A stretch of 50,931 bases of DNA from Alphaproteobacteria bacterium. GTDB taxonomy: Bacteria; Pseudomonadota; Alphaproteobacteria; UBA6615. The stretch's first letter is position 1, and every line of letters begins with the position of its first letter. Both the position numbers and the translations under genes were made by a program. Shown here piece after piece: positions 1-50,931 of this stretch. The stretch is taken from assembly GCA_003230015.1 (NCBI GenBank), contig QIGO01000189.1, positions 1 through 50,931 on the forward strand. Direction: 5' to 3'. A model generated the notes under the pieces. The model was not told where the DNA came from, searched no databases, and saw only the letters and a program-made list of their open reading frames with translations.

Positions 1-212
1 ATAGCAATCCGCCGCTTCGACAGCCCGCCGGCATGAAGCCGCAGAACCTCGCCTATCTTGCGCATGGGCAATCTCTCCCGGGGCATCCTCGTTCCTCTCA
101 AAAAGGCGCGAAGGTAGCCCCTGTCAGGATCACCCAACGAGGTCGATCACATCGCCAATCCGACTGGCCGCTTTGGATCGGAATCAGTGGCCGCATTGCG
201 TCGGAATGCGCA
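1..212 (-). mobile_element. istA: IS21-family element, left end plus start of istA (runs off the window)
   Basis: Minus strand from 86 reads MPRERLPMRKIGEVLRLHAGGLSKRRIA, an IstA-type N-terminus. The end at 212 reads TGCGCATTCCGACGCAATGCGGCCACTGATTCCGATCCAAAGCGGCCA, with the repeated ATTCCG..GCGGCCA units typical of IS21 termini. Confidence 0.85.
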
Positions 213-358
213 TCCTCACCGCCACCGGATACAACTTCAGCGTCCTCATCCGATGGTTCGAGGCCCTTTTGCGTGCCTTGATTAAGGTGCTCCTCAGAAC
301 ACCTTTTGTCGCTCAGATCGTCTGAAAACTCACCAACACTGATTCTTCACGGCCGACT
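212..358 (+). pseudogene. IS5-family transposase 3' remnant with right end
   Basis: Frame from 212 reads ILTATGYNFSVLIRWFEALLRALI...* (stop 323-325), resembling the IS5 C-terminal 'ILAAAGYNFRLLLRWL' motif. It is followed by an IR-like TTCTTCACGGCCGACT. Confidence 0.7.
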
Positions 359-545
359 TGTTAAGAAGCGTGTTTGGTCATTCTGAGATCGGCCAAACCC
401 GAGGCGTTTTCCGAACGTCAAGCACGTTAATCTGACTGGGCGTTGATCTTGCGGATTCCATCAGGGCCAACGGTCAGCGCACCGCAGCGATAAGGCCGGA
501 AACATGACGACGCCCCCGGTGTTGCAAAGGGCCGGTCCTGCCATG

Positions 546-2054
546 TCACCTGCCCTCATCTATTTGACTTGATGCTTGTCTCAATCGACGAGGGTCAACC
601 GAATCGTCTTTTGGATAGAACGGCCGCTCTAAGCTCCGCCATGTCAGCCCTCGGAGGTCGGGTGTGGTGGGTCCCTTGGTATCCAGGACGAACGCGCCCG
701 CGGCAAATGGATATGTCAGGCGGTAGTTCATCGGATTCTTGACAGAGACAAGTCGGGCGGCTTGCACATCCAATCCCGCCGCCCTATAGGATTCGTAGCC
801 CCATTCATATGCCGCGTAGGTCGTGACCAGTACGCGCGTTTCCTTGACCGCGAGAACAACGCTTGGGCCCATTGAGGCGGTAACGCCTCCAAGAAAGCCC
901 CCATCATAGGTAAACTGGCCGTCGAAAACGCGTTCAACTGTCGCCGTGATCGGAACGGGCGTGCCCCGCGAAGTGTTGATCCGGTTGCCGACCTCAGTCG
1001 CGATTGTTACGCCTGTGCCGGCCTTCGCGGCTTGCTCAGCGGCAACCGGATCGACAAGGTGCACGAGCGAACCGGCATTTGGCGCGAGCCTCAGCAATGC
1101 CTCAAGGAGGGCCGCTCCATCTCCGGTCGAGCCACCACCGACACAATCCGACGTGTCGGCGAGAATCACCGGCCCATTTCCAATCGCGAGCGCGGCGCGG
1201 ATCGCGTCATCGACAGGGACCGTTTCGACCTCAAAAGCATGGCGGCGCTCCCAGGCTTCGGATGTAATTTTATTGGCGACCGCCTCCGCGGTGGCGACGT
1301 CACCGTTCGAGACAACCACCGCCGCGAAGCCCATGTCGGGCACATCAAGCCAGGGCTGGACAGGGAAATAGCTGACGGCGCTAATCGGTCCATCGTCGTT
1401 CTCAAATCCGCGCGCGATCCGGTCGAGGTCGACCATCGGTCCCGCACCGGAGGTGTGCTCAAGGTGAGGCGCAAACAACATTGGGAGCTTGGACACCGCC
1501 ATAACCGGCTGCATCCGTCCTTCGATGGTATCCACAAGGCAACGGACGGCGCGCGCCGCGGTTTCCGGTGCATCGTCATGGGGGTAATGTTGATAGCCGA
1601 TCAAGATGTCGCAGTTGGCGAGCATCGCCGGGGTTATGTTGCCGTGAAGATCGCAGCTGATGGCGATCGGCGCCGAACCGGCAATCGAGCGGACCTCGGC
1701 CAGCAACTCACCTTCGACATCGTCGGCACCTTCGGCCATCATCGCACCATGCAGCGCCAGAAACACGCCGTCGAATGGCGCCGACGTGTTCAACCGATCA
1801 TCTCTAAGCGCTTGATGGCAATTGCGCTCGACGATGCCGCCCGCGCCGCCATGGGTCGCAAGGAGCGGCGCGATACCGACGCCGGTTCTTTCGAGTTCCG
1901 CGATTGCGCCACCCATTTCGGTGCGTGTACCGGAGAGACGCCCGACGAGATTTGGACCGGTCTCAAGGTATTTGTTGCGGAAATCCTGCATTCCGGCTCG
2001 GGCGACACAGAAGGCGTTGCTCTCTTGCATCAGCGCGCCGAGGGCGACCCTCAT
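546..2054 (-). CDS. MlrC-family (M81) metallopeptidase/amidohydrolase
   Basis: 502 aa with motifs QESNAF, LHGAM, DLHGN, YPHDD, D..GGG.GD and a C-terminal RPFYPKD. Confidence 0.9.
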   Translation of the reverse strand: MRVALGALMQESNAFCVARAGMQDFRNKYLETGPNLVGRLSGTRTEMGGAIAELERTGVGIAPLLATHGGAGGIVERNCHQALRDDRLNTSAPFDGVFLALHGAMMAEGADDVEGELLAEVRSIAGSAPIAISCDLHGNITPAMLANCDILIGYQHYPHDDAPETAARAVRCLVDTIEGRMQPVMAVSKLPMLFAPHLEHTSGAGPMVDLDRIARGFENDDGPISAVSYFPVQPWLDVPDMGFAAVVVSNGDVATAEAVANKITSEAWERRHAFEVETVPVDDAIRAALAIGNGPVILADTSDCVGGGSTGDGAALLEALLRLAPNAGSLVHLVDPVAAEQAAKAGTGVTIATEVGNRINTSRGTPVPITATVERVFDGQFTYDGGFLGGVTASMGPSVVLAVKETRVLVTTYAAYEWGYESYRAAGLDVQAARLVSVKNPMNYRLTYPFAAGAFVLDTKGPTTPDLRGLTWRSLERPFYPKDDSVDPRRLRQASSQIDEGR

Positions 2055-2968
2055 GACGCGGGCGCTTGATCGTAGTCAATCGGCGTGCCATGCCACCCCG
2101 CTTCCCTTTTTTTCCAGTATAGGTCGCGCAATCGCCAGGTCACGGGTCCCGGTGTTCCGTCCGCCACTGGTTGGCCGTCAATCCTTGTGATGGGGATGAG
2201 CCCGCCCGCTGTCGTCGACAGGAAGACTTCTTCGGATTTTCTTAGGCGCTCCGCCGGAAGGGGGGCCGCCACGTATTCAAGATTGGTCTCGGCGCAAAGC
2301 TCAAATACGGTCCGTCTGGTCATGCCATCCAAGACGCCCTCGCCCGGGGTTATCAATTTGCCGTCGATCACGGCAAAAATATTGAACCCCGGCCCCTCCG
2401 TCACGTTTCCTTCGGCGTCGCTCAGCACCACGGTTTCAGCGCCGTTGTCGTAAGCTTCGAACAACCCCATTTGAAAGTCGAGCCAATGGTAGTGTTTGAT
2501 CGTCGGGTCCACCGATGTTGCTGGAACTCGCTGGATGCCGCTGACAAAAAGATGCAAGCCCTGCCGTTGCTGCTCGGGGGTCGCCACCCAGATATAGGGC
2601 ACGCAAAAAACGTAGAATTGGTTGGCGCATTGCCTTGGGTCGCGTACACCGGCCGGCGGCACGCCGCGCGTCATAATAATTTGCACATAGGCATCGCGAA
2701 AACCGGCCCTGCGCACGCATTCGATTACGACCTTGCGCCGCCCCTCCTCGTCGAATTCCCCGCTCATGCGCAACTTTGCGATGTTGCGCTTGAATCGGGC
2801 GAGATGGTCGTCAAGCCGGAAGACGACCCCCTTCCATACCGATATGGTGTCCTGGTTGGCGTCGGAACGTAGAAAGCCCCAATCGAGAAGCGGTATCCGG
2901 GCCTCCTCGATGGGGACGTAAGTTCCATTGATGAAGGCAATGCCCTTGCTGAAGTCCCCTTCAATCAT
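2051..2968 (-). CDS. PLP fold-IV aminotransferase, (R)-selective amine transaminase-like
   Basis: PLLDWGFLRSD, FRLDDHLARF, AYVQIIMTRG, DPTIK (catalytic Lys), EGPGFN, LDGMTR, STTAGG. ATG at 2968 has a GGAGG RBS; 3001 is an alternative start. Confidence 0.88.
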   Translation of the reverse strand: MIEGDFSKGIAFINGTYVPIEEARIPLLDWGFLRSDANQDTISVWKGVVFRLDDHLARFKRNIAKLRMSGEFDEEGRRKVVIECVRRAGFRDAYVQIIMTRGVPPAGVRDPRQCANQFYVFCVPYIWVATPEQQRQGLHLFVSGIQRVPATSVDPTIKHYHWLDFQMGLFEAYDNGAETVVLSDAEGNVTEGPGFNIFAVIDGKLITPGEGVLDGMTRRTVFELCAETNLEYVAAPLPAERLRKSEEVFLSTTAGGLIPITRIDGQPVADGTPGPVTWRLRDLYWKKREAGWHGTPIDYDQAPAS

Positions 2969-3005
2969 AACTGTTCCCTCCAGTGCGCGGTCTGCCGCCA
3001 TCCTC

Positions 3006-4286
3006 TCATAAGAAAACGAGCGTCAAGGGCGGAACGAAAGCGACGAGCAGTATCGCTATGATCATGATCGCCATCCACGGCAAGGCAGCGACCGCCACTT
3101 TCACAAGTGGGGCGCCCGCGATATTGGCTCCAACGAACAGGCAGATACCAACAGGTGGCGTGATGAGTCCAAGATTGAGCGCCATAATCATGAAAACACC
3201 GAAATGGATCGGATCCATTCCGATACCAAGGGCGACGGGAAGTAGGATAGGCAGCAAAATGAAAAGCGTTGATGTCGCGTCAAGGAACATGCCGGTGACG
3301 ATCAAAAGGCCCAACATGGACAATATGATTACCGAATCGGAGCCACCGCTCGACAAGAGCAGGTTCGATACGAATCCCGGAATGCCCTGCGCGTTGATGA
3401 TCCAAGCGAAGAGGGTGGCCGTCGCAACGATGAACATCACGGAAGTTGCGACGACTGCGGCACGTTCGAAGATGCGCGGCACGTCGCGCCAGGTGATGTC
3501 CCGGTACACATAGATGGCAATAAACAGAGCGTAGAGTGTGACGAAAATAGCCGACTCCGTCGGCGTGAAGATGCCGAGACGGATCCCACCAAGTATGAGC
3601 ACCGGCGCAATCAGCGCCCAGCCCGCGCGCAGGGTAGCTTTACCCAGGGGCTGCCGCGCGATGGCTTGGGTCGATCCATAACCCCGCAGCCGCGACAGAA
3701 GGACCGCGCCGGCGGCGAGTAGGACAGTAATGACCAGTCCCGGCACGACACCAGCCAAGAATAAGTCGCTGATCGATTGCTTTGCCAGGACGCCGTAAAG
3801 AATGAGCGCGATCGACGGCGGTACGAGGTTAGCGGTCGTCGATGCCGCAGCGATCAGCGAGGCCGTGAAGTGACGCGGGTAGCCGTGCCTATCCATCGGT
3901 TTCGACATTATTGAGGTGACTGCCGCCGTTTCCGCCGCCGCCGAACCAGTCAATCCGCCGAACAAAAAACACGTGAAGACCGATGTGATGGCGAGACCAC
4001 CCGGAATTCGACCGAACAGCGCATTGAAGAAGTCCACTAGCCGAGAGCCGATCGAACTTTCCGAAATGATCGTGCCCGCAAGAATAAAGAAAGGAATGGC
4101 CAGCAACACGAAGGAGTCGAGGGAGGTCATGATCATTTGGACGCTAAGCTCGATCGGAGCAATGTCGAACAGCAACAGTGTCAGCGCCGCGCTGAGCCCG
4201 AGGCAGATAGCGATCGGCAACCCACCCGCCAGAAACAGGAACATCAGTCCGAATAGAGCTGACGAGACGATTACCTGCTCGCTCAT
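3006..4286 (-). CDS. dctM: TRAP transporter large permease
   Basis: Hydrophobic protein with LLAIPFFILAG, PPSI, TPTES, DPIHFG and TPPVG. ATGA overlap with the dctQ stop. Confidence 0.93.
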   Translation of the reverse strand: MSEQVIVSSALFGLMFLFLAGGLPIAICLGLSAALTLLLFDIAPIELSVQMIMTSLDSFVLLAIPFFILAGTIISESSIGSRLVDFFNALFGRIPGGLAITSVFTCFLFGGLTGSAAAETAAVTSIMSKPMDRHGYPRHFTASLIAAASTTANLVPPSIALILYGVLAKQSISDLFLAGVVPGLVITVLLAAGAVLLSRLRGYGSTQAIARQPLGKATLRAGWALIAPVLILGGIRLGIFTPTESAIFVTLYALFIAIYVYRDITWRDVPRIFERAAVVATSVMFIVATATLFAWIINAQGIPGFVSNLLLSSGGSDSVIILSMLGLLIVTGMFLDATSTLFILLPILLPVALGIGMDPIHFGVFMIMALNLGLITPPVGICLFVGANIAGAPLVKVAVAALPWMAIMIIAILLVAFVPPLTLVFL

Positions 4287-4798
4287 CGTGTCCCCCGCCA
4301 TGCCGGCAGGATTTCCACCTGGACGATCCGAATGATGCTTAGAAAGCAGCCGAGCGGGACAGACGCGGTTAGCAACGCCGCCGGAAAACCAACATTTGTC
4401 ACCGCGTCGATGCGAAGTTGAAACTGCGCTACTTTGACTGCCGAATAGGCGAGGTAGATGAGAAACGCAATCGCGAGTAGCCAGACCAGGACGAGATAGA
4501 CGCGCCGGACGGTTCCACTGAGGCTGTCGGGTACCAAACTGACGTTGATGTTCTCGCGATACCGGAAGGTCATCGCCAACGAGAGGAACACCAGCACAAT
4601 GAACATATTCGGCAGCAACATCTCGGTCCGGGATATCGGAAGCGGAATCGCGTATCGGTTGACGATCTGAGCCGTGCCGGTCACGAGCATGGCAACGAAG
4701 ATTAAGGTCACAAGCCCGCGTTCAACGCGGTCAACGAGTGGCGGCGCTTGTCGCTCCGGCGTTTTATCGTTTTGGCTGCTGGGCGGCGGATCTATCAT
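4283..4798 (-). CDS. dctQ: TRAP transporter small permease
   Basis: About 170 aa, four TM segments, QIVNRY motif, located between dctP and dctM. Confidence 0.88.
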   Translation of the reverse strand: MIDPPPSSQNDKTPERQAPPLVDRVERGLVTLIFVAMLVTGTAQIVNRYAIPLPISRTEMLLPNMFIVLVFLSLAMTFRYRENINVSLVPDSLSGTVRRVYLVLVWLLAIAFLIYLAYSAVKVAQFQLRIDAVTNVGFPAALLTASVPLGCFLSIIRIVQVEILPAWRGTR

Positions 4799-4831
4799 GT
4801 GGTCTTCCAACTGCGTCCGGTCGCGGGTGGA

Positions 4832-4873
4832 GGCGGCGCCGCCTGTCCGAGTGGCGGCGCCGTCCGTCCGAGT
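4832..4873. repeat. 2x21-bp imperfect tandem repeat able to form a hairpin, in the dctP-dctQ intergenic region
   Basis: GGCGGCGCCGCCTGTCCGAGT then GGCGGCGCCGTCCGTCCGAGT (2 mismatches). The GGCGGCGCCGCC core is self-complementary. Confidence 0.7.
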
Positions 4874-4911
4874 GGGAGAATGGGCGGGAGCAGTTCGAAC
4901 TTGAACGGCCC

Positions 4912-5934
4912 CTAGCGACCGAGTTCGGCGCGTGCCTTGTCGGCCTCGGCGATGGCCAGCGCAATGATGTCCGCGCCGATGACGTCGTTGAACTGGCTGT
5001 ACAATGGTTGCAGGAGCTGGCGGAACTCGTTGATCGCCTCCGGTGTCGGCCGGAGCACTTCCATGCCGAGTTTCTCCAACTCAGCCGGTAGATCGATATC
5101 CTGCTGTATTGCGATCGCCCGTTGCTCGAGGACGGCGTTGCGCGCCTCTTCAAGGAGCACGGTCTGGAACTCCTCGGACAGGCTGTCGAACTTGTCTTTG
5201 TTTATCAGGATATTGAATGGGTCGTAGACGTAGTTCCATTGGGTCACGTAGTCCTGCACCTCGTAAAGCCGGAACGACATGATGGTCGAGAAGGCATTCT
5301 CCTGGCCGTCGACGGCGCCTGTTTGCAGAGCCTGGAAGGTCTCCTGCATGTTCATTGTGACCGCTTGCGCTTCCATCGCCTTGAAGGCCGCGAGGAACAC
5401 TTCCGTTCCGGCAACGCGCAGTTTCAGTCCCTTGATGTCGGCGGCGGTGGCGACTGGGCGCTTGCTATTGGTCAATTGCCGGAAGCCGTTAATGCCCGTA
5501 CCGAGCGACTTGATGCCGTATTCCTCGTACCAACTCGCCGTCGCATCGCCAAGCGGTCCATCGATGACCTTAATGGCGACCTCATGATCTTCGATAAGGA
5601 AGGGCAAGCTGTACACATCGAAGCGGCGATCGACGAAAAGGCCGGCGATGATGGTTGAAAGGAGGGACATGTCGATGATCCCGGCGCGCAGCAGTTCCAC
5701 CTCCGTCTTGAAGCTGCCGCCCGCCAGCGTGTGGTTGGGAAAGAGCTCGATCTTAAGCCGCCCGCCGGTACGTTCCGCGACGCGCTCCGCGAGAATTTTG
5801 CCGGCGACAAAGACGTGGCCATCGGGCCGGTCATTTGCCGACAGCCTGAGCGTAACCGTTTCTTGAGCGAAGGATTGAGCGGAAACAGAAATCATTCCAA
5901 GTACCGCAACTCCTAATAACAAAATTTTGCGCAT
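4912..5934 (-). CDS. dctP: TRAP substrate-binding protein
   Basis: Signal peptide MRKILLL...AQ after an AGGAGG RBS. Motifs NGFRQLT, DIKGLKLRV (carboxylate-binding Arg) and LQTGAVDGQEN. Confidence 0.93.
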   Translation of the reverse strand: MRKILLLGVAVLGMISVSAQSFAQETVTLRLSANDRPDGHVFVAGKILAERVAERTGGRLKIELFPNHTLAGGSFKTEVELLRAGIIDMSLLSTIIAGLFVDRRFDVYSLPFLIEDHEVAIKVIDGPLGDATASWYEEYGIKSLGTGINGFRQLTNSKRPVATAADIKGLKLRVAGTEVFLAAFKAMEAQAVTMNMQETFQALQTGAVDGQENAFSTIMSFRLYEVQDYVTQWNYVYDPFNILINKDKFDSLSEEFQTVLLEEARNAVLEQRAIAIQQDIDLPAELEKLGMEVLRPTPEAINEFRQLLQPLYSQFNDVIGADIIALAIAEADKARAELGR

Positions 5935-6026
5935 GGTCTTTCCTCCTGTTGGTCGTCGGTAATTCGCCTGGTTGTGCACGTTGGTTCACGCTTTCCCAGA
6001 CATTGAAGTAGCAACCGGTTCGGGCG

Positions 6027-7031
6027 TCATGCCGGTCGTCCACCACTTTTCGGTCGGCGAACCACGTTTTCCAGTGGTGCGCCACGAGCGAAGCGATCTA
6101 GATTCTCTGCAATTTTTTTCCATCGGCGGGAAAGCATTCCCTCGGTCCAAGCCGCGACATGAGGTGTCATCAAGACATTGGGCAATTCCGAGAACGGATA
6201 CCGGGACGGGCGCGGCGCTGGGTCATCGTCATCGGGATAACGCCACCAGACGTCAAGAGCGGCGCCGGCGATCTTGCGATTGGACAGCGCCGCAAAGAGA
6301 GCCGATTCGTCGACTATTTCTCCCCGGGCGATATTGATCAGGACTGCGGAGTCTTGCATCAGCGCCAATCGGCGCGCATCGATCAATCCGTGCGTTTCAG
6401 TCGTGAGCGGACAGGCAATCACAACAAAATCGCAACGCGGCACCATGGTATCGAGCGCGGGCATGCGTCCGGACCATTCAAGAACGGGATCGTCTGATTC
6501 CCGCCGCGATACCGCAACCACGGTCATGTCGAATGCGGCCGCCTTTTTGGCGACGGCCTGAGCGATTCTTCCATAGCCGACCAGACCGATCGTCGCGCCC
6601 GCCAGCTCCCCATGCAGGGGGCCGAAGGAGACGTGGCTGCCGCTCCAGTCGCCGCCGCGGAAATTTCCGTCGAGTCCGCGGAGATCAATGCGGAGTTCGA
6701 GCATCGCCAGGAGGACGAATTCGGCCACGGCGGTTTCATGCTCGAAAACGTTGCAAACGGTACATGTCTCGGGGATGGCGCCCCAATCGACGGCATCGGT
6801 GCCGGCATTTGGAAGCTGAAGAAACCGCAGCTTGACCGCTTTTCGACCGAGGCTTTGGTTCCAGCCTTGCGAAATGGCGGCTTCCGCCGTGGACAGTGTA
6901 TCCATCAACATGCAGTCGGAATCCTGAAGCGCGACTGTTCGGATCTCCCATGGCGTTGTCAGAGATGCTGCAAGGCGGTCGACGTTGCGGGTGGCGTAGG
7001 GATTGACGAGAACACAGCGCATGGCGGTCAC
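6027..7031 (-). CDS. D-isomer-specific 2-hydroxyacid dehydrogenase
   Basis: [36 protein letters not shown] start overlaps the SDR stop (GTGA). Confidence 0.9.
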
Positions 7032-7759
7032 ATCCCTACGCCGCCCGAAACCTTGATCACCTCGCCGGTGATGTAGCTGGACGCCGGAGAACAAAGAAAG
7101 GCGACGGTCTCCGCCATGTCGCGCGGCTGCCCCATGCGCGGGATCGGGTAGTCCTCGATACCGTAGTCATAGCCGTGCATCACCGCCGAGGTGAGTACGG
7201 GCCCCGGTGCGACGGCATTGACTCTGACGCCCTGGCGGCCGTATTCGCGCGCCGCCCACTTGGTCAGGCCAATCAGGCCCGCCTTCGCCGCGGCATAGGC
7301 CGGCCCGGATCTTCCATCCTGCCCCTTTGCCGGAAGGCCGCCAATGACCCCGGAAATAGAGGAGATATTGACGATGGCGCCGGTCTCGGCTGCCAGCATG
7401 TATGGCAGCACCGCACGCATGAAGAAAAACGCGCCGGAAAGGTTCTTGTTCAGCTCAGCGAACCACACCTCGTCGGGCAGGTCTACAAAGCCGGTGCGTG
7501 CGCCGCCGCCGGCGCAATTCACCAAAATATCGATACGCTTGTGAAGGTGGTGCGCTTCGACAACCGTCGCGGCTACGGTCGAGGAGTCGGTTACGTCGCA
7601 AACCAATGACAACACGGCGTTCGCGACCTCCGCCTCGATGAGGTCGACGACAACGACGCGTGCGCCACGCTTCGTTAGGGCTGACGTAATGGCTCCACCG
7701 ATATGCCCCGCACCGCCGGTGACGATGGCAACCTGGCCGTCGAGATCGCCGCCGGTCAT
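7028..7759 (-). CDS. Classical SDR oxidoreductase
   Basis: [28 protein letters not shown]. Confidence 0.92.
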
Positions 7760-8730
7760 GGCGCCACCATTTCGCGAATTGCTTGCTCGATATTCTGTTG
7801 CGACACCCGATAGGCGGCTTCAAGGGGCGGGGAGAACGGGACCGGCGCCCTCGGCGCGCCCAGACGCCGCGGCGGCCGGCAGAGGTCCCCGTGGACATTC
7901 TCGACAACCGTCGCGACGATTTCCGCGCCGAGGCCGCAGACCTGAACGGCTTCGTGGACGACCAGTAGCCGGCCGGTCTTTTTCACCGAGGCAAATACGG
8001 CGCCCGTATCCCACGGCCACAGCGAACGCAGATCCAGCAATTCGACGTCCGTGCCGGTCTCGACGCAGGCCTCCACCGCCTTGTGTGCAACCGACGCCAT
8101 AGTTGACCAGGTAACGACCGTAACATCGCCACCCTTCCTGACAAGGCGCGCCTCGCCAATTGGGACGCAGTGGTCGCCCTCGGGAATCTCGCCCGTGTTT
8201 TGCCATATGGCGCGGGGTTCGATGAAAATGACGGGGTCTTCGCATCTGATGGCCGATTTCAAAAGGCCCTTGCAGTCGGCGGCAGTCGACGGCGCAAGAA
8301 CGACGAGGCCCGGTACGTGGACGTACCAGCTTTCAAGTGATTGCGAGTGCTGCGCGGCCGATCCCGTCACCATTCCCTGCGGCAGACGCACGACAACCGG
8401 AACCCGCGCCTGCCCGCCAAACATGAAGCGGGCCTTGGCGATCTGGTTGACCAGTTCGTCGATCGCCGAAAGGGCGAAATCGGCAATGCGCATTTCCACG
8501 ACCGGTCTCGTACCGGCAAGGGCCCCGCCAAGCCCGGCGGATACGATCATCGCTTCCGAGATCGGAGAAGCGACGATGCGGTCGGGTCCGAACTCGCTGA
8601 TTAGGCCGCGGTATTGTCCGTACAGGCCGCCGATGTGGAGGTCCTCGCCAACCGCCCAGACCGTTGCGTCGCGCCGCATTTCCTCGGCCAGGCCGTCGCG
8701 AACGGCCTCAAGGACCGTCTGCGTCGTCAT
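7756..8730 (-). CDS. ThDP-dependent 2-oxoacid/acetoin dehydrogenase E1 beta-like subunit
   Basis: [41 protein letters not shown]. Confidence 0.92.
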
Positions 8731-9710
8731 GCCGGGGCTCCGATGTCCTGGACTTCCGCATAGATGCTCGCGGGTTCCGGGAAGACTGCCTCGCGGGCAG
8801 CTACCAGCGCCGCCGCTATTTCCGTCTCAACCTCCACCTGAAGACGCTGCACATCCTGGGACAAATTCCAGTCGGTCAACCGCTGTCGCATGAGGAGAAT
8901 CGGGTCACGGAGCTCCTGGCGGGAGTGCCTCTCCGCGTCGCGATAGGCGCCCTGGTCGGCGATAGTGTGCCCGCGAAGGCGATAGGTCTGAGCATGAATG
9001 AACGCAGGTCCGCCCTCGCGACGGAGCCGCTCGACCATCGCTGCGGCTGCGTCGGCCACGGCCAACACATCGTTGCCGTCAACGACCATGCTTTGGATGC
9101 CAAGAGACTCGGCGCGGGCCGCCGGACCCGCGCCCGCCGTCAGGCGCGCGGTCTCGGTAAAAGCCGCGTAACCGTTGTCTTCGCAAACGAAGAGGACAGG
9201 CAGCCGAAAGGTGGCCGCCCAGTTGAGCGACTCCAGGAAGGGTCCGCGATTTACCGCGCCGTCGCCGAAGAAGCAGGCCGTAACCGCTTCGCTTCCGCGG
9301 ACGCGCAGCCCCTGAGCCGCTCCCACAGCTATCCCGAGGCCGCCGCCGACAACGCCGTTCGCTCCAAGCATTCCGGCGGAAAAGTCGGCGATGTGCATCG
9401 ATCCGCCCTTGCCTTTGCACGTGCCGGTTACGCGCCCGAAGAGTTCCGCCATCATTGCTGAAAGCGATGCCCCTTTGGCGATCGAATGGCCGTGGCCACG
9501 ATGTGTGCTTGTGATGAGATCGGCCGGCTCAAGCGCAGAGCAGACGCCCGCAGCGACAGCCTCCTGCCCGATCGACAGATGTAGGGTGCCTGGAATCTCT
9601 CCGTCGCGCTGCGCGATCTCGGCGGCCTCCTCGAAGCGCCGAATGCTGAGCATCGTCCTGTGGAGCGCGAGCGCCCGCTTGCGCTCGTTGTTGTTGTCGA
9701 TGTCCGTCAT
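8727..9710 (-). CDS. ThDP-dependent 2-oxoacid/acetoin dehydrogenase E1 alpha-like subunit
   Basis: HLSIGQEA, STHRGHGH, GKGGSMH, GDGA...CEDN (ThDP motif), TYRLRGH. Confidence 0.92.
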   Translation of the reverse strand: MTDIDNNNERKRALALHRTMLSIRRFEEAAEIAQRDGEIPGTLHLSIGQEAVAAGVCSALEPADLITSTHRGHGHSIAKGASLSAMMAELFGRVTGTCKGKGGSMHIADFSAGMLGANGVVGGGLGIAVGAAQGLRVRGSEAVTACFFGDGAVNRGPFLESLNWAATFRLPVLFVCEDNGYAAFTETARLTAGAGPAARAESLGIQSMVVDGNDVLAVADAAAAMVERLRREGGPAFIHAQTYRLRGHTIADQGAYRDAERHSRQELRDPILLMRQRLTDWNLSQDVQRLQVEVETEIAAALVAAREAVFPEPASIYAEVQDIGAPA

Positions 9711-10519
9711 GCTGCCGTGACTTCGCGCGGGCGGCGCATGGGGTCCAACCGCTGCGCGATCACGTCTGCTTCGCGTTGGAGCATCGACACGACTTGCATT
9801 CGCCTCTCAGGTTGCATGCGTTCGGAAATCGCCGCGACGCTAAGCGTCGCTACCGGCAGGCCGTCCTTGCCAAGAACAGCGACGGCGACGGCACTCATTC
9901 CGCTAACAATCCGTCCGCCGTTGAATGCGTATCCCTGGGCCCGCGTCTCTTCGATCTGTTGATAGATATCGGAAACGTCGAACCCCGAGAGAGCGGACTC
10001 ACGTGCGGCGTTGATCTCGATGGCTTGCCGCAACTCGCTGTCGGGTAGGGCGGAGAGAAGAGCGAGACTGCCCGACCCGATGCCGAGGGGCCGACGGTCA
10101 CCGATATTGAGCGTCAGAGTCCGAATGGGAAACGAGCCAACCTGCCGGTCAACGCAGACGGCCTCGTACCGGTCCATGATCGACAGGAACACGGTATCGC
10201 CCGTTTGCCGGGCAAGCGCGACGAGGCTCGGTCGGGCCAACTCAATTATGTCCAGCCGACTCTGTGCGGCCATTGCGAGCGTATAGACCTCGAGGCCCAG
10301 CCGGTAGCGCCGCGTCGCCGCGTCCTGCTCGACGAAGCCGAGGTCTAGCAACGCATTGATCAGGCGGTGGGTGGTTGTCTTGCCGAGGCCGATCGCCTGC
10401 GTCACCTCGGCCAAGCGCGTTCCCGCGGTCCCCGCATGGGCAAGGACGCGCAGGATCGTTGCCGCCCGATCCAGGCTTCGGACGCCACTCCGCCGGTCGA
10501 TCAGTTTGCTCTCCGGCAT
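9707..10519 (-). CDS. IclR-family transcriptional regulator
   Basis: N-terminal HTH (SLDRA..IL, LGKTTTHRLINAL, RYRLG) and C-terminal effector domain (TGDTVFL, GSGSLALL, GYAF). Confidence 0.93.
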   Translation of the reverse strand: MPESKLIDRRSGVRSLDRAATILRVLAHAGTAGTRLAEVTQAIGLGKTTTHRLINALLDLGFVEQDAATRRYRLGLEVYTLAMAAQSRLDIIELARPSLVALARQTGDTVFLSIMDRYEAVCVDRQVGSFPIRTLTLNIGDRRPLGIGSGSLALLSALPDSELRQAIEINAARESALSGFDVSDIYQQIEETRAQGYAFNGGRIVSGMSAVAVAVLGKDGLPVATLSVAAISERMQPERRMQVVSMLQREADVIAQRLDPMRRPREVTAA

Positions 10520-10573
10520 TTCAACTCCCTAGACAACGAGGACATTATGCGTTACGGATAGTGGAACTCGAGA

Positions 10574-10602
10574 ACCATAATACAGAACAAAAGTGTTGTC
10601 AA
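10574..10602 (-). promoter_or_regulatory. Putative sigma70 promoter of the iclR-led operon
   Basis: Minus strand TTGACA (10602-10597), 17-bp spacer, TATGGT (10579-10574), about 55 bp upstream of the iclR start. Confidence 0.55.
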
Positions 10603-10671
10603 AGCCATGAAACCCGCAATATCTAGGCCGTTGGCGAGGGAATTGGTCCTATTGGGTCCATATTTTGGCAC

Positions 10672-11511
10672 ATGGCGGGAGGGAAAATGAGGAACGGGGC
10701 AATCCTCCTGGCTGACACGGCGACCGTGCTCGGGCCGCTATTCGCCAACGCCATCGTCATTTGCGGGTCTCACGGCGGTACCTTTCCGGGTTGCCTTGTC
10801 GCCCAGGCGGGCTGCCGCGGGGCGATTTTCAACGATGCGGCCATCGGAATGCAGGCCGCGGGAATCGGATCGCTCGCGCTCCTAGAAGGGCTTGGTTTGC
10901 CGGGCGCGGCTGTCGACCACTGTAGTGCGCGGATCGGCGACGCGGCCGACATGCAAGCGCGCGGCATCATTTCGCGGATCAATACTTCCGCGGAAGTATT
11001 CGGCTGTGCCGTTGGCCAGACCGTCGCCGAATGCGCGAAACGGATGTCGCGCGGCGCACCGCGCCTGTCGTCGGCGCCCGATATCGCCGAACAGCGCGTG
11101 CTTGTCGCGGAAGGGGGCGGTGTAAAGGTCTGGGCGCTCGATTCGGCGTCACAGGTTGTGGCCAATGATGCTGACGCCATTCTTCTGACCGGCTCTCACG
11201 GCGGCTTGGTTGGCGGGCGGACATCCGCAGTACTGAAAACGAGCGCGCGCCTAGCGGTATTCAATGATGCGGGCGTCGGCGTCGATCGAGCCGGCATCGG
11301 AAGGCTGGCGGCGCTTTCGGCGCGCGGCATTCCTGCCGCCACGGTCTCCGCTGAAACGGCGCGCATCGGCGACGGCGTTTCGACCTACGAGGACGGCATC
11401 ATTTCGTTCCTCAACGAGCCTGCTCATTTGCTCGGTGGGCGGCCGGGTCAAGCGGTGCGTGAATTTGTCACCGCGCTTCTTCATCGCGTTTCCTCGGAGG
11501 CGACGAGTTGA
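10672..11511 (+). CDS. Hypothetical protein made of two tandem homologous domains
   Basis: Both halves carry GSHGG, FNDA.G...AGIG.L, ARIGD and GIIS..N. The stop overlaps the next start (TTGA). Confidence 0.85.
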   Translation: MAGGKMRNGAILLADTATVLGPLFANAIVICGSHGGTFPGCLVAQAGCRGAIFNDAAIGMQAAGIGSLALLEGLGLPGAAVDHCSARIGDAADMQARGIISRINTSAEVFGCAVGQTVAECAKRMSRGAPRLSSAPDIAEQRVLVAEGGGVKVWALDSASQVVANDADAILLTGSHGGLVGGRTSAVLKTSARLAVFNDAGVGVDRAGIGRLAALSARGIPAATVSAETARIGDGVSTYEDGIISFLNEPAHLLGGRPGQAVREFVTALLHRVSSEATS

Positions 11512-13265
11512 ACGAGGTTCAGGAAGCCATGCCTCATGGGGCAATACCAATGAATGGCGGCCGCCTCATCGCTGAGATGGTGAAGGCCCACGGCGTTGGT
11601 CCAATGTTTGGGATGGGCGGATTTCAGCTCCTGCCCTTCTACGAGGCGATCCGTCAACTCGGTCTTGAGCACTACCTCGTGAATGACGAGCGAACCGGCG
11701 CGTTCGCCGCCGATGCTTATGCGCGCGTTTCCGGGCGACCCGGGGTGTGCGACGCGACGCTTGGCCCCGGCGCGACAAATCTCGTCACAGCCCTCGTCGA
11801 GTCGTTGAATGCGGGCATTCCACTTGTCGTGTTTGTGGGGGACACACACCGCCGCCACGCCGGGCGCAACATGACCCAGGAAGCGCGCCAGACGGAAATC
11901 CTGCGCCCCGCCGTAAAGGAATTGATCCGCGTGGAAATGGTCGAGCGGATTCCGGAACTTGTGCGTCGCGCGTTCGCCTTATCGACCGCCGGCCGACCCG
12001 GTCCGGTTGTGCTCGACATTCCGGAAGACGTATGCCACGGCGAAGCTTTCATATCGCGCGCCGAAATCTATGCAGGTTCCGCTGCGGTCGCCGTTCCGGC
12101 CATGCGCTGTCGGCCCGATGCTGACGCGATTACCCGTGCCGCCGCTCTTCTACAGGACGCCGAGCGGCCCTTAATTCTCGCGGGCGGCGGCGTTCATCTT
12201 TCCCGTGCCGACGGCGTGCTGACGGAGTTCGCCGAGACATTCGGTATTCCGGTAGCTCACACAATGAGCGGCAAGGGAGCCATTGCGTGCACCCACCCGC
12301 TATCGGTTGGCCTGTTCGGGCGGTATAGCCGAATCGCCAATGATTTGATCGCATCAGCGGATTGCCTTCTGGTCATCGGCTGCAAACTTGGCGAAATCGC
12401 GACGCGCCGGTATTCGCTTCTGCCTAGCGGGACCTCGCTCATCCACCTCGACATATGTCCGGAGGAATTCGGGCGGACGGCTCGCGCGACGATCGCGCTC
12501 TTGGGGGACGCGGCCGCAGGCATTTCCGATCTTCACGAAGAGCTTCGCGAAACGGCTGCAGCGCAAAAGACGAAGCGGGCAGGCATCGCCCGCGACATTG
12601 CCGACCGGATGGCGGTTTGGCGCGAGGGGGCACGCCAAAGAACCCATTCCGACGAAGAGCCAATCAATGTCGCCCGCATTGTTCAAGCCTTCAACGAGGT
12701 GCTTCCGGCCAATGCACTGCTGATAGCCGACGGCGGCTTCGCGGCACACTGGACCGGCCTTTTTTACGATACCAAGAAAAGTGGCCGGACCTACCTTCCT
12801 GATCGTGGATTTGCCTCGATCGGCTACGGACTTCCGGGGGCGCTGGGCGCGTGGCTCGCAGTGCGCGACAGGCCCGTTGTCGCCATCACCGGCGATGGCG
12901 GATTGAACATGACGCTCGGAGACCTTGAGACCGCCCGGCGGGTCGGTGCGGCCATCGTAATCTGCGTCGTAAACAACGCTGCATCCGGTTACGTCAAAGC
13001 GCTGCAGCATTCGGTGTACGGGCCGGGCCACTACCAATCATCGGATCTTGAGGAAACGAATTACGCCGAGGTGGCGCGAGCAATGGGCTGCGCCGGTATT
13101 CGTGTTGAGCGGCCTGCCGATTTGTCGGCCGCATTGGTAGAGGCCCTCGCCGAACGAGGGCGGCCGACTGTTATCGACATAGTTTCGACGCGCGACCCGG
13201 CCGCAATGCTGCCGGGAGTCGATACCCGCGCGCTCGTTGTGGAGGCTGGTGACCGACCTATCTGA
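11508..13265 (+). CDS. ThDP-binding enzyme, acetolactate synthase/decarboxylase-like
   Basis: NDERTGAFAADAYAR (catalytic Glu), GPGATN, GRPGPV.LDIP, and the GDGG...NN ThDP motif. Confidence 0.9.
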   Translation: MNEVQEAMPHGAIPMNGGRLIAEMVKAHGVGPMFGMGGFQLLPFYEAIRQLGLEHYLVNDERTGAFAADAYARVSGRPGVCDATLGPGATNLVTALVESLNAGIPLVVFVGDTHRRHAGRNMTQEARQTEILRPAVKELIRVEMVERIPELVRRAFALSTAGRPGPVVLDIPEDVCHGEAFISRAEIYAGSAAVAVPAMRCRPDADAITRAAALLQDAERPLILAGGGVHLSRADGVLTEFAETFGIPVAHTMSGKGAIACTHPLSVGLFGRYSRIANDLIASADCLLVIGCKLGEIATRRYSLLPSGTSLIHLDICPEEFGRTARATIALLGDAAAGISDLHEELRETAAAQKTKRAGIARDIADRMAVWREGARQRTHSDEEPINVARIVQAFNEVLPANALLIADGGFAAHWTGLFYDTKKSGRTYLPDRGFASIGYGLPGALGAWLAVRDRPVVAITGDGGLNMTLGDLETARRVGAAIVICVVNNAASGYVKALQHSVYGPGHYQSSDLEETNYAEVARAMGCAGIRVERPADLSAALVEALAERGRPTVIDIVSTRDPAAMLPGVDTRALVVEAGDRPI

Positions 13266-13366
13266 AGGTCGAAAGAAGGGAGTTGAAAGATGGCATGCCT
13301 CACTTTGTGGCTGGGGAGGTCAGTGTGGCACTGGGCTGAGGCCTCCCGATTGAGGAACGTCGGGAA

Positions 13367-13564
13367 GTGACTTTCGGCGTGCTCCCCGAAGATCTAGCGC
13401 TCTGCGATGCCGGCGCGCTCTCTGTTATTCGGGCGGTCGTCGAGCAGGGCTTAATGCCGCGTGTCGGCGATTCGGTGGGCTTCTTCGTGCGTGACGTTGC
13501 GACTTTGCACCTTTTCGATAATCTAGCTCCCGGTCAACCCGCGATCGCTCGAGTGATCGCATGA
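13367..13564 (+). pseudogene. Probable C-terminal (TOBE-like) remnant of a sugar ABC ATPase
   Basis: VTFGVLPEDL...LHLFD resembles GLRPEDI...VHLFE and GVRPEHV...VHFFD in the intact ATPases of this window. The stop overlaps the SDR start (ATGA). Confidence 0.5.
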
Positions 13565-14358
13565 CCGGTGCCCACCACGAAAAGGTAGCATTAGTCACAG
13601 GCGCGGCGGGCGGTATCGGGCTTGCCACGGCTGAGCGCCTCGGCCGCGAAGGCGCCGCCGTCGTGCTCGTCGACAATCAAGTTGAGCCGCTTCAGCGAGC
13701 TGCGGCCGCGATGGTCGCGCAGGGGCAAACGGTACTGGCCGTACCAGCCGATATCGGAAAGGAAGACGAGGCACTCGGCTGCGTCGACGCGGCGGTAGAC
13801 GCCTTCGGCCGGCTTGATATCGTCGTCAATGCGGCGGGCATTCAACCCTACGGAACGGTGGTTGACACCGACCTTGCAGATTGGGAGCGCGTCTTCGCTG
13901 TGAACCTCACTGCGATTTTTTTGATCTCCAAGCGGGCAATTCCGATGATGCTGGCACAGGGTGGAGGTGTGATCGTTAATATCGCCTCCGTCCAATCGCT
14001 CGCGAGCTCGGCACGTGTAGCCGCCTACGCGGCGTCAAAAGCCGGTGTTCTAGGATTGACCCGGTCGATAGCTGTCGACCATGCCCGCGACGGGATCCGC
14101 GCCAACGCAATCTGCCCCGGCTCCGTCGATACGCCGCTGCTCCGTTTTTCCGCCGAGGCAAACCGCGGCGATCGCAGTGTGGAGGACATGATTGCCGGTT
14201 GGGGGGCGATGCATCCGGTCGGTCGCGTCGGACGCGCCGAGGAGATTGCCGGATTGGCGTCATACCTCGCCGGTCCGGACGCCGCGTTCATCAACGGCGC
14301 CGCTATTACGATCGATGGCGGCGTCATGGCGAAGCTCGGCATCGTGCTCCCGGAGTAA
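13561..14358 (+). CDS. Classical SDR oxidoreductase
   Basis: TGAAGGIG, NAAG, NIAS, YAASK, ANAICPG. Confidence 0.92.
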   Translation: MTGAHHEKVALVTGAAGGIGLATAERLGREGAAVVLVDNQVEPLQRAAAAMVAQGQTVLAVPADIGKEDEALGCVDAAVDAFGRLDIVVNAAGIQPYGTVVDTDLADWERVFAVNLTAIFLISKRAIPMMLAQGGGVIVNIASVQSLASSARVAAYAASKAGVLGLTRSIAVDHARDGIRANAICPGSVDTPLLRFSAEANRGDRSVEDMIAGWGAMHPVGRVGRAEEIAGLASYLAGPDAAFINGAAITIDGGVMAKLGIVLPE

Positions 14359-14362
14359 TGAC

Positions 14363-15622
14363 ATGCATTTGGGATGCATCGCAGACGACTTCACCGGAGC
14401 AAGCGACCTTGCCAATACTCTCGCCAAGGGGGGCATGGCGACGACGCAATTCGTTGGCGTGCCAGGCGGTGCGGCGCCACGCGACTGCGAGGCCGGGGTC
14501 GTGTCGTTGAAAACCCGGTCGGTCGCCGCCGACAAGGCGATCGCGGAGAGCATTGCGGCGCTGGAATGGCTGCGGCGGCAGGGATGTCGCCAGTATTTCT
14601 TCAAGTATTGCTCCACCTTCGATTCAACGCCGGAGGGCAATATCGGCCCGGTCGCGGAAGCAATGGTGAATGCCATCGATGCTGCTGTGGCGGTCGTGTG
14701 TCCTGTGTTCCCGGCAACCGGGCGGACGCTCTACTCGGGACACCTCTTTGTCGATGGGAAGCTGCTGTCCGAATCAGGGATGGAAAATCACCCGCTCAAC
14801 CCGATGACGGACGCAGACATCCGACGCTGGCTGAGCTTGCAGACGCATGGCGACGTTGGCCTTCTGCCTTACGATGTGGTGCGGCAAGGCGCCGCCGCCA
14901 TTCGCGTGGGACTTGGGGCCGAAGCGGCCGCGGGGCGGCGGCTGGTAGTAGTCGACGCGCTTACGGACAACGATCTGATCGAAATCGGCGTGGCGGTGGC
15001 CGACGACAAGCTGGTGACTGGCGGCTCCGGAATTGCCCTCGGACTCCCGAATAATTTCCGCAAGTCAGGGCTGATTCATGGCAGCTCCATCGCTTTTTCG
15101 GGTGCCAAGGGGTCCGGGGTCGTCCTGTTGGGGTCATGTTCGGCGACCACGCGCGGCCAGGTCGCCGCCCACCTTGAGGACCATCCCGGCCTAGCCGTCG
15201 ATCCCGACGATTTGTCGTATGGCACGATCAACGCCGACATGGCCGTCGCCTTCGCCCACGATCGGATCGATCGATCGCCAATCATCTATACCACCGCCGA
15301 ACCGGCCGATGTACGGGCCGCCCAAGAACGCCACGGCCGCGAAGCGATTGCCATGACGATCGAGGCGTTCTTCGGAGAAGTGGCCAAACAGCTGGTGGCT
15401 GAGGCCGGCGTGACCCGTATCGCGGTTGGCGGTGGCGAGACCTCCGGCGCTGTCGTTAATGCGCTTGGACTGGAGTGGTTCCGCATAGGCCCCGAGATCG
15501 ACCCCGGCGTGCCGATACTTTCCGCCGAAGGGCGACAGCCGGTGCATCTCGCGCTAAAGAGCGGAAACTTCGGTAGCAGCGATTTCTTTGCGAAGGCGCT
15601 TGGCGCAATGGGGGGTTCATGA
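14363..15622 (+). CDS. otnK: 3-oxo-tetronate kinase (four-carbon acid sugar kinase, DUF1537 family)
   Basis: LGCIADDFTGASDLA, FKYCSTFDST..GNIGPV, HPLNPMTD, GGETSG, LALKSGNFG. Start placed at ATG 14363 rather than 14192. Confidence 0.88.
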   Translation: MHLGCIADDFTGASDLANTLAKGGMATTQFVGVPGGAAPRDCEAGVVSLKTRSVAADKAIAESIAALEWLRRQGCRQYFFKYCSTFDSTPEGNIGPVAEAMVNAIDAAVAVVCPVFPATGRTLYSGHLFVDGKLLSESGMENHPLNPMTDADIRRWLSLQTHGDVGLLPYDVVRQGAAAIRVGLGAEAAAGRRLVVVDALTDNDLIEIGVAVADDKLVTGGSGIALGLPNNFRKSGLIHGSSIAFSGAKGSGVVLLGSCSATTRGQVAAHLEDHPGLAVDPDDLSYGTINADMAVAFAHDRIDRSPIIYTTAEPADVRAAQERHGREAIAMTIEAFFGEVAKQLVAEAGVTRIAVGGGETSGAVVNALGLEWFRIGPEIDPGVPILSAEGRQPVHLALKSGNFGSSDFFAKALGAMGGS

Positions 15623-15733
15623 GCGAACAAGACCTTTGTCAGGCGCGGCTTCGTTTCATGGTACGGACGGCGGTCCATCCGCGCGAAGTCGAATGCGAGC
15701 CCACAAGCGGCGATCGGTCAACAGGGAATCGGA

Positions 15734-16789
15734 TTGAAAATGACAAATTACGCTGGTGAAATTCGACGAAAAGGATTCGTCGAGAAGGTATCTAAATATC
15801 CGCTCGTTGGAAAAGTAGCCAAATACTGGGAGGAAAACCCGGGGCTGAGGCAACCCCTGGGAGTGCTTATTCCGCTGGTCCTTATCATCACGATTTTCGC
15901 CATAATCAATCCCCGCGTAATATCGGAACAGAATATATTCAATATCCTCCGGCAGGCCGCAATTATCATGGTCCTGGGCACGGGGATGACCCTTGTCATC
16001 GCGACGGGTGGAATCGATCTTTCCGTCGGTTCGATCGTCGGATTAACCGCTGCTGTTGCAGGCCTAATTCTAGATAGTGCGCTTACAGACTTTCCAGTAT
16101 TTTTCGCCATAATCGCGGCCATTAGCGTTGGCATTGCATGCGGGGCCGTTAACGGCGCTGTGATCAACTATTTCAAAGTACCGCCGCTCATAATGACACT
16201 TGGCACGCTAACAACCATACGCGGAATAACATTTTTAATGATGCAGGATAAAATTGTCCGAGGATTTCCGGACAGTTTTTCGTTTATTGGACAGGGGCGG
16301 ATAGGTGGCGTCCCGGTGCCGATCATCATAGGCCTAACGACAATGGTCGTCGGCGGACTGATTCTGTCATCGACCAGGACCGGAAAATACATGCTTGCTG
16401 TTGGCGGGAACGAGGAAGCCGCGAAGCGTTGCGGGATAAAAATTACGCAGTACCGGCTGCTTGCTTACATCATCAGTGGCGGACTGGCCGGACTGGCGGG
16501 AATAATGCTGGCATCACGAATTGATTCCGCGCAGGCAAGCTTGGGTACGGGTCTGGAACTCCACGTCGTCGTGGTTGTCATCCTTGGGGGCACATACCTC
16601 TTTGGTGGATACGCGACGATGTTGGGGACATTGCTCGGCATTTTGTTGATTGGGGTTATAGAAAATGGACTTCTTCTTGTTGGGGTACCGTTTTTTTGGC
16701 AACAGATTGTGATTGGTACTCTACTGATAACAGCGGTTGCCGTGCAGATGTACAGGTTCCGTTCCTCTTCGATGGGAGCACAAGAGTAG
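15734..16789 (+). CDS. Monosaccharide ABC permease (RbsC-like)
   Basis: GGIDLSVGS, PPLIMTLG, AVGGNEEAA...GI, ILGGT.L.GG. Confidence 0.92.
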   Translation: MKMTNYAGEIRRKGFVEKVSKYPLVGKVAKYWEENPGLRQPLGVLIPLVLIITIFAIINPRVISEQNIFNILRQAAIIMVLGTGMTLVIATGGIDLSVGSIVGLTAAVAGLILDSALTDFPVFFAIIAAISVGIACGAVNGAVINYFKVPPLIMTLGTLTTIRGITFLMMQDKIVRGFPDSFSFIGQGRIGGVPVPIIIGLTTMVVGGLILSSTRTGKYMLAVGGNEEAAKRCGIKITQYRLLAYIISGGLAGLAGIMLASRIDSAQASLGTGLELHVVVVVILGGTYLFGGYATMLGTLLGILLIGVIENGLLLVGVPFFWQQIVIGTLLITAVAVQMYRFRSSSMGAQE

Positions 16790-16876
16790 CGCCGAAGGAA
16801 AGGAGAAGCGTGGCAGGGAAAAGAAACGAATACAAATTGCAGAAATTCAATCGTCAGATCCTGAGGAGGAGAGATC

Positions 16877-17896
16877 ATGAAAGGGAAACTCTTTAAATTT
16901 ATCGTTATGGCGTCGGCTATTGGTCTGTACGGTACACAGCCAGTGGTTGCGAGTGAAAATGAGGTTGTTATCGGTTTCGCCCCGTCGGCATACGACACGA
17001 CAGACTACTTCGGCCAATTCGACTCGGCCATGCGGGAAGTTCTAGAAAAGGAGGGAATTTCCTTCAAGGTGAAGGGCCGGGCGCCGCTAACTCCTGGCGA
17101 TGTGCGTGGCCACATGGGTATCGTCGAGGACTTCATAACAATTGGTGTCGACTACATTATTTTTGGGCCACTCGATCCCGTCGCAACAGTTCCGGTAATA
17201 AGGCTGGCCAATGAAGCCGGTATACCGCTAATCATTATGAACCGTCTCGAGCCTCTTCCAGACGACGCCGGTGTCGAGGTCATGACATATACCGGATATT
17301 CCCAAAGAATGGGCGGCGAGATACTGGGCCAATGGGCCATAGACAACCTGTTGGAGGCTGGTGACGAGGTAGCGATTATCTACGGGAATGTGGGGCACGC
17401 GGTGTCGGATGATCGCGGTTTTCCAGCCAAGGAAGCCTGGGAAAAAGCGGGTATTAAGGTCGTATTCGAGCAGAATACGAATTGGCTATCGACTTCCGCC
17501 TACGATGTTACCGAGCGTGTGCTCGTAACCTACCCGAACATCAAACTTATCTATGGGGTTTCCAGTTCCATAGCCATGGGGGCGGCAGAGGCTGTTGCTG
17601 CCGCTGGCTTAAAGGGAAAGGTTGACGTTCTTGGATTTGGAAGTATCACCCCCGAAATTGACATGATCTGGGAGGGATTAATCCGGGGTTCTATCTTCCG
17701 GGATGCGGCAAGCAATGGTAGGCAGGCCGCGGAAGCCATCATTCTGCGTGAGCAGGGGAAAGCCGTCCCCTCCAGCTACGGGATGGAGTTGATAATGGTC
17801 AGCAGCAGGGATGAGATTTTGGATAGTATCCCAGTTGGGCAGTTGGAACCCACGAAGAACTGGCCTGAGATGGAAAAAGCACTTGCTGCGAGGTGA
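16877..17896 (+). CDS. Monosaccharide ABC substrate-binding protein (RbsB-like)
   Basis: Signal peptide, GAGGAG RBS, ANEAGIPLI, and the DR..N..W pattern of periplasmic binding protein type 1. Confidence 0.88.
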   Translation: MKGKLFKFIVMASAIGLYGTQPVVASENEVVIGFAPSAYDTTDYFGQFDSAMREVLEKEGISFKVKGRAPLTPGDVRGHMGIVEDFITIGVDYIIFGPLDPVATVPVIRLANEAGIPLIIMNRLEPLPDDAGVEVMTYTGYSQRMGGEILGQWAIDNLLEAGDEVAIIYGNVGHAVSDDRGFPAKEAWEKAGIKVVFEQNTNWLSTSAYDVTERVLVTYPNIKLIYGVSSSIAMGAAEAVAAAGLKGKVDVLGFGSITPEIDMIWEGLIRGSIFRDAASNGRQAAEAIILREQGKAVPSSYGMELIMVSSRDEILDSIPVGQLEPTKNWPEMEKALAAR

Positions 17897-17901
17897 GGTT
17901 G

Positions 17902-17937
17902 TGGGGGAACTCGGGCGTTCCGGTTCCCCCATTTTTT
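17902..17937 (+). terminator. Hairpin plus T-run after the binding-protein gene (terminator or mRNA stabiliser)
   Basis: TGGGGGAAC...GTTCCCCCA stem followed by TTTTTT. Confidence 0.65.
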
Positions 17938-17997
17938 CCGAATAGGTCCGAGAATTTTGGATCAAGTGAGCGCAGGGACCTTGAGAGGGTGGACAAT

Positions 17998-18753
17998 ATG
18001 GAAATGAACGAGCCTCTCATTCAAATGAGGGGGATAAGCAAGAGTTTCGGTGGTGTGGAGGCATTAAAGGAGGTCGATCTCCAGCTTGGGCGGCAAGAAG
18101 TTCTCGGTCTGGTGGGAGACAATGGAGCCGGTAAATCCACGCTTATCAAAATATTGACAGGCGCTATTACGCCCGATCAGGGCGAAATTTTGATAGATGG
18201 GGAGAAGGTAAAAATTACCCATCCCAGGGACTCGCAAGGTCTCGGGATACAAGCCATCTACCAGGACTTGTCGCTGGTAGGGACATTTGATCCGCCATCG
18301 AACCTGTTCTTGGGAAAAGAAATCATCAAACGCCGTTTCGGCCTGTTTCCCGTTCTAGATAAAAAGAAAATGCTGAAGGAGGGGTTGAAGACATTACGCG
18401 AGGAACTAATGATCGATATTCCCAACCCTTACAATTCGGTGAACAAACTCTCCGGGGGGCAGCAACAAGCGGTCGCAATAGGTAGGGCGATATATTTGAA
18501 GGCCAAGGTTATAATCATGGACGAACCCACTGCGTCCCTGGGTGTGGAAGAATGCGAGAAGATTTTAGATTTGATCAAACGGCTAAAGACGCAGGATTGT
18601 TCCGTGATAGTCATAAGCCATAACATGGAACATATTTTCTCCGTTTGCGACAGGGTGTCTGTGCTAAGGCACGGCGAGATCGTTGGCGACCGCGCTGTAT
18701 CGGATAGCAGCAGTACAGAGATTGTTAGCTACATTACCGGCGCGAAGGGATAA
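17998..18753 (+). CDS. Single-domain sugar ABC ATPase
   Basis: GDNGAGKST, LSGGQQQ, IIMDEPT, ISH. Start placed at ATG 17998, downstream of the hairpin. Confidence 0.92.
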   Translation: MEMNEPLIQMRGISKSFGGVEALKEVDLQLGRQEVLGLVGDNGAGKSTLIKILTGAITPDQGEILIDGEKVKITHPRDSQGLGIQAIYQDLSLVGTFDPPSNLFLGKEIIKRRFGLFPVLDKKKMLKEGLKTLREELMIDIPNPYNSVNKLSGGQQQAVAIGRAIYLKAKVIIMDEPTASLGVEECEKILDLIKRLKTQDCSVIVISHNMEHIFSVCDRVSVLRHGEIVGDRAVSDSSSTEIVSYITGAKG

Positions 18754-18856
18754 GTATTGTGCCTGATGAAAATATGATCGGGCACATGGCGCTTGGCAAC
18801 GGAACCTCCGACGGGATCGAGTTCCTTGGGAGCTTGCGTAGTCCTCTGAGCAATCT

Positions 18857-19075
18857 ATGACAGAACAAGATCTTCACGAGGCTCTCGTTCACTGGCGCCG
18901 CTCGATGTTCGAGCGCGGGTCGGTCGTGTCGGGAACCACCCTGGATATCGCCACATACAACGTTGAAGAACTGGTGGACGCCGCCAGATTCGCGATAACG
19001 ATGCGCGGCCAAAAGGCGCGTTATCTTACAGCGTCCGACGTTGCCGACCTGGAAACGGCGTTCGATTCAAGGTGA
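18857..19075 (+). pseudogene. otnC: Internally deleted 3-oxo-tetronate-4-phosphate decarboxylase (class II aldolase family)
   Basis: 72 aa: an OtnC-like N-terminus (MTEQDLHEAL...RSMFERG) fused in frame to an OtnC-like C-terminus (VVSGTTL..ATYNVEEL...ARYLT..DVADL). The central metal-binding region is absent. Lies directly before otnI. Confidence 0.75.
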
Positions 19076-19080
19076 CCTAG

Positions 19081-19863
19081 ATGGCCCGTTTCTCCGCCAA
19101 TCTCGGATTCATGTGGCCAGACCGGCCTCTCCTCGAGCGGATTGACGCCGCCGCGGCCGCAGGATTTCGCGCGATCGAATTGCATTGGCCTTACGACACG
19201 CCGGGCGAATCGGTTCGCGACTCCTGCGCTGACCGCGGATTGACGCTTCTCGGCATCAACACGGCGCGCGGTAATGTCGCAGCCGGAGATTTCGGACTTG
19301 GCGCCGTGCCCGGCCGGGAAGCGGAGTTCATGGCGGCCATAGAGCAATCCATCGCTTATTGTATGGCGTCGGGCGCCTCCTCCATCCACGCGATGGCGGG
19401 CATCAATGACCCTACGCAAGAAGAGGCCGCCATGGCGGTGTTCCGCGAGAACCTGGCGGGCGCCGCCGAGCGGGCATCGGTTCATGGATTGACGTTGCTA
19501 CTCGAACCGATCAATCCGCGCGACGTGCCGGGCTATTTTTTGTCCTGCGTCGAGGCCGCCGGGGAGATCATTGAAGCGGTCGGCGCGCCGAATATCAAGA
19601 TCATGTTCGACGTCTATCATGTCGCGATCGCCCAGGGTGATGTCCTGACACGTCTTGAGCGGTACCTTCCGCTCATTGGTCATGTTCAAATCGCCGCGGT
19701 ACCGAGCCGTCATGAGCCGGATGAAGGCGAGATCGCATACGGCGCTATTTTTGATGCGCTGGAGGAACATGATTACGGCGGCTGGATCGGCTGCGAGTAC
19801 AAACCGCGGGACGCCACGGAGAGTGGGCTGGGATGGGTTCAGACGCTAGGGGTTCGGCTATGA
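19081..19863 (+). CDS. otnI: Hydroxypyruvate isomerase family, probable 2-oxo-tetronate isomerase
   Basis: RFSANL, LEPIN.RD.PGYFL, DVYH, HVQIA.VP.RHEPD.GE, GCEYKP, in otnK/otnC context. Confidence 0.82.
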   Translation: MARFSANLGFMWPDRPLLERIDAAAAAGFRAIELHWPYDTPGESVRDSCADRGLTLLGINTARGNVAAGDFGLGAVPGREAEFMAAIEQSIAYCMASGASSIHAMAGINDPTQEEAAMAVFRENLAGAAERASVHGLTLLLEPINPRDVPGYFLSCVEAAGEIIEAVGAPNIKIMFDVYHVAIAQGDVLTRLERYLPLIGHVQIAAVPSRHEPDEGEIAYGAIFDALEEHDYGGWIGCEYKPRDATESGLGWVQTLGVRL

Positions 19864-20732
19864 CCAATGTTGCCGTTGTTGTCGAGTCGAAGAACCTCCT
19901 CGGCGAGGGGCCGGTCTGGTGTTCGCGCGATCGTGTTCTCTGGTGGGTGGACATCATTGGGCGCGAGATACTTCGGTTCGATGCCGGCACGGCGATACTC
20001 GACCGCTGGCCGACGGAGATGCGGCCATGCTGCCTCGCGGTGCGTGAGGCCGGTGGCCTGATCGTTGGCTTCGATAAGGGATTCGGCCTATTTGCCCCAG
20101 AGACGGGGACGGTTACGTGGTACGCGGACAACGAGAAGGATACGCTGCGCACGCGAATCAACGACGGCAAGTGCGATCGCCGCGGCCGTTTCTTCGTCGG
20201 CACGCTGGACGACGAACTCAAGGAACATCTTGGTGCTCTCTATCGCCTCGACGCCAATGGAGTTACGTCGCAAATCGATCGCGGCTTCGGCATCTCCAAT
20301 GGCCCTGCGTGGAGCCCGGACGACAAAACATTCTATGTCGGCGACAGCATGGACAGGGCGATATACGTCTACGACTTCGATGCAGGGGCAGGGACCGTAT
20401 CGAACAAACGGGTCTTCGCGACGATAGACGATGGAGCGGGCATTCCCGATGGAGCGACAGTGGATGCCGAGGGTTTTCTGTGGAATGCTCAGTGGGATGC
20501 CTGGCGCGTGGTGCGCTATGCCCCCGACGGGCGGGTCGATCGTACTATTCAAATGCCGGTCAGGCGGCCGACGAGTTGCATGTTTGGCGGGCCTGATTTC
20601 ACGACCCTCTACGTAACTAGCGCGATCTGGGATCCATCCGATCCGTTGCTGGCCGGAGAGCCGCTAGCGGGTGCGGTCTTTGCGCTTGAAACTGGCGTGC
20701 GCGGCTTGCCCGAGCCGCGTTTTGCCGGTTGA
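19860..20732 (+). CDS. SMP-30/gluconolactonase family sugar lactonase
   Basis: LGEGPVW, RINDGKCD..GR, ISNG..WSPD, PDG..VD.EG, LYVTSA. ATGA overlap with otnI. Confidence 0.92.
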   Translation: MTNVAVVVESKNLLGEGPVWCSRDRVLWWVDIIGREILRFDAGTAILDRWPTEMRPCCLAVREAGGLIVGFDKGFGLFAPETGTVTWYADNEKDTLRTRINDGKCDRRGRFFVGTLDDELKEHLGALYRLDANGVTSQIDRGFGISNGPAWSPDDKTFYVGDSMDRAIYVYDFDAGAGTVSNKRVFATIDDGAGIPDGATVDAEGFLWNAQWDAWRVVRYAPDGRVDRTIQMPVRRPTSCMFGGPDFTTLYVTSAIWDPSDPLLAGEPLAGAVFALETGVRGLPEPRFAG

Positions 20733-20743
20733 CCGCAGGCAAT

Positions 20744-21558
20744 AGTGCTGTCAAACAAAAGCGAGCCGGTGTCAGTTTGCCGTTGGGTTTGGAATCTCAA
20801 GCTGTACAAAGCATCCGCCACTCGGACAGCGCGGCGGTGCGGTTCAGTTTGAAATTCCGGCGGCCGGTGAGATGGCGTTCGTGATTGAAATGATTGAGGA
20901 AAGACGAGTGGACGGCGGCGAACTTTTGCAGACTTCGCATCCGCCGGAACCTCTGCATAGCTCGTTCGCGTCGTCGGAGCGGCAGGTGTGAGTTCTCAGC
21001 GCGGTTATTGACCCAGCGGCCGGTCTCCTGAAGCCGTTCGTTGCCGATTTCTCGCATCGCAGCCCGATAGGACCGAAGCCGGTCGGTGACGATGGCTTTC
21101 GGCCCCCCGTACCGCTTCATGGTCTTCTTCAGAAAATGTAAAGCTGCCTTGCGATCGCGGCGTTTGGAGACATAGGCCTCCAGCACCTCGCCTTCGTGAT
21201 CGACCGCTCGCCATAGGTAGTGCGTCTCACCTCTGATCTTCACGAACATTTCGTCCAGATGCCAGCGCCACTGCGTGACCTGGCGCATCTGCTGCGCCCT
21301 CTTCCTGCGGATCTCGCCGGCGAACATCGGGCCGAAACGGTTCCACCACAGGCGCACGGTCTCGTGGCAGATGTCGATACCCCGCTCATGGAGAAGGTCT
21401 TCCACATTCCGTAGTGACAGCGGAAAGCGGATATACATCATCACCGCCAAGCGGATGATCTCGGGTGATGTTTTGAAATAGCGAAACGGATTCTTGCTCA
21501 TACAGCGAGGCTACGGAGCATCCCGGGCGCACTCAAGCCGCTTTCCCCTGACAACACC
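20744..21558 (-). mobile_element. IS6-family element with intact transposase
   Basis: Imperfect terminal IRs (AGTGCTGTCA at 20744; reverse GGTGTTGTCA ending 21558) around the transposase ORF. Confidence 0.85.
20797..21501 (-). CDS. IS6-family DDE transposase
   Basis: 234 aa with PLSLRNVEDLLHERGIDI, WHLDE, YLWRAVD, VTD and NNRAENSH. Confidence 0.95.
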   Translation of the reverse strand: MSKNPFRYFKTSPEIIRLAVMMYIRFPLSLRNVEDLLHERGIDICHETVRLWWNRFGPMFAGEIRRKRAQQMRQVTQWRWHLDEMFVKIRGETHYLWRAVDHEGEVLEAYVSKRRDRKAALHFLKKTMKRYGGPKAIVTDRLRSYRAAMREIGNERLQETGRWVNNRAENSHLPLRRRERAMQRFRRMRSLQKFAAVHSSFLNHFNHERHLTGRRNFKLNRTAALSEWRMLCTA

Positions 21559-21600
21559 CTGCAGCGGCTTCAGCCTTGCTTCGCGGCTGATTGGTATCGA

Positions 21601-21901
21601 TCAGGCCCGCAGGTCACAGAGAATATCCCTCTCCTCCTTGAGCAGACGGTTCTCTTTGCGAAGCCTGTCGTTCTCTTTCGCCAAATCCAAATCAGGAGCC
21701 GACGGCATATCGTCCGGCGCTGACTTTTGGATCCATTTATTCAGCGTCGAAAAGCCAATGCCCAAATCCGAGGCAGCCTGCCGACGGCTAAGCCCGCTCG
21801 TCAGCGCAATGGGGATCGCCTCCCGACGGAACTCGTCGCTGTGTCGCCGTGCCATGTTCGCTCCTCTCGACAAATATTGCGAATAGTCGCGAAACGGCTC
21901 A
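21601..21901 (-). mobile_element. IS3-family remnant: left end and orfA, truncated before orfB
   Basis: From 21855: MARRHSDEFRREA..IALTSG..LGIGFSTLNKW..ENDRLRKENRLLKEERDIL, then homology stops where the KKA frameshift window is expected. Putative IRL TGAGCCG at 21901. Confidence 0.8.
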
Positions 21902-22612
21902 CGGCATCTGCCCCCGTGCCTGCCAGTATTGCCGGGCGACTGTCTCGAGGTGATCGCGCATAACCGATTCAGCGCGTTCGGGATTCTTTTCGGCCACAGC
22001 GTCGAAAATGCACTCGTGGGATCGGTATGCCATTTTGCCGGCGTTCGGAATGCGGAGAGTCAGAGAACGTTGCATCGTCAACCATTCGGCCACGGCCTCA
22101 TGAATTGCCGAGAAGATCGGGTTGCGCGAAATCTCGGCGAGAACCAAGTGAAAAGCGACATCTGTTCGCTCAAACGCGTCGAGATCGCCAAGCGCCGCCT
22201 TGTTGGCATCGAGGGCAGCACGCAAATCTTCAATATCCGTTGGCGAGGCGTGCTGCGCGGCATGACGTACCAGACCAACTTCGAAGAAGGTCCGCGCTAC
22301 TTGGAAATGCCGCTCTCCTTCCGGCTCAGCCAGCAAATGGCGCGCGGCGCCACGGAGCTCGTTAAGCAGAAGGCGCGGCGTGGGTTTGGTGACTCGGCCG
22401 CGCTCGCCGGCCTTGATCTCGAGGAGCCCCATTTTCTGCAGGGAATAGAGAGCTTCGCGAATGGTAGGACGGCCAACCCCAAACCTTTCCATGAGTTGGC
22501 GTTCTGAAGGTATCTGGTCACCCGGTTTGTATTGGGGCGACAGAAGCATCTCTTCGAGGCGCGCCAACACCTCGTCGGACAACCGTTTACGGCGAATGAT
22601 CTGTGTCTGCAC
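21899..22612 (-). CDS. GntR/FadR-family regulator (NanR-like)
   Basis: PSERQLMERFGVGRPTIREAL HTH and FCD domain (DVAFH, H..I, M..HL). GTG start with a GGAGA RBS. Confidence 0.9.
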   Translation of the reverse strand: MQTQIIRRKRLSDEVLARLEEMLLSPQYKPGDQIPSERQLMERFGVGRPTIREALYSLQKMGLLEIKAGERGRVTKPTPRLLLNELRGAARHLLAEPEGERHFQVARTFFEVGLVRHAAQHASPTDIEDLRAALDANKAALGDLDAFERTDVAFHLVLAEISRNPIFSAIHEAVAEWLTMQRSLTLRIPNAGKMAYRSHECIFDAVAEKNPERAESVMRDHLETVARQYWQARGQMP

Positions 22613-22640
22613 GCGCGTCTCCCAATAGTGCTCCATCAGC

Positions 22641-22816
22641 AGGCGCGTAATCGAACGCACCGTCATCTGGATCGGGCGTAATCGAAGAATGGCCAAGGAT
22701 GTCGAACGCCTCATCGGCCCCGCACCAGCCTACATCCTTATCCCCATCATCTAACTCATGACACGCCACCTCGCACGGCGCAGATATCGTGCGGCTCATT
22801 TCAACAAGGACTCTAA
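22641..22816 (+). pseudogene. IS5-family (IS1031-like) transposase 3' remnant with right end
   Basis: RRVIERTVIWIGRNRRMAKDVERLI....II*LMTRHLAR matches the '[22 protein letters not shown]' motif. It has an internal stop and ends GACTCTAA. Confidence 0.75.
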
Positions 22817-23611
22817 GCCTGCAAAACGACAAAGGTCCAGCCGGACGCCGGGACCGGCAGCTACGAGCGGGTTACCCTTATAAAGACCATTGTTTGCCAT
22901 AAAATCGCTCGTCCATCCGCCGGCCTCACGCACCAATGCAATCCCGCCAAGGCAATCCCATGAATTGATGTGAGGCATAAAGGCGCCAATAAGCCGGTCT
23001 GCCGCCACGTAGGCCAGCATCAAGGCGGCGGATCCATTTTGGAAATACAAACCACCTGCTTCGAGCAGGTTTGAGGCGAACGGGATGATGTCGATCGGTT
23101 TGCATCGGTGCGCGAAAGGCATGCCTACCGAACCCTCAGTGACGGTTGTCGCCCGGCTCACACTGAGGCGTGTACCATTCAGCCAAGAACCGGCCCCGCG
23201 ACTTGCGGCATAAATATCACCCGTACATGGCTGCACGACGACGCCAAGGATGACGTCATCGTGCAAGACATACGCAATGGAAACAGTCCAAGTTGGTATC
23301 CCGGAGAGAAAGGCTGCCGTTCCGTCAATTGGATCGACGACCCATAGTCCCGAGACAGATTCTTGGCTCCCCTCAGTAAGACCGCTTTCTTCGCCCAGGA
23401 AGTCATCGTCCGGAAATTGAGAAGCCAGTCGGTTGCGTATGAGCTGCTCGACACGTGCATCGGCCTCGCTCACAAAATCCTGCACTCCCTTAACCGTTGT
23501 CGTGAGGTCGGCTCTCTTGCCAAAGAGTTCGAGCGCAAGATCACCAGCCTCTGTCGCGATTTTCTGAGCTGCTTCATAGCGGCAGGCTATTTGGTCGTTA
23601 GACATATCCAT
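22796..23611 (-). CDS. Inositol monophosphatase family phosphatase
   Basis: DFVSEAD, LGEE, WVVDPIDGT, GSAAL, WD..GG. Confidence 0.92.
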   Translation of the reverse strand: MDMSNDQIACRYEAAQKIATEAGDLALELFGKRADLTTTVKGVQDFVSEADARVEQLIRNRLASQFPDDDFLGEESGLTEGSQESVSGLWVVDPIDGTAAFLSGIPTWTVSIAYVLHDDVILGVVVQPCTGDIYAASRGAGSWLNGTRLSVSRATTVTEGSVGMPFAHRCKPIDIIPFASNLLEAGGLYFQNGSAALMLAYVAADRLIGAFMPHINSWDCLGGIALVREAGGWTSDFMANNGLYKGNPLVAAGPGVRLDLCRFAGLESLLK

Positions 23612-23753
23612 TCGATTTGTTCTCGGCTCCTTGGTTAGGCGAAAATCTAGCAATTGGGCTTGACAGATTTGCTAGAGTCGGCGGGCTCATAACTTGCCTC
23701 GAGCGACGTCAGGGTTCTTGAGATCCAATGCTATTTGGTTTGCGGATTGCCTC

Positions 23754-24869
23754 CTACGAAGTAGTTATGGCGGCCTCAGCGAGGTGAACCTCGTGCAAAT
23801 CTTCGCGGCGTCTACCGCTCGAGGTCTCGAAAAGATGAACAACGTCTGGAGACCAGGTAAGGCGGACTTGGCTGCCGCGCTCGATTGAGAAGCGACCATG
23901 GGTTCGAACGGCGATTTTCTCGTCGCCGACATTGCAATCGACGATCGAATCGGCGCCCAAGTATTCGGCGCCCCGCACGATCGCCGGTAGCCCCCCAGAC
24001 TCACAGAAGCGAATGTCCTCCGGCCGCAACCCGAGGCTCAAGTCCTGCCCGCGGACCGCCAGGATAGGCGGGCCATCGAGGCCGCGTAGGACGGCGCCAC
24101 CCTGATGGTTCATCAACCGGATCAAGTTCATTGGTGGCGAACCGATGAAGCGGCCAACAAAGGCCGAGGCGGGACGTTGATAGATCTCATCGGGAGGAGC
24201 GCTCTGCTCGATACGACCTTCGCGCAGCAGGATGATCTTGTCGGCCATGCTCATGGCCTCGACTTGATCGTGGGTCACGTAGACCATGGTGATGCCCAGC
24301 TTGCGTTGCAGGTCGCGAATCTCCGTCCGCACTTCATGGCGCAGCTTGGCGTCAAGGTTCGATAGTGGCTCGTCCATCAGGCAGACTGGCTTTTCGGCGA
24401 TGACCGCCCGACCCAGGGCGACTCGCTGCTGTTGGCCACCGGAAAGCTGACTCGGTCGGCGGTCCAAAAGCTCGGACAAGCCCAGAAGATCGGCGCAGCG
24501 CTTCAATCGCTCGCCCTGTTCGGCCTTGGGCACCCGGCGCACCTTAAGGCCAAAGAGGATGTTCTCTGCGACGGTCAGGTGCGGAAACAGTGCATAGGAT
24601 TGGAATACCATCGACAGCTGCCGCCGCGCCGGCGGCATATTTGTAACGTCTCGGCCGCCGATGGCTATGCGCCCGGCCGAAACCATTTCCAGGCCGGCTA
24701 TCAATCGCAAGGTCGTCGACTTGCCGCATCCGGAGGGGCCGAGCAGGACAGTGAAACCGCCTGTTGGGGCTTCGAAGCTTACGTTGTCGACCGCCTTGAC
24801 GGAGCCCCACGATTTGTCGACGCCGCGCACCGAGATCGAGAACAATTCCTTGGCAGTTTTCGTCGTCAC
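23754..24869 (-). CDS. ugpC: UgpC/MalK-type ABC ATPase
   Basis: GPSGCGKST, VFQSYALFPH, LSGGQQQR, DEPLSNLD and a C-terminal TOBE domain. Confidence 0.85.
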   Translation of the reverse strand: MTTKTAKELFSISVRGVDKSWGSVKAVDNVSFEAPTGGFTVLLGPSGCGKSTTLRLIAGLEMVSAGRIAIGGRDVTNMPPARRQLSMVFQSYALFPHLTVAENILFGLKVRRVPKAEQGERLKRCADLLGLSELLDRRPSQLSGGQQQRVALGRAVIAEKPVCLMDEPLSNLDAKLRHEVRTEIRDLQRKLGITMVYVTHDQVEAMSMADKIILLREGRIEQSAPPDEIYQRPASAFVGRFIGSPPMNLIRLMNHQGGAVLRGLDGPPILAVRGQDLSLGLRPEDIRFCESGGLPAIVRGAEYLGADSIVDCNVGDEKIAVRTHGRFSIERGSQVRLTWSPDVVHLFETSSGRRREDLHEVHLAEAAITTS

Positions 24870-25337
24870 AGCGAGAACATCATTCTGCCAACTACCTCAT
24901 TTGCCCAAATACACATCAACATAACATGGAGCTTAGGCGTCGTCGCTCGACAGGCTAACGAGTGACCACACGATCGTCGTCACGCCAGTGCTAGAACCTG
25001 CGGTGTTTAGCCGAAGACGGCCGACCAACCGCTAGCCTCGTGTACCCGCCTGGCACGCTTGGCCGGATCGGTCGCTAAGCCAAGGAATCATCTTGCAATT
25101 TTCGTACATTAGCTTCACACTGTACTTAGTATACCAGCGCAGAGCAAGCGGATTGCGCCTGGGCGACGAAGGGCCGGGGTGTCGTGCGCGTTAGTTTTGG
25201 CTGACATTGGACGTCGCTGTCTGGATTGATCGCCCGGTTGTCGATGTCGAAATCCGAGCGTTGCGTGGATTGTCGCTAACAGTTGCGAGTGTTAGGGCAA
25301 GAAGGAAGAGAAACTCTAACTTAGGGGAGAGACCTAA

Positions 25338-26633
25338 ATGAATGAATTCAAAAGGGTTTTCGGTGCTGCGGCCATTGCGGCGCTCGCTGTCATGGGAGGC
25401 GCCAAAGGGGCATGGGCCCAGGCCGAAGTTGAGATACAATTTTACTTCCCGGTGGCCGTCGGTGGTAAGGCGGCAGAGAGTCTTGGCGGGCTGGTTGCCG
25501 AGTATGCGGCGCAAAGGCCGGGCGTGAAGGTCGACGCGGTCTACGCCGGCAGCTATGTCGACGCGATGGTCAAGGCGATCACCGCGTCGAGGGGCGGCAA
25601 CGCGCCGCAGCTCGCGGTGCTTGGTGCGGTGAATCTCTTTATGCTGTTGGAAGAAGACTTAATCATGCCAATCGACGACTTGATCACGTCCGATGCGGAG
25701 CGCGAGTGGCTTGACGGCTTCTACCCGGCTTTCATGGCAAACAGCCAGGCGGGCGGCAAGACCTATGGCATCCCGTTCCAGCGCTCAACTTTGGTAATGT
25801 TCTGGAACAAGGAGGCCTTCAAAGAGGCCGGACTGGACCCGGACAGGCCGCCGACCACTCTGGCCGAGTTGGTTGAGTTCGGCAAGAAACTCACTAAGCG
25901 CGACGCCGCCGGCAAGGTGACTCAGTGGGGCATGAGAATTCCTTCCTCCGGCTATCAGTATTGGGAACTCCAATGGCTGATCGGAGGTAAGTTGCCGCTG
26001 AACAACGCGGACGGCAACAAGACCAACTTCGACGATCCGCGGGTCATTGAAGCACTGCAGTATTGGCTGGACCTTAGCCAGAAGCATGAAGTCATGGCGT
26101 CAGGCCTCCTCGATTGGGGCGCTACACCAAAGGCGTTCTTCGAAGGGGAATCGGCGATAATATTCACCTCCACCGGCAACCTGACCAATGTGCGAGACAA
26201 CGCGCCGTTCGACTTCGGCGTTGGCTTCATGCCCGGCGTAAAAGACCTAGGTGTCTCGACCGGCGGTGCCAACTTCTACATCTTCAAGGGCTCCACCGAC
26301 GAGCAGAACGCCGCTGCGCTGGACTTTGTCAAATGGGTTAGCGCGCCTGAACAGGCCGCCACATGGACGCTTGCCACAGGCTACGTGGCGCCACGCCCGG
26401 ACGCCTGGGAGACGCCGACCTTGAAAGCGTACGCGGCGGATTTCCCACCTGCCGGCGTGTCTCGAGACCAACTCGAATTTGCGGTGGGTGAGTTCATGGT
26501 ATACGAGCAATACACAGTCCAATCGTTCATAGACGATAACATAGAGGCCGCCCTTACCGGGCAAAAGACACCGGAAGAAGCCATGCAGGACGCGCAGCGC
26601 AAGGCGGACCGCCTTCTGAAAAAATATCGTTGA
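25338..26633 (+). CDS. UgpB-like ABC substrate-binding protein
   Basis: Signal peptide, YFPVAVGG, YGIPFQRST, STGNL, GGANFY. Confidence 0.88.
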   Translation: MNEFKRVFGAAAIAALAVMGGAKGAWAQAEVEIQFYFPVAVGGKAAESLGGLVAEYAAQRPGVKVDAVYAGSYVDAMVKAITASRGGNAPQLAVLGAVNLFMLLEEDLIMPIDDLITSDAEREWLDGFYPAFMANSQAGGKTYGIPFQRSTLVMFWNKEAFKEAGLDPDRPPTTLAELVEFGKKLTKRDAAGKVTQWGMRIPSSGYQYWELQWLIGGKLPLNNADGNKTNFDDPRVIEALQYWLDLSQKHEVMASGLLDWGATPKAFFEGESAIIFTSTGNLTNVRDNAPFDFGVGFMPGVKDLGVSTGGANFYIFKGSTDEQNAAALDFVKWVSAPEQAATWTLATGYVAPRPDAWETPTLKAYAADFPPAGVSRDQLEFAVGEFMVYEQYTVQSFIDDNIEAALTGQKTPEEAMQDAQRKADRLLKKYR

Positions 26634-26644
26634 GGCCGGGCGCC

Positions 26645-26674
26645 CCGGGAGAGGCGCGTTGCGCCCTCTCCCGG
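26645..26674 (+). other. Intergenic stem-loop after the binding-protein gene
   Basis: CCGGGAGAGGCGC GTT GCGCCCTCTCCCGG, near-perfect inverted repeat with no T-run. Confidence 0.65.
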
Positions 26675-26724
26675 CAGACGTGCGCCCCAAACAGGGGCGA
26701 CCATCTTAACCGGAAGGATCGCAC

Positions 26725-27705
26725 ATGCCCGCGAACCGCGGTTATGATGACGTTGGCAGAAGTGAATTGACGGATACCCCCCGTAATCCGTTTGCCAGCT
26801 CCAAAGCTAGGTTTCCGGGGCTGTCGCGATTTCGTCCGCGCCGGGAGGCCGTATACGGCTGGTTGCTCCTACTGCCGGCCTTGGTATTGCTATTCGCGTT
26901 TACTCATTACCCTGGCCTCATCACCATCTGGCGCAGTTTTTTCTCGACCGCACGCGGCGCTCGGCCCTCCAAATTCATCGGCCTCGACAACTATGTCACC
27001 CTGCTGGAGGATGACATCTTCTGGCAGGTGTTGTGGAACAACTTCTTTTACGCGTTAGGCACGATCCCAACTTCGATCGCCTTGGCAATCGTCATGGCTC
27101 TTTGGGTCAATCGCAAACTGGCCGGGCGCGGATTCCTGCGGCTTTTTTATTTCGCGCCAACCATGCTGCCGCTGGTCGCCGTGGCCAATATTTGGATGTT
27201 CTTCTACACCCCTTCTTTCGGCTTTTTCGATCAGCTCCTTGGCATCTTTGGCCTCAGCGGCCCGAACTGGCTCGGCGACCCGGATACGGCTCTCTTGTCT
27301 GTGATCATAGTCGCCATTTGGAAGGAAGCCGGTTTCTTCATGATCTTCTACCTGGCAGCCTTACAGGCGATTTCGCCGCAGCTGGAGGAGGCGGCGATGC
27401 TCGAGGGTGCCAGCCGATGGTACTTCTTCCGGCGCATCACGTTTCCGCTGTTGATGCCGACCACGCTCTTCGTTCTGGTCAATGCGGTAATCAACTCATT
27501 CCGTCTGGTGGATCATATCATTGTCATGACGGGAGGCGGGCCAAACAACGCCAGCGCGCTGCTATTGTTCTATATCTTTGAGAACGCATTCCGGTTCTGG
27601 GATACCGCCTACGGCGCCACGTTAACAGTCGTGCTGTTGCTGTTGATGGCCCTGTTCGGGATCGGCCAGTTCCTTCTTCTGGACCGCAAGGTTCACTATC
27701 AGTGA
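26725..27705 (+). CDS. UgpA-like ABC permease
   Basis: Six TM segments, EAA loop (LEEAAMLEGA), TGGGP. Confidence 0.9.
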   Translation: MPANRGYDDVGRSELTDTPRNPFASSKARFPGLSRFRPRREAVYGWLLLLPALVLLFAFTHYPGLITIWRSFFSTARGARPSKFIGLDNYVTLLEDDIFWQVLWNNFFYALGTIPTSIALAIVMALWVNRKLAGRGFLRLFYFAPTMLPLVAVANIWMFFYTPSFGFFDQLLGIFGLSGPNWLGDPDTALLSVIIVAIWKEAGFFMIFYLAALQAISPQLEEAAMLEGASRWYFFRRITFPLLMPTTLFVLVNAVINSFRLVDHIIVMTGGGPNNASALLLFYIFENAFRFWDTAYGATLTVVLLLLMALFGIGQFLLLDRKVHYQ

Positions 27706-28529
27706 ACCAGCCTTTTCATACCAGCCGCCTCGACCGGGCGCTCAACACGATCGGCGCCTGGGTGCTCGGGGTGCTTTGGTTCTTGCCGCTAATCTACGCT
27801 GTTTGGGCCGCATTTCATCCCCAGGAATACTCCGCGCGCTTCGTGCTGTTGGCGCCGCTAACGTTGGAGAATTTTGCTGAGGCCTGGGCGCAAGCGCCCT
27901 TCGCCCGCTATTTCCTAAATACATTCCTGTTGGTGACACTGATCCTGGCGGTTCAGCTACTGCTGTGCACTCTTGCGGCTTATTCCTTCGCGCGTTTTGC
28001 GTTCCGTGGCCGGAACCTCATGTTCATGCTGGTTCTCATGCAAATGTTGGTCATGCCCGACATCCTAATCGTCGAGAACTACAGGACCATTTTGTTTTTG
28101 GGCCTGCTCGACACCATTCCCGCGATTGGGCTGCCGTATATGGCCTCGGGCTTCGCCATATTCCTGTTGCGCCAGTCCTTCAAAACCATTCCCAAAGAGT
28201 TAGACGAGGCGGCCCGTATAGAGGGTGCCAACATTTTGCAGATCCTATGGAAAGTCTATGTGCCGCTGACCAAGCCGGTCTACGTGGCATTTGGCCTGGT
28301 ATCGGTCAGTTTCCACTGGAACAACTTCCTGTGGCCCCTGATTGTCACCCAATCTGTAGAAACCCGGCCGCTCACGGTTGGCCTCAGTATCTTTTTCCAA
28401 ATCGAGTCGCCCGCCGACTGGTCGCTGACCACTGCCGCGTCTCTGATTACCTCAGCGCCGCTGTTGATCGCCTTTCTCATATTCCAGCGCCAATTCGTGC
28501 AGAGCTTCATGCGTGCCGGCATCAAATAG
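27702..28529 (+). CDS. UgpE-like ABC permease
   Basis: IPKELDEAARIEG, WNNFLWP, FQRQFVQS. Confidence 0.9.
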   Translation: MNQPFHTSRLDRALNTIGAWVLGVLWFLPLIYAVWAAFHPQEYSARFVLLAPLTLENFAEAWAQAPFARYFLNTFLLVTLILAVQLLLCTLAAYSFARFAFRGRNLMFMLVLMQMLVMPDILIVENYRTILFLGLLDTIPAIGLPYMASGFAIFLLRQSFKTIPKELDEAARIEGANILQILWKVYVPLTKPVYVAFGLVSVSFHWNNFLWPLIVTQSVETRPLTVGLSIFFQIESPADWSLTTAASLITSAPLLIAFLIFQRQFVQSFMRAGIK

Positions 28530-28630
28530 ACGTTACCCAAACATGGCCGATGCGGAGCGTGGCCGGTTGACCCAGCTTGGTTGTGGCGGCGTAAGGTGGC
28601 CGCGGTTATGGCCGGCTGGGGCGGGGCGGT

Positions 28631-29419
28631 CTATTTTGGACGGCCAGGCAGGAGATTTGTTATCGAATCAACGAGACCACCGTCCACGACGATGTTTTGT
28701 CCCGTGCAATACCCCGAATCAGGCCCGGCTAAGAAGGCGACAACGCTGGCGACATCTTCATAGGGATCGCCAATGCGGTGTAGCGGTATGATCGCCTCGC
28801 GCTTGGCCTTGATATCTGGGTCCTGATAGATCGAGGCGGTTGCTGGCGTGACTACGAAACCCGGCGAAACGCAATTGACCCGCACACCGTCGCCCCCCCA
28901 TTCCTGAGCCATCAACCGGACCAGCATGATTAACGTAGCTTTGCTCGGGCCGTACGCACCGAGACGAGTATGCGGAACAACGCCGGATATCGATGAGATG
29001 GCGACAAAACTGCCTCGGCTCTCCTTCAACCATGGATGTGCGGCCTTTGCCAGCAGCCAGCAGGCCCGTGTGTTAACCGCGAACAGATGGTCCCACTCGT
29101 CAACCTTTAGCTCCAACAAAGTTTTCGAATGGACGATCCCAGCGTTGCTGACGACCACGTCGAGACCTCCAAAGGCGTTGGTGGCTTCGTCCACGAGCCG
29201 CGCGGGCACCGCCGGATTCGCGACATCGCCAAGAAGTGGTATGGCGTCCGCGCCTATCTCTCGAAGTTCGCCTACGATCGCATCGAGCTCCGCCACATTC
29301 CTCGACGCGCAGGCCGCAATGTGTATCGCGCCCTCACTCCGCGCCGCAAAATCACGTACCAATCGCAGGCATATGGCGCGGCCAATGCCTCGGCTCGCGC
29401 CGGTCACCAATATACGCAT
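28631..29419 (-). CDS. Classical SDR oxidoreductase
   Basis: TGASRGIG, SNAG, YGPSK, VNCVSPG. Confidence 0.92.
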   Translation of the reverse strand: MRILVTGASRGIGRAICLRLVRDFAARSEGAIHIAACASRNVAELDAIVGELREIGADAIPLLGDVANPAVPARLVDEATNAFGGLDVVVSNAGIVHSKTLLELKVDEWDHLFAVNTRACWLLAKAAHPWLKESRGSFVAISSISGVVPHTRLGAYGPSKATLIMLVRLMAQEWGGDGVRVNCVSPGFVVTPATASIYQDPDIKAKREAIIPLHRIGDPYEDVASVVAFLAGPDSGYCTGQNIVVDGGLVDSITNLLPGRPK

Positions 29420-29725
29420 CGTCCGTTTCCCTGGTTCGTCGCATCGAGCACTCCCGACCGGACTCGCCGGTCCTTGAGCAAGACCAATTTAACTAATGAC
29501 CAAGTATATATACGGCGCTCTATTTGGGAAATGACAGGGTAACCGGCCACGTCGCCTCGCCCCGCAAACAAAACCATCAGTTAGACGTCGCACCGAAGCT
29601 CCAATGATGAGATTAGATTGACGTATGTTACCCGCTATCCACTACTGACCGCCATGACGTAAAAGAATAGAATTGATCTATGCGCGAGCCAAAGCTCGTA
29701 AGGCAGCGGAAAAGGCAAGTCGCTC

Positions 29726-30505
29726 ATGCTCATCGCCCAGATCACCGACTTCCACATCTCCGAACCCGCCGGCAAGCCCGAGATGCTATACAGGACTGCC
29801 GACCACTTGGTCGCGGCGGTCGCACACCTCAACGCGCTCGACCCTCGACCCGACCTCGTATTCGCTACGGGCGACCTCGTGGACCTCGGAACGGTCGCCG
29901 AATACGAGCGGGTTCGCAGCCTGTTGGCTCCGCTGGCGATTCCGGTGCACCTACTTGCCGGCAACCACGACAATCGGCAGACCCTGCGGGCGGTATTCTC
30001 AGACCATGCATATCTGCAGGCTGACGGTCCGTTCCTCCAATACGCTCTCGAGGACGGTCCCCTCCGCATTATTGTACTGGACACCCTCATTCCGGGCAGG
30101 AGTGGCGGCGGGCTCTGTGATTCGCGACTGGATTGGTTCGAGGCACGCCTCGCGGAGGCACCTGACCGACCAACACTCGTCTTTATGCACCATCCTCCAC
30201 TAGTGAGTGGAATCGAAGTCTTCGACGAACACGGGTATATCGAGGACAAGGAGAAACTTGGTGCCATTGTTGCCCGGTTCCCAAACATCGAGCGCATCGC
30301 CTGCGGCCACCTACACCGGCCGGTAACCGTTCGCTGGCAGGGCACCGTGGTTAGCGTGGCGCCGGGCACCGCACATCAGTATGGCTTCGACCTAAGCGCC
30401 GGCGCCGACCTCTCAGTCGTCATGGAACCACGAGTCGTTCAGCTCCACTTGTGGAGCGAACGGACCGGCCTGGTCTCCCATACGTCCTACATCGGCGAAT
30501 TCTAA
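29726..30505 (+). CDS. Metallophosphoesterase, CpdA/GpdQ-like phosphodiesterase
   Basis: QITDFH, TGDL, GNHD, MHHPP, CGHLHR. Confidence 0.9.
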   Translation: MLIAQITDFHISEPAGKPEMLYRTADHLVAAVAHLNALDPRPDLVFATGDLVDLGTVAEYERVRSLLAPLAIPVHLLAGNHDNRQTLRAVFSDHAYLQADGPFLQYALEDGPLRIIVLDTLIPGRSGGGLCDSRLDWFEARLAEAPDRPTLVFMHHPPLVSGIEVFDEHGYIEDKEKLGAIVARFPNIERIACGHLHRPVTVRWQGTVVSVAPGTAHQYGFDLSAGADLSVVMEPRVVQLHLWSERTGLVSHTSYIGEF

Positions 30506-30716
30506 GGGGGACTCGTCCGTCCCATTCAGGCAATGCAACGCGCGGTGTTGTCAAGTCGCCAAACAGCAGTCGCATAAATATCGGGCAGTCTGCCATTCGC
30601 CTATTTTTGACGCCTGACGTGCTCCCCAAGTCGTCCTCGATCATAAGTTAGTTCTGTTCTGGTTATGGTTCGTTTTTGGCCGGGTTGGCCCAGGCTGCAT
30701 ATCTAGCGCCAAATAG

Positions 30717-31469
30717 CTAAGGCCTCCAGGGAAGAAGGATATTTAGGAGTGAAACGTTGGAGAGGCTGTGACGTTCAGACGCGAGTAACGCGTCCCAGTC
30801 CTGCGACCGTGCGTCGCCGGTACCGATATAGCGTCGCAACCGCAATTCGGCGGCGTGGTCTACAAGGATCATGATACCGCCGGGCCCGGGTAGTCCCGTA
30901 ATCGACAGGGGAACGAGTAGGAGCACGACAATGAGCAATACCAAACTGAAGCCCGGATTGTGTAGTGCCAGGAGCAGGCAAGACTTCAGGGTCGCGGAAA
31001 TATCACCTCGGTTGCGCGAGATCAGCGCAAAGAAAAATAACGACACTTGAACCCACACCGCCAAGACCCAAATGGCAACGAGCAAGGCGGCGCCTCCCAA
31101 GGCATCGCCACTCGAGCGAGCCGCCGTGGCCCCCAGCACCAGAAATGAAACCAAGCCCACGCTTGAGAAGGCCCAAAGCGTTGCTGGAAGCCAAACTTGT
31201 GCCAGCAAGGTTAGGAACCGACCCAGTCCGATTTCCTCGCGGCGAACGATGTCCCGGAGAAGACCGGCGTAGATAGCAAAGATTACAGCAAGAATGGCAG
31301 CAACCACGCCAAGGCTTGCCACGCCGAGGATGACGTTTTGAACCCCTATCCAAATTGCGCCAAAAACGGCAAGAATGGAGGCGATCGAGAAGAGAATATT
31401 GCCTAAGAAAACCACGAAGATGTTTTCCCATAGGCTCAATGCCGATCGTTTTAGAACAATGCCGATCAC
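30717..31469 (-). CDS. Integral membrane accessory protein of the carbohydrate ABC operon (YesL-like)
   Basis: Five or six hydrophobic segments. GTGA overlap with the ATPase stop. Family assignment rests on position only. Confidence 0.65.
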   Translation of the reverse strand: MIGIVLKRSALSLWENIFVVFLGNILFSIASILAVFGAIWIGVQNVILGVASLGVVAAILAVIFAIYAGLLRDIVRREEIGLGRFLTLLAQVWLPATLWAFSSVGLVSFLVLGATAARSSGDALGGAALLVAIWVLAVWVQVSLFFFALISRNRGDISATLKSCLLLALHNPGFSLVLLIVVLLLVPLSITGLPGPGGIMILVDHAAELRLRRYIGTGDARSQDWDALLASERHSLSNVSLLNILLPWRP

Positions 31470-32587
31470 GTCCGTTCACCTGCAATTGCGCTTTGCCCCT
31501 GTCCACGCTGGATGACCTTGCCCGCGTGATCGAAAAAGTGAACATTGTCGGCGTCAAAATCCGCGAAGGCCGGCGTGCCGCGTGGCAAAGCGGCGTCGTT
31601 GTCGGCACCGAGTACCGTGAGCTCCCCAAAAGGCACGGTGAAATAACGGTAACTGCGGTCGCCAAGATGTTCTGTGCCGAGCAGCTCAAACGGATCGATG
31701 CGCACTGCGACGGCACCCGCATGTGCTCCGATTCTGACATGTTCGGGCCGAACCCCCAGGACTTTCGGCTCCCCAACAACCTTATAAGGGAGCGTAAGAA
31801 GCTCTCCGCCGGTCAATATAATCTTCGTTGATTCGTTCCCCAACTCCGCCCGCTCCACTGCAAGAAAGTTCATCGCCGGCGTCCCGACGAAGCCCGCGAC
31901 GAACCTGTTGGTCGGGCGCTGATAGACCGCTAAGGGCGCGCCCACTTGTTCGATGATGCCATCGTGCATGACCACGACCCGGTCAGCCAGCGTCATTGCC
32001 TCGACTTGATCGTGGGTGACGAATACCATTGTTGCGTTGAGTTTCCGCTGCAGGCGCGCGATCTCCAGACGCATCTTACCGCGGAGCTCGGCATCGAGGT
32101 TGCTGAGCGGTTCGTCGAATAGATACACTTTAGGCTGGCGTATCATGGCACGCCCCATGGCGACTCGCTGGCGCTGCCCGCCAGATAGGTCGCGCGGCAA
32201 CCGATCCAGCAACTCGTCCAACTGCAAGATTCTTGCCGCCTCACGCACCTTCCTATCGATGGTGGCTTTGTCCTTGCCTGCCATTTTTAGAGGGAATGCG
32301 ATATTCTTATAGACTGTTTGATGGGGGTACAGGGCGTAGTTTTGAAACACCATTGCGCACCCTCTTTGCGAGGCGTCTGTATCGTTGATATATTCTCCGT
32401 CGATGTAGATATCGCCGTCCGTCACATCCTCCAGGCCGGCAATCATCCGCAGCAGTGTGGACTTACCGCAGCCAGATGGCCCAAGAAGAACCGTTAGTTC
32501 TCCGGAATTGATTTCAAGATCAATCCCATGGACGACCTCCGTCCGCCCAAACGACTTCCGCACTTTATTGAATGAGACCTGTGCCAT
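31466..32587 (-). CDS. MalK-type carbohydrate ABC ATPase
   Basis: GPSGCGKST, VFQNYALYPH, LSGGQRQR, DEPLSNLD. Confidence 0.93.
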   Translation of the reverse strand: MAQVSFNKVRKSFGRTEVVHGIDLEINSGELTVLLGPSGCGKSTLLRMIAGLEDVTDGDIYIDGEYINDTDASQRGCAMVFQNYALYPHQTVYKNIAFPLKMAGKDKATIDRKVREAARILQLDELLDRLPRDLSGGQRQRVAMGRAMIRQPKVYLFDEPLSNLDAELRGKMRLEIARLQRKLNATMVFVTHDQVEAMTLADRVVVMHDGIIEQVGAPLAVYQRPTNRFVAGFVGTPAMNFLAVERAELGNESTKIILTGGELLTLPYKVVGEPKVLGVRPEHVRIGAHAGAVAVRIDPFELLGTEHLGDRSYRYFTVPFGELTVLGADNDAALPRGTPAFADFDADNVHFFDHAGKVIQRGQGQSAIAGERT

Positions 32588-32592
32588 AACAA

Positions 32593-33597
32593 TTACCCTT
32601 TGACTGCACCGGCCATGGCGGAACGGATAAAGAGTTTCTGAAAAATGAAATACACCACAAGTATCGGAATAAGTGACATGAGTACGCCTGAAAACACCGC
32701 TTCAAAATTTCGCCCATAGGCGCCGCCGAGGGTGGCGACAAAGGCGGGTAGCGTGTATTTTTCAGGTGACAAGAACAGAAGCCCTAAAAGGAGGTCATTC
32801 CAGAACAAGGGCATCATGATCGAAGCGAATATGGCAAAAGGTGTCCCCATCAAGGGCAGCAAAATGTACCAAAAATAGTGGTAGTGCTTACCGCCGTCCA
32901 TCGCCACGGACTCCCGCAGAGACTTGGGGATTGCCGCGATGTACGTCGTAAACACCATGGTCGAGAGGGCGCCGCCCTTTATATGGAGAAGTACAATTGC
33001 AAAATAGCTGTCTTGTAATCCTAGGAATTGCGTAACGATAAAATACTGCGGCAGTATCACCATCATTGGCGGAACAATCATGTTCAGTAAATACGAGTTA
33101 TAGACAAACAAATGCCATGGACGGCGAAAGCCGGCCAACGCCGTCCCAGTCATGATCCCGAGAAATCCACCTATGGCGACGGACGAACCGGCGACGACGA
33201 TTGTGCCCCAGAGTGATTTCAGAAACCCGTTGCTAAGAACGACGAAGATTCCGTTATACTGGATGAACGGCCGCAAATATTCCTCAAGTTCTCCCGCATC
33301 TATGCCTTGGCGCTCGGCCAACTGTTGCAATGTCAACCGAGGGTCGATGTAGCCCTTGAGGCCAAAATCCTTTTTCAGTTTGGTAATGTCGATGTTGTTT
33401 ACGCTGGCGAGGTTGCCGAGCCGCGCATTCATTTGCACTTCGGGGCGTTCGGGTATCCAGAAATAGAATTCTCCCGATTTCAAGGTGGGCGTGAATGAGC
33501 GAATGACAAGGAAGTAGAATGGCACCAAGCTGATCGCGCAATAGAAGGCAAGAATAGCGGCGATCGACAGGTTTTTGAGGCGTTTTTTGCGTTCCAT
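32593..33597 (-). CDS. Carbohydrate ABC permease (MalG-type) with an enlarged loop after TM1
   Basis: IPKSLRESVAMDG, WNDLL, FQK.FI...AGAVKG, plus a hydrophilic insertion after TM1. Confidence 0.88.
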   Translation of the reverse strand: MERKKRLKNLSIAAILAFYCAISLVPFYFLVIRSFTPTLKSGEFYFWIPERPEVQMNARLGNLASVNNIDITKLKKDFGLKGYIDPRLTLQQLAERQGIDAGELEEYLRPFIQYNGIFVVLSNGFLKSLWGTIVVAGSSVAIGGFLGIMTGTALAGFRRPWHLFVYNSYLLNMIVPPMMVILPQYFIVTQFLGLQDSYFAIVLLHIKGGALSTMVFTTYIAAIPKSLRESVAMDGGKHYHYFWYILLPLMGTPFAIFASIMMPLFWNDLLLGLLFLSPEKYTLPAFVATLGGAYGRNFEAVFSGVLMSLIPILVVYFIFQKLFIRSAMAGAVKG

Positions 33598-33598
33598 G

Positions 33599-34597
33599 TC
33601 AATGATACTGCATTTTTTTCTGCAGCTTGTTCAAATAGAAGGCGACGGAGACGAGAGGCAAAAACACGACGAGAGATACCGCGATGCCTTGCGCCAAAGT
33701 GCCGGTCTTTGCACCGAAATTTTGAGACGTGGCGAAACCGAGCTCATATATGAGAATTGAAAGAAATCGTGCATCGGTGTTGCCGGCCAGACCACCGAGA
33801 CCGACAAGTTCGTCAAATATTCCAAAACCGCCTATCAGCGCGAAGATCGTCGCGATGATGATGCTTGGCCGCATTTGCGGGATATAGACATAAGCGACCC
33901 GCTTGACATAGTTGGCGCCGTCCATCTTCGCAGATTCTATGGTTTCCCGGGGAATGGATAGAAGGCCGCCGAGAAACAGCGCCATGTTAAACCCGGCCGT
34001 CTTCCAGCCGTAAATGACCGGTAGGCCAAATACGCTTGCGGCCTCGCCGCGAACGTCGAAAGTGTTTTTTCCGAGACCTAACGCCTGGATCGCCAGGTTC
34101 GCCGTGCCGGTGTCGCGGGTGAACAACATGATCATGAGAAGGCCGATACCGACGCCCGAAACCATCCACGGCATGTATATGATTGTAAAGAAGGCTCCCT
34201 TGAATTTCGACGAAAGCTCGTACATGGCGAGAGCCAGAAGAAAACCGAAGGCAAAAACCATAATATAGTTGACGAGGGTAAACAGCGCTGTACGACGCAG
34301 TGTCGCAAAGAAGATATCGCGCATCGGTTCCTGGAATAGTGAAACGATGTTCCTCATGCCGACAACGTCTATGTCCCGATCCAGGAAATCGATTTGGTCC
34401 GTGAACACGATTGGCAACGCCACAACGAACGGCACGACCAGCAGGCCGATGTAGAGCGCGTATTGTGGGCCCGCGTACAGCAGATCGACGAGAAATTCGC
34501 GGAAAAGCCGTGATCGCTTGGCTCGCTTCTTGGTGCGTGCGCTGGGGAGAAGCCGGCGCCCCTCCCCAACGTCTTGAACTACCTGCTGTGTAGGCAT
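33599..34597 (-). CDS. Carbohydrate ABC permease (MalF-type)
   Basis: WKTAGFN, IPRETIESAKMDGA, six TM segments. Confidence 0.9.
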   Translation of the reverse strand: MPTQQVVQDVGEGRRLLPSARTKKRAKRSRLFREFLVDLLYAGPQYALYIGLLVVPFVVALPIVFTDQIDFLDRDIDVVGMRNIVSLFQEPMRDIFFATLRRTALFTLVNYIMVFAFGFLLALAMYELSSKFKGAFFTIIYMPWMVSGVGIGLLMIMLFTRDTGTANLAIQALGLGKNTFDVRGEAASVFGLPVIYGWKTAGFNMALFLGGLLSIPRETIESAKMDGANYVKRVAYVYIPQMRPSIIIATIFALIGGFGIFDELVGLGGLAGNTDARFLSILIYELGFATSQNFGAKTGTLAQGIAVSLVVFLPLVSVAFYLNKLQKKMQYH

Positions 34598-34639
34598 GCG
34601 ACTTGTATCAACACGTCCAACCTCGGCAGTAGCTTGGCA

Positions 34640-35995
34640 TTATCCGGCTTGGTATGCCCGTTCCCAGCGTTTCTGCAGAATGGCCAGCGTATCTTCTAGC
34701 GTCGTCCGGCCTTCCAGATAGTCGGCATAGATCTCGGCCATCTGATTGTCCTGCAATGGCCGCGGTGTACCGCTGATGCGCATCCTTTCCGCCGCGCAGC
34801 GCCCGCACAGACTGTAGTCGAATTTGGCACCTCCATAGACCTGGCCGTCAAGGACAGGCTTGATGACCTTGACATACTGGTCGTTGGTCAGGTCGGCGCC
34901 ACCGACTGAACTCAGATCCATTGCCGGGACAAATCCGATCGCCTCGGACCGCAGTTTAACGGTCGCCGGGCTGTTCCACCAATTGAAGAGTTTGACGGCC
35001 TCGGCGAATTCGGGATCATCTTGCCTCTGCGCATAGAGAACCGAGCCATAGTCGCTTGTGACCTCGGGTCCCCAGATCTTACCGTCGCGGTTCGGTGGCC
35101 AGAAGAAACCGTCGAGTTGGGCGTCGGCGTCGACCGCCTGTACTTTGTCGAACAGCCACGGGCCATGGAAAGTCAAGATGGACCGGCGGGAGATAAAGCT
35201 GGCTTCGAACTCCTGTTCCCAATTCCGGGTCCACCAGCGCTCCGGCATATAGCCTTTGTCGTAAAACTCCTTCAGTGTGCGGAAATACTTGGTCATTGGG
35301 TTCTTATCGACGTCATCCCAGCGAATCTTGCCCGTGTAAAGGTCGCGGATTTCCTGCTTGGTCGCGCCAAGGCCCACCGACCACACCTCTGGATTGAAAC
35401 GGCCCCAGGCTCCCGGAAGCCAGCCGGCGTCGATGACGTATTCAATATCAGGGTTGCCATCAACATAGACCTTCAAGTCCGCCAGGAACTGCATGAAGTC
35501 ATCCAGATTTTGGATGCTCTTTGGATCCAACCCTGCTTTCTCCATTTCATCGGCGTAGTAGATGAAGCTACGGAACGGATTGGTGCGAACGTTCAGTGCT
35601 GGCTGAACGCCGTCGATACCGGTGACCCCCTCGAACGCCCCGGCGCCATCGTAGGACAGCGCGCCAAAATTCTCGATGTCGTCCCGTTCAAGCAGGTTCA
35701 CATAGGTCTTGTAGTTGTCGGCGTCGGGATAAACGAGGTCGCGAATATAGGGCGCGCCGCCGGCGGCGATTCGGGCCTCGAATGCCGCTTCGGTGTCCTC
35801 ATTCACGGACGATAGGTTGATCGTGACGTTCGGGTTCTCTTCCTCATAGAGGTCAAGTATGCCCCGAAACTGGGCCGAGTATTCGCCTTCGGTGACTACG
35901 AATGTGAGTTCGACAGGCTGCTGGCCGAGTGCCGGCAAACTTGCCATGACACTTGCCAGCAGGCCGCCGACGATCAGAATGGGAATAGACTTCAT
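34640..35995 (-). CDS. Carbohydrate ABC extracellular solute-binding protein
   Basis: Signal peptide, YEEENPNVTI, EKAGLDP, HGPW. First gene of the ABC operon. Confidence 0.85.
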   Translation of the reverse strand: MKSIPILIVGGLLASVMASLPALGQQPVELTFVVTEGEYSAQFRGILDLYEEENPNVTINLSSVNEDTEAAFEARIAAGGAPYIRDLVYPDADNYKTYVNLLERDDIENFGALSYDGAGAFEGVTGIDGVQPALNVRTNPFRSFIYYADEMEKAGLDPKSIQNLDDFMQFLADLKVYVDGNPDIEYVIDAGWLPGAWGRFNPEVWSVGLGATKQEIRDLYTGKIRWDDVDKNPMTKYFRTLKEFYDKGYMPERWWTRNWEQEFEASFISRRSILTFHGPWLFDKVQAVDADAQLDGFFWPPNRDGKIWGPEVTSDYGSVLYAQRQDDPEFAEAVKLFNWWNSPATVKLRSEAIGFVPAMDLSSVGGADLTNDQYVKVIKPVLDGQVYGGAKFDYSLCGRCAAERMRISGTPRPLQDNQMAEIYADYLEGRTTLEDTLAILQKRWERAYQAG

Positions 35996-36183
35996 TTGCG
36001 CGTTCTCCCAGTAAACTAGCGTGCCAACCCTCTTTGCCGGGGTCTTGCATGATTCATATATAGGTTTATAGCATTATACTCTCGGAACGCACAAGGCCGG
36101 GCCAAGCGCATCAATGCGGCGGCGGCATCCGGACACACCATGTTTGACGCGTCGGGTTGCGCGTTGGCGCGCCGGTTTGTTTG

Positions 36184-37020
36184 TTATGCGACGCGACCCG
36201 TGACTTGACGAAAAAACGGCTCGGCTACTTTTAGGAATGCGTTCGGATCCTCCCAGAGGACCATTGCGTTGAGCCGCGACAGTGTGACCAGACGGGCATT
36301 GGGGATTTTTCGCGCCACCGCCTTGGCCATCTCTGCGGTCGGTCCGGCATTCCAGCGGTTGCGTCCAAACGCCACCAGGAGAGTAGGCGCCTCGATCCGG
36401 CCGAATTCCGCCGTCGTTAGCCATTCCCGCTGGATTGCGCGATCCCATTTCATCATTGTTTCAGCGTCAAGTTTTAGGAACGGATCATGGCTCGCACGCG
36501 CGATGGCCAGCCGCTCGACCTCTTCGAAATGGTCGTCGACAAACTCTGCGCTCATCGTGGACATGAACCAGTAGAACGCATAAAGCTCTCGGTCCGGCTG
36601 CTCAAACATCACGCGGCGAAACGCCAGGAATTTCTCGGTAACCCGCATGTCCTGACCTGAGTGAAAAGGTCCCACCGCAGTGCAAGAAAGTACACGCTCC
36701 GGGTATTCGACGGCGCACCGTAAGGCAATGTGGGATCCGCCGACCCACCCCAGAATATGAAACTGCTTGGCATTCAGCGCCTCCGCCACCTCGACGCAGG
36801 CTTTGGCGAATGAACCGAACATGGCCTTTGGCCGGTCCAGCACGCTATCTTTGGGCAGAGGGAGGCCGACGGCCGCCAGACTGAAGGCCTCTGCCAGCCT
36901 AGGCCAGATTCTGTCCCAGACATGGCTGCCGGGTTGTGCCATCCGGACCAGAAGCATTAGAGGTTTGCCCGGCTGTAGCGAGTAGGCTACCTCCGTGTCG
37001 CCGAGCTTCAATATTTGCAT
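36184..37020 (-). CDS. Alpha/beta-hydrolase fold protein lacking the canonical catalytic Ser and His
   Basis: Fold hallmarks: WDRIWPRLAEAF, HILGWVGGS, A.EYPERV.S, I.APTLLV.G, IPNARLV..., EDP. Confidence 0.8.
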   Translation of the reverse strand: MQILKLGDTEVAYSLQPGKPLMLLVRMAQPGSHVWDRIWPRLAEAFSLAAVGLPLPKDSVLDRPKAMFGSFAKACVEVAEALNAKQFHILGWVGGSHIALRCAVEYPERVLSCTAVGPFHSGQDMRVTEKFLAFRRVMFEQPDRELYAFYWFMSTMSAEFVDDHFEEVERLAIARASHDPFLKLDAETMMKWDRAIQREWLTTAEFGRIEAPTLLVAFGRNRWNAGPTAEMAKAVARKIPNARLVTLSRLNAMVLWEDPNAFLKVAEPFFRQVTGRVA

Positions 37021-37126
37021 GTAATACCGACCCCTCTCCCTTAATATGAAGCTATATATGTCTTAAAGGGGATGGATTTGTGTTAGATATGGATGGTGAA
37101 ATCTTCGTGGTGGCAAGGGATAACCC

Positions 37127-37885
37127 ATGAGTTCGACGGGCGAGTTGTTTACGCGATTGTTCGACCAGCAGACAACGTCTGGTGCGCCGAAATATTTCGC
37201 ACTTCGCGGTGCGATCTTGAAGATGATCGAACAGAAACATTGGCAGGTTGGCGACAAGCTTCCGCCTGAGCAGGCCATGACAAAGCTGACCGGAATCAGT
37301 CTGGGAACCGTTCAGAAGGCACTTGGTTCGCTGGCCGATGACGGTTTGCTTTTTCGCGAGCAGGGTCGAGGCACGTTCGTCGCATCGCCCGAGATGCAGC
37401 TGCGCGACCCATGGCATTTTCGCTTTCTCAACGAGGCAGGGGACGCCCTGTTGCCGGTCTACACACGGGCCTTGTCGTGCGAACTCACCGCCGATACCGG
37501 TCCGTGGTCCAGCTTTCTTGGCGAAGACCAGGACGAGTTCGTCCGGATAACGCGTTTGCTGGACGTTAATCGCGAGTTCCGTTGTTACAACCTCTTTTAT
37601 CTTGGTGCGCGGTTGTTCGGCCCGCTGGCGAAGAAATCGCTCGCCAAGCTGCATGGCCGAAACATCAAGCACATTCTGGCGGATGAGTTTGGGGTCGAAA
37701 CACGGCACGTCACCCACCGGCTTCGCGCCGGTCGCTTCGATGCTAAAATACGCGAAATCATCAACTGCCCACGCGGTACGACAGGCTTGATTCTTGAGAT
37801 TTACGGCCAAACGCACAGGCGGAAGCCGTTATACTTCCAACGCACGTTCATTCCACCTTCCGAGCGCTGGTTGGCGGCGTCATAG
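37127..37885 (+). CDS. GntR-family regulator, HutC/UTRA type
   Basis: PKY..L, GDKLPPE, SLGTVQKAL, QGRGTFV, then a beta-rich UTRA-like C-terminus. Confidence 0.88.
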   Translation: MSSTGELFTRLFDQQTTSGAPKYFALRGAILKMIEQKHWQVGDKLPPEQAMTKLTGISLGTVQKALGSLADDGLLFREQGRGTFVASPEMQLRDPWHFRFLNEAGDALLPVYTRALSCELTADTGPWSSFLGEDQDEFVRITRLLDVNREFRCYNLFYLGARLFGPLAKKSLAKLHGRNIKHILADEFGVETRHVTHRLRAGRFDAKIREIINCPRGTTGLILEIYGQTHRRKPLYFQRTFIPPSERWLAAS

Positions 37886-38651
37886 CAGCACGCGACCGAA
37901 CAAGCCCGTCGCGAAGCGCGTTGAAGAGCAGCTTAACATCTGCCGAGTAGGATAACAGGGTAAAGCCAGCCTCGCCCGCTGCCGCCGCGGCCTCGGCGTC
38001 ACCAACCAGCCGGCCGGCGGCTTTGCCGGAAGACCGTGCGGCCTCCACAACGTCCGCCACGGCAGTTTTAAAAGTAGAAGTATCAAACTCCCCCGGCCGG
38101 CCAAGCGACGCGCTAAGGTCTGCGTGGCCGAGCCAAACACAGTCCACGCCCTGGACTGACGCGATGGACTTCGCGTTCTTGACGCCGTCAACCGTCTCGA
38201 TCTGAGCAAACACGGCGGTTTCGAGGTTCGCCCGACTTAAGTTCTCGACCATTGCTATGGAACGGTAACGATCGTGTCCGATCTGTTGCGCAATTCCTCT
38301 TGCCCCTGCCGGGTGGTACTTTGCGGAGTGGACAATTTCGGCTGCTGCCGCTTCGGAGCCGACCATGGGAACCATGATCGCGTCCGCGCCGACATCGAGC
38401 GCCCGGCCAATATGCTCGCCGGGTGCTGGAATTCGAACGACGCACGCCAGATCGGCGGCCTCGAAATACCTCACAACACGCTTCAGCTCACCATAGTCCA
38501 ACCCACTATGTTCCATGTCGACAATGGCGAAGTCGCAACCCGCCTGCCGAAGAATATGACCGATCCCCGGCGTAAAAAACTCGAAAATCAAGGTGCCTAT
38601 CAGCGGTTTGGATCTATTCGTGACGCGGCTGCGGAAGCTTTCTTTCAACAC
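37848..38651 (-). CDS. HpcH/HpaI family class II pyruvate aldolase
   Basis: DMEHS, VVRIP, LDVGA..IMVPMV, QIET, G.ADLS.SLG. Confidence 0.9.
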   Translation of the reverse strand: MLKESFRSRVTNRSKPLIGTLIFEFFTPGIGHILRQAGCDFAIVDMEHSGLDYGELKRVVRYFEAADLACVVRIPAPGEHIGRALDVGADAIMVPMVGSEAAAAEIVHSAKYHPAGARGIAQQIGHDRYRSIAMVENLSRANLETAVFAQIETVDGVKNAKSIASVQGVDCVWLGHADLSASLGRPGEFDTSTFKTAVADVVEAARSSGKAAGRLVGDAEAAAAAGEAGFTLLSYSADVKLLFNALRDGLVRSRAAMTPPTSARKVE

Positions 38652-38768
38652 TGGTCTTTATCATCCCTAATCGGCTGGCGGCCCCTTTGACACGCAAATG
38701 TTGCTCTTGCAGGGTTGATAATAACTATATAGCTTAACAGGAAAATCGTCCAGGGCTTCGATGGATAT

Positions 38769-40019
38769 TTGGGCTTGAAGTATACTGACCAAGAGAAAGC
38801 AATCTTGCAGGGTGAGGGCGGCGAGCCGAGGAGGTGGGCGCTCGAGCAGCAAATTGCCGTGGGCGAGTTCTTTGACGCTGAGGATTTCGTCGAAGTTACG
38901 CAGGTGCACTTATGCGCTGATACGGAGGCGCTTGGCGCCAGCGGCGTTCAGTTTGTCGAGAATATTGCCGGTACCAAAATTGGGGGCCGCGTTTGTGTGC
39001 CGTCGATCACCGACCCTCGCGGCGCCGATTTTGCCCAAATAAATGCCATAAACCACGATCCGGATATAGTTGCCTTGGAGCGGCGGCTCTCGGCAGCGTT
39101 GTCATCAATCGGCTTTCTTATGACAAACACTTGCATTAACTACCAGTACGTCCTGCCGCCGGCTCGCGGAGAGCATCTCGCATTTGGCGATACCGGGTCT
39201 GTCATATATGCAAACGGTGTCGCCGGGGCGTATTCGAACTATGAGGGCGGGCCGGCAGCATTGGCAGCGGCGCTGACGGGCCGCGTGCCGCGCTACGGTT
39301 TTCATCTTTCCAGTAAGCGAACGGGCACCCAACTATACCGGCTGACAGGGGACCTCGGCACCTATAGTGACTGGGGGGCGGTTGGCGGGTTAATTGGCAG
39401 GGATATGGAATCCTACTGGGATGTGCCCGTTATCATCTCCAAACGACGGCCGCGATCCGACGAGTTGAAGCATCTCGGCGCGGCACTTGCCAGTTATGGC
39501 TCCACGGGCATGTTTCATTTTGTCGGAGTAACCCCGGAAGCGCCGACGATCGAGGCTGCCTTCGCCGGATTGCCGGTACCGGCCGGCCGCACGATTGGAT
39601 CGGCCGACATTCGATCGTTTTACGAGGCCTTTCATACGTCGAAGCAAGAATTGGATGTCGTCGTCTTCGCGGCCCCCCAGCTGTCGCTGTTCGAGTTGGG
39701 TGAACTGGCAGCAATGCTGGACGGCAGGCAGTTGCATGACGGTACGGCGCTGCTGGTTGCGGTACCCAAAGCGGTCAAAGTGATCGCCGACGAAAATGGC
39801 TTGACCCAGGCCGTCGAGGGGGCCGGCGGGATCGTCCTGGAGGGTGTTTGCTTTTATCAGATGCATGCCCGCGAGCTCGCCCGCGCCAACGGCTGGCGCA
39901 CACTCATGACCAACTCCGCAAAACTCGTGAACATCATTTCCGGGTATGGCTATGAGCCTGTTCTCGGATCGATGCGGCAATGTGTCGCCTCCGCCCTCGC
40001 CGGCCGGTTTTTGCGATGA
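38769..40019 (+). CDS. Aconitase X large (catalytic) subunit, DUF521
   Basis: NTCINY, GEHLAFGD, ANGVAGA.SN.EG, TGRVP.YG.H, LKHLGAALAS.G..GMFH.VGVTPEA, PQLS..E, MTNSAK. Confidence 0.88.
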   Translation: MGLKYTDQEKAILQGEGGEPRRWALEQQIAVGEFFDAEDFVEVTQVHLCADTEALGASGVQFVENIAGTKIGGRVCVPSITDPRGADFAQINAINHDPDIVALERRLSAALSSIGFLMTNTCINYQYVLPPARGEHLAFGDTGSVIYANGVAGAYSNYEGGPAALAAALTGRVPRYGFHLSSKRTGTQLYRLTGDLGTYSDWGAVGGLIGRDMESYWDVPVIISKRRPRSDELKHLGAALASYGSTGMFHFVGVTPEAPTIEAAFAGLPVPAGRTIGSADIRSFYEAFHTSKQELDVVVFAAPQLSLFELGELAAMLDGRQLHDGTALLVAVPKAVKVIADENGLTQAVEGAGGIVLEGVCFYQMHARELARANGWRTLMTNSAKLVNIISGYGYEPVLGSMRQCVASALAGRFLR

Positions 40020-40489
40020 ATGAATCCAAATTTCGGGCGATGGCGGCCATGGGGCCAACCGTTGCGGGCGTGGCATTAGTCGCCTCTGATGATTTCAGCG
40101 CCCGCTACGATCTTGATCTCGCGCGTGGCGTCTTCTCACGTCCGGGTCATTCGCTCTTTGGGCGGAGTTACGTGGATCGCATCCTTGTGCTGAACGCCGC
40201 GAAAGGCGGCGTCGCGACGTCTTGGATGCTCCGAGACATGGTGATGCGGGGGCGCGCGCCGCTGGCGCTCTTGTTGAACTTCGCCAATCCGATCATGGCC
40301 CAGGCCGCGGCTTTTGCCGAGGTTTCGTTCATGAGCGGTTTTCCGGTGGACATCACGTCCGCCATCGCTTCAGGCGACCATATTGAACTTTCACCGGCGA
40401 CACGGGAGTTGACGATCGTCTCGCGAGGAGCAGACGAGGGGCCGGATTTCTCGTCAATGGAAGCCGCGCTGATTGAATCACGTAACTAG
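40016..40489 (+). CDS. Aconitase X small (swivel) subunit, DUF126
   Basis: G.ALV..D.FS, G...R.GH.L.G.S...RILV...KGG, APLALL. ATGA overlap with the large subunit. Confidence 0.85.
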   Translation: MNESKFRAMAAMGPTVAGVALVASDDFSARYDLDLARGVFSRPGHSLFGRSYVDRILVLNAAKGGVATSWMLRDMVMRGRAPLALLLNFANPIMAQAAAFAEVSFMSGFPVDITSAIASGDHIELSPATRELTIVSRGADEGPDFSSMEAALIESRN

Positions 40490-40516
40490 GGACGGTTGGC
40501 GCCAAATCGCTGACGA

Positions 40517-41314
40517 CTAGTCGCGGCCAAGTTGATCGGACTCAGCGAACCGGTAGGCAGACTCAACCAACTTTAGCGTTTCAAGGTTGTCAGGCAGAGA
40601 AGTTTCGAATTCGTGTCCGCTCCTAAGGCAGTTGACGAAATGCGAGATCGCGCCGAAATAGCCCTCTTGAATGGCCGCACCCGGATCATACCGATGCTGT
40701 TTGGGGAGAGCGCCCAACAATTGCACCGTATCGCCATCGCAGATAATTGCGCCGTGGTCACCAAGCAACTCGAAACGATCCGACACAACGGGTGGAAAAC
40801 CTTGTACTGCCATATTTATTTCAAGCACGACCGGAACGCCCTCTGCTGCCTCAAACACTAGCGTTGCGGCTGTTTCGCCGGGAAGATCCGGCTGTGTCCT
40901 GGCAAGCCAACCCTGTATTCTTCGATAGTGGGGCCGAAACCGCCAATTCTCATGCACCATCAGACGGAACCCAGGCCCGATATTGGCAGCGAGCGCGAGT
41001 GCTTCGGCGAGACTAGGGGCGAGCGGCTTTTGGCAGAGTGTCGGCGTTCTCGCTGCGTACGCCTTTCTAACGAGGTCTGTATGGGTTTCCCGTGGCGTCG
41101 CTATGTCGAGCGCGTCAGGGGCCTCATGGAGCAACATCTCTTCAATCGTTGCGTAGGCGGCGGGCACATCGAACTTCGCAGCCTGCTGCCACGCCCGCTC
41201 GATGTTCGGGTCGCATATTGCGACGACTGATGCGTTTGCGACCCGGCGCCACGCCGCGAGATGAAACCCGCTGACGAACCCTGCACCAGCTAGACCCACA
41301 CGTAGTTGGTTCAT
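40517..41314 (-). pseudogene. Gfo/Idh/MocA oxidoreductase, probably internally deleted in frame
   Basis: GAGFVS, DIATP..H, CQKPLA, HENWRFRP. Only about 265 aa, jumping from 'IQGWLA' to 'RTQPDLPGET' without the central IH..D segment. Confidence 0.65.
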
Positions 41315-41348
41315 CGTTCGGCCTCTGCCGCGGCGCGCATTCCTAGGC

Positions 41349-41687
41349 CTAGCCAGCGAACTCTGCCGCGGGCTGCGGCAGTTCAACTAGGTTGTCGATC
41401 GGTTGCTGTCGATAAAATCGATCAATGTTGCGGAAGATCGTTCGCATCTTCAGTTGGAACGCGTCCCGAGCGCCGGCGGCAAAATGCGGTGTGACGACGA
41501 CGTTGGGCAAGTCAAGAATGGCATTGTTCGCGTGCGGTGGTTCAACCTCGAATACGTCCAAACCGGCACCGCCCAAATGCCCACTCTCGAGGGCTGTATG
41601 GAGGGCTTTTTCATCGATGAGGAGGCCGCGGGCAGTATTGATGAGGATTGCTCCTCGCTTCATCATTTGGACGGTCCTTGCGTTGAT
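41349..41687 (-). pseudogene. 2-hydroxyacid dehydrogenase, C-terminal fragment
   Basis: MKRGAILINTARG, GAGLDVFEVEP, TPHFAA. The N-terminal two-thirds, including the GxGxxG motif, is missing. Confidence 0.85.
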
Positions 41688-41922
41688 CTGGAAATTCAGC
41701 CCCAAAGCCGCCAGCCACGCCGCTCGCTTTCGATTTCACCCGGGGCAAGAGAACGAGGAGCTAAAGGATGGTTCGCTCGTGGTGCGTTTCAAGGCCTGCG
41801 GGCATCTCGAAATGTGCTGGCATCTCTACACCTGGGGTGACCAAGTTGAGATCCTTGGTCCAAGGGTTCTCGCTGACATGGTGGCCGGTTTTCGACGGGG
41901 TGATTTTCCGGCTTTGCCGTGA
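41686..41922 (+). pseudogene. C-terminal (WCX-like) fragment of a WYL-domain protein
   Basis: IWKFSPKAA.HA..F.FHP.Q......DGSLVVRF.A.G.LEM.WHL..WGDQVEIL.P..L pattern typical of WYL/YafY-type C-termini. Confidence 0.75.
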
Positions 41923-42000
41923 TCCGTCGGCCAGGACGGTTTGGACGTCCCTATGTGGCGCGTCGAGTGCGCCAGAAATGAGATGTTGCTCGTCCAGGCT

Positions 42001-42085
42001 AGGCGGACGTCCTTGACGAAAATTCTGACGGTCACGTTAGACTTGGCCAACACGGTGCCCCACTTTCACGGAGCTGATGGTGGGT
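42001..42085 (+). pseudogene. Degenerate IS110-family transposase 5' remnant
   Basis: LTKILTVTLDLANTVPHFHGADG resembles the IS110 start 'ITTIGLDLAK.VFQVHGAD'. Confidence 0.55.
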
Positions 42086-42153
42086 CTGAGCGGTATTGTG
42101 CAGCAACTGAAATGAGGCCAGTTTCTGATGTTATTTACCTCGGCTCTAAATCA

Positions 42154-42699
42154 ATGATCTTGTGGACAATTCAGACAGAGGCGGCAGTCATGCATTTGGA
42201 GTGCACGGGTGTTCTGCGCGGCGACGGGCGGCGTATATGGCGGGAACATCGCCGCGCTTACCAGTGGATGATCGGACAAATGAAAGAACGGCTAAAGCCG
42301 CCTCTGACCGGAAGCCATTACCCAGTATGGGCATGGAAGATTTTCAGCGCGCATGCCCCAAGGCCGGATTTGCGCTTCAGCGCTCACCTGCCGGCTGGGA
42401 CCAGAGGAGCGCGGATTGAGTTCGAAGTGTCCGAGCAGCGAGTTCTCCTATCCGACTTCGAACGCTGGCATTTTGTGCTTTCCGCCCAGTTTTTGGCCGA
42501 CGACGAACCGGAGGATCAGGCGGTGGACCATTTGCCATTGAGCGTGGGTCGAGTTGAAGCGAGTTGGGCTCGTATCTTTGAACTCGAACGTGGTGATCCC
42601 GCCTACCATGGGACGCTGTCAGATCGTCAAGTTCAGGCTACGCTCTGGCACGTCAAGCAGAGTGAGGTCCGTGCCCTAACTTGGTTCACGGCGCGGTAA
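42154..42699 (+). CDS. DUF3841-like protein of unknown function
   Basis: LWTIQ, AY.WM..QM, YPVWAW, RPDLR, VLLSDF..WH.VL, QATLW. Start placed at ATG 42154. Confidence 0.75.
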   Translation: MILWTIQTEAAVMHLECTGVLRGDGRRIWREHRRAYQWMIGQMKERLKPPLTGSHYPVWAWKIFSAHAPRPDLRFSAHLPAGTRGARIEFEVSEQRVLLSDFERWHFVLSAQFLADDEPEDQAVDHLPLSVGRVEASWARIFELERGDPAYHGTLSDRQVQATLWHVKQSEVRALTWFTAR

Positions 42700-42769
42700 T
42701 GCATCCTGGCCGATTAGCGGCATGTGCAACTTGTTTGGAAGGACGGCAAGAAAGACCCAAGGGCGCTGT

Positions 42770-43207
42770 CACGTTTCCGCTTGACCAGGCCATGGCGGTC
42801 GAGGACCGCATGAACCGTGCTCTTGGCGGGAATACGTAGATCGCCGGCAAGGCGGCGTACCAGCAGCTCGCGGATCTTCCTGGCGCCCCAATGGGGCTTC
42901 TCCCGCTTGAGGCGCACGATCATGTGCTCAAGCTGCTCAGGCAGCTGATTGGCATAACGCACCGGGCGCCGGGAGCGGTCGCACAGGGCCTCCAGACCCT
43001 GTTCCTTGTAACGATCGTAGATCTTATAGCCGGTCTTGCGCGATATGCCGAAACACCGGCACACCTCGCTCATGCCCTCGCCATCGAAAAGGCGGGCGAC
43101 AAACCGAAGACGCTCTTCCATCACCGAACTCTCCTTCCACGGCATCAACACCTCCCGCCAAATGGCGAAAAGTGTTACCCATGTGTCCGGTACAAAGCGT
43201 CACCTAT
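42770..43207 (-). mobile_element. IS481-family transposase 5' fragment with partial left end
   Basis: MPWKESSVMEERLRFV..VCR.FGISRKTGYK..DRSRRP..WGARKI..STVHAVLDRHGLV. The integrase core is missing. Upstream repeats TAGGTGAC..TGGGTAACAC. Confidence 0.85.
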
Positions 43208-43401
43208 TTGATATTGCTGTGCTTATTTGACTTTGTGGTACATGGGGACTGTTCACGTAGTTTCCCCAGGTTAGGACGTCAGTGGATCTCGGCTGCGGCT
43301 TGCTGAGACCCGTGTGGTGCCGCAAACCCGTTGCCGATAGGGGCAAAGTCTCTTACGGCGATTTCGGTGGTGCCCAAACGGGGTGCTGTGGATCTCTGTC
43401 T

Positions 43402-44211
43402 GGGGCTGTGTCAGACCAAATCGGCTTGAAGCTGGCGTGGCTCTCGCCTAGCGTCGGCGAATGAAGAAACCGTTCCGGTATTTCAACAGTTCACCCGAGG
43501 TGATCCGCCTCACGGTGCTGATGTACATCCGCTATCCGCTGTCGCTGCGCCAGGTCGAGGATCTGCTGCATGAGCGTGGCATCGATATCTGCCATGAGAC
43601 GGTGCGTTTCTGGTGGAACCGGTTCGGTCCGATGTTTTCCGCCGAGATACGGAAACGGCGGGTTCATCATCAATCGTATTCGAACTGGCGCTGGCACCTG
43701 GACGAGGTAATCGTGTGGATCAACGGTGAGACCCACTACCTCTGGCGTGCAGTTGATCACGAAGGCGAGGTCCTTGAGGTAATGGCCACGAAACGGCGGG
43801 ATCGTAAGGCTGCGCTCAAGTTCCTGAAGCGCACGATGAAGAGATACGGGCGACCGTGTTTGGTCGTGACGGACCGACTTCGGTCGTATCGAGCGGCGAT
43901 GAAGGTGCTCGGCAATGCTACGAGTCAGATTTGCGGTCGTTGGCTCAACAACCGGGTGGAAAACTCACACCAGCCGTTCTGACGACGAGAGGGAGCGATG
44001 GCGAAATTCCGGCAGATCAAGACCCTCCAGAAATTCGCCACTGTTCACGCCTCGATCTGTAACCATTTCAAGCGGGAACGCCACCTCAACCGCCGCGACG
44101 TTTTCAAACGAAACCGCTCCGCTGCCCTGGCCGAATGGCGTCGGCTGGCGGCCTGAAAACCCCATTGACTGACTCATTCGAGGCCGATTCGAATTAGACT
44201 GACACTGCCCC
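43402..44211 (+). mobile_element. IS6-family element with inactivated transposase
   Basis: IRs GGGGCTGTGTCAG (43402) and CTGACACTGCCCC (ending 44211). Confidence 0.88.
43461..44156 (+). pseudogene. IS6 transposase with a premature stop
   Basis: TGA at 43980-43982 within NSHQPF*RRERAM. The same frame continues to AALAEWRRLAA*. Confidence 0.88.
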
Positions 44212-44258
44212 CGCGAGGACCTCATATCCAAAGATGACAAGGCCCCTGCACCCAATCT

Positions 44259-45245
44259 TTATGCAATTTCTTCGACACGGATTTTGCGCCGCCCCAACGT
44301 ATCAAGGATAGAGGTGCGAAGGCCGTCGATCAGCACAGCGAGGAAAATGATCACTGCCGTCACGAGCGGGTAGATGTAGGGCGTGGCGTTGGTCATGACC
44401 AGGCCGCTCTGGACGGTTTGTATGAGGACCGCGCCGAAAACCGTGCCGACAACGCCGCCACGTCCACCGAAAAGGCTGGTGCCGCCAAGCACCGCCGCGG
44501 CAATGACGGGAAACTCGATTTGAAAGCCGAACGTTGATGACGCGGCGGCAACCTGGGCGATGGAAACGAGTCCGCCGACGGCGGCGAGGAAACCGCAAAT
44601 GCAATAGACGGAAAATAGGATACGCGGCACATTGATACCGGCTTTGGCCGCTGCTGTCGGGTCCTGGCCGACCGCGTAGATTTGTCGCCCAAACGGCGTT
44701 TCGCGTAGCACTATCCACGCGATGACGAACACGACCGCAAAAACCCAGATCGCCCAGGGAACACCGAAGTAGCTGGTTCGGCCCAGTGACATCACGCTCT
44801 CTTCGACGAAGACCATGCGTGTATCGGTCAGGAAAATAGCGGCTCCGCGCAGGATAAACAGAGTTGCGAGCGTCACGATAAAGGGATGCTGGCCGCGCAA
44901 CTTTATCACGAAATAGCCGTTCATCGCGCCAAGCGCGACGCCGATCAACCCGACCAGCGGGAATGCGATGACGACGGGAATGCCACCCAGGAATAGCGCT
45001 AGTACGGCGACCGCAACATACATGATCGCGCCGACCGACAGATCGATTCCGGCTGTCAGCAGGACGAAAGTGATGCCAATCGCCATGATGGCGATGTGGG
45101 AGGACTGGGTTAGGATGTTCATGAAATTCTGGATCGTCAAAAAGCGGTCGGACAAAACGCCAAAGACGACGACCACAGCTAGAAAAGCCACCCACGGTGC
45201 GGCGTTCAACAACAGCAATGTGGTCCTATTTTCGCCCACCTGCAT
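44259..45245 (-). CDS. Monosaccharide ABC permease
   Basis: AGIDLSVG, PFIVTLA, GRQIYAVG, AAVLGGTSLFGG. Confidence 0.92.
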   Translation of the reverse strand: MQVGENRTTLLLLNAAPWVAFLAVVVVFGVLSDRFLTIQNFMNILTQSSHIAIMAIGITFVLLTAGIDLSVGAIMYVAVAVLALFLGGIPVVIAFPLVGLIGVALGAMNGYFVIKLRGQHPFIVTLATLFILRGAAIFLTDTRMVFVEESVMSLGRTSYFGVPWAIWVFAVVFVIAWIVLRETPFGRQIYAVGQDPTAAAKAGINVPRILFSVYCICGFLAAVGGLVSIAQVAAASSTFGFQIEFPVIAAAVLGGTSLFGGRGGVVGTVFGAVLIQTVQSGLVMTNATPYIYPLVTAVIIFLAVLIDGLRTSILDTLGRRKIRVEEIA

Positions 45246-45249
45246 CAGA

Positions 45250-46806
45250 TCACCTTTCTTTACGGTCCGCCTGTTCCGGTTCCCTGAGACCCACCGACAT
45301 CGCCGTTTCTAGAATGCGTTCGCCATCAAAGTCGCCACGCTCATGGAATCCCGTGACTTCGCCTCGGTTCATGACCATGATTCGATCGCACATACCGATC
45401 AGTTCTTCCATTTCCGATGAGATGAAAAGTATCGCGGCGCCGTCGAGCACGAGTTGATTGATGATTTTGTAGACTTCCAGTTTGGCGCCGACGTCGATGC
45501 CACGCGTCGGTTCGTCGAGAATGAAGATGCTTGGTTGGCGCAGCAGCCACTTGGCGAAAACTACCTTCTGTTGATTACCGCCGGACAAGTGCTTGACCAA
45601 CATCCTGATGTAGTCGGATGTGTTGACCTTGACCTTGTCGCTTACCTCGGCGACGTCGCGGTCGAGCTTGGGCCAGCTCAGCCGGTGGCTAAGCCCGCGG
45701 GCATAGGAATTTAGTGAGGACAACGCGACGTTGTCGCGGATCGACGCCTCCATCAGCAAACCCTCGGCGCGCCGGTCCTCGGTCAAGAACGCCAACCCGC
45801 GTGCCATGCATATCTCCGGCGACGGGTTTTCGAGTGGTTCTCTTTCAACTGTGATCGTGCCGCTCTTAAAGGGATCCAGGCCGAACAGAATGCGCGCGAG
45901 TTCGGACCGGCCGGCTCCCATCAACCCCGAGACTCCCAGGACCTCACCGCTGCGGAGACTGAGACTCACATCTTTGACGACTCCGGGTTGGGTCAGGCCC
46001 GCGACGTCCAGGACCACCTCGCCCGGATGCGACTCACGCGGCGGAAACAGGTTGCCGATCTTGCGGCCGACCATCATCGAAATGATCTTGTCGATGCTCA
46101 TACTCGCGCGTGGGCCGCCGCCGGCAACGGCGCCGTCGCGCAGCACTTGCACGGAGTCGCAGACACGCAGCACATCGCCCAGAATGTGGCTGATGTAAAT
46201 GACGCCGATGCCCTGGGCCTTGAGGCGGCCAACAATCGTGAACAGTTTTTCGCTCTCGCGACGCGATAGAGAAGTCGTCGGTTCGTCGAAGATGATCACT
46301 TTCGCGTCGAAGCCAAGCGCCTTGGCTATTTCGACGAGTTGGCGCTCACCCTGGCTCAGTTTGCCGACCCGCGTGCCCGGTGGATGGCCGAGGTCGACCA
46401 AATCGAGCAGCCGCTTCGTTTCCTTACCGATTTTCCGCCGATTGATAAGCGGCAACCCGCGCCGTTTCGGAAACCCGCTAATGAAGACGTTTTCTTCGAT
46501 ACTGAGGTTTTCGAAGAGATTGAGTTCTTGATGGATGAACGCCAGCCCGGCGCGCTGCGCGTCCTTCGGTCCCGTCGGCCGGTAGGGTTTTCCCGCCAGG
46601 GTCATCTGCCCGGAGTCCGGCTGGTGTATGCCGCCGAGAATATTCATGGCCGTCGATTTGCCGGACCCGTTTTCACCGACCAGGCCAAGGACTTCACCCT
46701 TGTCCAGGGTGAACCCTACTTCCTTCAGTACCTTGACGCCAAAGAAGCTCTTGCTCAGCTCCCGGGCTTGCAGGAAAGCCTCGCCGCCGGCATGGGGCGG
46801 CGTCAT
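45250..46806 (-). CDS. Two-domain sugar ABC ATPase (RbsA-like)
   Basis: GENGSGKST, DEPTTSL, GLMGAGRSE, LSGGNQQK, DEPTRGIDVGAK. Start placed at ATG 46806 (ATGA overlap). Confidence 0.93.
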   Translation of the reverse strand: MTPPHAGGEAFLQARELSKSFFGVKVLKEVGFTLDKGEVLGLVGENGSGKSTAMNILGGIHQPDSGQMTLAGKPYRPTGPKDAQRAGLAFIHQELNLFENLSIEENVFISGFPKRRGLPLINRRKIGKETKRLLDLVDLGHPPGTRVGKLSQGERQLVEIAKALGFDAKVIIFDEPTTSLSRRESEKLFTIVGRLKAQGIGVIYISHILGDVLRVCDSVQVLRDGAVAGGGPRASMSIDKIISMMVGRKIGNLFPPRESHPGEVVLDVAGLTQPGVVKDVSLSLRSGEVLGVSGLMGAGRSELARILFGLDPFKSGTITVEREPLENPSPEICMARGLAFLTEDRRAEGLLMEASIRDNVALSSLNSYARGLSHRLSWPKLDRDVAEVSDKVKVNTSDYIRMLVKHLSGGNQQKVVFAKWLLRQPSIFILDEPTRGIDVGAKLEVYKIINQLVLDGAAILFISSEMEELIGMCDRIMVMNRGEVTGFHERGDFDGERILETAMSVGLREPEQADRKER

Positions 46807-47858
46807 CCCGAGCCCCGCGCGAGAATGCGCTGGCGCATGGCGTCGAGCCCTACGGCGAGCAGTATCACGCCGCCCTTGACGGCGAAAACGATGAACAGCG
46901 ACGAGCCCAGCAACTTCAGGCTGGCATCGATCGTCACCAAGAAGAGCACGCCGCCGACCGTCCAGATGATCTTGCCTTTGCCGCCGGCCAGGCTTGTACC
47001 GCCGATCACAACTGCGGCGATGATGTCGAGCAGAATGCGCTGACCAAGAACCGGCGTTCCCGTTTCCAGCCGCCCGGTCAACAGCATCGAGGTGATCGCC
47101 GCACAAACGCCCGAAATGACGAACGCCCAAAGGATCGCTTTGTCGACCGGCACGCCTGAAACTTTGGCCGCCTTTGGGTTGATACCGATCGCGTACAGCC
47201 AGCGCCCAAAAACGGTCTGGCTCAACAGGAAATGGGCAACAACGACGACGGCTATCGCCACAAACAAGGCAATAGGTACGCCGGCGAACGTCCCGCCGCC
47301 GATCGCAACGAAGGCGCGCGGCAGGCCGGCGATGCTGCTGGTTGGCGAGTGTGCCTTGGTGAACCAGATCGCCGCGCCGCCCAAAAACATCATGCCGGTC
47401 AGGGTGACGATAATAGGCGGCATGTTAAGCCGGGTGACGCACCAGCCGTTAAACCCGCCGATCAAACCGCCAACCACCAGGAACGCGATGATCCCCACGG
47501 GAATAGCCAGAGCACTCCCCTGGAGGTAGCCACCATCGCTGGTCATGATCGACGCACCAACGACGCTGGCCATGGCGATGACGCCGGTCACGGAAAGATC
47601 AATGCCGGCGACAATCAAGACGAATGTTTGGCCAATTGCCACGACCAGCAGGGGCAGCATGTCGGTCAGTATGTTGCGCAGGGAACTGAAACTGGCGATC
47701 TCGGGCACGATCGGCCAGACGATAAGAAAGTAGACCCCGGTGATGTAAAAGACGAGATATTCCGAAAGGATCAGGCGCTCCAGCAACCGCCGGAACGCCC
47801 GGACCTTTGGGATTTCGACCTTCGTGTCGACAGGGGTTTCAGCCGCATCAATAGGCAT
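46803..47858 (-). CDS. Monosaccharide ABC permease
   Basis: AGIDLSV, PP.IVTL, GRWLYAIG.N..AA..SG, VIGGTSLAGG. Confidence 0.92.
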   Translation of the reverse strand: MPIDAAETPVDTKVEIPKVRAFRRLLERLILSEYLVFYITGVYFLIVWPIVPEIASFSSLRNILTDMLPLLVVAIGQTFVLIVAGIDLSVTGVIAMASVVGASIMTSDGGYLQGSALAIPVGIIAFLVVGGLIGGFNGWCVTRLNMPPIIVTLTGMMFLGGAAIWFTKAHSPTSSIAGLPRAFVAIGGGTFAGVPIALFVAIAVVVVAHFLLSQTVFGRWLYAIGINPKAAKVSGVPVDKAILWAFVISGVCAAITSMLLTGRLETGTPVLGQRILLDIIAAVVIGGTSLAGGKGKIIWTVGGVLFLVTIDASLKLLGSSLFIVFAVKGGVILLAVGLDAMRQRILARGSG

Positions 47859-47891
47859 CGGTCAGCCTAAAGCCGCGGCCGAAGCGACCGC

Positions 47892-48908
47892 CTAGCCCTG
47901 TTGATTTTTCCAAACCGAGAAGCCCCACATCGCGTCACGTGTCTCCTCCAGATTGTCCTGGGTTATGACGAATCCCGGATCGAGTAGCAGCTTCTCCGGC
48001 TTCTCGCCAGCCCACAGATCGGTGAAGGCGCCGAATGCCATGTCGACCTCGAGAAACAGGTTCTGCACGCCGCAGGCGTCGAGAAAGCCATCGAGCAGTC
48101 GCTGATAAGCACCTTCGTCACCGTCAAAACCAGCGAACAGAACGTGCCCCTCCTCGCCCCGCTTGTTCCACTTGCCGGCGATCTTCAGCGCCTGCTCGAT
48201 TTGTGGGTGCAGGAAGTCGGAGGAGGTGACAAGGAAGTTGATGTCGGGATTGGCTTGCAACGCGTTGGTCAGACCGGCAAAGGCCTTGTCGGCGTTCCAT
48301 TCTGTCGAGATTCGGGAGACCACTTCGATGATGTCTTTATTCTGGTCGACGATGTCGAAAAATCCGTCGCGGCGCTGGATCGCGTTGACGTCACCAAGGT
48401 CGCCGATCAAGATCGCTGCCTTGTAGGTCCCGCCGATGCGCTTGGCTTCGTCGACCAAGAACTGCACGGTCTCTCTCATGATCGCCCGATTGTCGGCTTG
48501 TATTGCGACGGAATAGGCGTCGCTTTCCGCCGGCGGGCGGTTGAAGTGCACCATCGGGATACCGGCGGCGTTGGCCTCGCGAATAGCGGGGATGACGGCG
48601 TTGGCGTCGGTCTGAATGATGAGGATACCATCGACCTCGCGCTCGATCATCGCGCGCACCTGTTCGAATTGACGGTTGTCGTCGAAATTCGAGATTGCTT
48701 CCAGCGTTTCCCAACCCCGCTTTGCCGCTTCTTCGCGCATGATCTCGATGCCCGTGACCCAGAATGGCGAAACGAGGCTGTCGAATAACAGGGCTACGGT
48801 CTTGCCTTCCTGTGCCTTTACCATTATCGGCAGACCGGCCGTGCCGGCCGCAAGTAAACTGCCGATCGTGAAGGCGCGACGGGTTATACGCGGAGTGAAT
48901 CCACTCAT
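47892..48908 (-). CDS. Sugar ABC substrate-binding protein with a Tat-like signal
   Basis: TRRAFTIG twin-arginine motif, SPFW, ANAAGIPMV, N...R..GF, GFDG. Strong GGAGGAGG RBS. Confidence 0.9.
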   Translation of the reverse strand: MSGFTPRITRRAFTIGSLLAAGTAGLPIMVKAQEGKTVALLFDSLVSPFWVTGIEIMREEAAKRGWETLEAISNFDDNRQFEQVRAMIEREVDGILIIQTDANAVIPAIREANAAGIPMVHFNRPPAESDAYSVAIQADNRAIMRETVQFLVDEAKRIGGTYKAAILIGDLGDVNAIQRRDGFFDIVDQNKDIIEVVSRISTEWNADKAFAGLTNALQANPDINFLVTSSDFLHPQIEQALKIAGKWNKRGEEGHVLFAGFDGDEGAYQRLLDGFLDACGVQNLFLEVDMAFGAFTDLWAGEKPEKLLLDPGFVITQDNLEETRDAMWGFSVWKNQQG

Positions 48909-48948
48909 TTGCTGCTCCTCCTCCTTGGTCTGGATACCAGACTTGTCA

Positions 48949-48989
48949 AATTGGTCTGACCATTCTACGTGTAGTTCATGGCTGGTCAA
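48949..48989 (-). promoter_or_regulatory. FadR-type operator overlapping the putative promoter of the ABC operon
   Basis: AATTGGTCTGACCATT (48949-48964) matches the TGGT-N3-ACCA FadR consensus. Minus strand TTGACC-N16-TAGAAT at 48989-48962. Confidence 0.7.
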
Positions 48990-49108
48990 TATGAGAAAAT
49001 GCAGCGGGCCTCGCGCCGACGTCGGGTGCGCGGGGGCTTTTGCATGGGTAATGTGGGGATTGGCCGCTCTAGGTCCATGCCGGCACAAGGATGTAACGAG
49101 AGTTGAAG

Positions 49109-49969
49109 ATGGGTAGAAAATCGAAGGGCGCCACGGCGACGTTCCCGGCATTTGATCCGGCGAAGAGCCTTCCGGTCTCGCGGCAGGGGTTGGCCGAGTT
49201 CGTCGTGACCCACATCCTGGAATCCGTCCAGGTCGGCCTACTGCGGCCCGGCGATCGGCTGCCGTCCGAACGAAACTTGGTCGAGATCTTCGATGTGAGC
49301 CGGCCGATTCTGCGTGAGGCCCTGCGGGCTTTGTCGACCCTGGGCGTGGTCGGCACCCGGCACGGCGGCGGCGCGTTCATCACCGACCTCAATGCCAAGT
49401 CTTTGCTGGCGCCGTTGGACTTCTTCCTTTCCCTGTCGGAGACCAACCTACACGACGTTTTCGAGAGCCGGCGTGCGATCGAGGGCGAACTGGCGCACAA
49501 AGCGGCCAAGTTGGCGAGCGCTGAGGACATCGGCAAACTGAACGCTCTCATCGCCGCCCATGCCGATGTCGGCAGTGACCCCGTTCGTTTCCGCATTCTC
49601 GACAGCCGCCTGCATGAACTGATATATGCGATAGCCGGCAACGTCGTGCTCGAACGTATGGCGACAGGCCTTTACAGCATGGGGCAGAACATCCGGCGCC
49701 GCGCCACGACGGACGCCGCACTCATCTCCCAAAGCACGAAGGATCACGCGCGCATCGTCCGTGCGATCAAGTCCGGCGACCCGGACAAAGCCAAGGCCGC
49801 AATGGTCAAGCATATCGACCACATCGAAAAGAGCACACTCCGGACAATGGATGAGATGCGTCGCGACATGCAACACACACTCGTGGCCGAGACCGATCAA
49901 AGCGCCTCCGGAGCCAGGGGCACCCGGTATTCAAAGCGGACTTCCTCGGCCAAGAACGCTGCTACCTAG
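49109..49969 (+). CDS. GntR/FadR-family regulator
   Basis: PGDRLPSER.L...F.VSR..LREAL, HGGG.F, FCD domain. Divergent from the ABC operon. Confidence 0.92.
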   Translation: MGRKSKGATATFPAFDPAKSLPVSRQGLAEFVVTHILESVQVGLLRPGDRLPSERNLVEIFDVSRPILREALRALSTLGVVGTRHGGGAFITDLNAKSLLAPLDFFLSLSETNLHDVFESRRAIEGELAHKAAKLASAEDIGKLNALIAAHADVGSDPVRFRILDSRLHELIYAIAGNVVLERMATGLYSMGQNIRRRATTDAALISQSTKDHARIVRAIKSGDPDKAKAAMVKHIDHIEKSTLRTMDEMRRDMQHTLVAETDQSASGARGTRYSKRTSSAKNAAT

Positions 49970-50406
49970 GCCGAGTGCTCCAAACCACCGCCAGACGCTT
50001 GGCCGCCATCACCGCGACGAGCGTGAGGCCCCAGAGGGCGAGCGTCAGTTGCTGGCTGAGACCAAGCAGATTGAAGCCGCTTGAGATGGTCTGCAGGATC
50101 GCCAGGGCAATGAGCAGCCCGTAGATCCGGCCAAAACCGCCAAACGGATCGACGCCGCCCAGAATCGCCGCCGGGATCGTGGTCAAAAGATTAACTGACC
50201 GAAGTCGGCACCGGAAGACCATTGATATCGCCCCATAGTCACGATCGCCGCCACCCAGCACAGCAGGCTTGAGAGTATGTAGACGGAGAAGATGACGCGG
50301 CGAGTGTCGACGCCTGAAAACCGCGTCGCTTCGGCGTTGGATCCCGTCATACGGATGCGCACGCCCAGCGGTGTCCGGGTCAGCAGCACATGCATGACCA
50401 TTGCTT
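49962..50406 (-). pseudogene. Sugar ABC permease 3' remnant, truncated by IS6 and frameshifted
   Basis: LLTRTPLG...GSNAEATRFSGVDT in one frame and ILGGVDPFGGFG..SGFNLLG in another (shift near 50190). The 5' part is replaced by the IS6 end. Confidence 0.85.
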
Positions 50407-50931
50407 GGCGCTGTCAAGTTGCGGAACTGCAGTCGTATGAATATCGGGTGCAGGTTGTTCAGTCGGCACGGGTCGCGTCGTGCCATTTGGTCATGGCAGC
50501 GGCGCGGAACTGTCGTAATGTTCTTCGGGAAATTAGATGACGCCGGACGTTGAAGTTGTTGTAGACGGCGGCATGTATGGAAAGAAATCGTTGCGCTGAT
50601 CCGGCCGACTTGCAGCGTTGCATTCGTCGTTCGCGCTGCCGAACCGGTCGGTGACGATGGCGTCAGGGACGAAACCCTGTTTCTTCAACAATTGCGTATC
50701 AATTTGAGTGCGGCTTTCTTGTTCCTCCGGGATTGAACTGGGATATCCAGCACTTCGCCTTCACAATCCATCGCCCGCCACAGATACATGCGCTTGCCGT
50801 TAATCGTCACGAAAACCTCGTCGAGGTGCCATCGGGCATCTGATCGCGAGCAAGATTTCCGCAGCCTGGCAGCATAGGCCCGCCCAAACTTCAGAGCCCA
50901 GCGCCGCACCGATTCGTGCGAAACGTCAATG
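50407..50931 (-). mobile_element. Degraded IS6-family element (runs off the window)
   Basis: IR GGCGCTGTCAAGTT at 50407. WHLDEVF..YLWRA.D.EGEVLD, a frameshift near 50690, and an internal deletion between VTDR and VRQRERRMQR. Confidence 0.88.

Follow-up and report, generated by a model that had tools for sequence, protein, structure and literature searches.

The 12.7-kb block at positions 546-13265 of the window (the whole 50,931-nucleotide stretch of contig QIGO01000189.1, from an alphaproteobacterium, that was analysed) places an IclR-family regulator, two kinds of ThDP enzyme, a TRAP importer, a transaminase and an MlrC-family protein side by side, and the question that this locus raises is whether these genes serve one pathway. 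The first-pass annotation had proposed that an amide-linked organic acid is imported, hydrolysed, deaminated and cleaved. Its twelve open reading frames (ORFs) were found at the positions it gave, each of its family calls was confirmed by Pfam and NCBIfam searches, and the ORF coordinates agree with its gene order and with the divergent pair formed by a 279-aa protein and a ThDP enzyme (Table 1). The literature searched also gave no characterised match to this gene set, as that annotation had supposed. We conclude that the block is probably a cluster for the breakdown of a small amide-linked acid, organised around a conserved ThDP enzyme pair and the 279-aa protein.

Table 1. Features of the gene block, with positions in the window.
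Feature	Position	Strand	Supporting match or observation
MlrC-family M81 metallopeptidase/amidohydrolase, 502 aa	546-2054	minus	PF07364 E 4e-77, PF07171 E 3e-34
Fold-type IV transaminase, R-amine transaminase clade, 316 aa	2051-3001	minus	PF01063
TRAP large permease DctM	3006-4301	minus	PF06808 E 8.5e-111; TIGR00786 380 bits vs cut-off 268
TRAP small permease DctQ	4283-4810	minus	PF04290 E 6.5e-16
TRAP solute-binding protein DctP	4912-5979	minus	PF03480; TIGR00787 208 bits vs cut-off 175
D-isomer-specific 2-hydroxyacid dehydrogenase (2-HADH)	6027-7031	minus	PF02826 E 6e-51, PF00389
Short-chain dehydrogenase/reductase SDR, FabG-like	7028-7759	minus	PF13561, PF00106
ThDP-dependent dehydrogenase E1beta	7756-8730	minus	PF02779, PF02780
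ThDP-dependent dehydrogenase E1alpha, pyruvate/acetoin dehydrogenase type	8727-9710	minus	PF00676 E 9e-66
IclR-family regulator, first gene of minus-strand operon	9707-10519	minus	PF09339, PF01614
Divergent intergenic control region	10520-10671		sigma-70-like site, conserved stretch
279-aa protein, two homologous halves, tandem DUF1805-like	10672-11511	plus	half-vs-half comparison
AHAS-like ThDP enzyme, 585 aa	11508-13265	plus	PF02776, PF00205, PF02775

Neighbours among the ten minus-strand genes, all read in the same direction, overlap or lie a short distance apart. The chain of 4-bp overlaps described earlier for iclR, E1alpha, E1beta, SDR and 2-HADH is present as four consecutive junctions, the first three of which follow straight from the coordinates; the SDR/2-HADH overlap depends on 2-HADH starting at the GTG at 7031 (GTGA), and 2-HADH could instead start at an in-frame ATG at 7022. 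Further 4-bp overlaps link the transaminase to mlrC and the 279-aa protein to the ThDP enzyme, and the spacers between dctP and dctQ and between 2-HADH and dctP are 101 and 47 bp long. The top sigma-70-like site of bases 1-14000 (minus strand, 10602..10574; TTGACA-17-TATGGT, 10/12 matches) is located upstream of iclR, in a stretch of the spacer that is conserved in the same-genus genome described below.

A blastn comparison with the sole same-genus genome aligned positions 545-13263 at 86-88% identity and gave no alignment beyond this block. The conserved edges correspond exactly to the stop codons of mlrC and the ThDP enzyme gene, and all twelve proteins are syntenic in that genome, at 82-94% identity. 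Because the alignment is confined to the block and the twelve proteins are syntenic, the block represents more than a chance assembly. However, the full twelve-gene set was directly seen in this one other genome only, which counts against the reading as a single pathway.

The E1alpha and E1beta proteins have the same Pfam domains as the heterodimeric E1 components of the acetoin dehydrogenase system (AcoA/AcoB, with AcoC as E2 and AcoL as E3) and of pyruvate dehydrogenase (PDH). PDH E1 subunits are their best NCBIfam and PDB matches, human PDH E1alpha being the best PDB match of E1alpha (E 9e-52), but the scores stay under the equivalog cut-offs: 304.5 bits against 393.85 for E1alpha (TIGR03182), and 311-314 bits against 321 and 454 for the PDH E1beta models applied to E1beta. 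The sources name relatives of E1alpha either 'acetoin:DCPIP oxidoreductase' or 'pyruvate dehydrogenase E1 alpha'. Unlike the acetoin dehydrogenase system, the block contains no E2 or E3 gene, nor was a cluster-specific E2 present beside the E1alpha clade in 20 loci fetched from other Alphaproteobacteria; a complete PDH operon, distinct from the clade genes, lies close by in one of them. Instead, the constant partner of this type of E1 is the tandem DUF1805-like protein, which to our knowledge has not been described as a component of Aco or PDH systems. The AHAS-like enzyme has acetolactate synthases as its best PDB matches (E 3e-70) and does not reach the cut-off of TIGR00118 (388 bits vs 538).

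Among 400 other genomes of the class, the E1alpha clade occurs in 22 and the family of the 279-aa protein in 27; both are present in 21 genomes, and are adjacent in 16 of these. In the 20 fetched loci, which are the basis of the neighbourhood counts, E1beta always adjoins E1alpha, and the 279-aa protein accompanies them in 13. The AHAS-like enzyme is found in eight (57-65% identity), always with the 279-aa protein, an IclR relative adjoins E1alpha/beta in five (47-52% identity), and TRAP genes are present in four. One locus has the order IclR-E1a-E1b-DctPQM-ThDP-279-aa protein, all on one strand. The settings include MFS transporters in two loci and housekeeping genes in one. E1alpha/beta, the 279-aa protein and the AHAS-like enzyme form, as these counts reveal, a separately conserved core. 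None of the 20 loci holds MlrC, the transaminase or 2-HADH, which counts against a single pathway.

The M81 protein belongs to the MlrC family, as claimed before: both Pfam domains are present, and the zinc ligands and E70 of microcystinase C (MlrC) align to E11, D135, H137, H159 and E46, so that all four ligands are kept. Its PDB matches are 3IUU (E 7.5e-47) and 7YLQ (only E 2.8e-31). Unlike MlrC, it scores far under the cut-off of the NCBIfam microcystinase model (113 bits vs 999), and we rejected its assignment as a microcystinase orthologue; it is a family member only. No mlrA-, mlrB- or mlrD-like gene is present among the annotated ORFs of the window.

The transaminase reaches no NCBIfam equivalog cut-off. 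Its closest solved relatives are (R)-selective fold-IV amine transaminases (R-ATAs), those of Aspergillus, Arthrobacter and Shinella among others, known from biocatalysis (E 1e-81 to 1e-58; the best, amine or R-selective transaminases, E 1e-81 to 1e-74). R45, T52, S54 and YVQ105-107 fit R-ATA motif positions 31, 38 and 40 and YV[EANQ], and the RDPR loop is present; unlike in Tyr36 R-ATAs, however, position 36 is Gln, which counts against the proposed role. The signature RSDANQDT is common to 23/23 aligned relatives at an identity of at least about 60%, and Tyr36 is carried by six more distant ones. Also unlike the biocatalysis enzymes, this transaminase is encoded in a catabolic-looking operon. 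The R-ATA passages of PMC8048526 deal with the synthesis of amines and name no natural substrate of the family.

DctP, whose likely start is the Met of MRKILLL (residue 16), has 4P47 as its best PDB match (E 5e-52, 180 bits). The carboxylate-binding Arg/Arg/Asn triad, formed in 4P47 by R152, R173 and N213, is kept here as R167, R188 and N228, in agreement with the conserved Arg noted earlier. The known ligands of TRAP systems are mostly small acids and few are amide-linked, which counts against an amide-linked substrate. The binding proteins of the core loci, 66-76% identical to one another, are near-orthologues of 4P8B (E 1.7e-140), an EFI structural-genomics target whose ligand we take to be (S)-2-acetolactate. 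The DctP of the window is from the same broad clade (best matches 4P47, 4P8B, 4P9K and 4PDH), but shares only 34% identity with the 4P8B-type proteins and has Met at the equivalent of the binding-site aromatic residue 196 of 4P47; therefore its ligand probably differs from that of 4P8B. No close orthologue (E <= 1e-80) was found in the 400 class genomes, which also counts against the proposed substrate, and DctP therefore points to no ligand. A review lists 2-acetolactate among TRAP ligands (PMC5812351), and crystal structures of relatives from this DctP clade contain pantoate or erythronate (PMC11668362, PMC5812351), as would suit catabolism of pantothenate; yet the sections of PMC11668362 on these proteins state that co-purified ligands may not be native, and give 4P47 as ligand-free. 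Of the two dehydrogenases, 2-HADH stays under all NCBIfam equivalog cut-offs and matches no solved structure at E <= 1e-35, and SDR reaches no NCBIfam equivalog cut-off.

Beyond the genus, relatives (54-77% identity) of E1alpha, MlrC and the transaminase have longest contigs of identical size in three metagenomic cases (17252, 72138 and 15102), and six further sizes (12063, 34819, 5413, 3200, 8005 and 18220) are common to two of the three proteins; the MlrC proteins of these same-size contigs are 52-88% identical to each other. Because of these identical sizes, the combination probably recurs beyond the genus, a linkage that is read from equal contig sizes and not from contig sequence. The expected co-occurrence of the genes in other genomes thus stood for the core, and apparently for E1alpha, MlrC and the transaminase, but not for the whole set, which was seen only in the same-genus genome.

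We tentatively regard the block as one IclR-controlled catabolic gene cluster of two layers. The first would be the conserved core, E1alpha/E1beta lacking an E2, the tandem DUF1805-like protein and the AHAS-like enzyme, accompanied elsewhere in Alphaproteobacteria by IclR and a TRAP importer with a binding protein near-orthologous to 4P8B. The second would be a lineage-specific addition of a different TRAP binding protein, SDR, 2-HADH, the R-amine-type transaminase and the M81 metallopeptidase. That such an operon takes up an amide-linked amine or acid and channels it into ThDP-dependent cleavage by the core is, in our view, a plausible if far from secure proposal. A small carboxylate carrying an amide bond would be imported by the TRAP system and its amide bond hydrolysed by the M81 enzyme; the (R)-amine or D-amino group released in this way would be converted to a carbonyl by the transaminase, the two dehydrogenases would oxidise hydroxyl groups, and the ThDP core would cleave the resulting alpha-hydroxy-ketone or 2-oxo acid, like acetoin or acetolactate. 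We favour this reading because of the overlaps, the position of the best promoter-like site and the exact ends of the same-genus block, because the M81 ligands and the DctP triad are kept and the transaminase falls in the R-ATA clade, and because the core recurs in the class and relatives of E1alpha, MlrC and the transaminase have contigs of equal size.

The alternative that survives best, although we consider it rather unlikely, is that independent units are chance neighbours, with no metabolite passing from the trio of TRAP importer, transaminase and M81 enzyme to the core. E1alpha/beta, the 279-aa protein, the AHAS-like enzyme and IclR would then handle an acetoin- or acetolactate-like compound, the trio would scavenge small peptides or N-acyl compounds with D- or beta-amino acids for nitrogen, and SDR and 2-HADH could belong to either unit. 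The absence of the trio from all 20 core loci is consistent with this, as are the transaminase relatives (49-67% identity), which stand in unrelated contexts without the core in 14/14 loci; apart from generic SDR matches and one ThDP match (32%), these 14 loci hold no other cluster gene. On both counts, the earlier picture of one indivisible system does not stand. MlrC-family genes are, moreover, frequent and multi-copy (11 of 41 related genomes, at up to six places per genome), and the 101- and 47-bp gaps are in line with separate units. Against them argue the ten genes read in one direction, with iclR preceded by the one good promoter-like site, the block shared by both genus members, which spans both parts and has sharp common ends, and the equal-size contigs with E1alpha, MlrC and the transaminase in three divergent lineages.

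It is improbable that the cluster is biosynthetic. In that case an acyloin would be built by ThDP-dependent carboligation, through the AHAS-like enzyme, E1alpha/beta or both, and reduced by SDR and 2-HADH; amination of the ketone by the R-type transaminase would give an (R)-amine or amino alcohol; trimming or activation of an amide-linked precursor or product would fall to the M81 enzyme, and the TRAP system would bring in a precursor acid. R-amine transaminases indeed work readily in the aminating direction, and the solved relatives of the AHAS-like enzyme include carboligases (BbmA and CsmA, E 1e-67 to 1e-53; glyoxylate carboligase; formolase). But an IclR regulator with a TRAP importer is customary in catabolic operons, Pfam and NCBIfam searches revealed no exporter, ligase, NRPS/PKS or resistance gene in the block, and the core lies beside a TRAP importer, MFS transporters or housekeeping genes in the settings given above.

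Very improbable, finally, is a pantothenate pathway, with TRAP import of pantothenate, the M81 enzyme as the pantothenase (for which we know of no assigned gene) yielding (R)-pantoate and beta-alanine, deamination of the latter by the transaminase, oxidation of pantoate to ketopantoate or aldopantoate by 2-HADH and SDR, and decarboxylation of the hindered 2-oxo acid by the ThDP enzymes: it has one enzyme available per chemical need, but the closest solved relative of DctP matches at 180 bits only, R-ATAs do not typically act on beta-alanine, and the aldehyde dehydrogenase and dimethylmalate dehydrogenase required by the classical pantoate pathway were not found in the block by Pfam and NCBIfam.

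The 279-aa protein, which may have a role in the ThDP core of the proposed catabolic cluster, has no sequence match in Pfam, NCBIfam or PDB. Its halves are 45% identical (E 1e-21), with SHGG, DAG and RIG residues invariant within each half. Its AlphaFold2 model (pLDDT 92.5) gave a best E of only 0.16 with Foldseek against PDB; the top VIA-align match is 1QW2, with a Z of 7.9, which falls among values that the tool describes as common where a model has no true match. The match to this structure, the DUF1805 (PF08827) protein TA1206 of Thermoplasma acidophilum, covers the second half of the model, with 93/102 residues aligned at an rmsd of 3.0. Unlike TA1206, the 279-aa protein is a tandem duplication of units of about 135 aa with invariant residues of its own. 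Some of its relatives match DUF1805 weakly, in contrast to the protein of the window itself, and one (P0034) passes the cut-off (30.8 bits vs 29.5). The family comprises 1600 representative clusters.

The window spans the whole of one contig (50.9 kb) from a metagenome-assembled genome of 3.07 Mb in 244 contigs, with a completeness of 74.6%. ORF listing of positions 546-13265 gave ten genes that all run along the minus strand and two along the plus strand, and, together with Pfam and NCBIfam searches, bore out the twelve genes and families of the first-pass annotation. Judged from the coordinates, 4-bp overlaps occur at the iclR/E1alpha, E1alpha/E1beta and E1beta/SDR junctions. The chain of such overlaps noted from iclR to the D-2-hydroxyacid dehydrogenase (2-HADH) gene was found; its last junction, a GTGA overlap between SDR and 2-HADH, depends on a 2-HADH start at the GTG at 7031, the alternative start being the ATG at 7022. 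The transaminase/mlrC junction and that between the 279-aa protein and the AHAS-like ThDP enzyme are 4-bp overlaps too. The top promoter-like site of the first 14 kb lies in the divergent spacer, upstream of iclR, and blastn showed that this stretch is kept in the sister genome, the single same-genus genome carrying all twelve genes. There, the twelve proteins are syntenic and 82-94% identical; at the DNA level, window positions 545-13263 aligned at 86-88% identity, and no alignment was obtained beyond them. The 12-gene block is a discrete unit.

Genes of the block, with strand and basis of the family assignment
Gene product	Position in window	Strand	Basis
M81/MlrC peptidase	546-2054	-	Pfam and NCBIfam
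Class IV aminotransferase	2051-3001	-	Pfam and NCBIfam
DctM, DctQ, DctP	3006-5979	-	Pfam and NCBIfam
D-2-hydroxyacid dehydrogenase	6027-7031	-	Pfam and NCBIfam
SDR	7028-7759	-	Pfam and NCBIfam
E1beta	7756-8730	-	Pfam and NCBIfam
E1alpha	8727-9710	-	Pfam and NCBIfam
IclR	9707-10519	-	Pfam and NCBIfam
279-aa protein	10672-11511	+	No Pfam or NCBIfam match
AHAS-like ThDP enzyme	11508-13265	+	Pfam and NCBIfam

A search of the PDB with 2-HADH gave no match at the strict threshold of E <= 1e-35. Both the window and the corresponding sister contig start about 550-580 bases past the mlrC stop, and the sequences there (window 1-545; sister contig L059, 1-583) are unrelated. A 5'-open ORF at 3-281 of the window had no family match.

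The two ThDP enzyme systems expected in the block are present: E1alpha/E1beta and the AHAS-like enzyme both have full domain sets, yet fall under every equivalog cut-off. Against the PDH E1 equivalogs, the alpha subunit scored 304.5 (cut-off 393.85) and the beta subunit 313.8 and 310.5 (cut-offs 454 and 321, respectively). The AHAS-like enzyme, which contains all three ThDP domains (PF02776, PF00205 and PF02775), reached 388.1 bits against the AHAS equivalog TIGR00118, whose cut-off is 538.35. Whereas the acetoin dehydrogenase locus AcoABCL encodes E2 and E3 beside E1alpha/beta, the E1 pair of the block is accompanied by neither; no PF00198 or lipoyl-domain protein is found within 546-13265. 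Among the scanned neighbours of related loci, an E2 was met in one case only, in a separate PDH operon. Ectoine, sulfonate (Xsc-type) and myo-inositol (IolD) pathways were considered and rejected, their marker families being under the NCBIfam cut-off or absent.

E1alpha had a match at E <= 1e-90 in 22 of 400 other genomes of the class, at 48-59% identity. We analyzed the neighbourhoods of 20 E1alpha loci, corresponding to 21 of 26 places, counting genes by tblastn. E1beta was present at all 20 loci (52-60% identity), the 279-aa protein at 13 (40-49%), the AHAS-like enzyme at eight (57-65%), IclR at five (47-52%) and DctP/DctM at four (33-39%). MlrC, the transaminase and 2-HADH were found at none of the 20. 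At these loci, the neighbourhood conservation suggested as a check holds for the core, but not for MlrC, the transaminase and 2-HADH. One core locus has, on a single strand, the order IclR-E1alpha-E1beta-DctP-DctQ-DctM-ThDP-unknown; another consists of just ThDP-E1beta-E1alpha and the unknown gene amid housekeeping genes. Among cultured bacteria with the core, an Azospirillum strain has an E1alpha-E1beta-dctPQM-SDR locus. The remaining neighbours are diverse and non-recurring. When a profile of the 279-aa family was run on the same 400 genomes, 27 were matched, including 21 of the 22 E1alpha genomes, and in 16 of the 21 genomes having both genes these lie at most about 7 kb apart on one contig (coordinates compared by hand). 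Because the genomes are relatives, these pairing counts are not independent events.

Variants of the arrangement were also seen. In locus L074 (9517-12656), the place of the AHAS-like enzyme after E1alpha/beta is taken by a split ThDP decarboxylase-like pair (168 aa without a match, and 207 aa with TPP_enzyme_C), again giving two ThDP systems side by side. In L079 (7069-13740), whose genome is low in GC (41%) and belongs to the same family as the window, two E1alpha/beta pairs flank the AHAS-like gene and the 279-aa gene adjoins; genes for an FAD-linked oxidase, a class II aldolase, a racemase, an acyl-CoA dehydrogenase, a CoA transferase and an RraA-like protein are neighbours. In L067 (2161-4749), the 279-aa gene and the E1alpha/beta pair have as their immediate neighbour a split transketolase, whose N- and C-terminal halves are encoded by two genes.

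The carboxylate-binding Arg attributed to DctP is conserved. For the solved TRAP binding protein 4P47, PMC11668362 gives R152, R173 and N213 as the carboxylate residues and an aromatic residue at 196 that closes the site. DctP residues R167, R188 and N228 align to this Arg/Arg/Asn triad, and a Met occupies position 196. No close DctP orthologue was detected in the 400 class genomes at E <= 1e-80, a strict threshold applied to five scored candidates per genome. The TRAP binding protein of one core locus matches another solved protein, PDB 4P8B, at E 1.7e-140; its counterparts at the other three core loci share 66-76% identity with it, an Azospirillum plasmid copy 53%, and DctP of the window only 34%. 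The 4P8B structure reportedly contains bound (S)-2-acetolactate. A review (PMC5812351) includes 2-acetolactate among the TRAP ligands from the structural-genomics study to which 4P8B belongs. A connection of the core with acetolactate may already be on record in the TRAP-ligand literature.

Over 98 residues, the two halves of the 279-aa protein share 45% identity (E 1e-21), and the SHGG, DAG and RIG residues are invariant in each half in 15 sequences. The family comprises 1600 representative clusters at E <= 0.001 and 477 at E <= 1e-30, nearly all of 260-300 aa; its longer members P0046 (566 aa) and P0034 (372 aa), possible fusions, showed no second Pfam domain. A confident AlphaFold2 model was obtained, with pLDDT 92.5 and pTM 0.89. 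Foldseek of this model against the PDB returned nothing better than E 0.16, and a wide VIA-align search ranked 1QW2 (TA1206, DUF1805-type) first, over residues 132-270, with a Z of 7.9, which the tool rates as borderline, values below 8 being possible from a common arrangement alone. The protein of the window has no Pfam match to DUF1805 (PF08827); its relatives score 19-30.8 bits, with one above the cut-off of 29.5. An Atlas search gave unnamed clusters only, a minority labelled DUF1805 or IMS. Predicting a complex of E1alpha, E1beta and the 279-aa protein gave a score of 0.00 against a mark of 0.32, which says nothing for or against binding. A phosphohistidine "swivel" domain for the SHGG motif was discarded, its sole support being a Z 4.8 match within the noise.

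On plasmids, the 279-aa family is also present without ThDP enzymes, in varied contexts in the case of bacterial plasmids. Two haloarchaeal plasmids, from Haloterrigena (L082, 4166-15701) and Haloarcula (L083, 3471-13359), encode relatives of 43-44% identity, flanked by a VOC protein on one side and by a RuBisCO-like protein with a four-carbon acid-sugar kinase on the other; further neighbours are TRAP genes, an aldolase, an SDR and IclR. This layout resembles the published apionate/tetronate pathways and is a hint at oxidised acid sugars as substrates of the family. Taking the plasmid copies without ThDP enzymes together with the other observations, we tentatively favour a small-molecule enzyme over an obligate subunit.

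The assignment of the gene at 546-2054 to the MlrC family stands. The protein covers the full profiles of PF07364 (N-terminal M81, E 4.2e-77) and PF07171 (MlrC C-terminal, E 3.4e-34). The MlrC zinc ligands E39, D167, H169 and H191 and the substrate-binding E70, as specified in PMC9982164, align to E11, D135, H137, H159 and E46, respectively. The microcystinase model NF041767 gave 113.2 bits (cut-off 999), and by these sequence measures the protein is a family member and no microcystinase orthologue. Among 40 relatives, the orthologue was present in the same-genus genome only, the remaining M81 genes having at most 35% identity; likewise, it was in none of 45 other genomes of the window's whole order besides the same-genus genome. 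DNA-pattern scans of genome and metagenome contigs revealed only the same-genus contig and proteins of 36-38% identity without common neighbours. As these scans depend on near-exact 8-residue words, they missed relatives of 54-71% identity later seen by protein search. Microcystinase C was the sole biochemically characterised M81 member found in a literature search; if our reading of the block holds, this protein would add to what is known of the family a second member, set in a genetic context.

R-selective amine transaminases (R-ATA) are industrial workhorses, and no natural or physiological substrate for them was found in the literature search. Among solved proteins, the nearest relatives of the block's transaminase belong to this class (E 1e-81 downwards), whose members act on (R)-amines without an alpha-carboxylate. 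PMC8048526 defines R-ATA motif 1 as H or R at position 31, Y at 36, V or T at 38 and one of S, T, A, H or P at 40, and motif 2 as F or Y, then V, then one of E, A, N or Q, from position 95. The fold-IV transaminase call agrees with the solved relatives and with motif 2 (YVQ at 105-107), but motif 1 is broken: R45, T52 and S54 fit, and Q50 replaces the Tyr at position 36. A pattern search did not find BCAT or D-ATA motif 1. All 23 aligned relatives of about 60% identity or more, two of them from unrelated contexts, share RSDANQDT; Tyr36 is present in six more distant relatives, five of which have the canonical form RSDxTYDV. Since RSDANQDT is common to all the closer relatives aligned, the transaminase represents a distinct sub-clade and is not a quirk of this operon. 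The sub-clade, in which motif position 36 is Gln and position 38 is Thr, is large and alphaproteobacterial, and no characterised member was met.

At E <= 1e-60, the transaminase had a match in 55 of the 400 class genomes. At the best 14 places outside the genus (49-67% identity, tblastn), no other cluster gene lies beside it, save generic SDR matches at three and one 32% ThDP match. A large protein collection supplied relatives in two ranges of identity each: 64-71% and 51-56% for MlrC, 72-75% and 60% for E1alpha, and 72-79% and 63% for the transaminase. Linkage was judged indirectly, from the equal size of the longest contig given for each relative in the three separate match lists, a sign of shared contigs but not of adjacency or order.

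Relatives of three block proteins sharing the size of their longest contig
Longest contig	E1alpha	MlrC	Transaminase
17252	75%	69%	77%
72138	74%	69% (partial)	75%
15102	60%	54%	63%
12063	74%	71%
34819		68%	75%
5413		70%	76%
3200		67%	72%
8005	72%		74%
18220	58%		66%

It is very unlikely that exact five-digit sizes matched across three independent lists by chance. The MlrC proteins of these contigs are 52-88% identical among themselves, which puts the number of lineages concerned outside the genus at four or more. The rival explanation that core and add-on genes are independent neighbouring modules is to be read beside the zero counts at the core and transaminase loci on one side and these shared contig sizes on the other.

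The most economical reading is a conserved core with lineage-specific funnelling. A new importer and four funnelling enzymes would have joined the core in this lineage. An imported carboxylate that suits the chemistry of the amidase, the R-type transaminase and the two dehydrogenases would hold an amide bond and an (R)-amine, D-amino acid or beta-amino acid; hydrolysis, deamination and oxidation would yield a carbonyl compound open to ThDP cleavage, and the ThDP core would handle an intermediate of the acetoin/acetolactate type, i.e., an alpha-hydroxy-ketone, an alpha-hydroxy-beta-keto-acid or a 2-oxo-acid. Sequence alone does not name the ligand. A further rival runs in the biosynthetic direction, from acyloin to amine, and pantothenate/pantoate breakdown is a guess at one concrete case. 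We consider it improbable that the full set of the following would apply: that E1alpha/beta and the tandem DUF1805-like 279-aa protein form a new E2-independent ThDP system cleaving or rearranging alpha-hydroxy-beta-keto acids and acyloins, with the 279-aa protein as an essential catalytic or acceptor component, and that the M81 amidase and the R-amine-type transaminase were recruited here for amide-linked (R)-amine catabolism, giving that transaminase class a natural role.

In a literature search covering few subscription journals, we found no characterised pathway with this gene set, in agreement with the first-pass annotation, nor any description of an E2-less E1alpha/beta conserved together with a tandem DUF1805-like protein and an AHAS-like enzyme, nor of such a core extended with an R-amine-type transaminase plus an M81 amidase. 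The enzyme families are all well known except for the 279-aa protein, and catabolic operons without an assigned substrate are common. Should the core-and-funnelling reading fail, the block would be one such ordinary operon in an uncultured alphaproteobacterium. Should it hold, the E1alpha/beta pair, with its tight link to a widespread family that lacks a convincing solved relative and its further links with a second ThDP enzyme and a TRAP system whose binding protein is solved, would be a concrete, testable entry to an uncharacterised ThDP pathway; the operon, joining an R-type transaminase to an importer and an amidase, would also offer candidate natural substrates.

Right of the block, the genes are treated as a separate acid-sugar cluster (13561-21501, plus strand), which includes a second SDR; in the sister genome, they do not adjoin the block's ThDP gene. 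The cluster encodes a 3-oxo-tetronate kinase above its cut-off (540 bits against 350) and a 2-oxo-tetronate-isomerase-like protein below it (292 against 325), together with a ribose-type ABC permease, binding protein and ATPase and an SMP-30/gluconolactonase. An IS6 transposase at 20797-21501 closes the stretch.

Follow-up and report, generated by a model that had tools for sequence, protein, structure and literature searches.

A predicted two-subunit AcnX hydro-lyase from a conserved Ser-less bacterial branch, encoded next to an HpcH/HpaI aldolase

Introduction

Modules that combine a regulator, a transporter, a dehydratase and an HpcH aldolase include E. coli rhmRDTA (YfaU, PDB 2VWS) and garD/garL. 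SuyAB, the (R)-sulfolactate sulfo-lyase, comes from a different family from AcnX and is accompanied by the exporter SuyZ and the importer SlcHFG. In the sulfo-ED pathways treated in PMC12421959, the aldolase belongs to PF03328, and the dehydratase slot is taken by differing, unrelated families. The sulfo-ED and sulfofucose (SfcF/SfcE) systems of the same source keep a regulator, an importer, a PF03328 aldolase and one hydro-lyase together, as does the locus described here, except that its hydro-lyase is an AcnX and comes from none of the enolase-superfamily, IlvD/EDD and UxaA/GarD families.

The two characterised AcnX activities are represented by AtAcnX, a fused C3LHyp dehydratase, and by the two-subunit Type-IIb mevalonate-5-phosphate dehydratase of Thermococcus kodakarensis (TK1249/TK1248; 7CNR/7CNS). 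Bacterial subclasses without the landmark residues have already been published: section 14 of Watanabe et al. (2021; PMC8184944) presents Types IIc to IIf as bacterial, two-subunit and having "no landmark residue" of the known activities, and its account of them gives no function or context and does not mention loss of the Ser. The enzyme analysed here resembles these types in all three respects. It differs from AtAcnX in being split, and from the T. kodakarensis enzyme in being bacterial and having no mevalonate context.

Results and Discussion

Gene layout

The window is a stretch of 50,931 nucleotides from an alphaproteobacterial assembly (contig QIGO01000189.1), and its relevant features are listed in Table 1. 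An earlier sequence-only reading described genes for the AcnX large and small subunits (AcnXL and AcnXS) as divergent from an HpcH/HpaI aldolase and adjoining a HutC-type GntR, and this is confirmed by the gene layout and the Pfam matches. Translation of AcnXS most likely begins at the ATG that overlaps the TGA of AcnXL as ATGA.

Table 1. Features of the AcnX locus and its surroundings (window coordinates)
Feature	Position	Strand	Basis or remark
ABC importer operon	31466..35995	-	ORF list; solute-binding protein and ATPase matches
ABC importer ATPase	31466-32587	-	51% identical to ABC_tran/MalK-type ATPase of the G001 locus
ABC importer permeases	32593-33597 and 33599-34597	-	ORF list
ABC solute-binding protein	34640-35995	-	SBP_bac_8, E 5.2e-16 (Pfam)
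Candidate GntR operator, one mismatch (ATATATAG)	36056..36063		61 bp upstream of binding-protein gene; weak alone
Alpha/beta-hydrolase-fold gene	36184-37020	-	Abhydrolase_1, E 2.4e-06 (Pfam); heads ABC operon
Candidate GntR operator, one mismatch (CTATATAT)	37052..37059		Hydrolase-fold/GntR divergent intergenic region
HutC-type GntR regulator	37127-37885	+	GntR, E 1.5e-15, and UTRA, E 2.3e-07 (Pfam)
HpcH/HpaI class II (pyruvate) aldolase	37848-38651	-	PF03328 HpcH_HpaI, E 5.5e-32
Likely GntR operator, exact CTATATAG palindrome	38725..38732		Aldolase/acnX intergenic region
AcnX large subunit (AcnXL)	38769-40019	+	AcnX PF04412, E 4.5e-101
AcnX small (swivel) subunit (AcnXS)	40016-40489, open frame from 39980	+	PF01989, E 3.3e-17
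Short Gfo/Idh/MocA oxidoreductase	40517..41386	-	Likely start 41314, 265 aa
D-2-hydroxyacid dehydrogenase C-terminal fragment	41349..41735	-	2-Hacid_dh_C profile positions 109-178 of 178 only

The solute-binding protein has no solved relative and no NCBIfam match. The span considered in the earlier reading (36184..40489) also covers the alpha/beta-hydrolase-fold gene, which was not mentioned there. When its product is aligned with the esterase 6EB3, the nucleophile motif GVSMG becomes GWVGG and the triad His becomes Ala; on this alignment the protein is without the catalytic Ser and His. Just past acnXS, and adjoining IS remnants, lie the dehydrogenase fragment, a pseudogene remnant whose stop-to-stop frame is 128 aa, and the short Gfo/Idh/MocA gene. 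The latter matches the N-terminal domain at E 4.3e-21, whereas its match to the C-terminal domain (E 0.0084) does not start until profile position 64 of 124, and its homologues reach about 378-391 aa compared with its 265 aa; it is probably decayed.

The nearest solved chains to the window aldolase are HpcH/HpaI aldolases. It falls under every NCBIfam equivalog cut-off (HpaI 134 vs 369, GarL 105 vs 407, RhmA 88 vs 441), and it keeps 41 of the 46 columns invariant in eight homologues, including the DxEH, VR, IE and DL motifs. Judged by these columns, the aldolase looks intact.

Comparison of AcnX with solved structures

Both subunits were aligned to solved AcnX enzymes by phmmer against the PDB. 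The best solved match is the T. kodakarensis enzyme; for AcnXL the scores are E 6.2e-45 (7CNR) and E 6e-37 (7CNP), and AcnXS matches the TkAcnX small subunit at E 4.6e-05. The reading had noted AFGDTGSV in the large subunit in place of AW(S/A)ES(S/N)AV, and KGGVATS in the small subunit in place of (K/R)GS. Both substitutions hold on alignment, the first facing AWSESSAV in TkAcnX and GWAESNAV in AtAcnX, and the second facing KGSTVGS (TK1248, AF0055) and RGSCTGS (AtAcnX). By the second alignment, Gly occupies the position of the catalytic Ser (At Ser70, Tk Ser62) here.

The Cys residues that had been put forward as Fe-S ligands also map as proposed: that of NTCINY corresponds to At Cys273/Tk Cys110, and that of GVCFY to At Cys508/Tk Cys342. 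The third cluster-binding Cys is missing, since Tk Cys283 in GCPHAS aligns with AAPQLS and At Cys510 with Tyr. Two of the three are thus retained, as in the description of Type-IIa in PMC8184944. At Lys530 (Tk Lys361) is also kept, as is an acidic residue at the position of Tk Glu129. In the numbering of the window proteins, the key residues of AcnXL are Cys122, Cys361, Asp141-Thr142 and Lys385, and the swivel loop of AcnXS is K75-G76-G77-V78-A79-T80.

The C3LHyp-binding and catalytic residues of AtAcnX are substituted as Ser70Gly, Cys71Val, Thr72Ala, Asp203Cys, Glu292Asp, Ser293Thr and Tyr534Ile. Relative to TkAcnX, Ser62 of the small subunit becomes Gly, Cys283 Ala, Glu129/Ser130/Ser131 Asp/Thr/Gly, and Tyr365 Ile. 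The phosphate-binding residues are gone (where TkAcnX has Gly48-Ser50, Asn53 and Asn79, the window protein has Ala50, Asp51, Ala54 and Asp82), and Asp51/Glu53 stand in place of the phosphate loop. As the reading had suggested, neither known activity suits such a site. AcnXL scores 186 bits against the NCBIfam model for C3LHyp dehydratase, which has a cut-off of 700 bits, and no hydroxyproline or mevalonate genes were found among the window genes scanned. Homology to 7CNP and 7CNR is at family level only, and the enzyme almost certainly does not have either of the two characterised activities. A Pro_racemase-family gene is present on another contig.

A conserved bacterial branch

Loss of the catalytic Ser and of one Cys ligand is what would be expected of a catalytically dead pseudoenzyme. 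However, the replacement residues do not vary among 147 to 157 sequences, which come from several phyla. Cys122, Cys361, G140-D141-T142-G143 and P303-Q304 are found in 157 of 157 large subunits, with Lys385 in 155 of them; K75-G76-G77-V78-A79 is kept in all 147 small subunits; and the acidic pocket residues Asp51, Glu53 and Asp82 are invariant across the branch. AcnXS was found in 150 of 162 branch loci, the rest being mostly truncated contigs, and the two genes remain adjacent, in regulated operons with transporters. Because the Ser-less motifs vary hardly or not at all over 157 large and 147 small subunits, the changes are, on this comparison, neither chance nor local decay. This conservation points to a working enzyme, and a pseudoenzyme is very improbable.

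It is concluded that the window encodes what is predicted to be an intact, translationally coupled two-subunit AcnX hydro-lyase of a large, strongly conserved Ser-less bacterial branch. The branch most likely falls somewhere among the uncharacterised Types IIc to IIf of Watanabe et al. (2021).

Within the branch, AcnXL carries the markers Cys49, Thr378 and His366, common to 15 of 15 members of a sub-clade and also present in G001, a genome of the same genus. These pocket positions set the sub-clade apart from the clades associated with TauD, TauE and TctC. The closest relatives (P0002-P0005) are 67-73% identical. Sister loci (L002, L003, L092) hold acid-sugar genes, namely a PdxA2-type dehydrogenase, a DUF1537 kinase, Ldh_2 and EamA, as well as an enolase-type sugar-acid dehydratase and a xylose-isomerase-like TIM protein. 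This placement of the window AcnX, in a small sub-clade whose nearest relatives lie amid acid-sugar genes, is new.

The GntR regulator and its probable operator

The G001 locus has a GntR-AcnXL-AcnXS operon (AcnXL 67% identical) divergent from an HpcH aldolase, together with an ABC importer, sulfatases and a D-apionate-lactonase-like protein (596 bits, cut-off 750). The GntR heading this operon is 61% identical to that of the window. GntR homologues occur in 15 of the 162 other AcnX loci, and CTATATAG is present in all 15 of these, at the head of the AcnX operon, compared with 2 of the remaining 147. In the window it stands upstream of both divergent genes, at 74 bp from the aldolase start and 37 bp from that of AcnXL. 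In 14 kb of G001 there are two exact sites where 0.1 would be expected, a number reached by 2 of 300 shuffles. The GntR/aldolase intergenic region of G001 shares an 11-base word (CTATATAGTTA) with the window site, and with respect to the aldolase the word is oriented alike in both. Sites with up to one mismatch number six in the window, against 3.85 expected. A dedicated HutC-type GntR repressor appears, from its predicted sites, to control AcnX and the aldolase via CTATATAG. The conserved operator, tied to GntR-bearing AcnX loci, is a further new finding.

A possible dehydratase-aldolase route

The functional evidence, all of it contextual, suggests as the most likely role a route from AcnX to the aldolase. 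From it we infer which class of substrate is used, in what order the reactions run, how the metal centre is built and which residue replaces the base. The ABC importer would bring in a polyhydroxy (acid-sugar-like) carboxylate; AcnX would eliminate water across the alpha,beta bond to give a 4-hydroxy-2-oxo (2-keto-3-deoxy) acid; and the HpcH/HpaI aldolase would cleave this to pyruvate and an aldehyde. The layout would then be regulator-transporter-dehydratase-aldolase with AcnX filling the dehydratase slot, and GntR would act through CTATATAG in the promoter region common to acnX and the divergent aldolase. The metal centre is perhaps a cluster bound by two Cys and Asp141, and the Glu/Ser pair that holds the substrate C3-OH and carboxylate is replaced by Asp/Thr (GDTG).

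The reading had proposed a new dehydratase-aldolase pathway. In its favour, G001 repeats the divergent HpcH aldolase, and CTATATAG lies in the intergenic region of both genomes. The proposal does not extend to the branch, since tblastn (E 1e-6) found no HpcH aldolase near AcnX in 161 of the 162 other loci; the adjacency is limited to this genus (1 of 162). Unlike known dehydratase-HpcH modules, and counting against the route, the window is without a functional dehydrogenase or lactonase, as half of the C-terminal domain is missing from the Gfo protein and the triad from the hydrolase-fold protein. The divergence of the window and G001 aldolases, the six PF03328 copies of G000 and the partners that AcnX has elsewhere in the branch, all described below, weigh against the route too. 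Because of the acid-sugar sister loci, the CTATATAG association and an aldolase adjacency found in this genus only, a dehydratase-then-aldolase pathway for an imported hydroxy acid is considered plausible but local, and we put it at somewhat short of an even chance.

The rarity of the aldolase could also mean that its adjacency is meaningless, with AcnX acting by itself on an acid that the cell takes up and the aldolase being part of a different catabolic module that has partly decayed. Genome G000 has six PF03328 copies, and HpcH aldolases in related genomes are mostly paired with a D-2-hydroxyacid dehydrogenase and an ApnL-like lactonase, in keeping with the dehydrogenase fragment and short Gfo gene near the IS remnants. 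However, the window aldolase shares 44% identity with that of G001 and the two do not form a mutually closest pair, so that different paralogues directly adjoin the AcnX/GntR unit in two species; the operator is within the shared intergenic region in both; and with about 6 copies in about 3000 genes we estimate chance adjacency at about 0.4% per genome. This explanation is quite unlikely.

Loss of the Ser base may mean chemistry other than classical AcnX dehydration. Elsewhere in the branch AcnX stands beside transporters alone, or beside TauD (33 loci: 16 genome, 17 metagenome), TauE (12: 8 and 4), sulfite-oxidase-type (5: 3 and 2) or SDH-like genes; sulfatases are near it in 6 loci, and some clades combine SDH-like and class I fumarase-like genes. 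The TauD, TauE, sulfite-oxidase-type and SDH-fumarase-like neighbours are hints of sulfonated acids. Arenicellales-type loci have AcnXL-AcnXS-TauE-TctCBA operons, which mirror the SuyAB/SuyZ/SlcHFG system in layout, with no homology claimed, and L091 has TauE, GntR, DUF3604, AcnX and SdhA-like genes together. AcnX might thus remove sulfite (or sulfate) from a 2-hydroxy-3-sulfo (or sulfated) acid, for example sulfolactate to pyruvate as SuyAB does, and in the window would act downstream of a KDSG-type aldolase; the KDSG and KDSGal aldolases treated in PMC12421959 belong to PF03328. A good leaving group would make loss of the Ser base and a ligand tolerable, and sulfatases are present at the G001 locus. 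Against this, SuyAB-type genes are absent from the window; no sulfite exporter, sulfite oxidase, or sulfolactaldehyde or sulfosugar dehydrogenase was found among the window genes scanned, and an unassigned membrane protein does not resemble TauE. Pocket positions 49, 366 and 378 distinguish the sub-clade from the TauD/TauE/TctC clades, its sister loci hold acid-sugar genes, and the gained Asp51, Glu53 and Asp82 would be awkward for an anionic sulfonate. We regard sulfur elimination as doubtful here.

Different chemistry or a different order of reactions within the same regulon is likewise unlikely, though not negligible. AcnX could work on an unsaturated or hydroxy acid as a hydratase, or as an isomerase or epimerase of the aconitase kind, or it could act on the aldolase product; it would then not feed the aldolase. 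Dehydration and hydration are reversible in the aconitase superfamily, as discussed in PMC8184944, and the canonical Ser base is absent. Such a step would suit L088, where AcnX occurs with PrpF, PrpD and TcuA-like FAD enzymes, or the SDH-like and fumarase-like contexts. Both characterised AcnX enzymes, however, end at dehydration, and minimal GntR-transporter-AcnX operons require a one-step route to a central metabolite. Many GntR-AcnX operons have as sole partner a transporter (MFS, TctC, TRAP) or a GMC oxidoreductase, which fits a small acid being turned directly into a central metabolite.

Gene organization of the locus

The region contains five intact genes, identified as open reading frames and assigned with Pfam; they and the flanking genes are listed in the table below. 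For AcnXS, the small (swivel) subunit of aconitase X, homologue conservation sets in near residue 13 of the open frame, and the ATG at 40016 overlaps the TGA of the large subunit (AcnXL) as ATGA. The start was therefore placed at this ATG.

Genes of the AcnX locus and its flanks, by position in the window
Feature	Position	Strand	Remarks
IS6-family (IS240-type DDE) transposase	20797-21501		inverted relative to second copy
ABC importer operon	binding protein 34640-35995, two permeases, ATPase to 31466	-	downstream of hydrolase-fold gene
Alpha/beta-hydrolase-fold gene	36184-37020	-	Pfam
GntR regulator with UTRA domain, HutC type	37127-37885	+	Pfam
HpcH/HpaI aldolase	37848-38651	-	convergent with regulator gene, overlaps its end
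AcnX large subunit	38769-40019	+	divergent from aldolase, 117 bp between
AcnX small subunit	frame from 39980, start placed at 40016	+	Pfam
Gfo/Idh/MocA gene	beyond acnXS		~265 aa; C-terminal domain matched only from profile position 64 of 124
D-2-hydroxyacid dehydrogenase, C-terminal fragment	beyond acnXS		128 codons
DUF3841 gene	beyond acnXS
IS481-type HTH fragment	42714-43151
IS6-family (IS240-type DDE) transposase, second copy	43461-43982		inverted, truncated

The alpha/beta-hydrolase-fold protein heads the ABC importer operon. It was considered as the lactonase of the pathway and rejected, the triad Ser (GWVGG) and His both being absent; within this fold it may be one of the binding or non-catalytic members. 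A search for a solved relative of the importer's binding protein found none.

Past acnXS the DNA is decayed, with shortened or fragmentary genes and IS remnants, and the internal loss in the Gfo/Idh/MocA gene makes it doubtful as a pathway dehydrogenase. Some 22 kb, the AcnX cluster included, lie between the two IS6-family copies. A recent composite transposon is ruled out, because the second copy is truncated and the arms, which are inverted, are only 75% complementary over 176 nt. A second acid-sugar-like cluster lies at 10672-20732, with genes for a TPP enzyme, an SDR, a DUF1537-type kinase (14192-15622), a ribose-type ABC importer, a xylose-isomerase-like TIM protein and an SMP-30/gluconolactonase.

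Active-site residues of the AcnX subunits

Family membership is clear: AcnXL matches PF04412 with 338.9 bits (gathering cut-off 31.5) and AcnXS matches PF01989 with 62.5 bits (cut-off 27). In phmmer searches against all PDB chains, AcnXL matched TkAcnX, the mevalonate-5-phosphate dehydratase of T. kodakarensis (7CNR, E = 6.2e-45), and AtAcnX, the cis-3-hydroxy-L-proline (C3LHyp) dehydratase of A. tumefaciens (7CNP, E = 6e-37), while AcnXS matched AF0055, TK1248 and AtAcnX. Residue roles were mapped onto these alignments from Watanabe et al. (2021; PMC8184944), the numbering of the AtAcnX PDB chain being native plus 10.

Residues of characterized AcnX enzymes, with roles from PMC8184944, and their counterparts in the window's AcnX
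AtAcnX	TkAcnX	Role	Window
Ser70	Ser62(S)	catalytic base	Gly77
Cys71, Thr72		substrate binding	Val78, Ala79
Asp203		substrate binding	Cys49
Glu292	Glu129	holds C3-OH	Asp141
Ser293	Ser130	holds carboxylate	Thr142
Lys530	Lys361	carbanion stabilizer and proton donor	Lys385 (kept)
Tyr534	Tyr365	contacts water bound to substrate carboxylate	Ile389
Cys273	Cys110	cluster ligand	Cys122 (kept)
Cys508	Cys342	cluster ligand	Cys361 (kept)
	Cys283 (GCPHAS)	cluster ligand	Ala302 (AAPQLS)
Cys510		cluster ligand	Tyr363

The sequence-only reading had pointed to deviant AFGDTGSV and KGG motifs, and alignment to the solved AcnX structures bears this out. The catalytic Ser of the swivel loop is replaced by Gly77 in three independent phmmer alignments, and there is no conserved Ser or Glu at the catalytic positions, Ser70/Ser62 being Gly77 and Glu292/Glu129 being Asp141. 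Two cysteines had also been singled out as Fe-S ligands; these are Cys122 and Cys361, and both do align with cluster ligands, but the third ligand is lost, leaving two of the three.

The residues that mark the two known activities are also changed. Against the C3LHyp dehydratase model NF051439 the protein scores 186.1 bits, where the equivalog cut-off is 700, and in comparison with AtAcnX it is substituted at all six of Ser70, Cys71, Thr72, Asp203, Ser293 and Tyr534. In comparison with TkAcnX, Gly48-Val49-Ser50, Asn53 and Asn79 are replaced by Ala50, a gap, Asp51, Ala54 and Asp82, and Cys283 and Ser62(S) by Ala302 and Gly77; Glu53 is, with Asp51 and Asp82, also among the residues that replace the phosphate-binding stretch and Asn79. 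A known AcnX activity, which homology at the family level might suggest, is set against these substitutions, and a dead enzyme, which the missing serine and cluster ligand might suggest, against the conservation described below; we regard both as very improbable.

Extent and conservation of the serine-less branch

In a word-indexed protein search, 7991 of the 8000 scored candidates had E ≤ 1e-20, so that there are at least 7,900 matches, the best 120 being 57-73% identical to the window's AcnXL. Scans turned up 442 relatives among species-representative genomes, while metagenome contigs gave at least 545, and 80 loci from each source were kept for locus analysis. In the 157 large subunits aligned from the kept loci, Cys122, Cys361, Gly140-Asp141-Thr142-Gly143 and Pro303-Gln304 are present in every one, with Ala302 in 154 and Lys385 in 155; Lys75-Gly76-Gly77-Val78-Ala79 is present in all 147 small subunits. 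A full HMMER pass with AcnXS over 1.84 billion cluster representatives gave 204 matches at E ≤ 1e-10, and among the best 150 of these the KGG loop occurs in 131 and KGS in none, the other 19 being loop-less fragments. With Gly77 in its KGG loop and the other motifs invariant or nearly so in these alignments, the serine-less state is the hallmark of a large branch under purifying selection.

Two candidate replacements for the lost groups were considered. Cys49 fails as a branch-wide substitute for the third cluster ligand, since the position is Met in 151/157 and Cys in just 6; it stays a marker of a sub-clade. Ser/Thr80 of AcnXS is kept in 147/147 close members, but as a general replacement base it is weakened by the 18 of 150 representatives that read [KR]GG[VI]A[AGT]GW, mostly with no hydroxyl there.

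In PMC8184944 two-subunit AcnX falls into six subclasses, a to f. That paper describes two known activities and four bacterial subclasses without a function, IIc to IIf, which lack the landmark residues of either activity and await characterization; Type-IIa retains just two Cys, the same pair, and a conserved Glu was proposed as a possible ligand. The window's AcnX matches what that text says of Type-IIc to IIf (bacterial, two-subunit, no landmark residues of known activities), and by sequence the branch appears to fit there. Among the titles and abstract openings returned by a full-text literature search on AcnX, none indicated a third function. The existence of the branch is thus already in print, and what this locus adds is the predicted operator, a signature for the sub-clade and a pair of enzymes that is compact and can be assayed. 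The branch has swapped out the residue that underlies the mechanism of the whole superfamily, and a reaction assigned to it would be the third function for AcnX, and a test of how an aconitase fold operates when the serine base is gone and cluster ligands are fewer.

Gene neighbourhoods across the branch

The neighbourhoods of AcnX vary clade by clade. Homologues of TctC were found near AcnX in 31 of 82 genome loci and 21 of 80 metagenome loci, followed by TauD (16 and 17), AKR (13 and 18), TauE (8 and 4) and GntR (8 and 7). Many Gammaproteobacteria have AKR-AcnXLS-(CNNM)-TauD; in about 30 such loci (L030, L046, L058, L063 and L072 among them) the order is metallo-beta-lactamase-fold protein, ferredoxin-adenylate/guanylate-cyclase fusion, aldo-keto reductase, AcnXL, AcnXS, (CNNM) and TauD-family dioxygenase. 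Hyphomicrobiaceae and a Sulfitobacter plasmid have TctC-AcnXLS with DUF3604, SDH-like, class I fumarase-like and sulfite-oxidase-type genes. On that plasmid (Sulfitobacter sp. S190, NZ_CP081121.1; L209), AcnXL/S come after an FAD oxidoreductase; the operon opposite them encodes SdhB-like, SdhD/C, SdhA-like and two-subunit class I fumarase-like proteins, and LysR and TctC/B are also present. Other contexts include PrpF, PrpD and FAD enzymes. Minimal operons combine GntR and AcnXLS with a single transporter (MFS, TctC or TRAP), and some of them add a GMC oxidoreductase or a sulfatase.

Arenicellales-type loci have AcnXLS-TauE-TctCBA, a layout that resembles suyAB-suyZ-slcHFG. In L010-L014, L093 and L094 the order AcnXL-AcnXS-TauE-TctC-TctB-TctA is often preceded by an AMP-binding enzyme and an aldehyde-dehydrogenase-like gene, and these operons could mark a non-homologous sulfo-lyase.

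Overall the neighbours speak for an imported carboxylic acid, with hints of sulfonated or sulfated compounds in several clades. These hints are what favours a sulfur-linked elimination by AcnX, which we consider rather unlikely; in the window, the membrane protein encoded at 30717-31469 was compared with TauE-type exporters and no likeness was found.

The window's AcnX belongs to a small sub-clade, together with G001 (a second genome of the same genus), the proteins P0002-P0009 and P0027, and the loci L002-L004, L090 and L092. Three pocket-lining positions distinguish it: Cys49, at the position of AtAcnX Asp203, where 151/157 have Met; Thr378, where 140/157 have Arg; and His366, where 148/157 have Tyr. 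Where the flanks of sister loci could be used (L002, L003 and L092), they carry acid-sugar genes, coding for a PdxA2-type D-threonate-4-phosphate-dehydrogenase-like protein, a DUF1537 kinase and an Ldh_2 dehydrogenase, and further for an enolase-superfamily sugar-acid dehydratase, a xylose-isomerase-like TIM protein and an EamA transporter.

The regulator and its predicted operator

Pfam places the regulator, with its N-terminal helix-turn-helix and C-terminal UTRA domain, in the HutC subfamily of the GntR family. The palindrome CTATATAG occurs exactly once in the window, at 38725-38732 between aldolase and acnX, and with one mismatch at 37052, between the hydrolase-fold and GntR genes, and at 36056, 61 bp upstream of the binding-protein gene. 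The window has 6 one-mismatch sites where 3.85 are expected, a count that is not in itself above chance. G001 has two exact copies in 14 kb (expected 0.1; equalled in 2 of 300 shuffles), one between GntR and aldolase and one upstream of a sulfatase, and the word CTATATAGTTA is common to the window and G001 in the same orientation relative to the aldolase.

In 162 other AcnX loci (80 from genomes, 80 from metagenomes, G001 and one further genome, G047), exact CTATATAG was found in 15/15 with a homologue of the window's GntR and in 2/147 of the rest; the loci are mutually related, so these counts are not independent events. The sites lie 40-141 bp upstream of AcnXL or just upstream of an operon-heading GntR gene. 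We read CTATATAG as the predicted operator of a dedicated HutC-type AcnX regulator. Its position in the window argues that aldolase and acnX are co-regulated, probably together with the importer operon. A different hydro-lyase or isomerase role for AcnX within the same regulon is an alternative to which we give a small but real chance.

Paired CTATATAG sites 23 bp apart were seen between the genes for GntR and a downstream TctC in L029:4276-4306, L111:9531-9561, L131:10806-10836 and L152:7331-7361. In this clade the regulator probably controls the importer too.

The aldolase and its association with AcnX

The layout of the locus resembles E. coli rhmRDTA and garD/garL. The aldolase, of the HpcH/HpaI class II type, matches PF03328 (E = 5.5e-32) and retains 41 of the 46 columns invariant in 8 homologues, the intact motifs presumably representing the catalytic residues. 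It falls below the NCBIfam equivalog cut-offs for HpaI (134/369), GarL (105/407) and RhmA (88/441).

In tblastn searches with two HpcH aldolases, one of the 162 other loci had such an aldolase near AcnX. This was G001, which alone among the 60 relatives searched shares the window's genus; an AcnX match occurs in only 2 of 36 same-family genomes, leaving aside G000, apparently the window's own genome. In G001, GntR-AcnXL-AcnXS form one operon with the HpcH aldolase divergent from it, and identities to the window are 67% (AcnXL), 63% (AcnXS) and 61% (GntR). The locus continues with a sulfatase, a protein of some 650 aa that reaches 596 of the 750 bits required by the D-apionate lactonase model, an ABC importer, another GntR and a further sulfatase. 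Orthology of the two aldolases is unsupported, as they are 44% identical and other paralogues are as close; G000 has six PF03328 copies. The aldolase has either been replaced or has diverged fast between the two species. The rarity of the pairing would suit the view that the adjacency is meaningless, but in each of the two species a PF03328 member immediately adjoins the AcnX unit, which makes a chance origin unlikely, and we think that view improbable.

A search of 400 genomes of the class for the dehydratase partner of the aldolase's relatives, from which 10 regions were fetched, found no dehydratase beside them. Their usual module, found in L201, L207 and contig C96 of G000, consists of an ABC importer, an ApnL-like lactonase, an HpcH aldolase and a D-2-hydroxyacid dehydrogenase (2-HADH). 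In other Alphaproteobacteria (L201:11632-20000 and L207:1901-10093, with the ApnL-like protein of about 650 aa) the module suggests a route from lactone to acid to 2-oxo acid to retro-aldol cleavage for some sugar. On C96 (L208:1-10339) the dehydrogenase is accompanied by another HpcH aldolase, which shares 43% identity with that of the window. Genes running divergently from these two encode an ApnL-like lactonase (637 bits, where the cut-off is 750), a RuBisCO-like protein, a DUF1537-type kinase and a PGDH_C protein. The set has the appearance of an acid-sugar pathway of the D-apionate type, reportedly described by Carter et al. in 2018.

G001 has AcnX and the module's 2-HADH was not seen there, while the window has a 2-HADH fragment only. 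A switch from oxidation to dehydration in making the aldolase's 2-oxo-acid substrate would explain this pattern.

Proposed reaction

In the proposed reaction, the substrate carboxylate would by homology be held by Thr142 and the swivel-loop main chain, and the beta-hydroxyl by Asp141 and Lys385 at a metal site. Candidates for a conserved residue close to C2 of the substrate are His47, Asp51, Glu53, Tyr125, His136 and Tyr363 in AcnXL and Ser/Thr80 in AcnXS. A base would take the alpha-proton, and the enol product would tautomerize to a 2-oxo-3-deoxy acid, which the aldolase would split into pyruvate and an aldehyde. The metal centre would comprise either the two Cys and Asp141, or another site formed from the invariant acidic residues Asp51, Glu53 and Asp82.

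Of an oxidative, non-phosphorylative (ED-type) module, the window has a candidate dehydratase (AcnX), the aldolase and the importer, and G001 has the ApnL-like lactonase. No working dehydrogenase or lactonase was found in the window, the hydrolase-fold protein lacking Ser and His and the Gfo gene being shortened, and therefore the imported compound may already be an acid. As described in PMC12421959, the sulfo-ED and sulfofucose pathways have a PF03328 aldolase, with IlvD/EDD or enolase-superfamily enzymes in the dehydratase slot, and the layout of the window matches theirs.

That AcnX dehydration feeds the aldolase is quite possible, a little short of an even chance. The dehydratase-aldolase pathway proposed from the sequence remains plausible, but it is limited to one genus, given the single other locus with an aldolase near AcnX. 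The accompanying suggestion of a different substrate or mechanism holds for the substrate, and the mechanism is probably altered. More tentatively, and on balance doubtfully, the branch could comprise unrecognized acid-sugar (or sulfo- or sulfated-acid) dehydratases or lyases, serine-free and with a two-Cys-plus-Asp metal site, which in this genus feed a class II pyruvate aldolase under a HutC-type repressor of their own. If true, the catabolic route, which is non-phosphorylative, would be new, and so would the catalytic solution within the aconitase superfamily.

The locus offers a compact handle, with one regulator, an 8-bp predicted operator, one importer, two AcnX subunits and one aldolase, whose expected product, pyruvate, is easy to assay. 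The regulator-operator pair also flags related operons in genetically accessible cultured bacteria, among them Methylobacterium sp. C25, Ancylobacter mangrovi, Chenggangzhangella methanolivorans and Hansschlegelia zhihuaiae.
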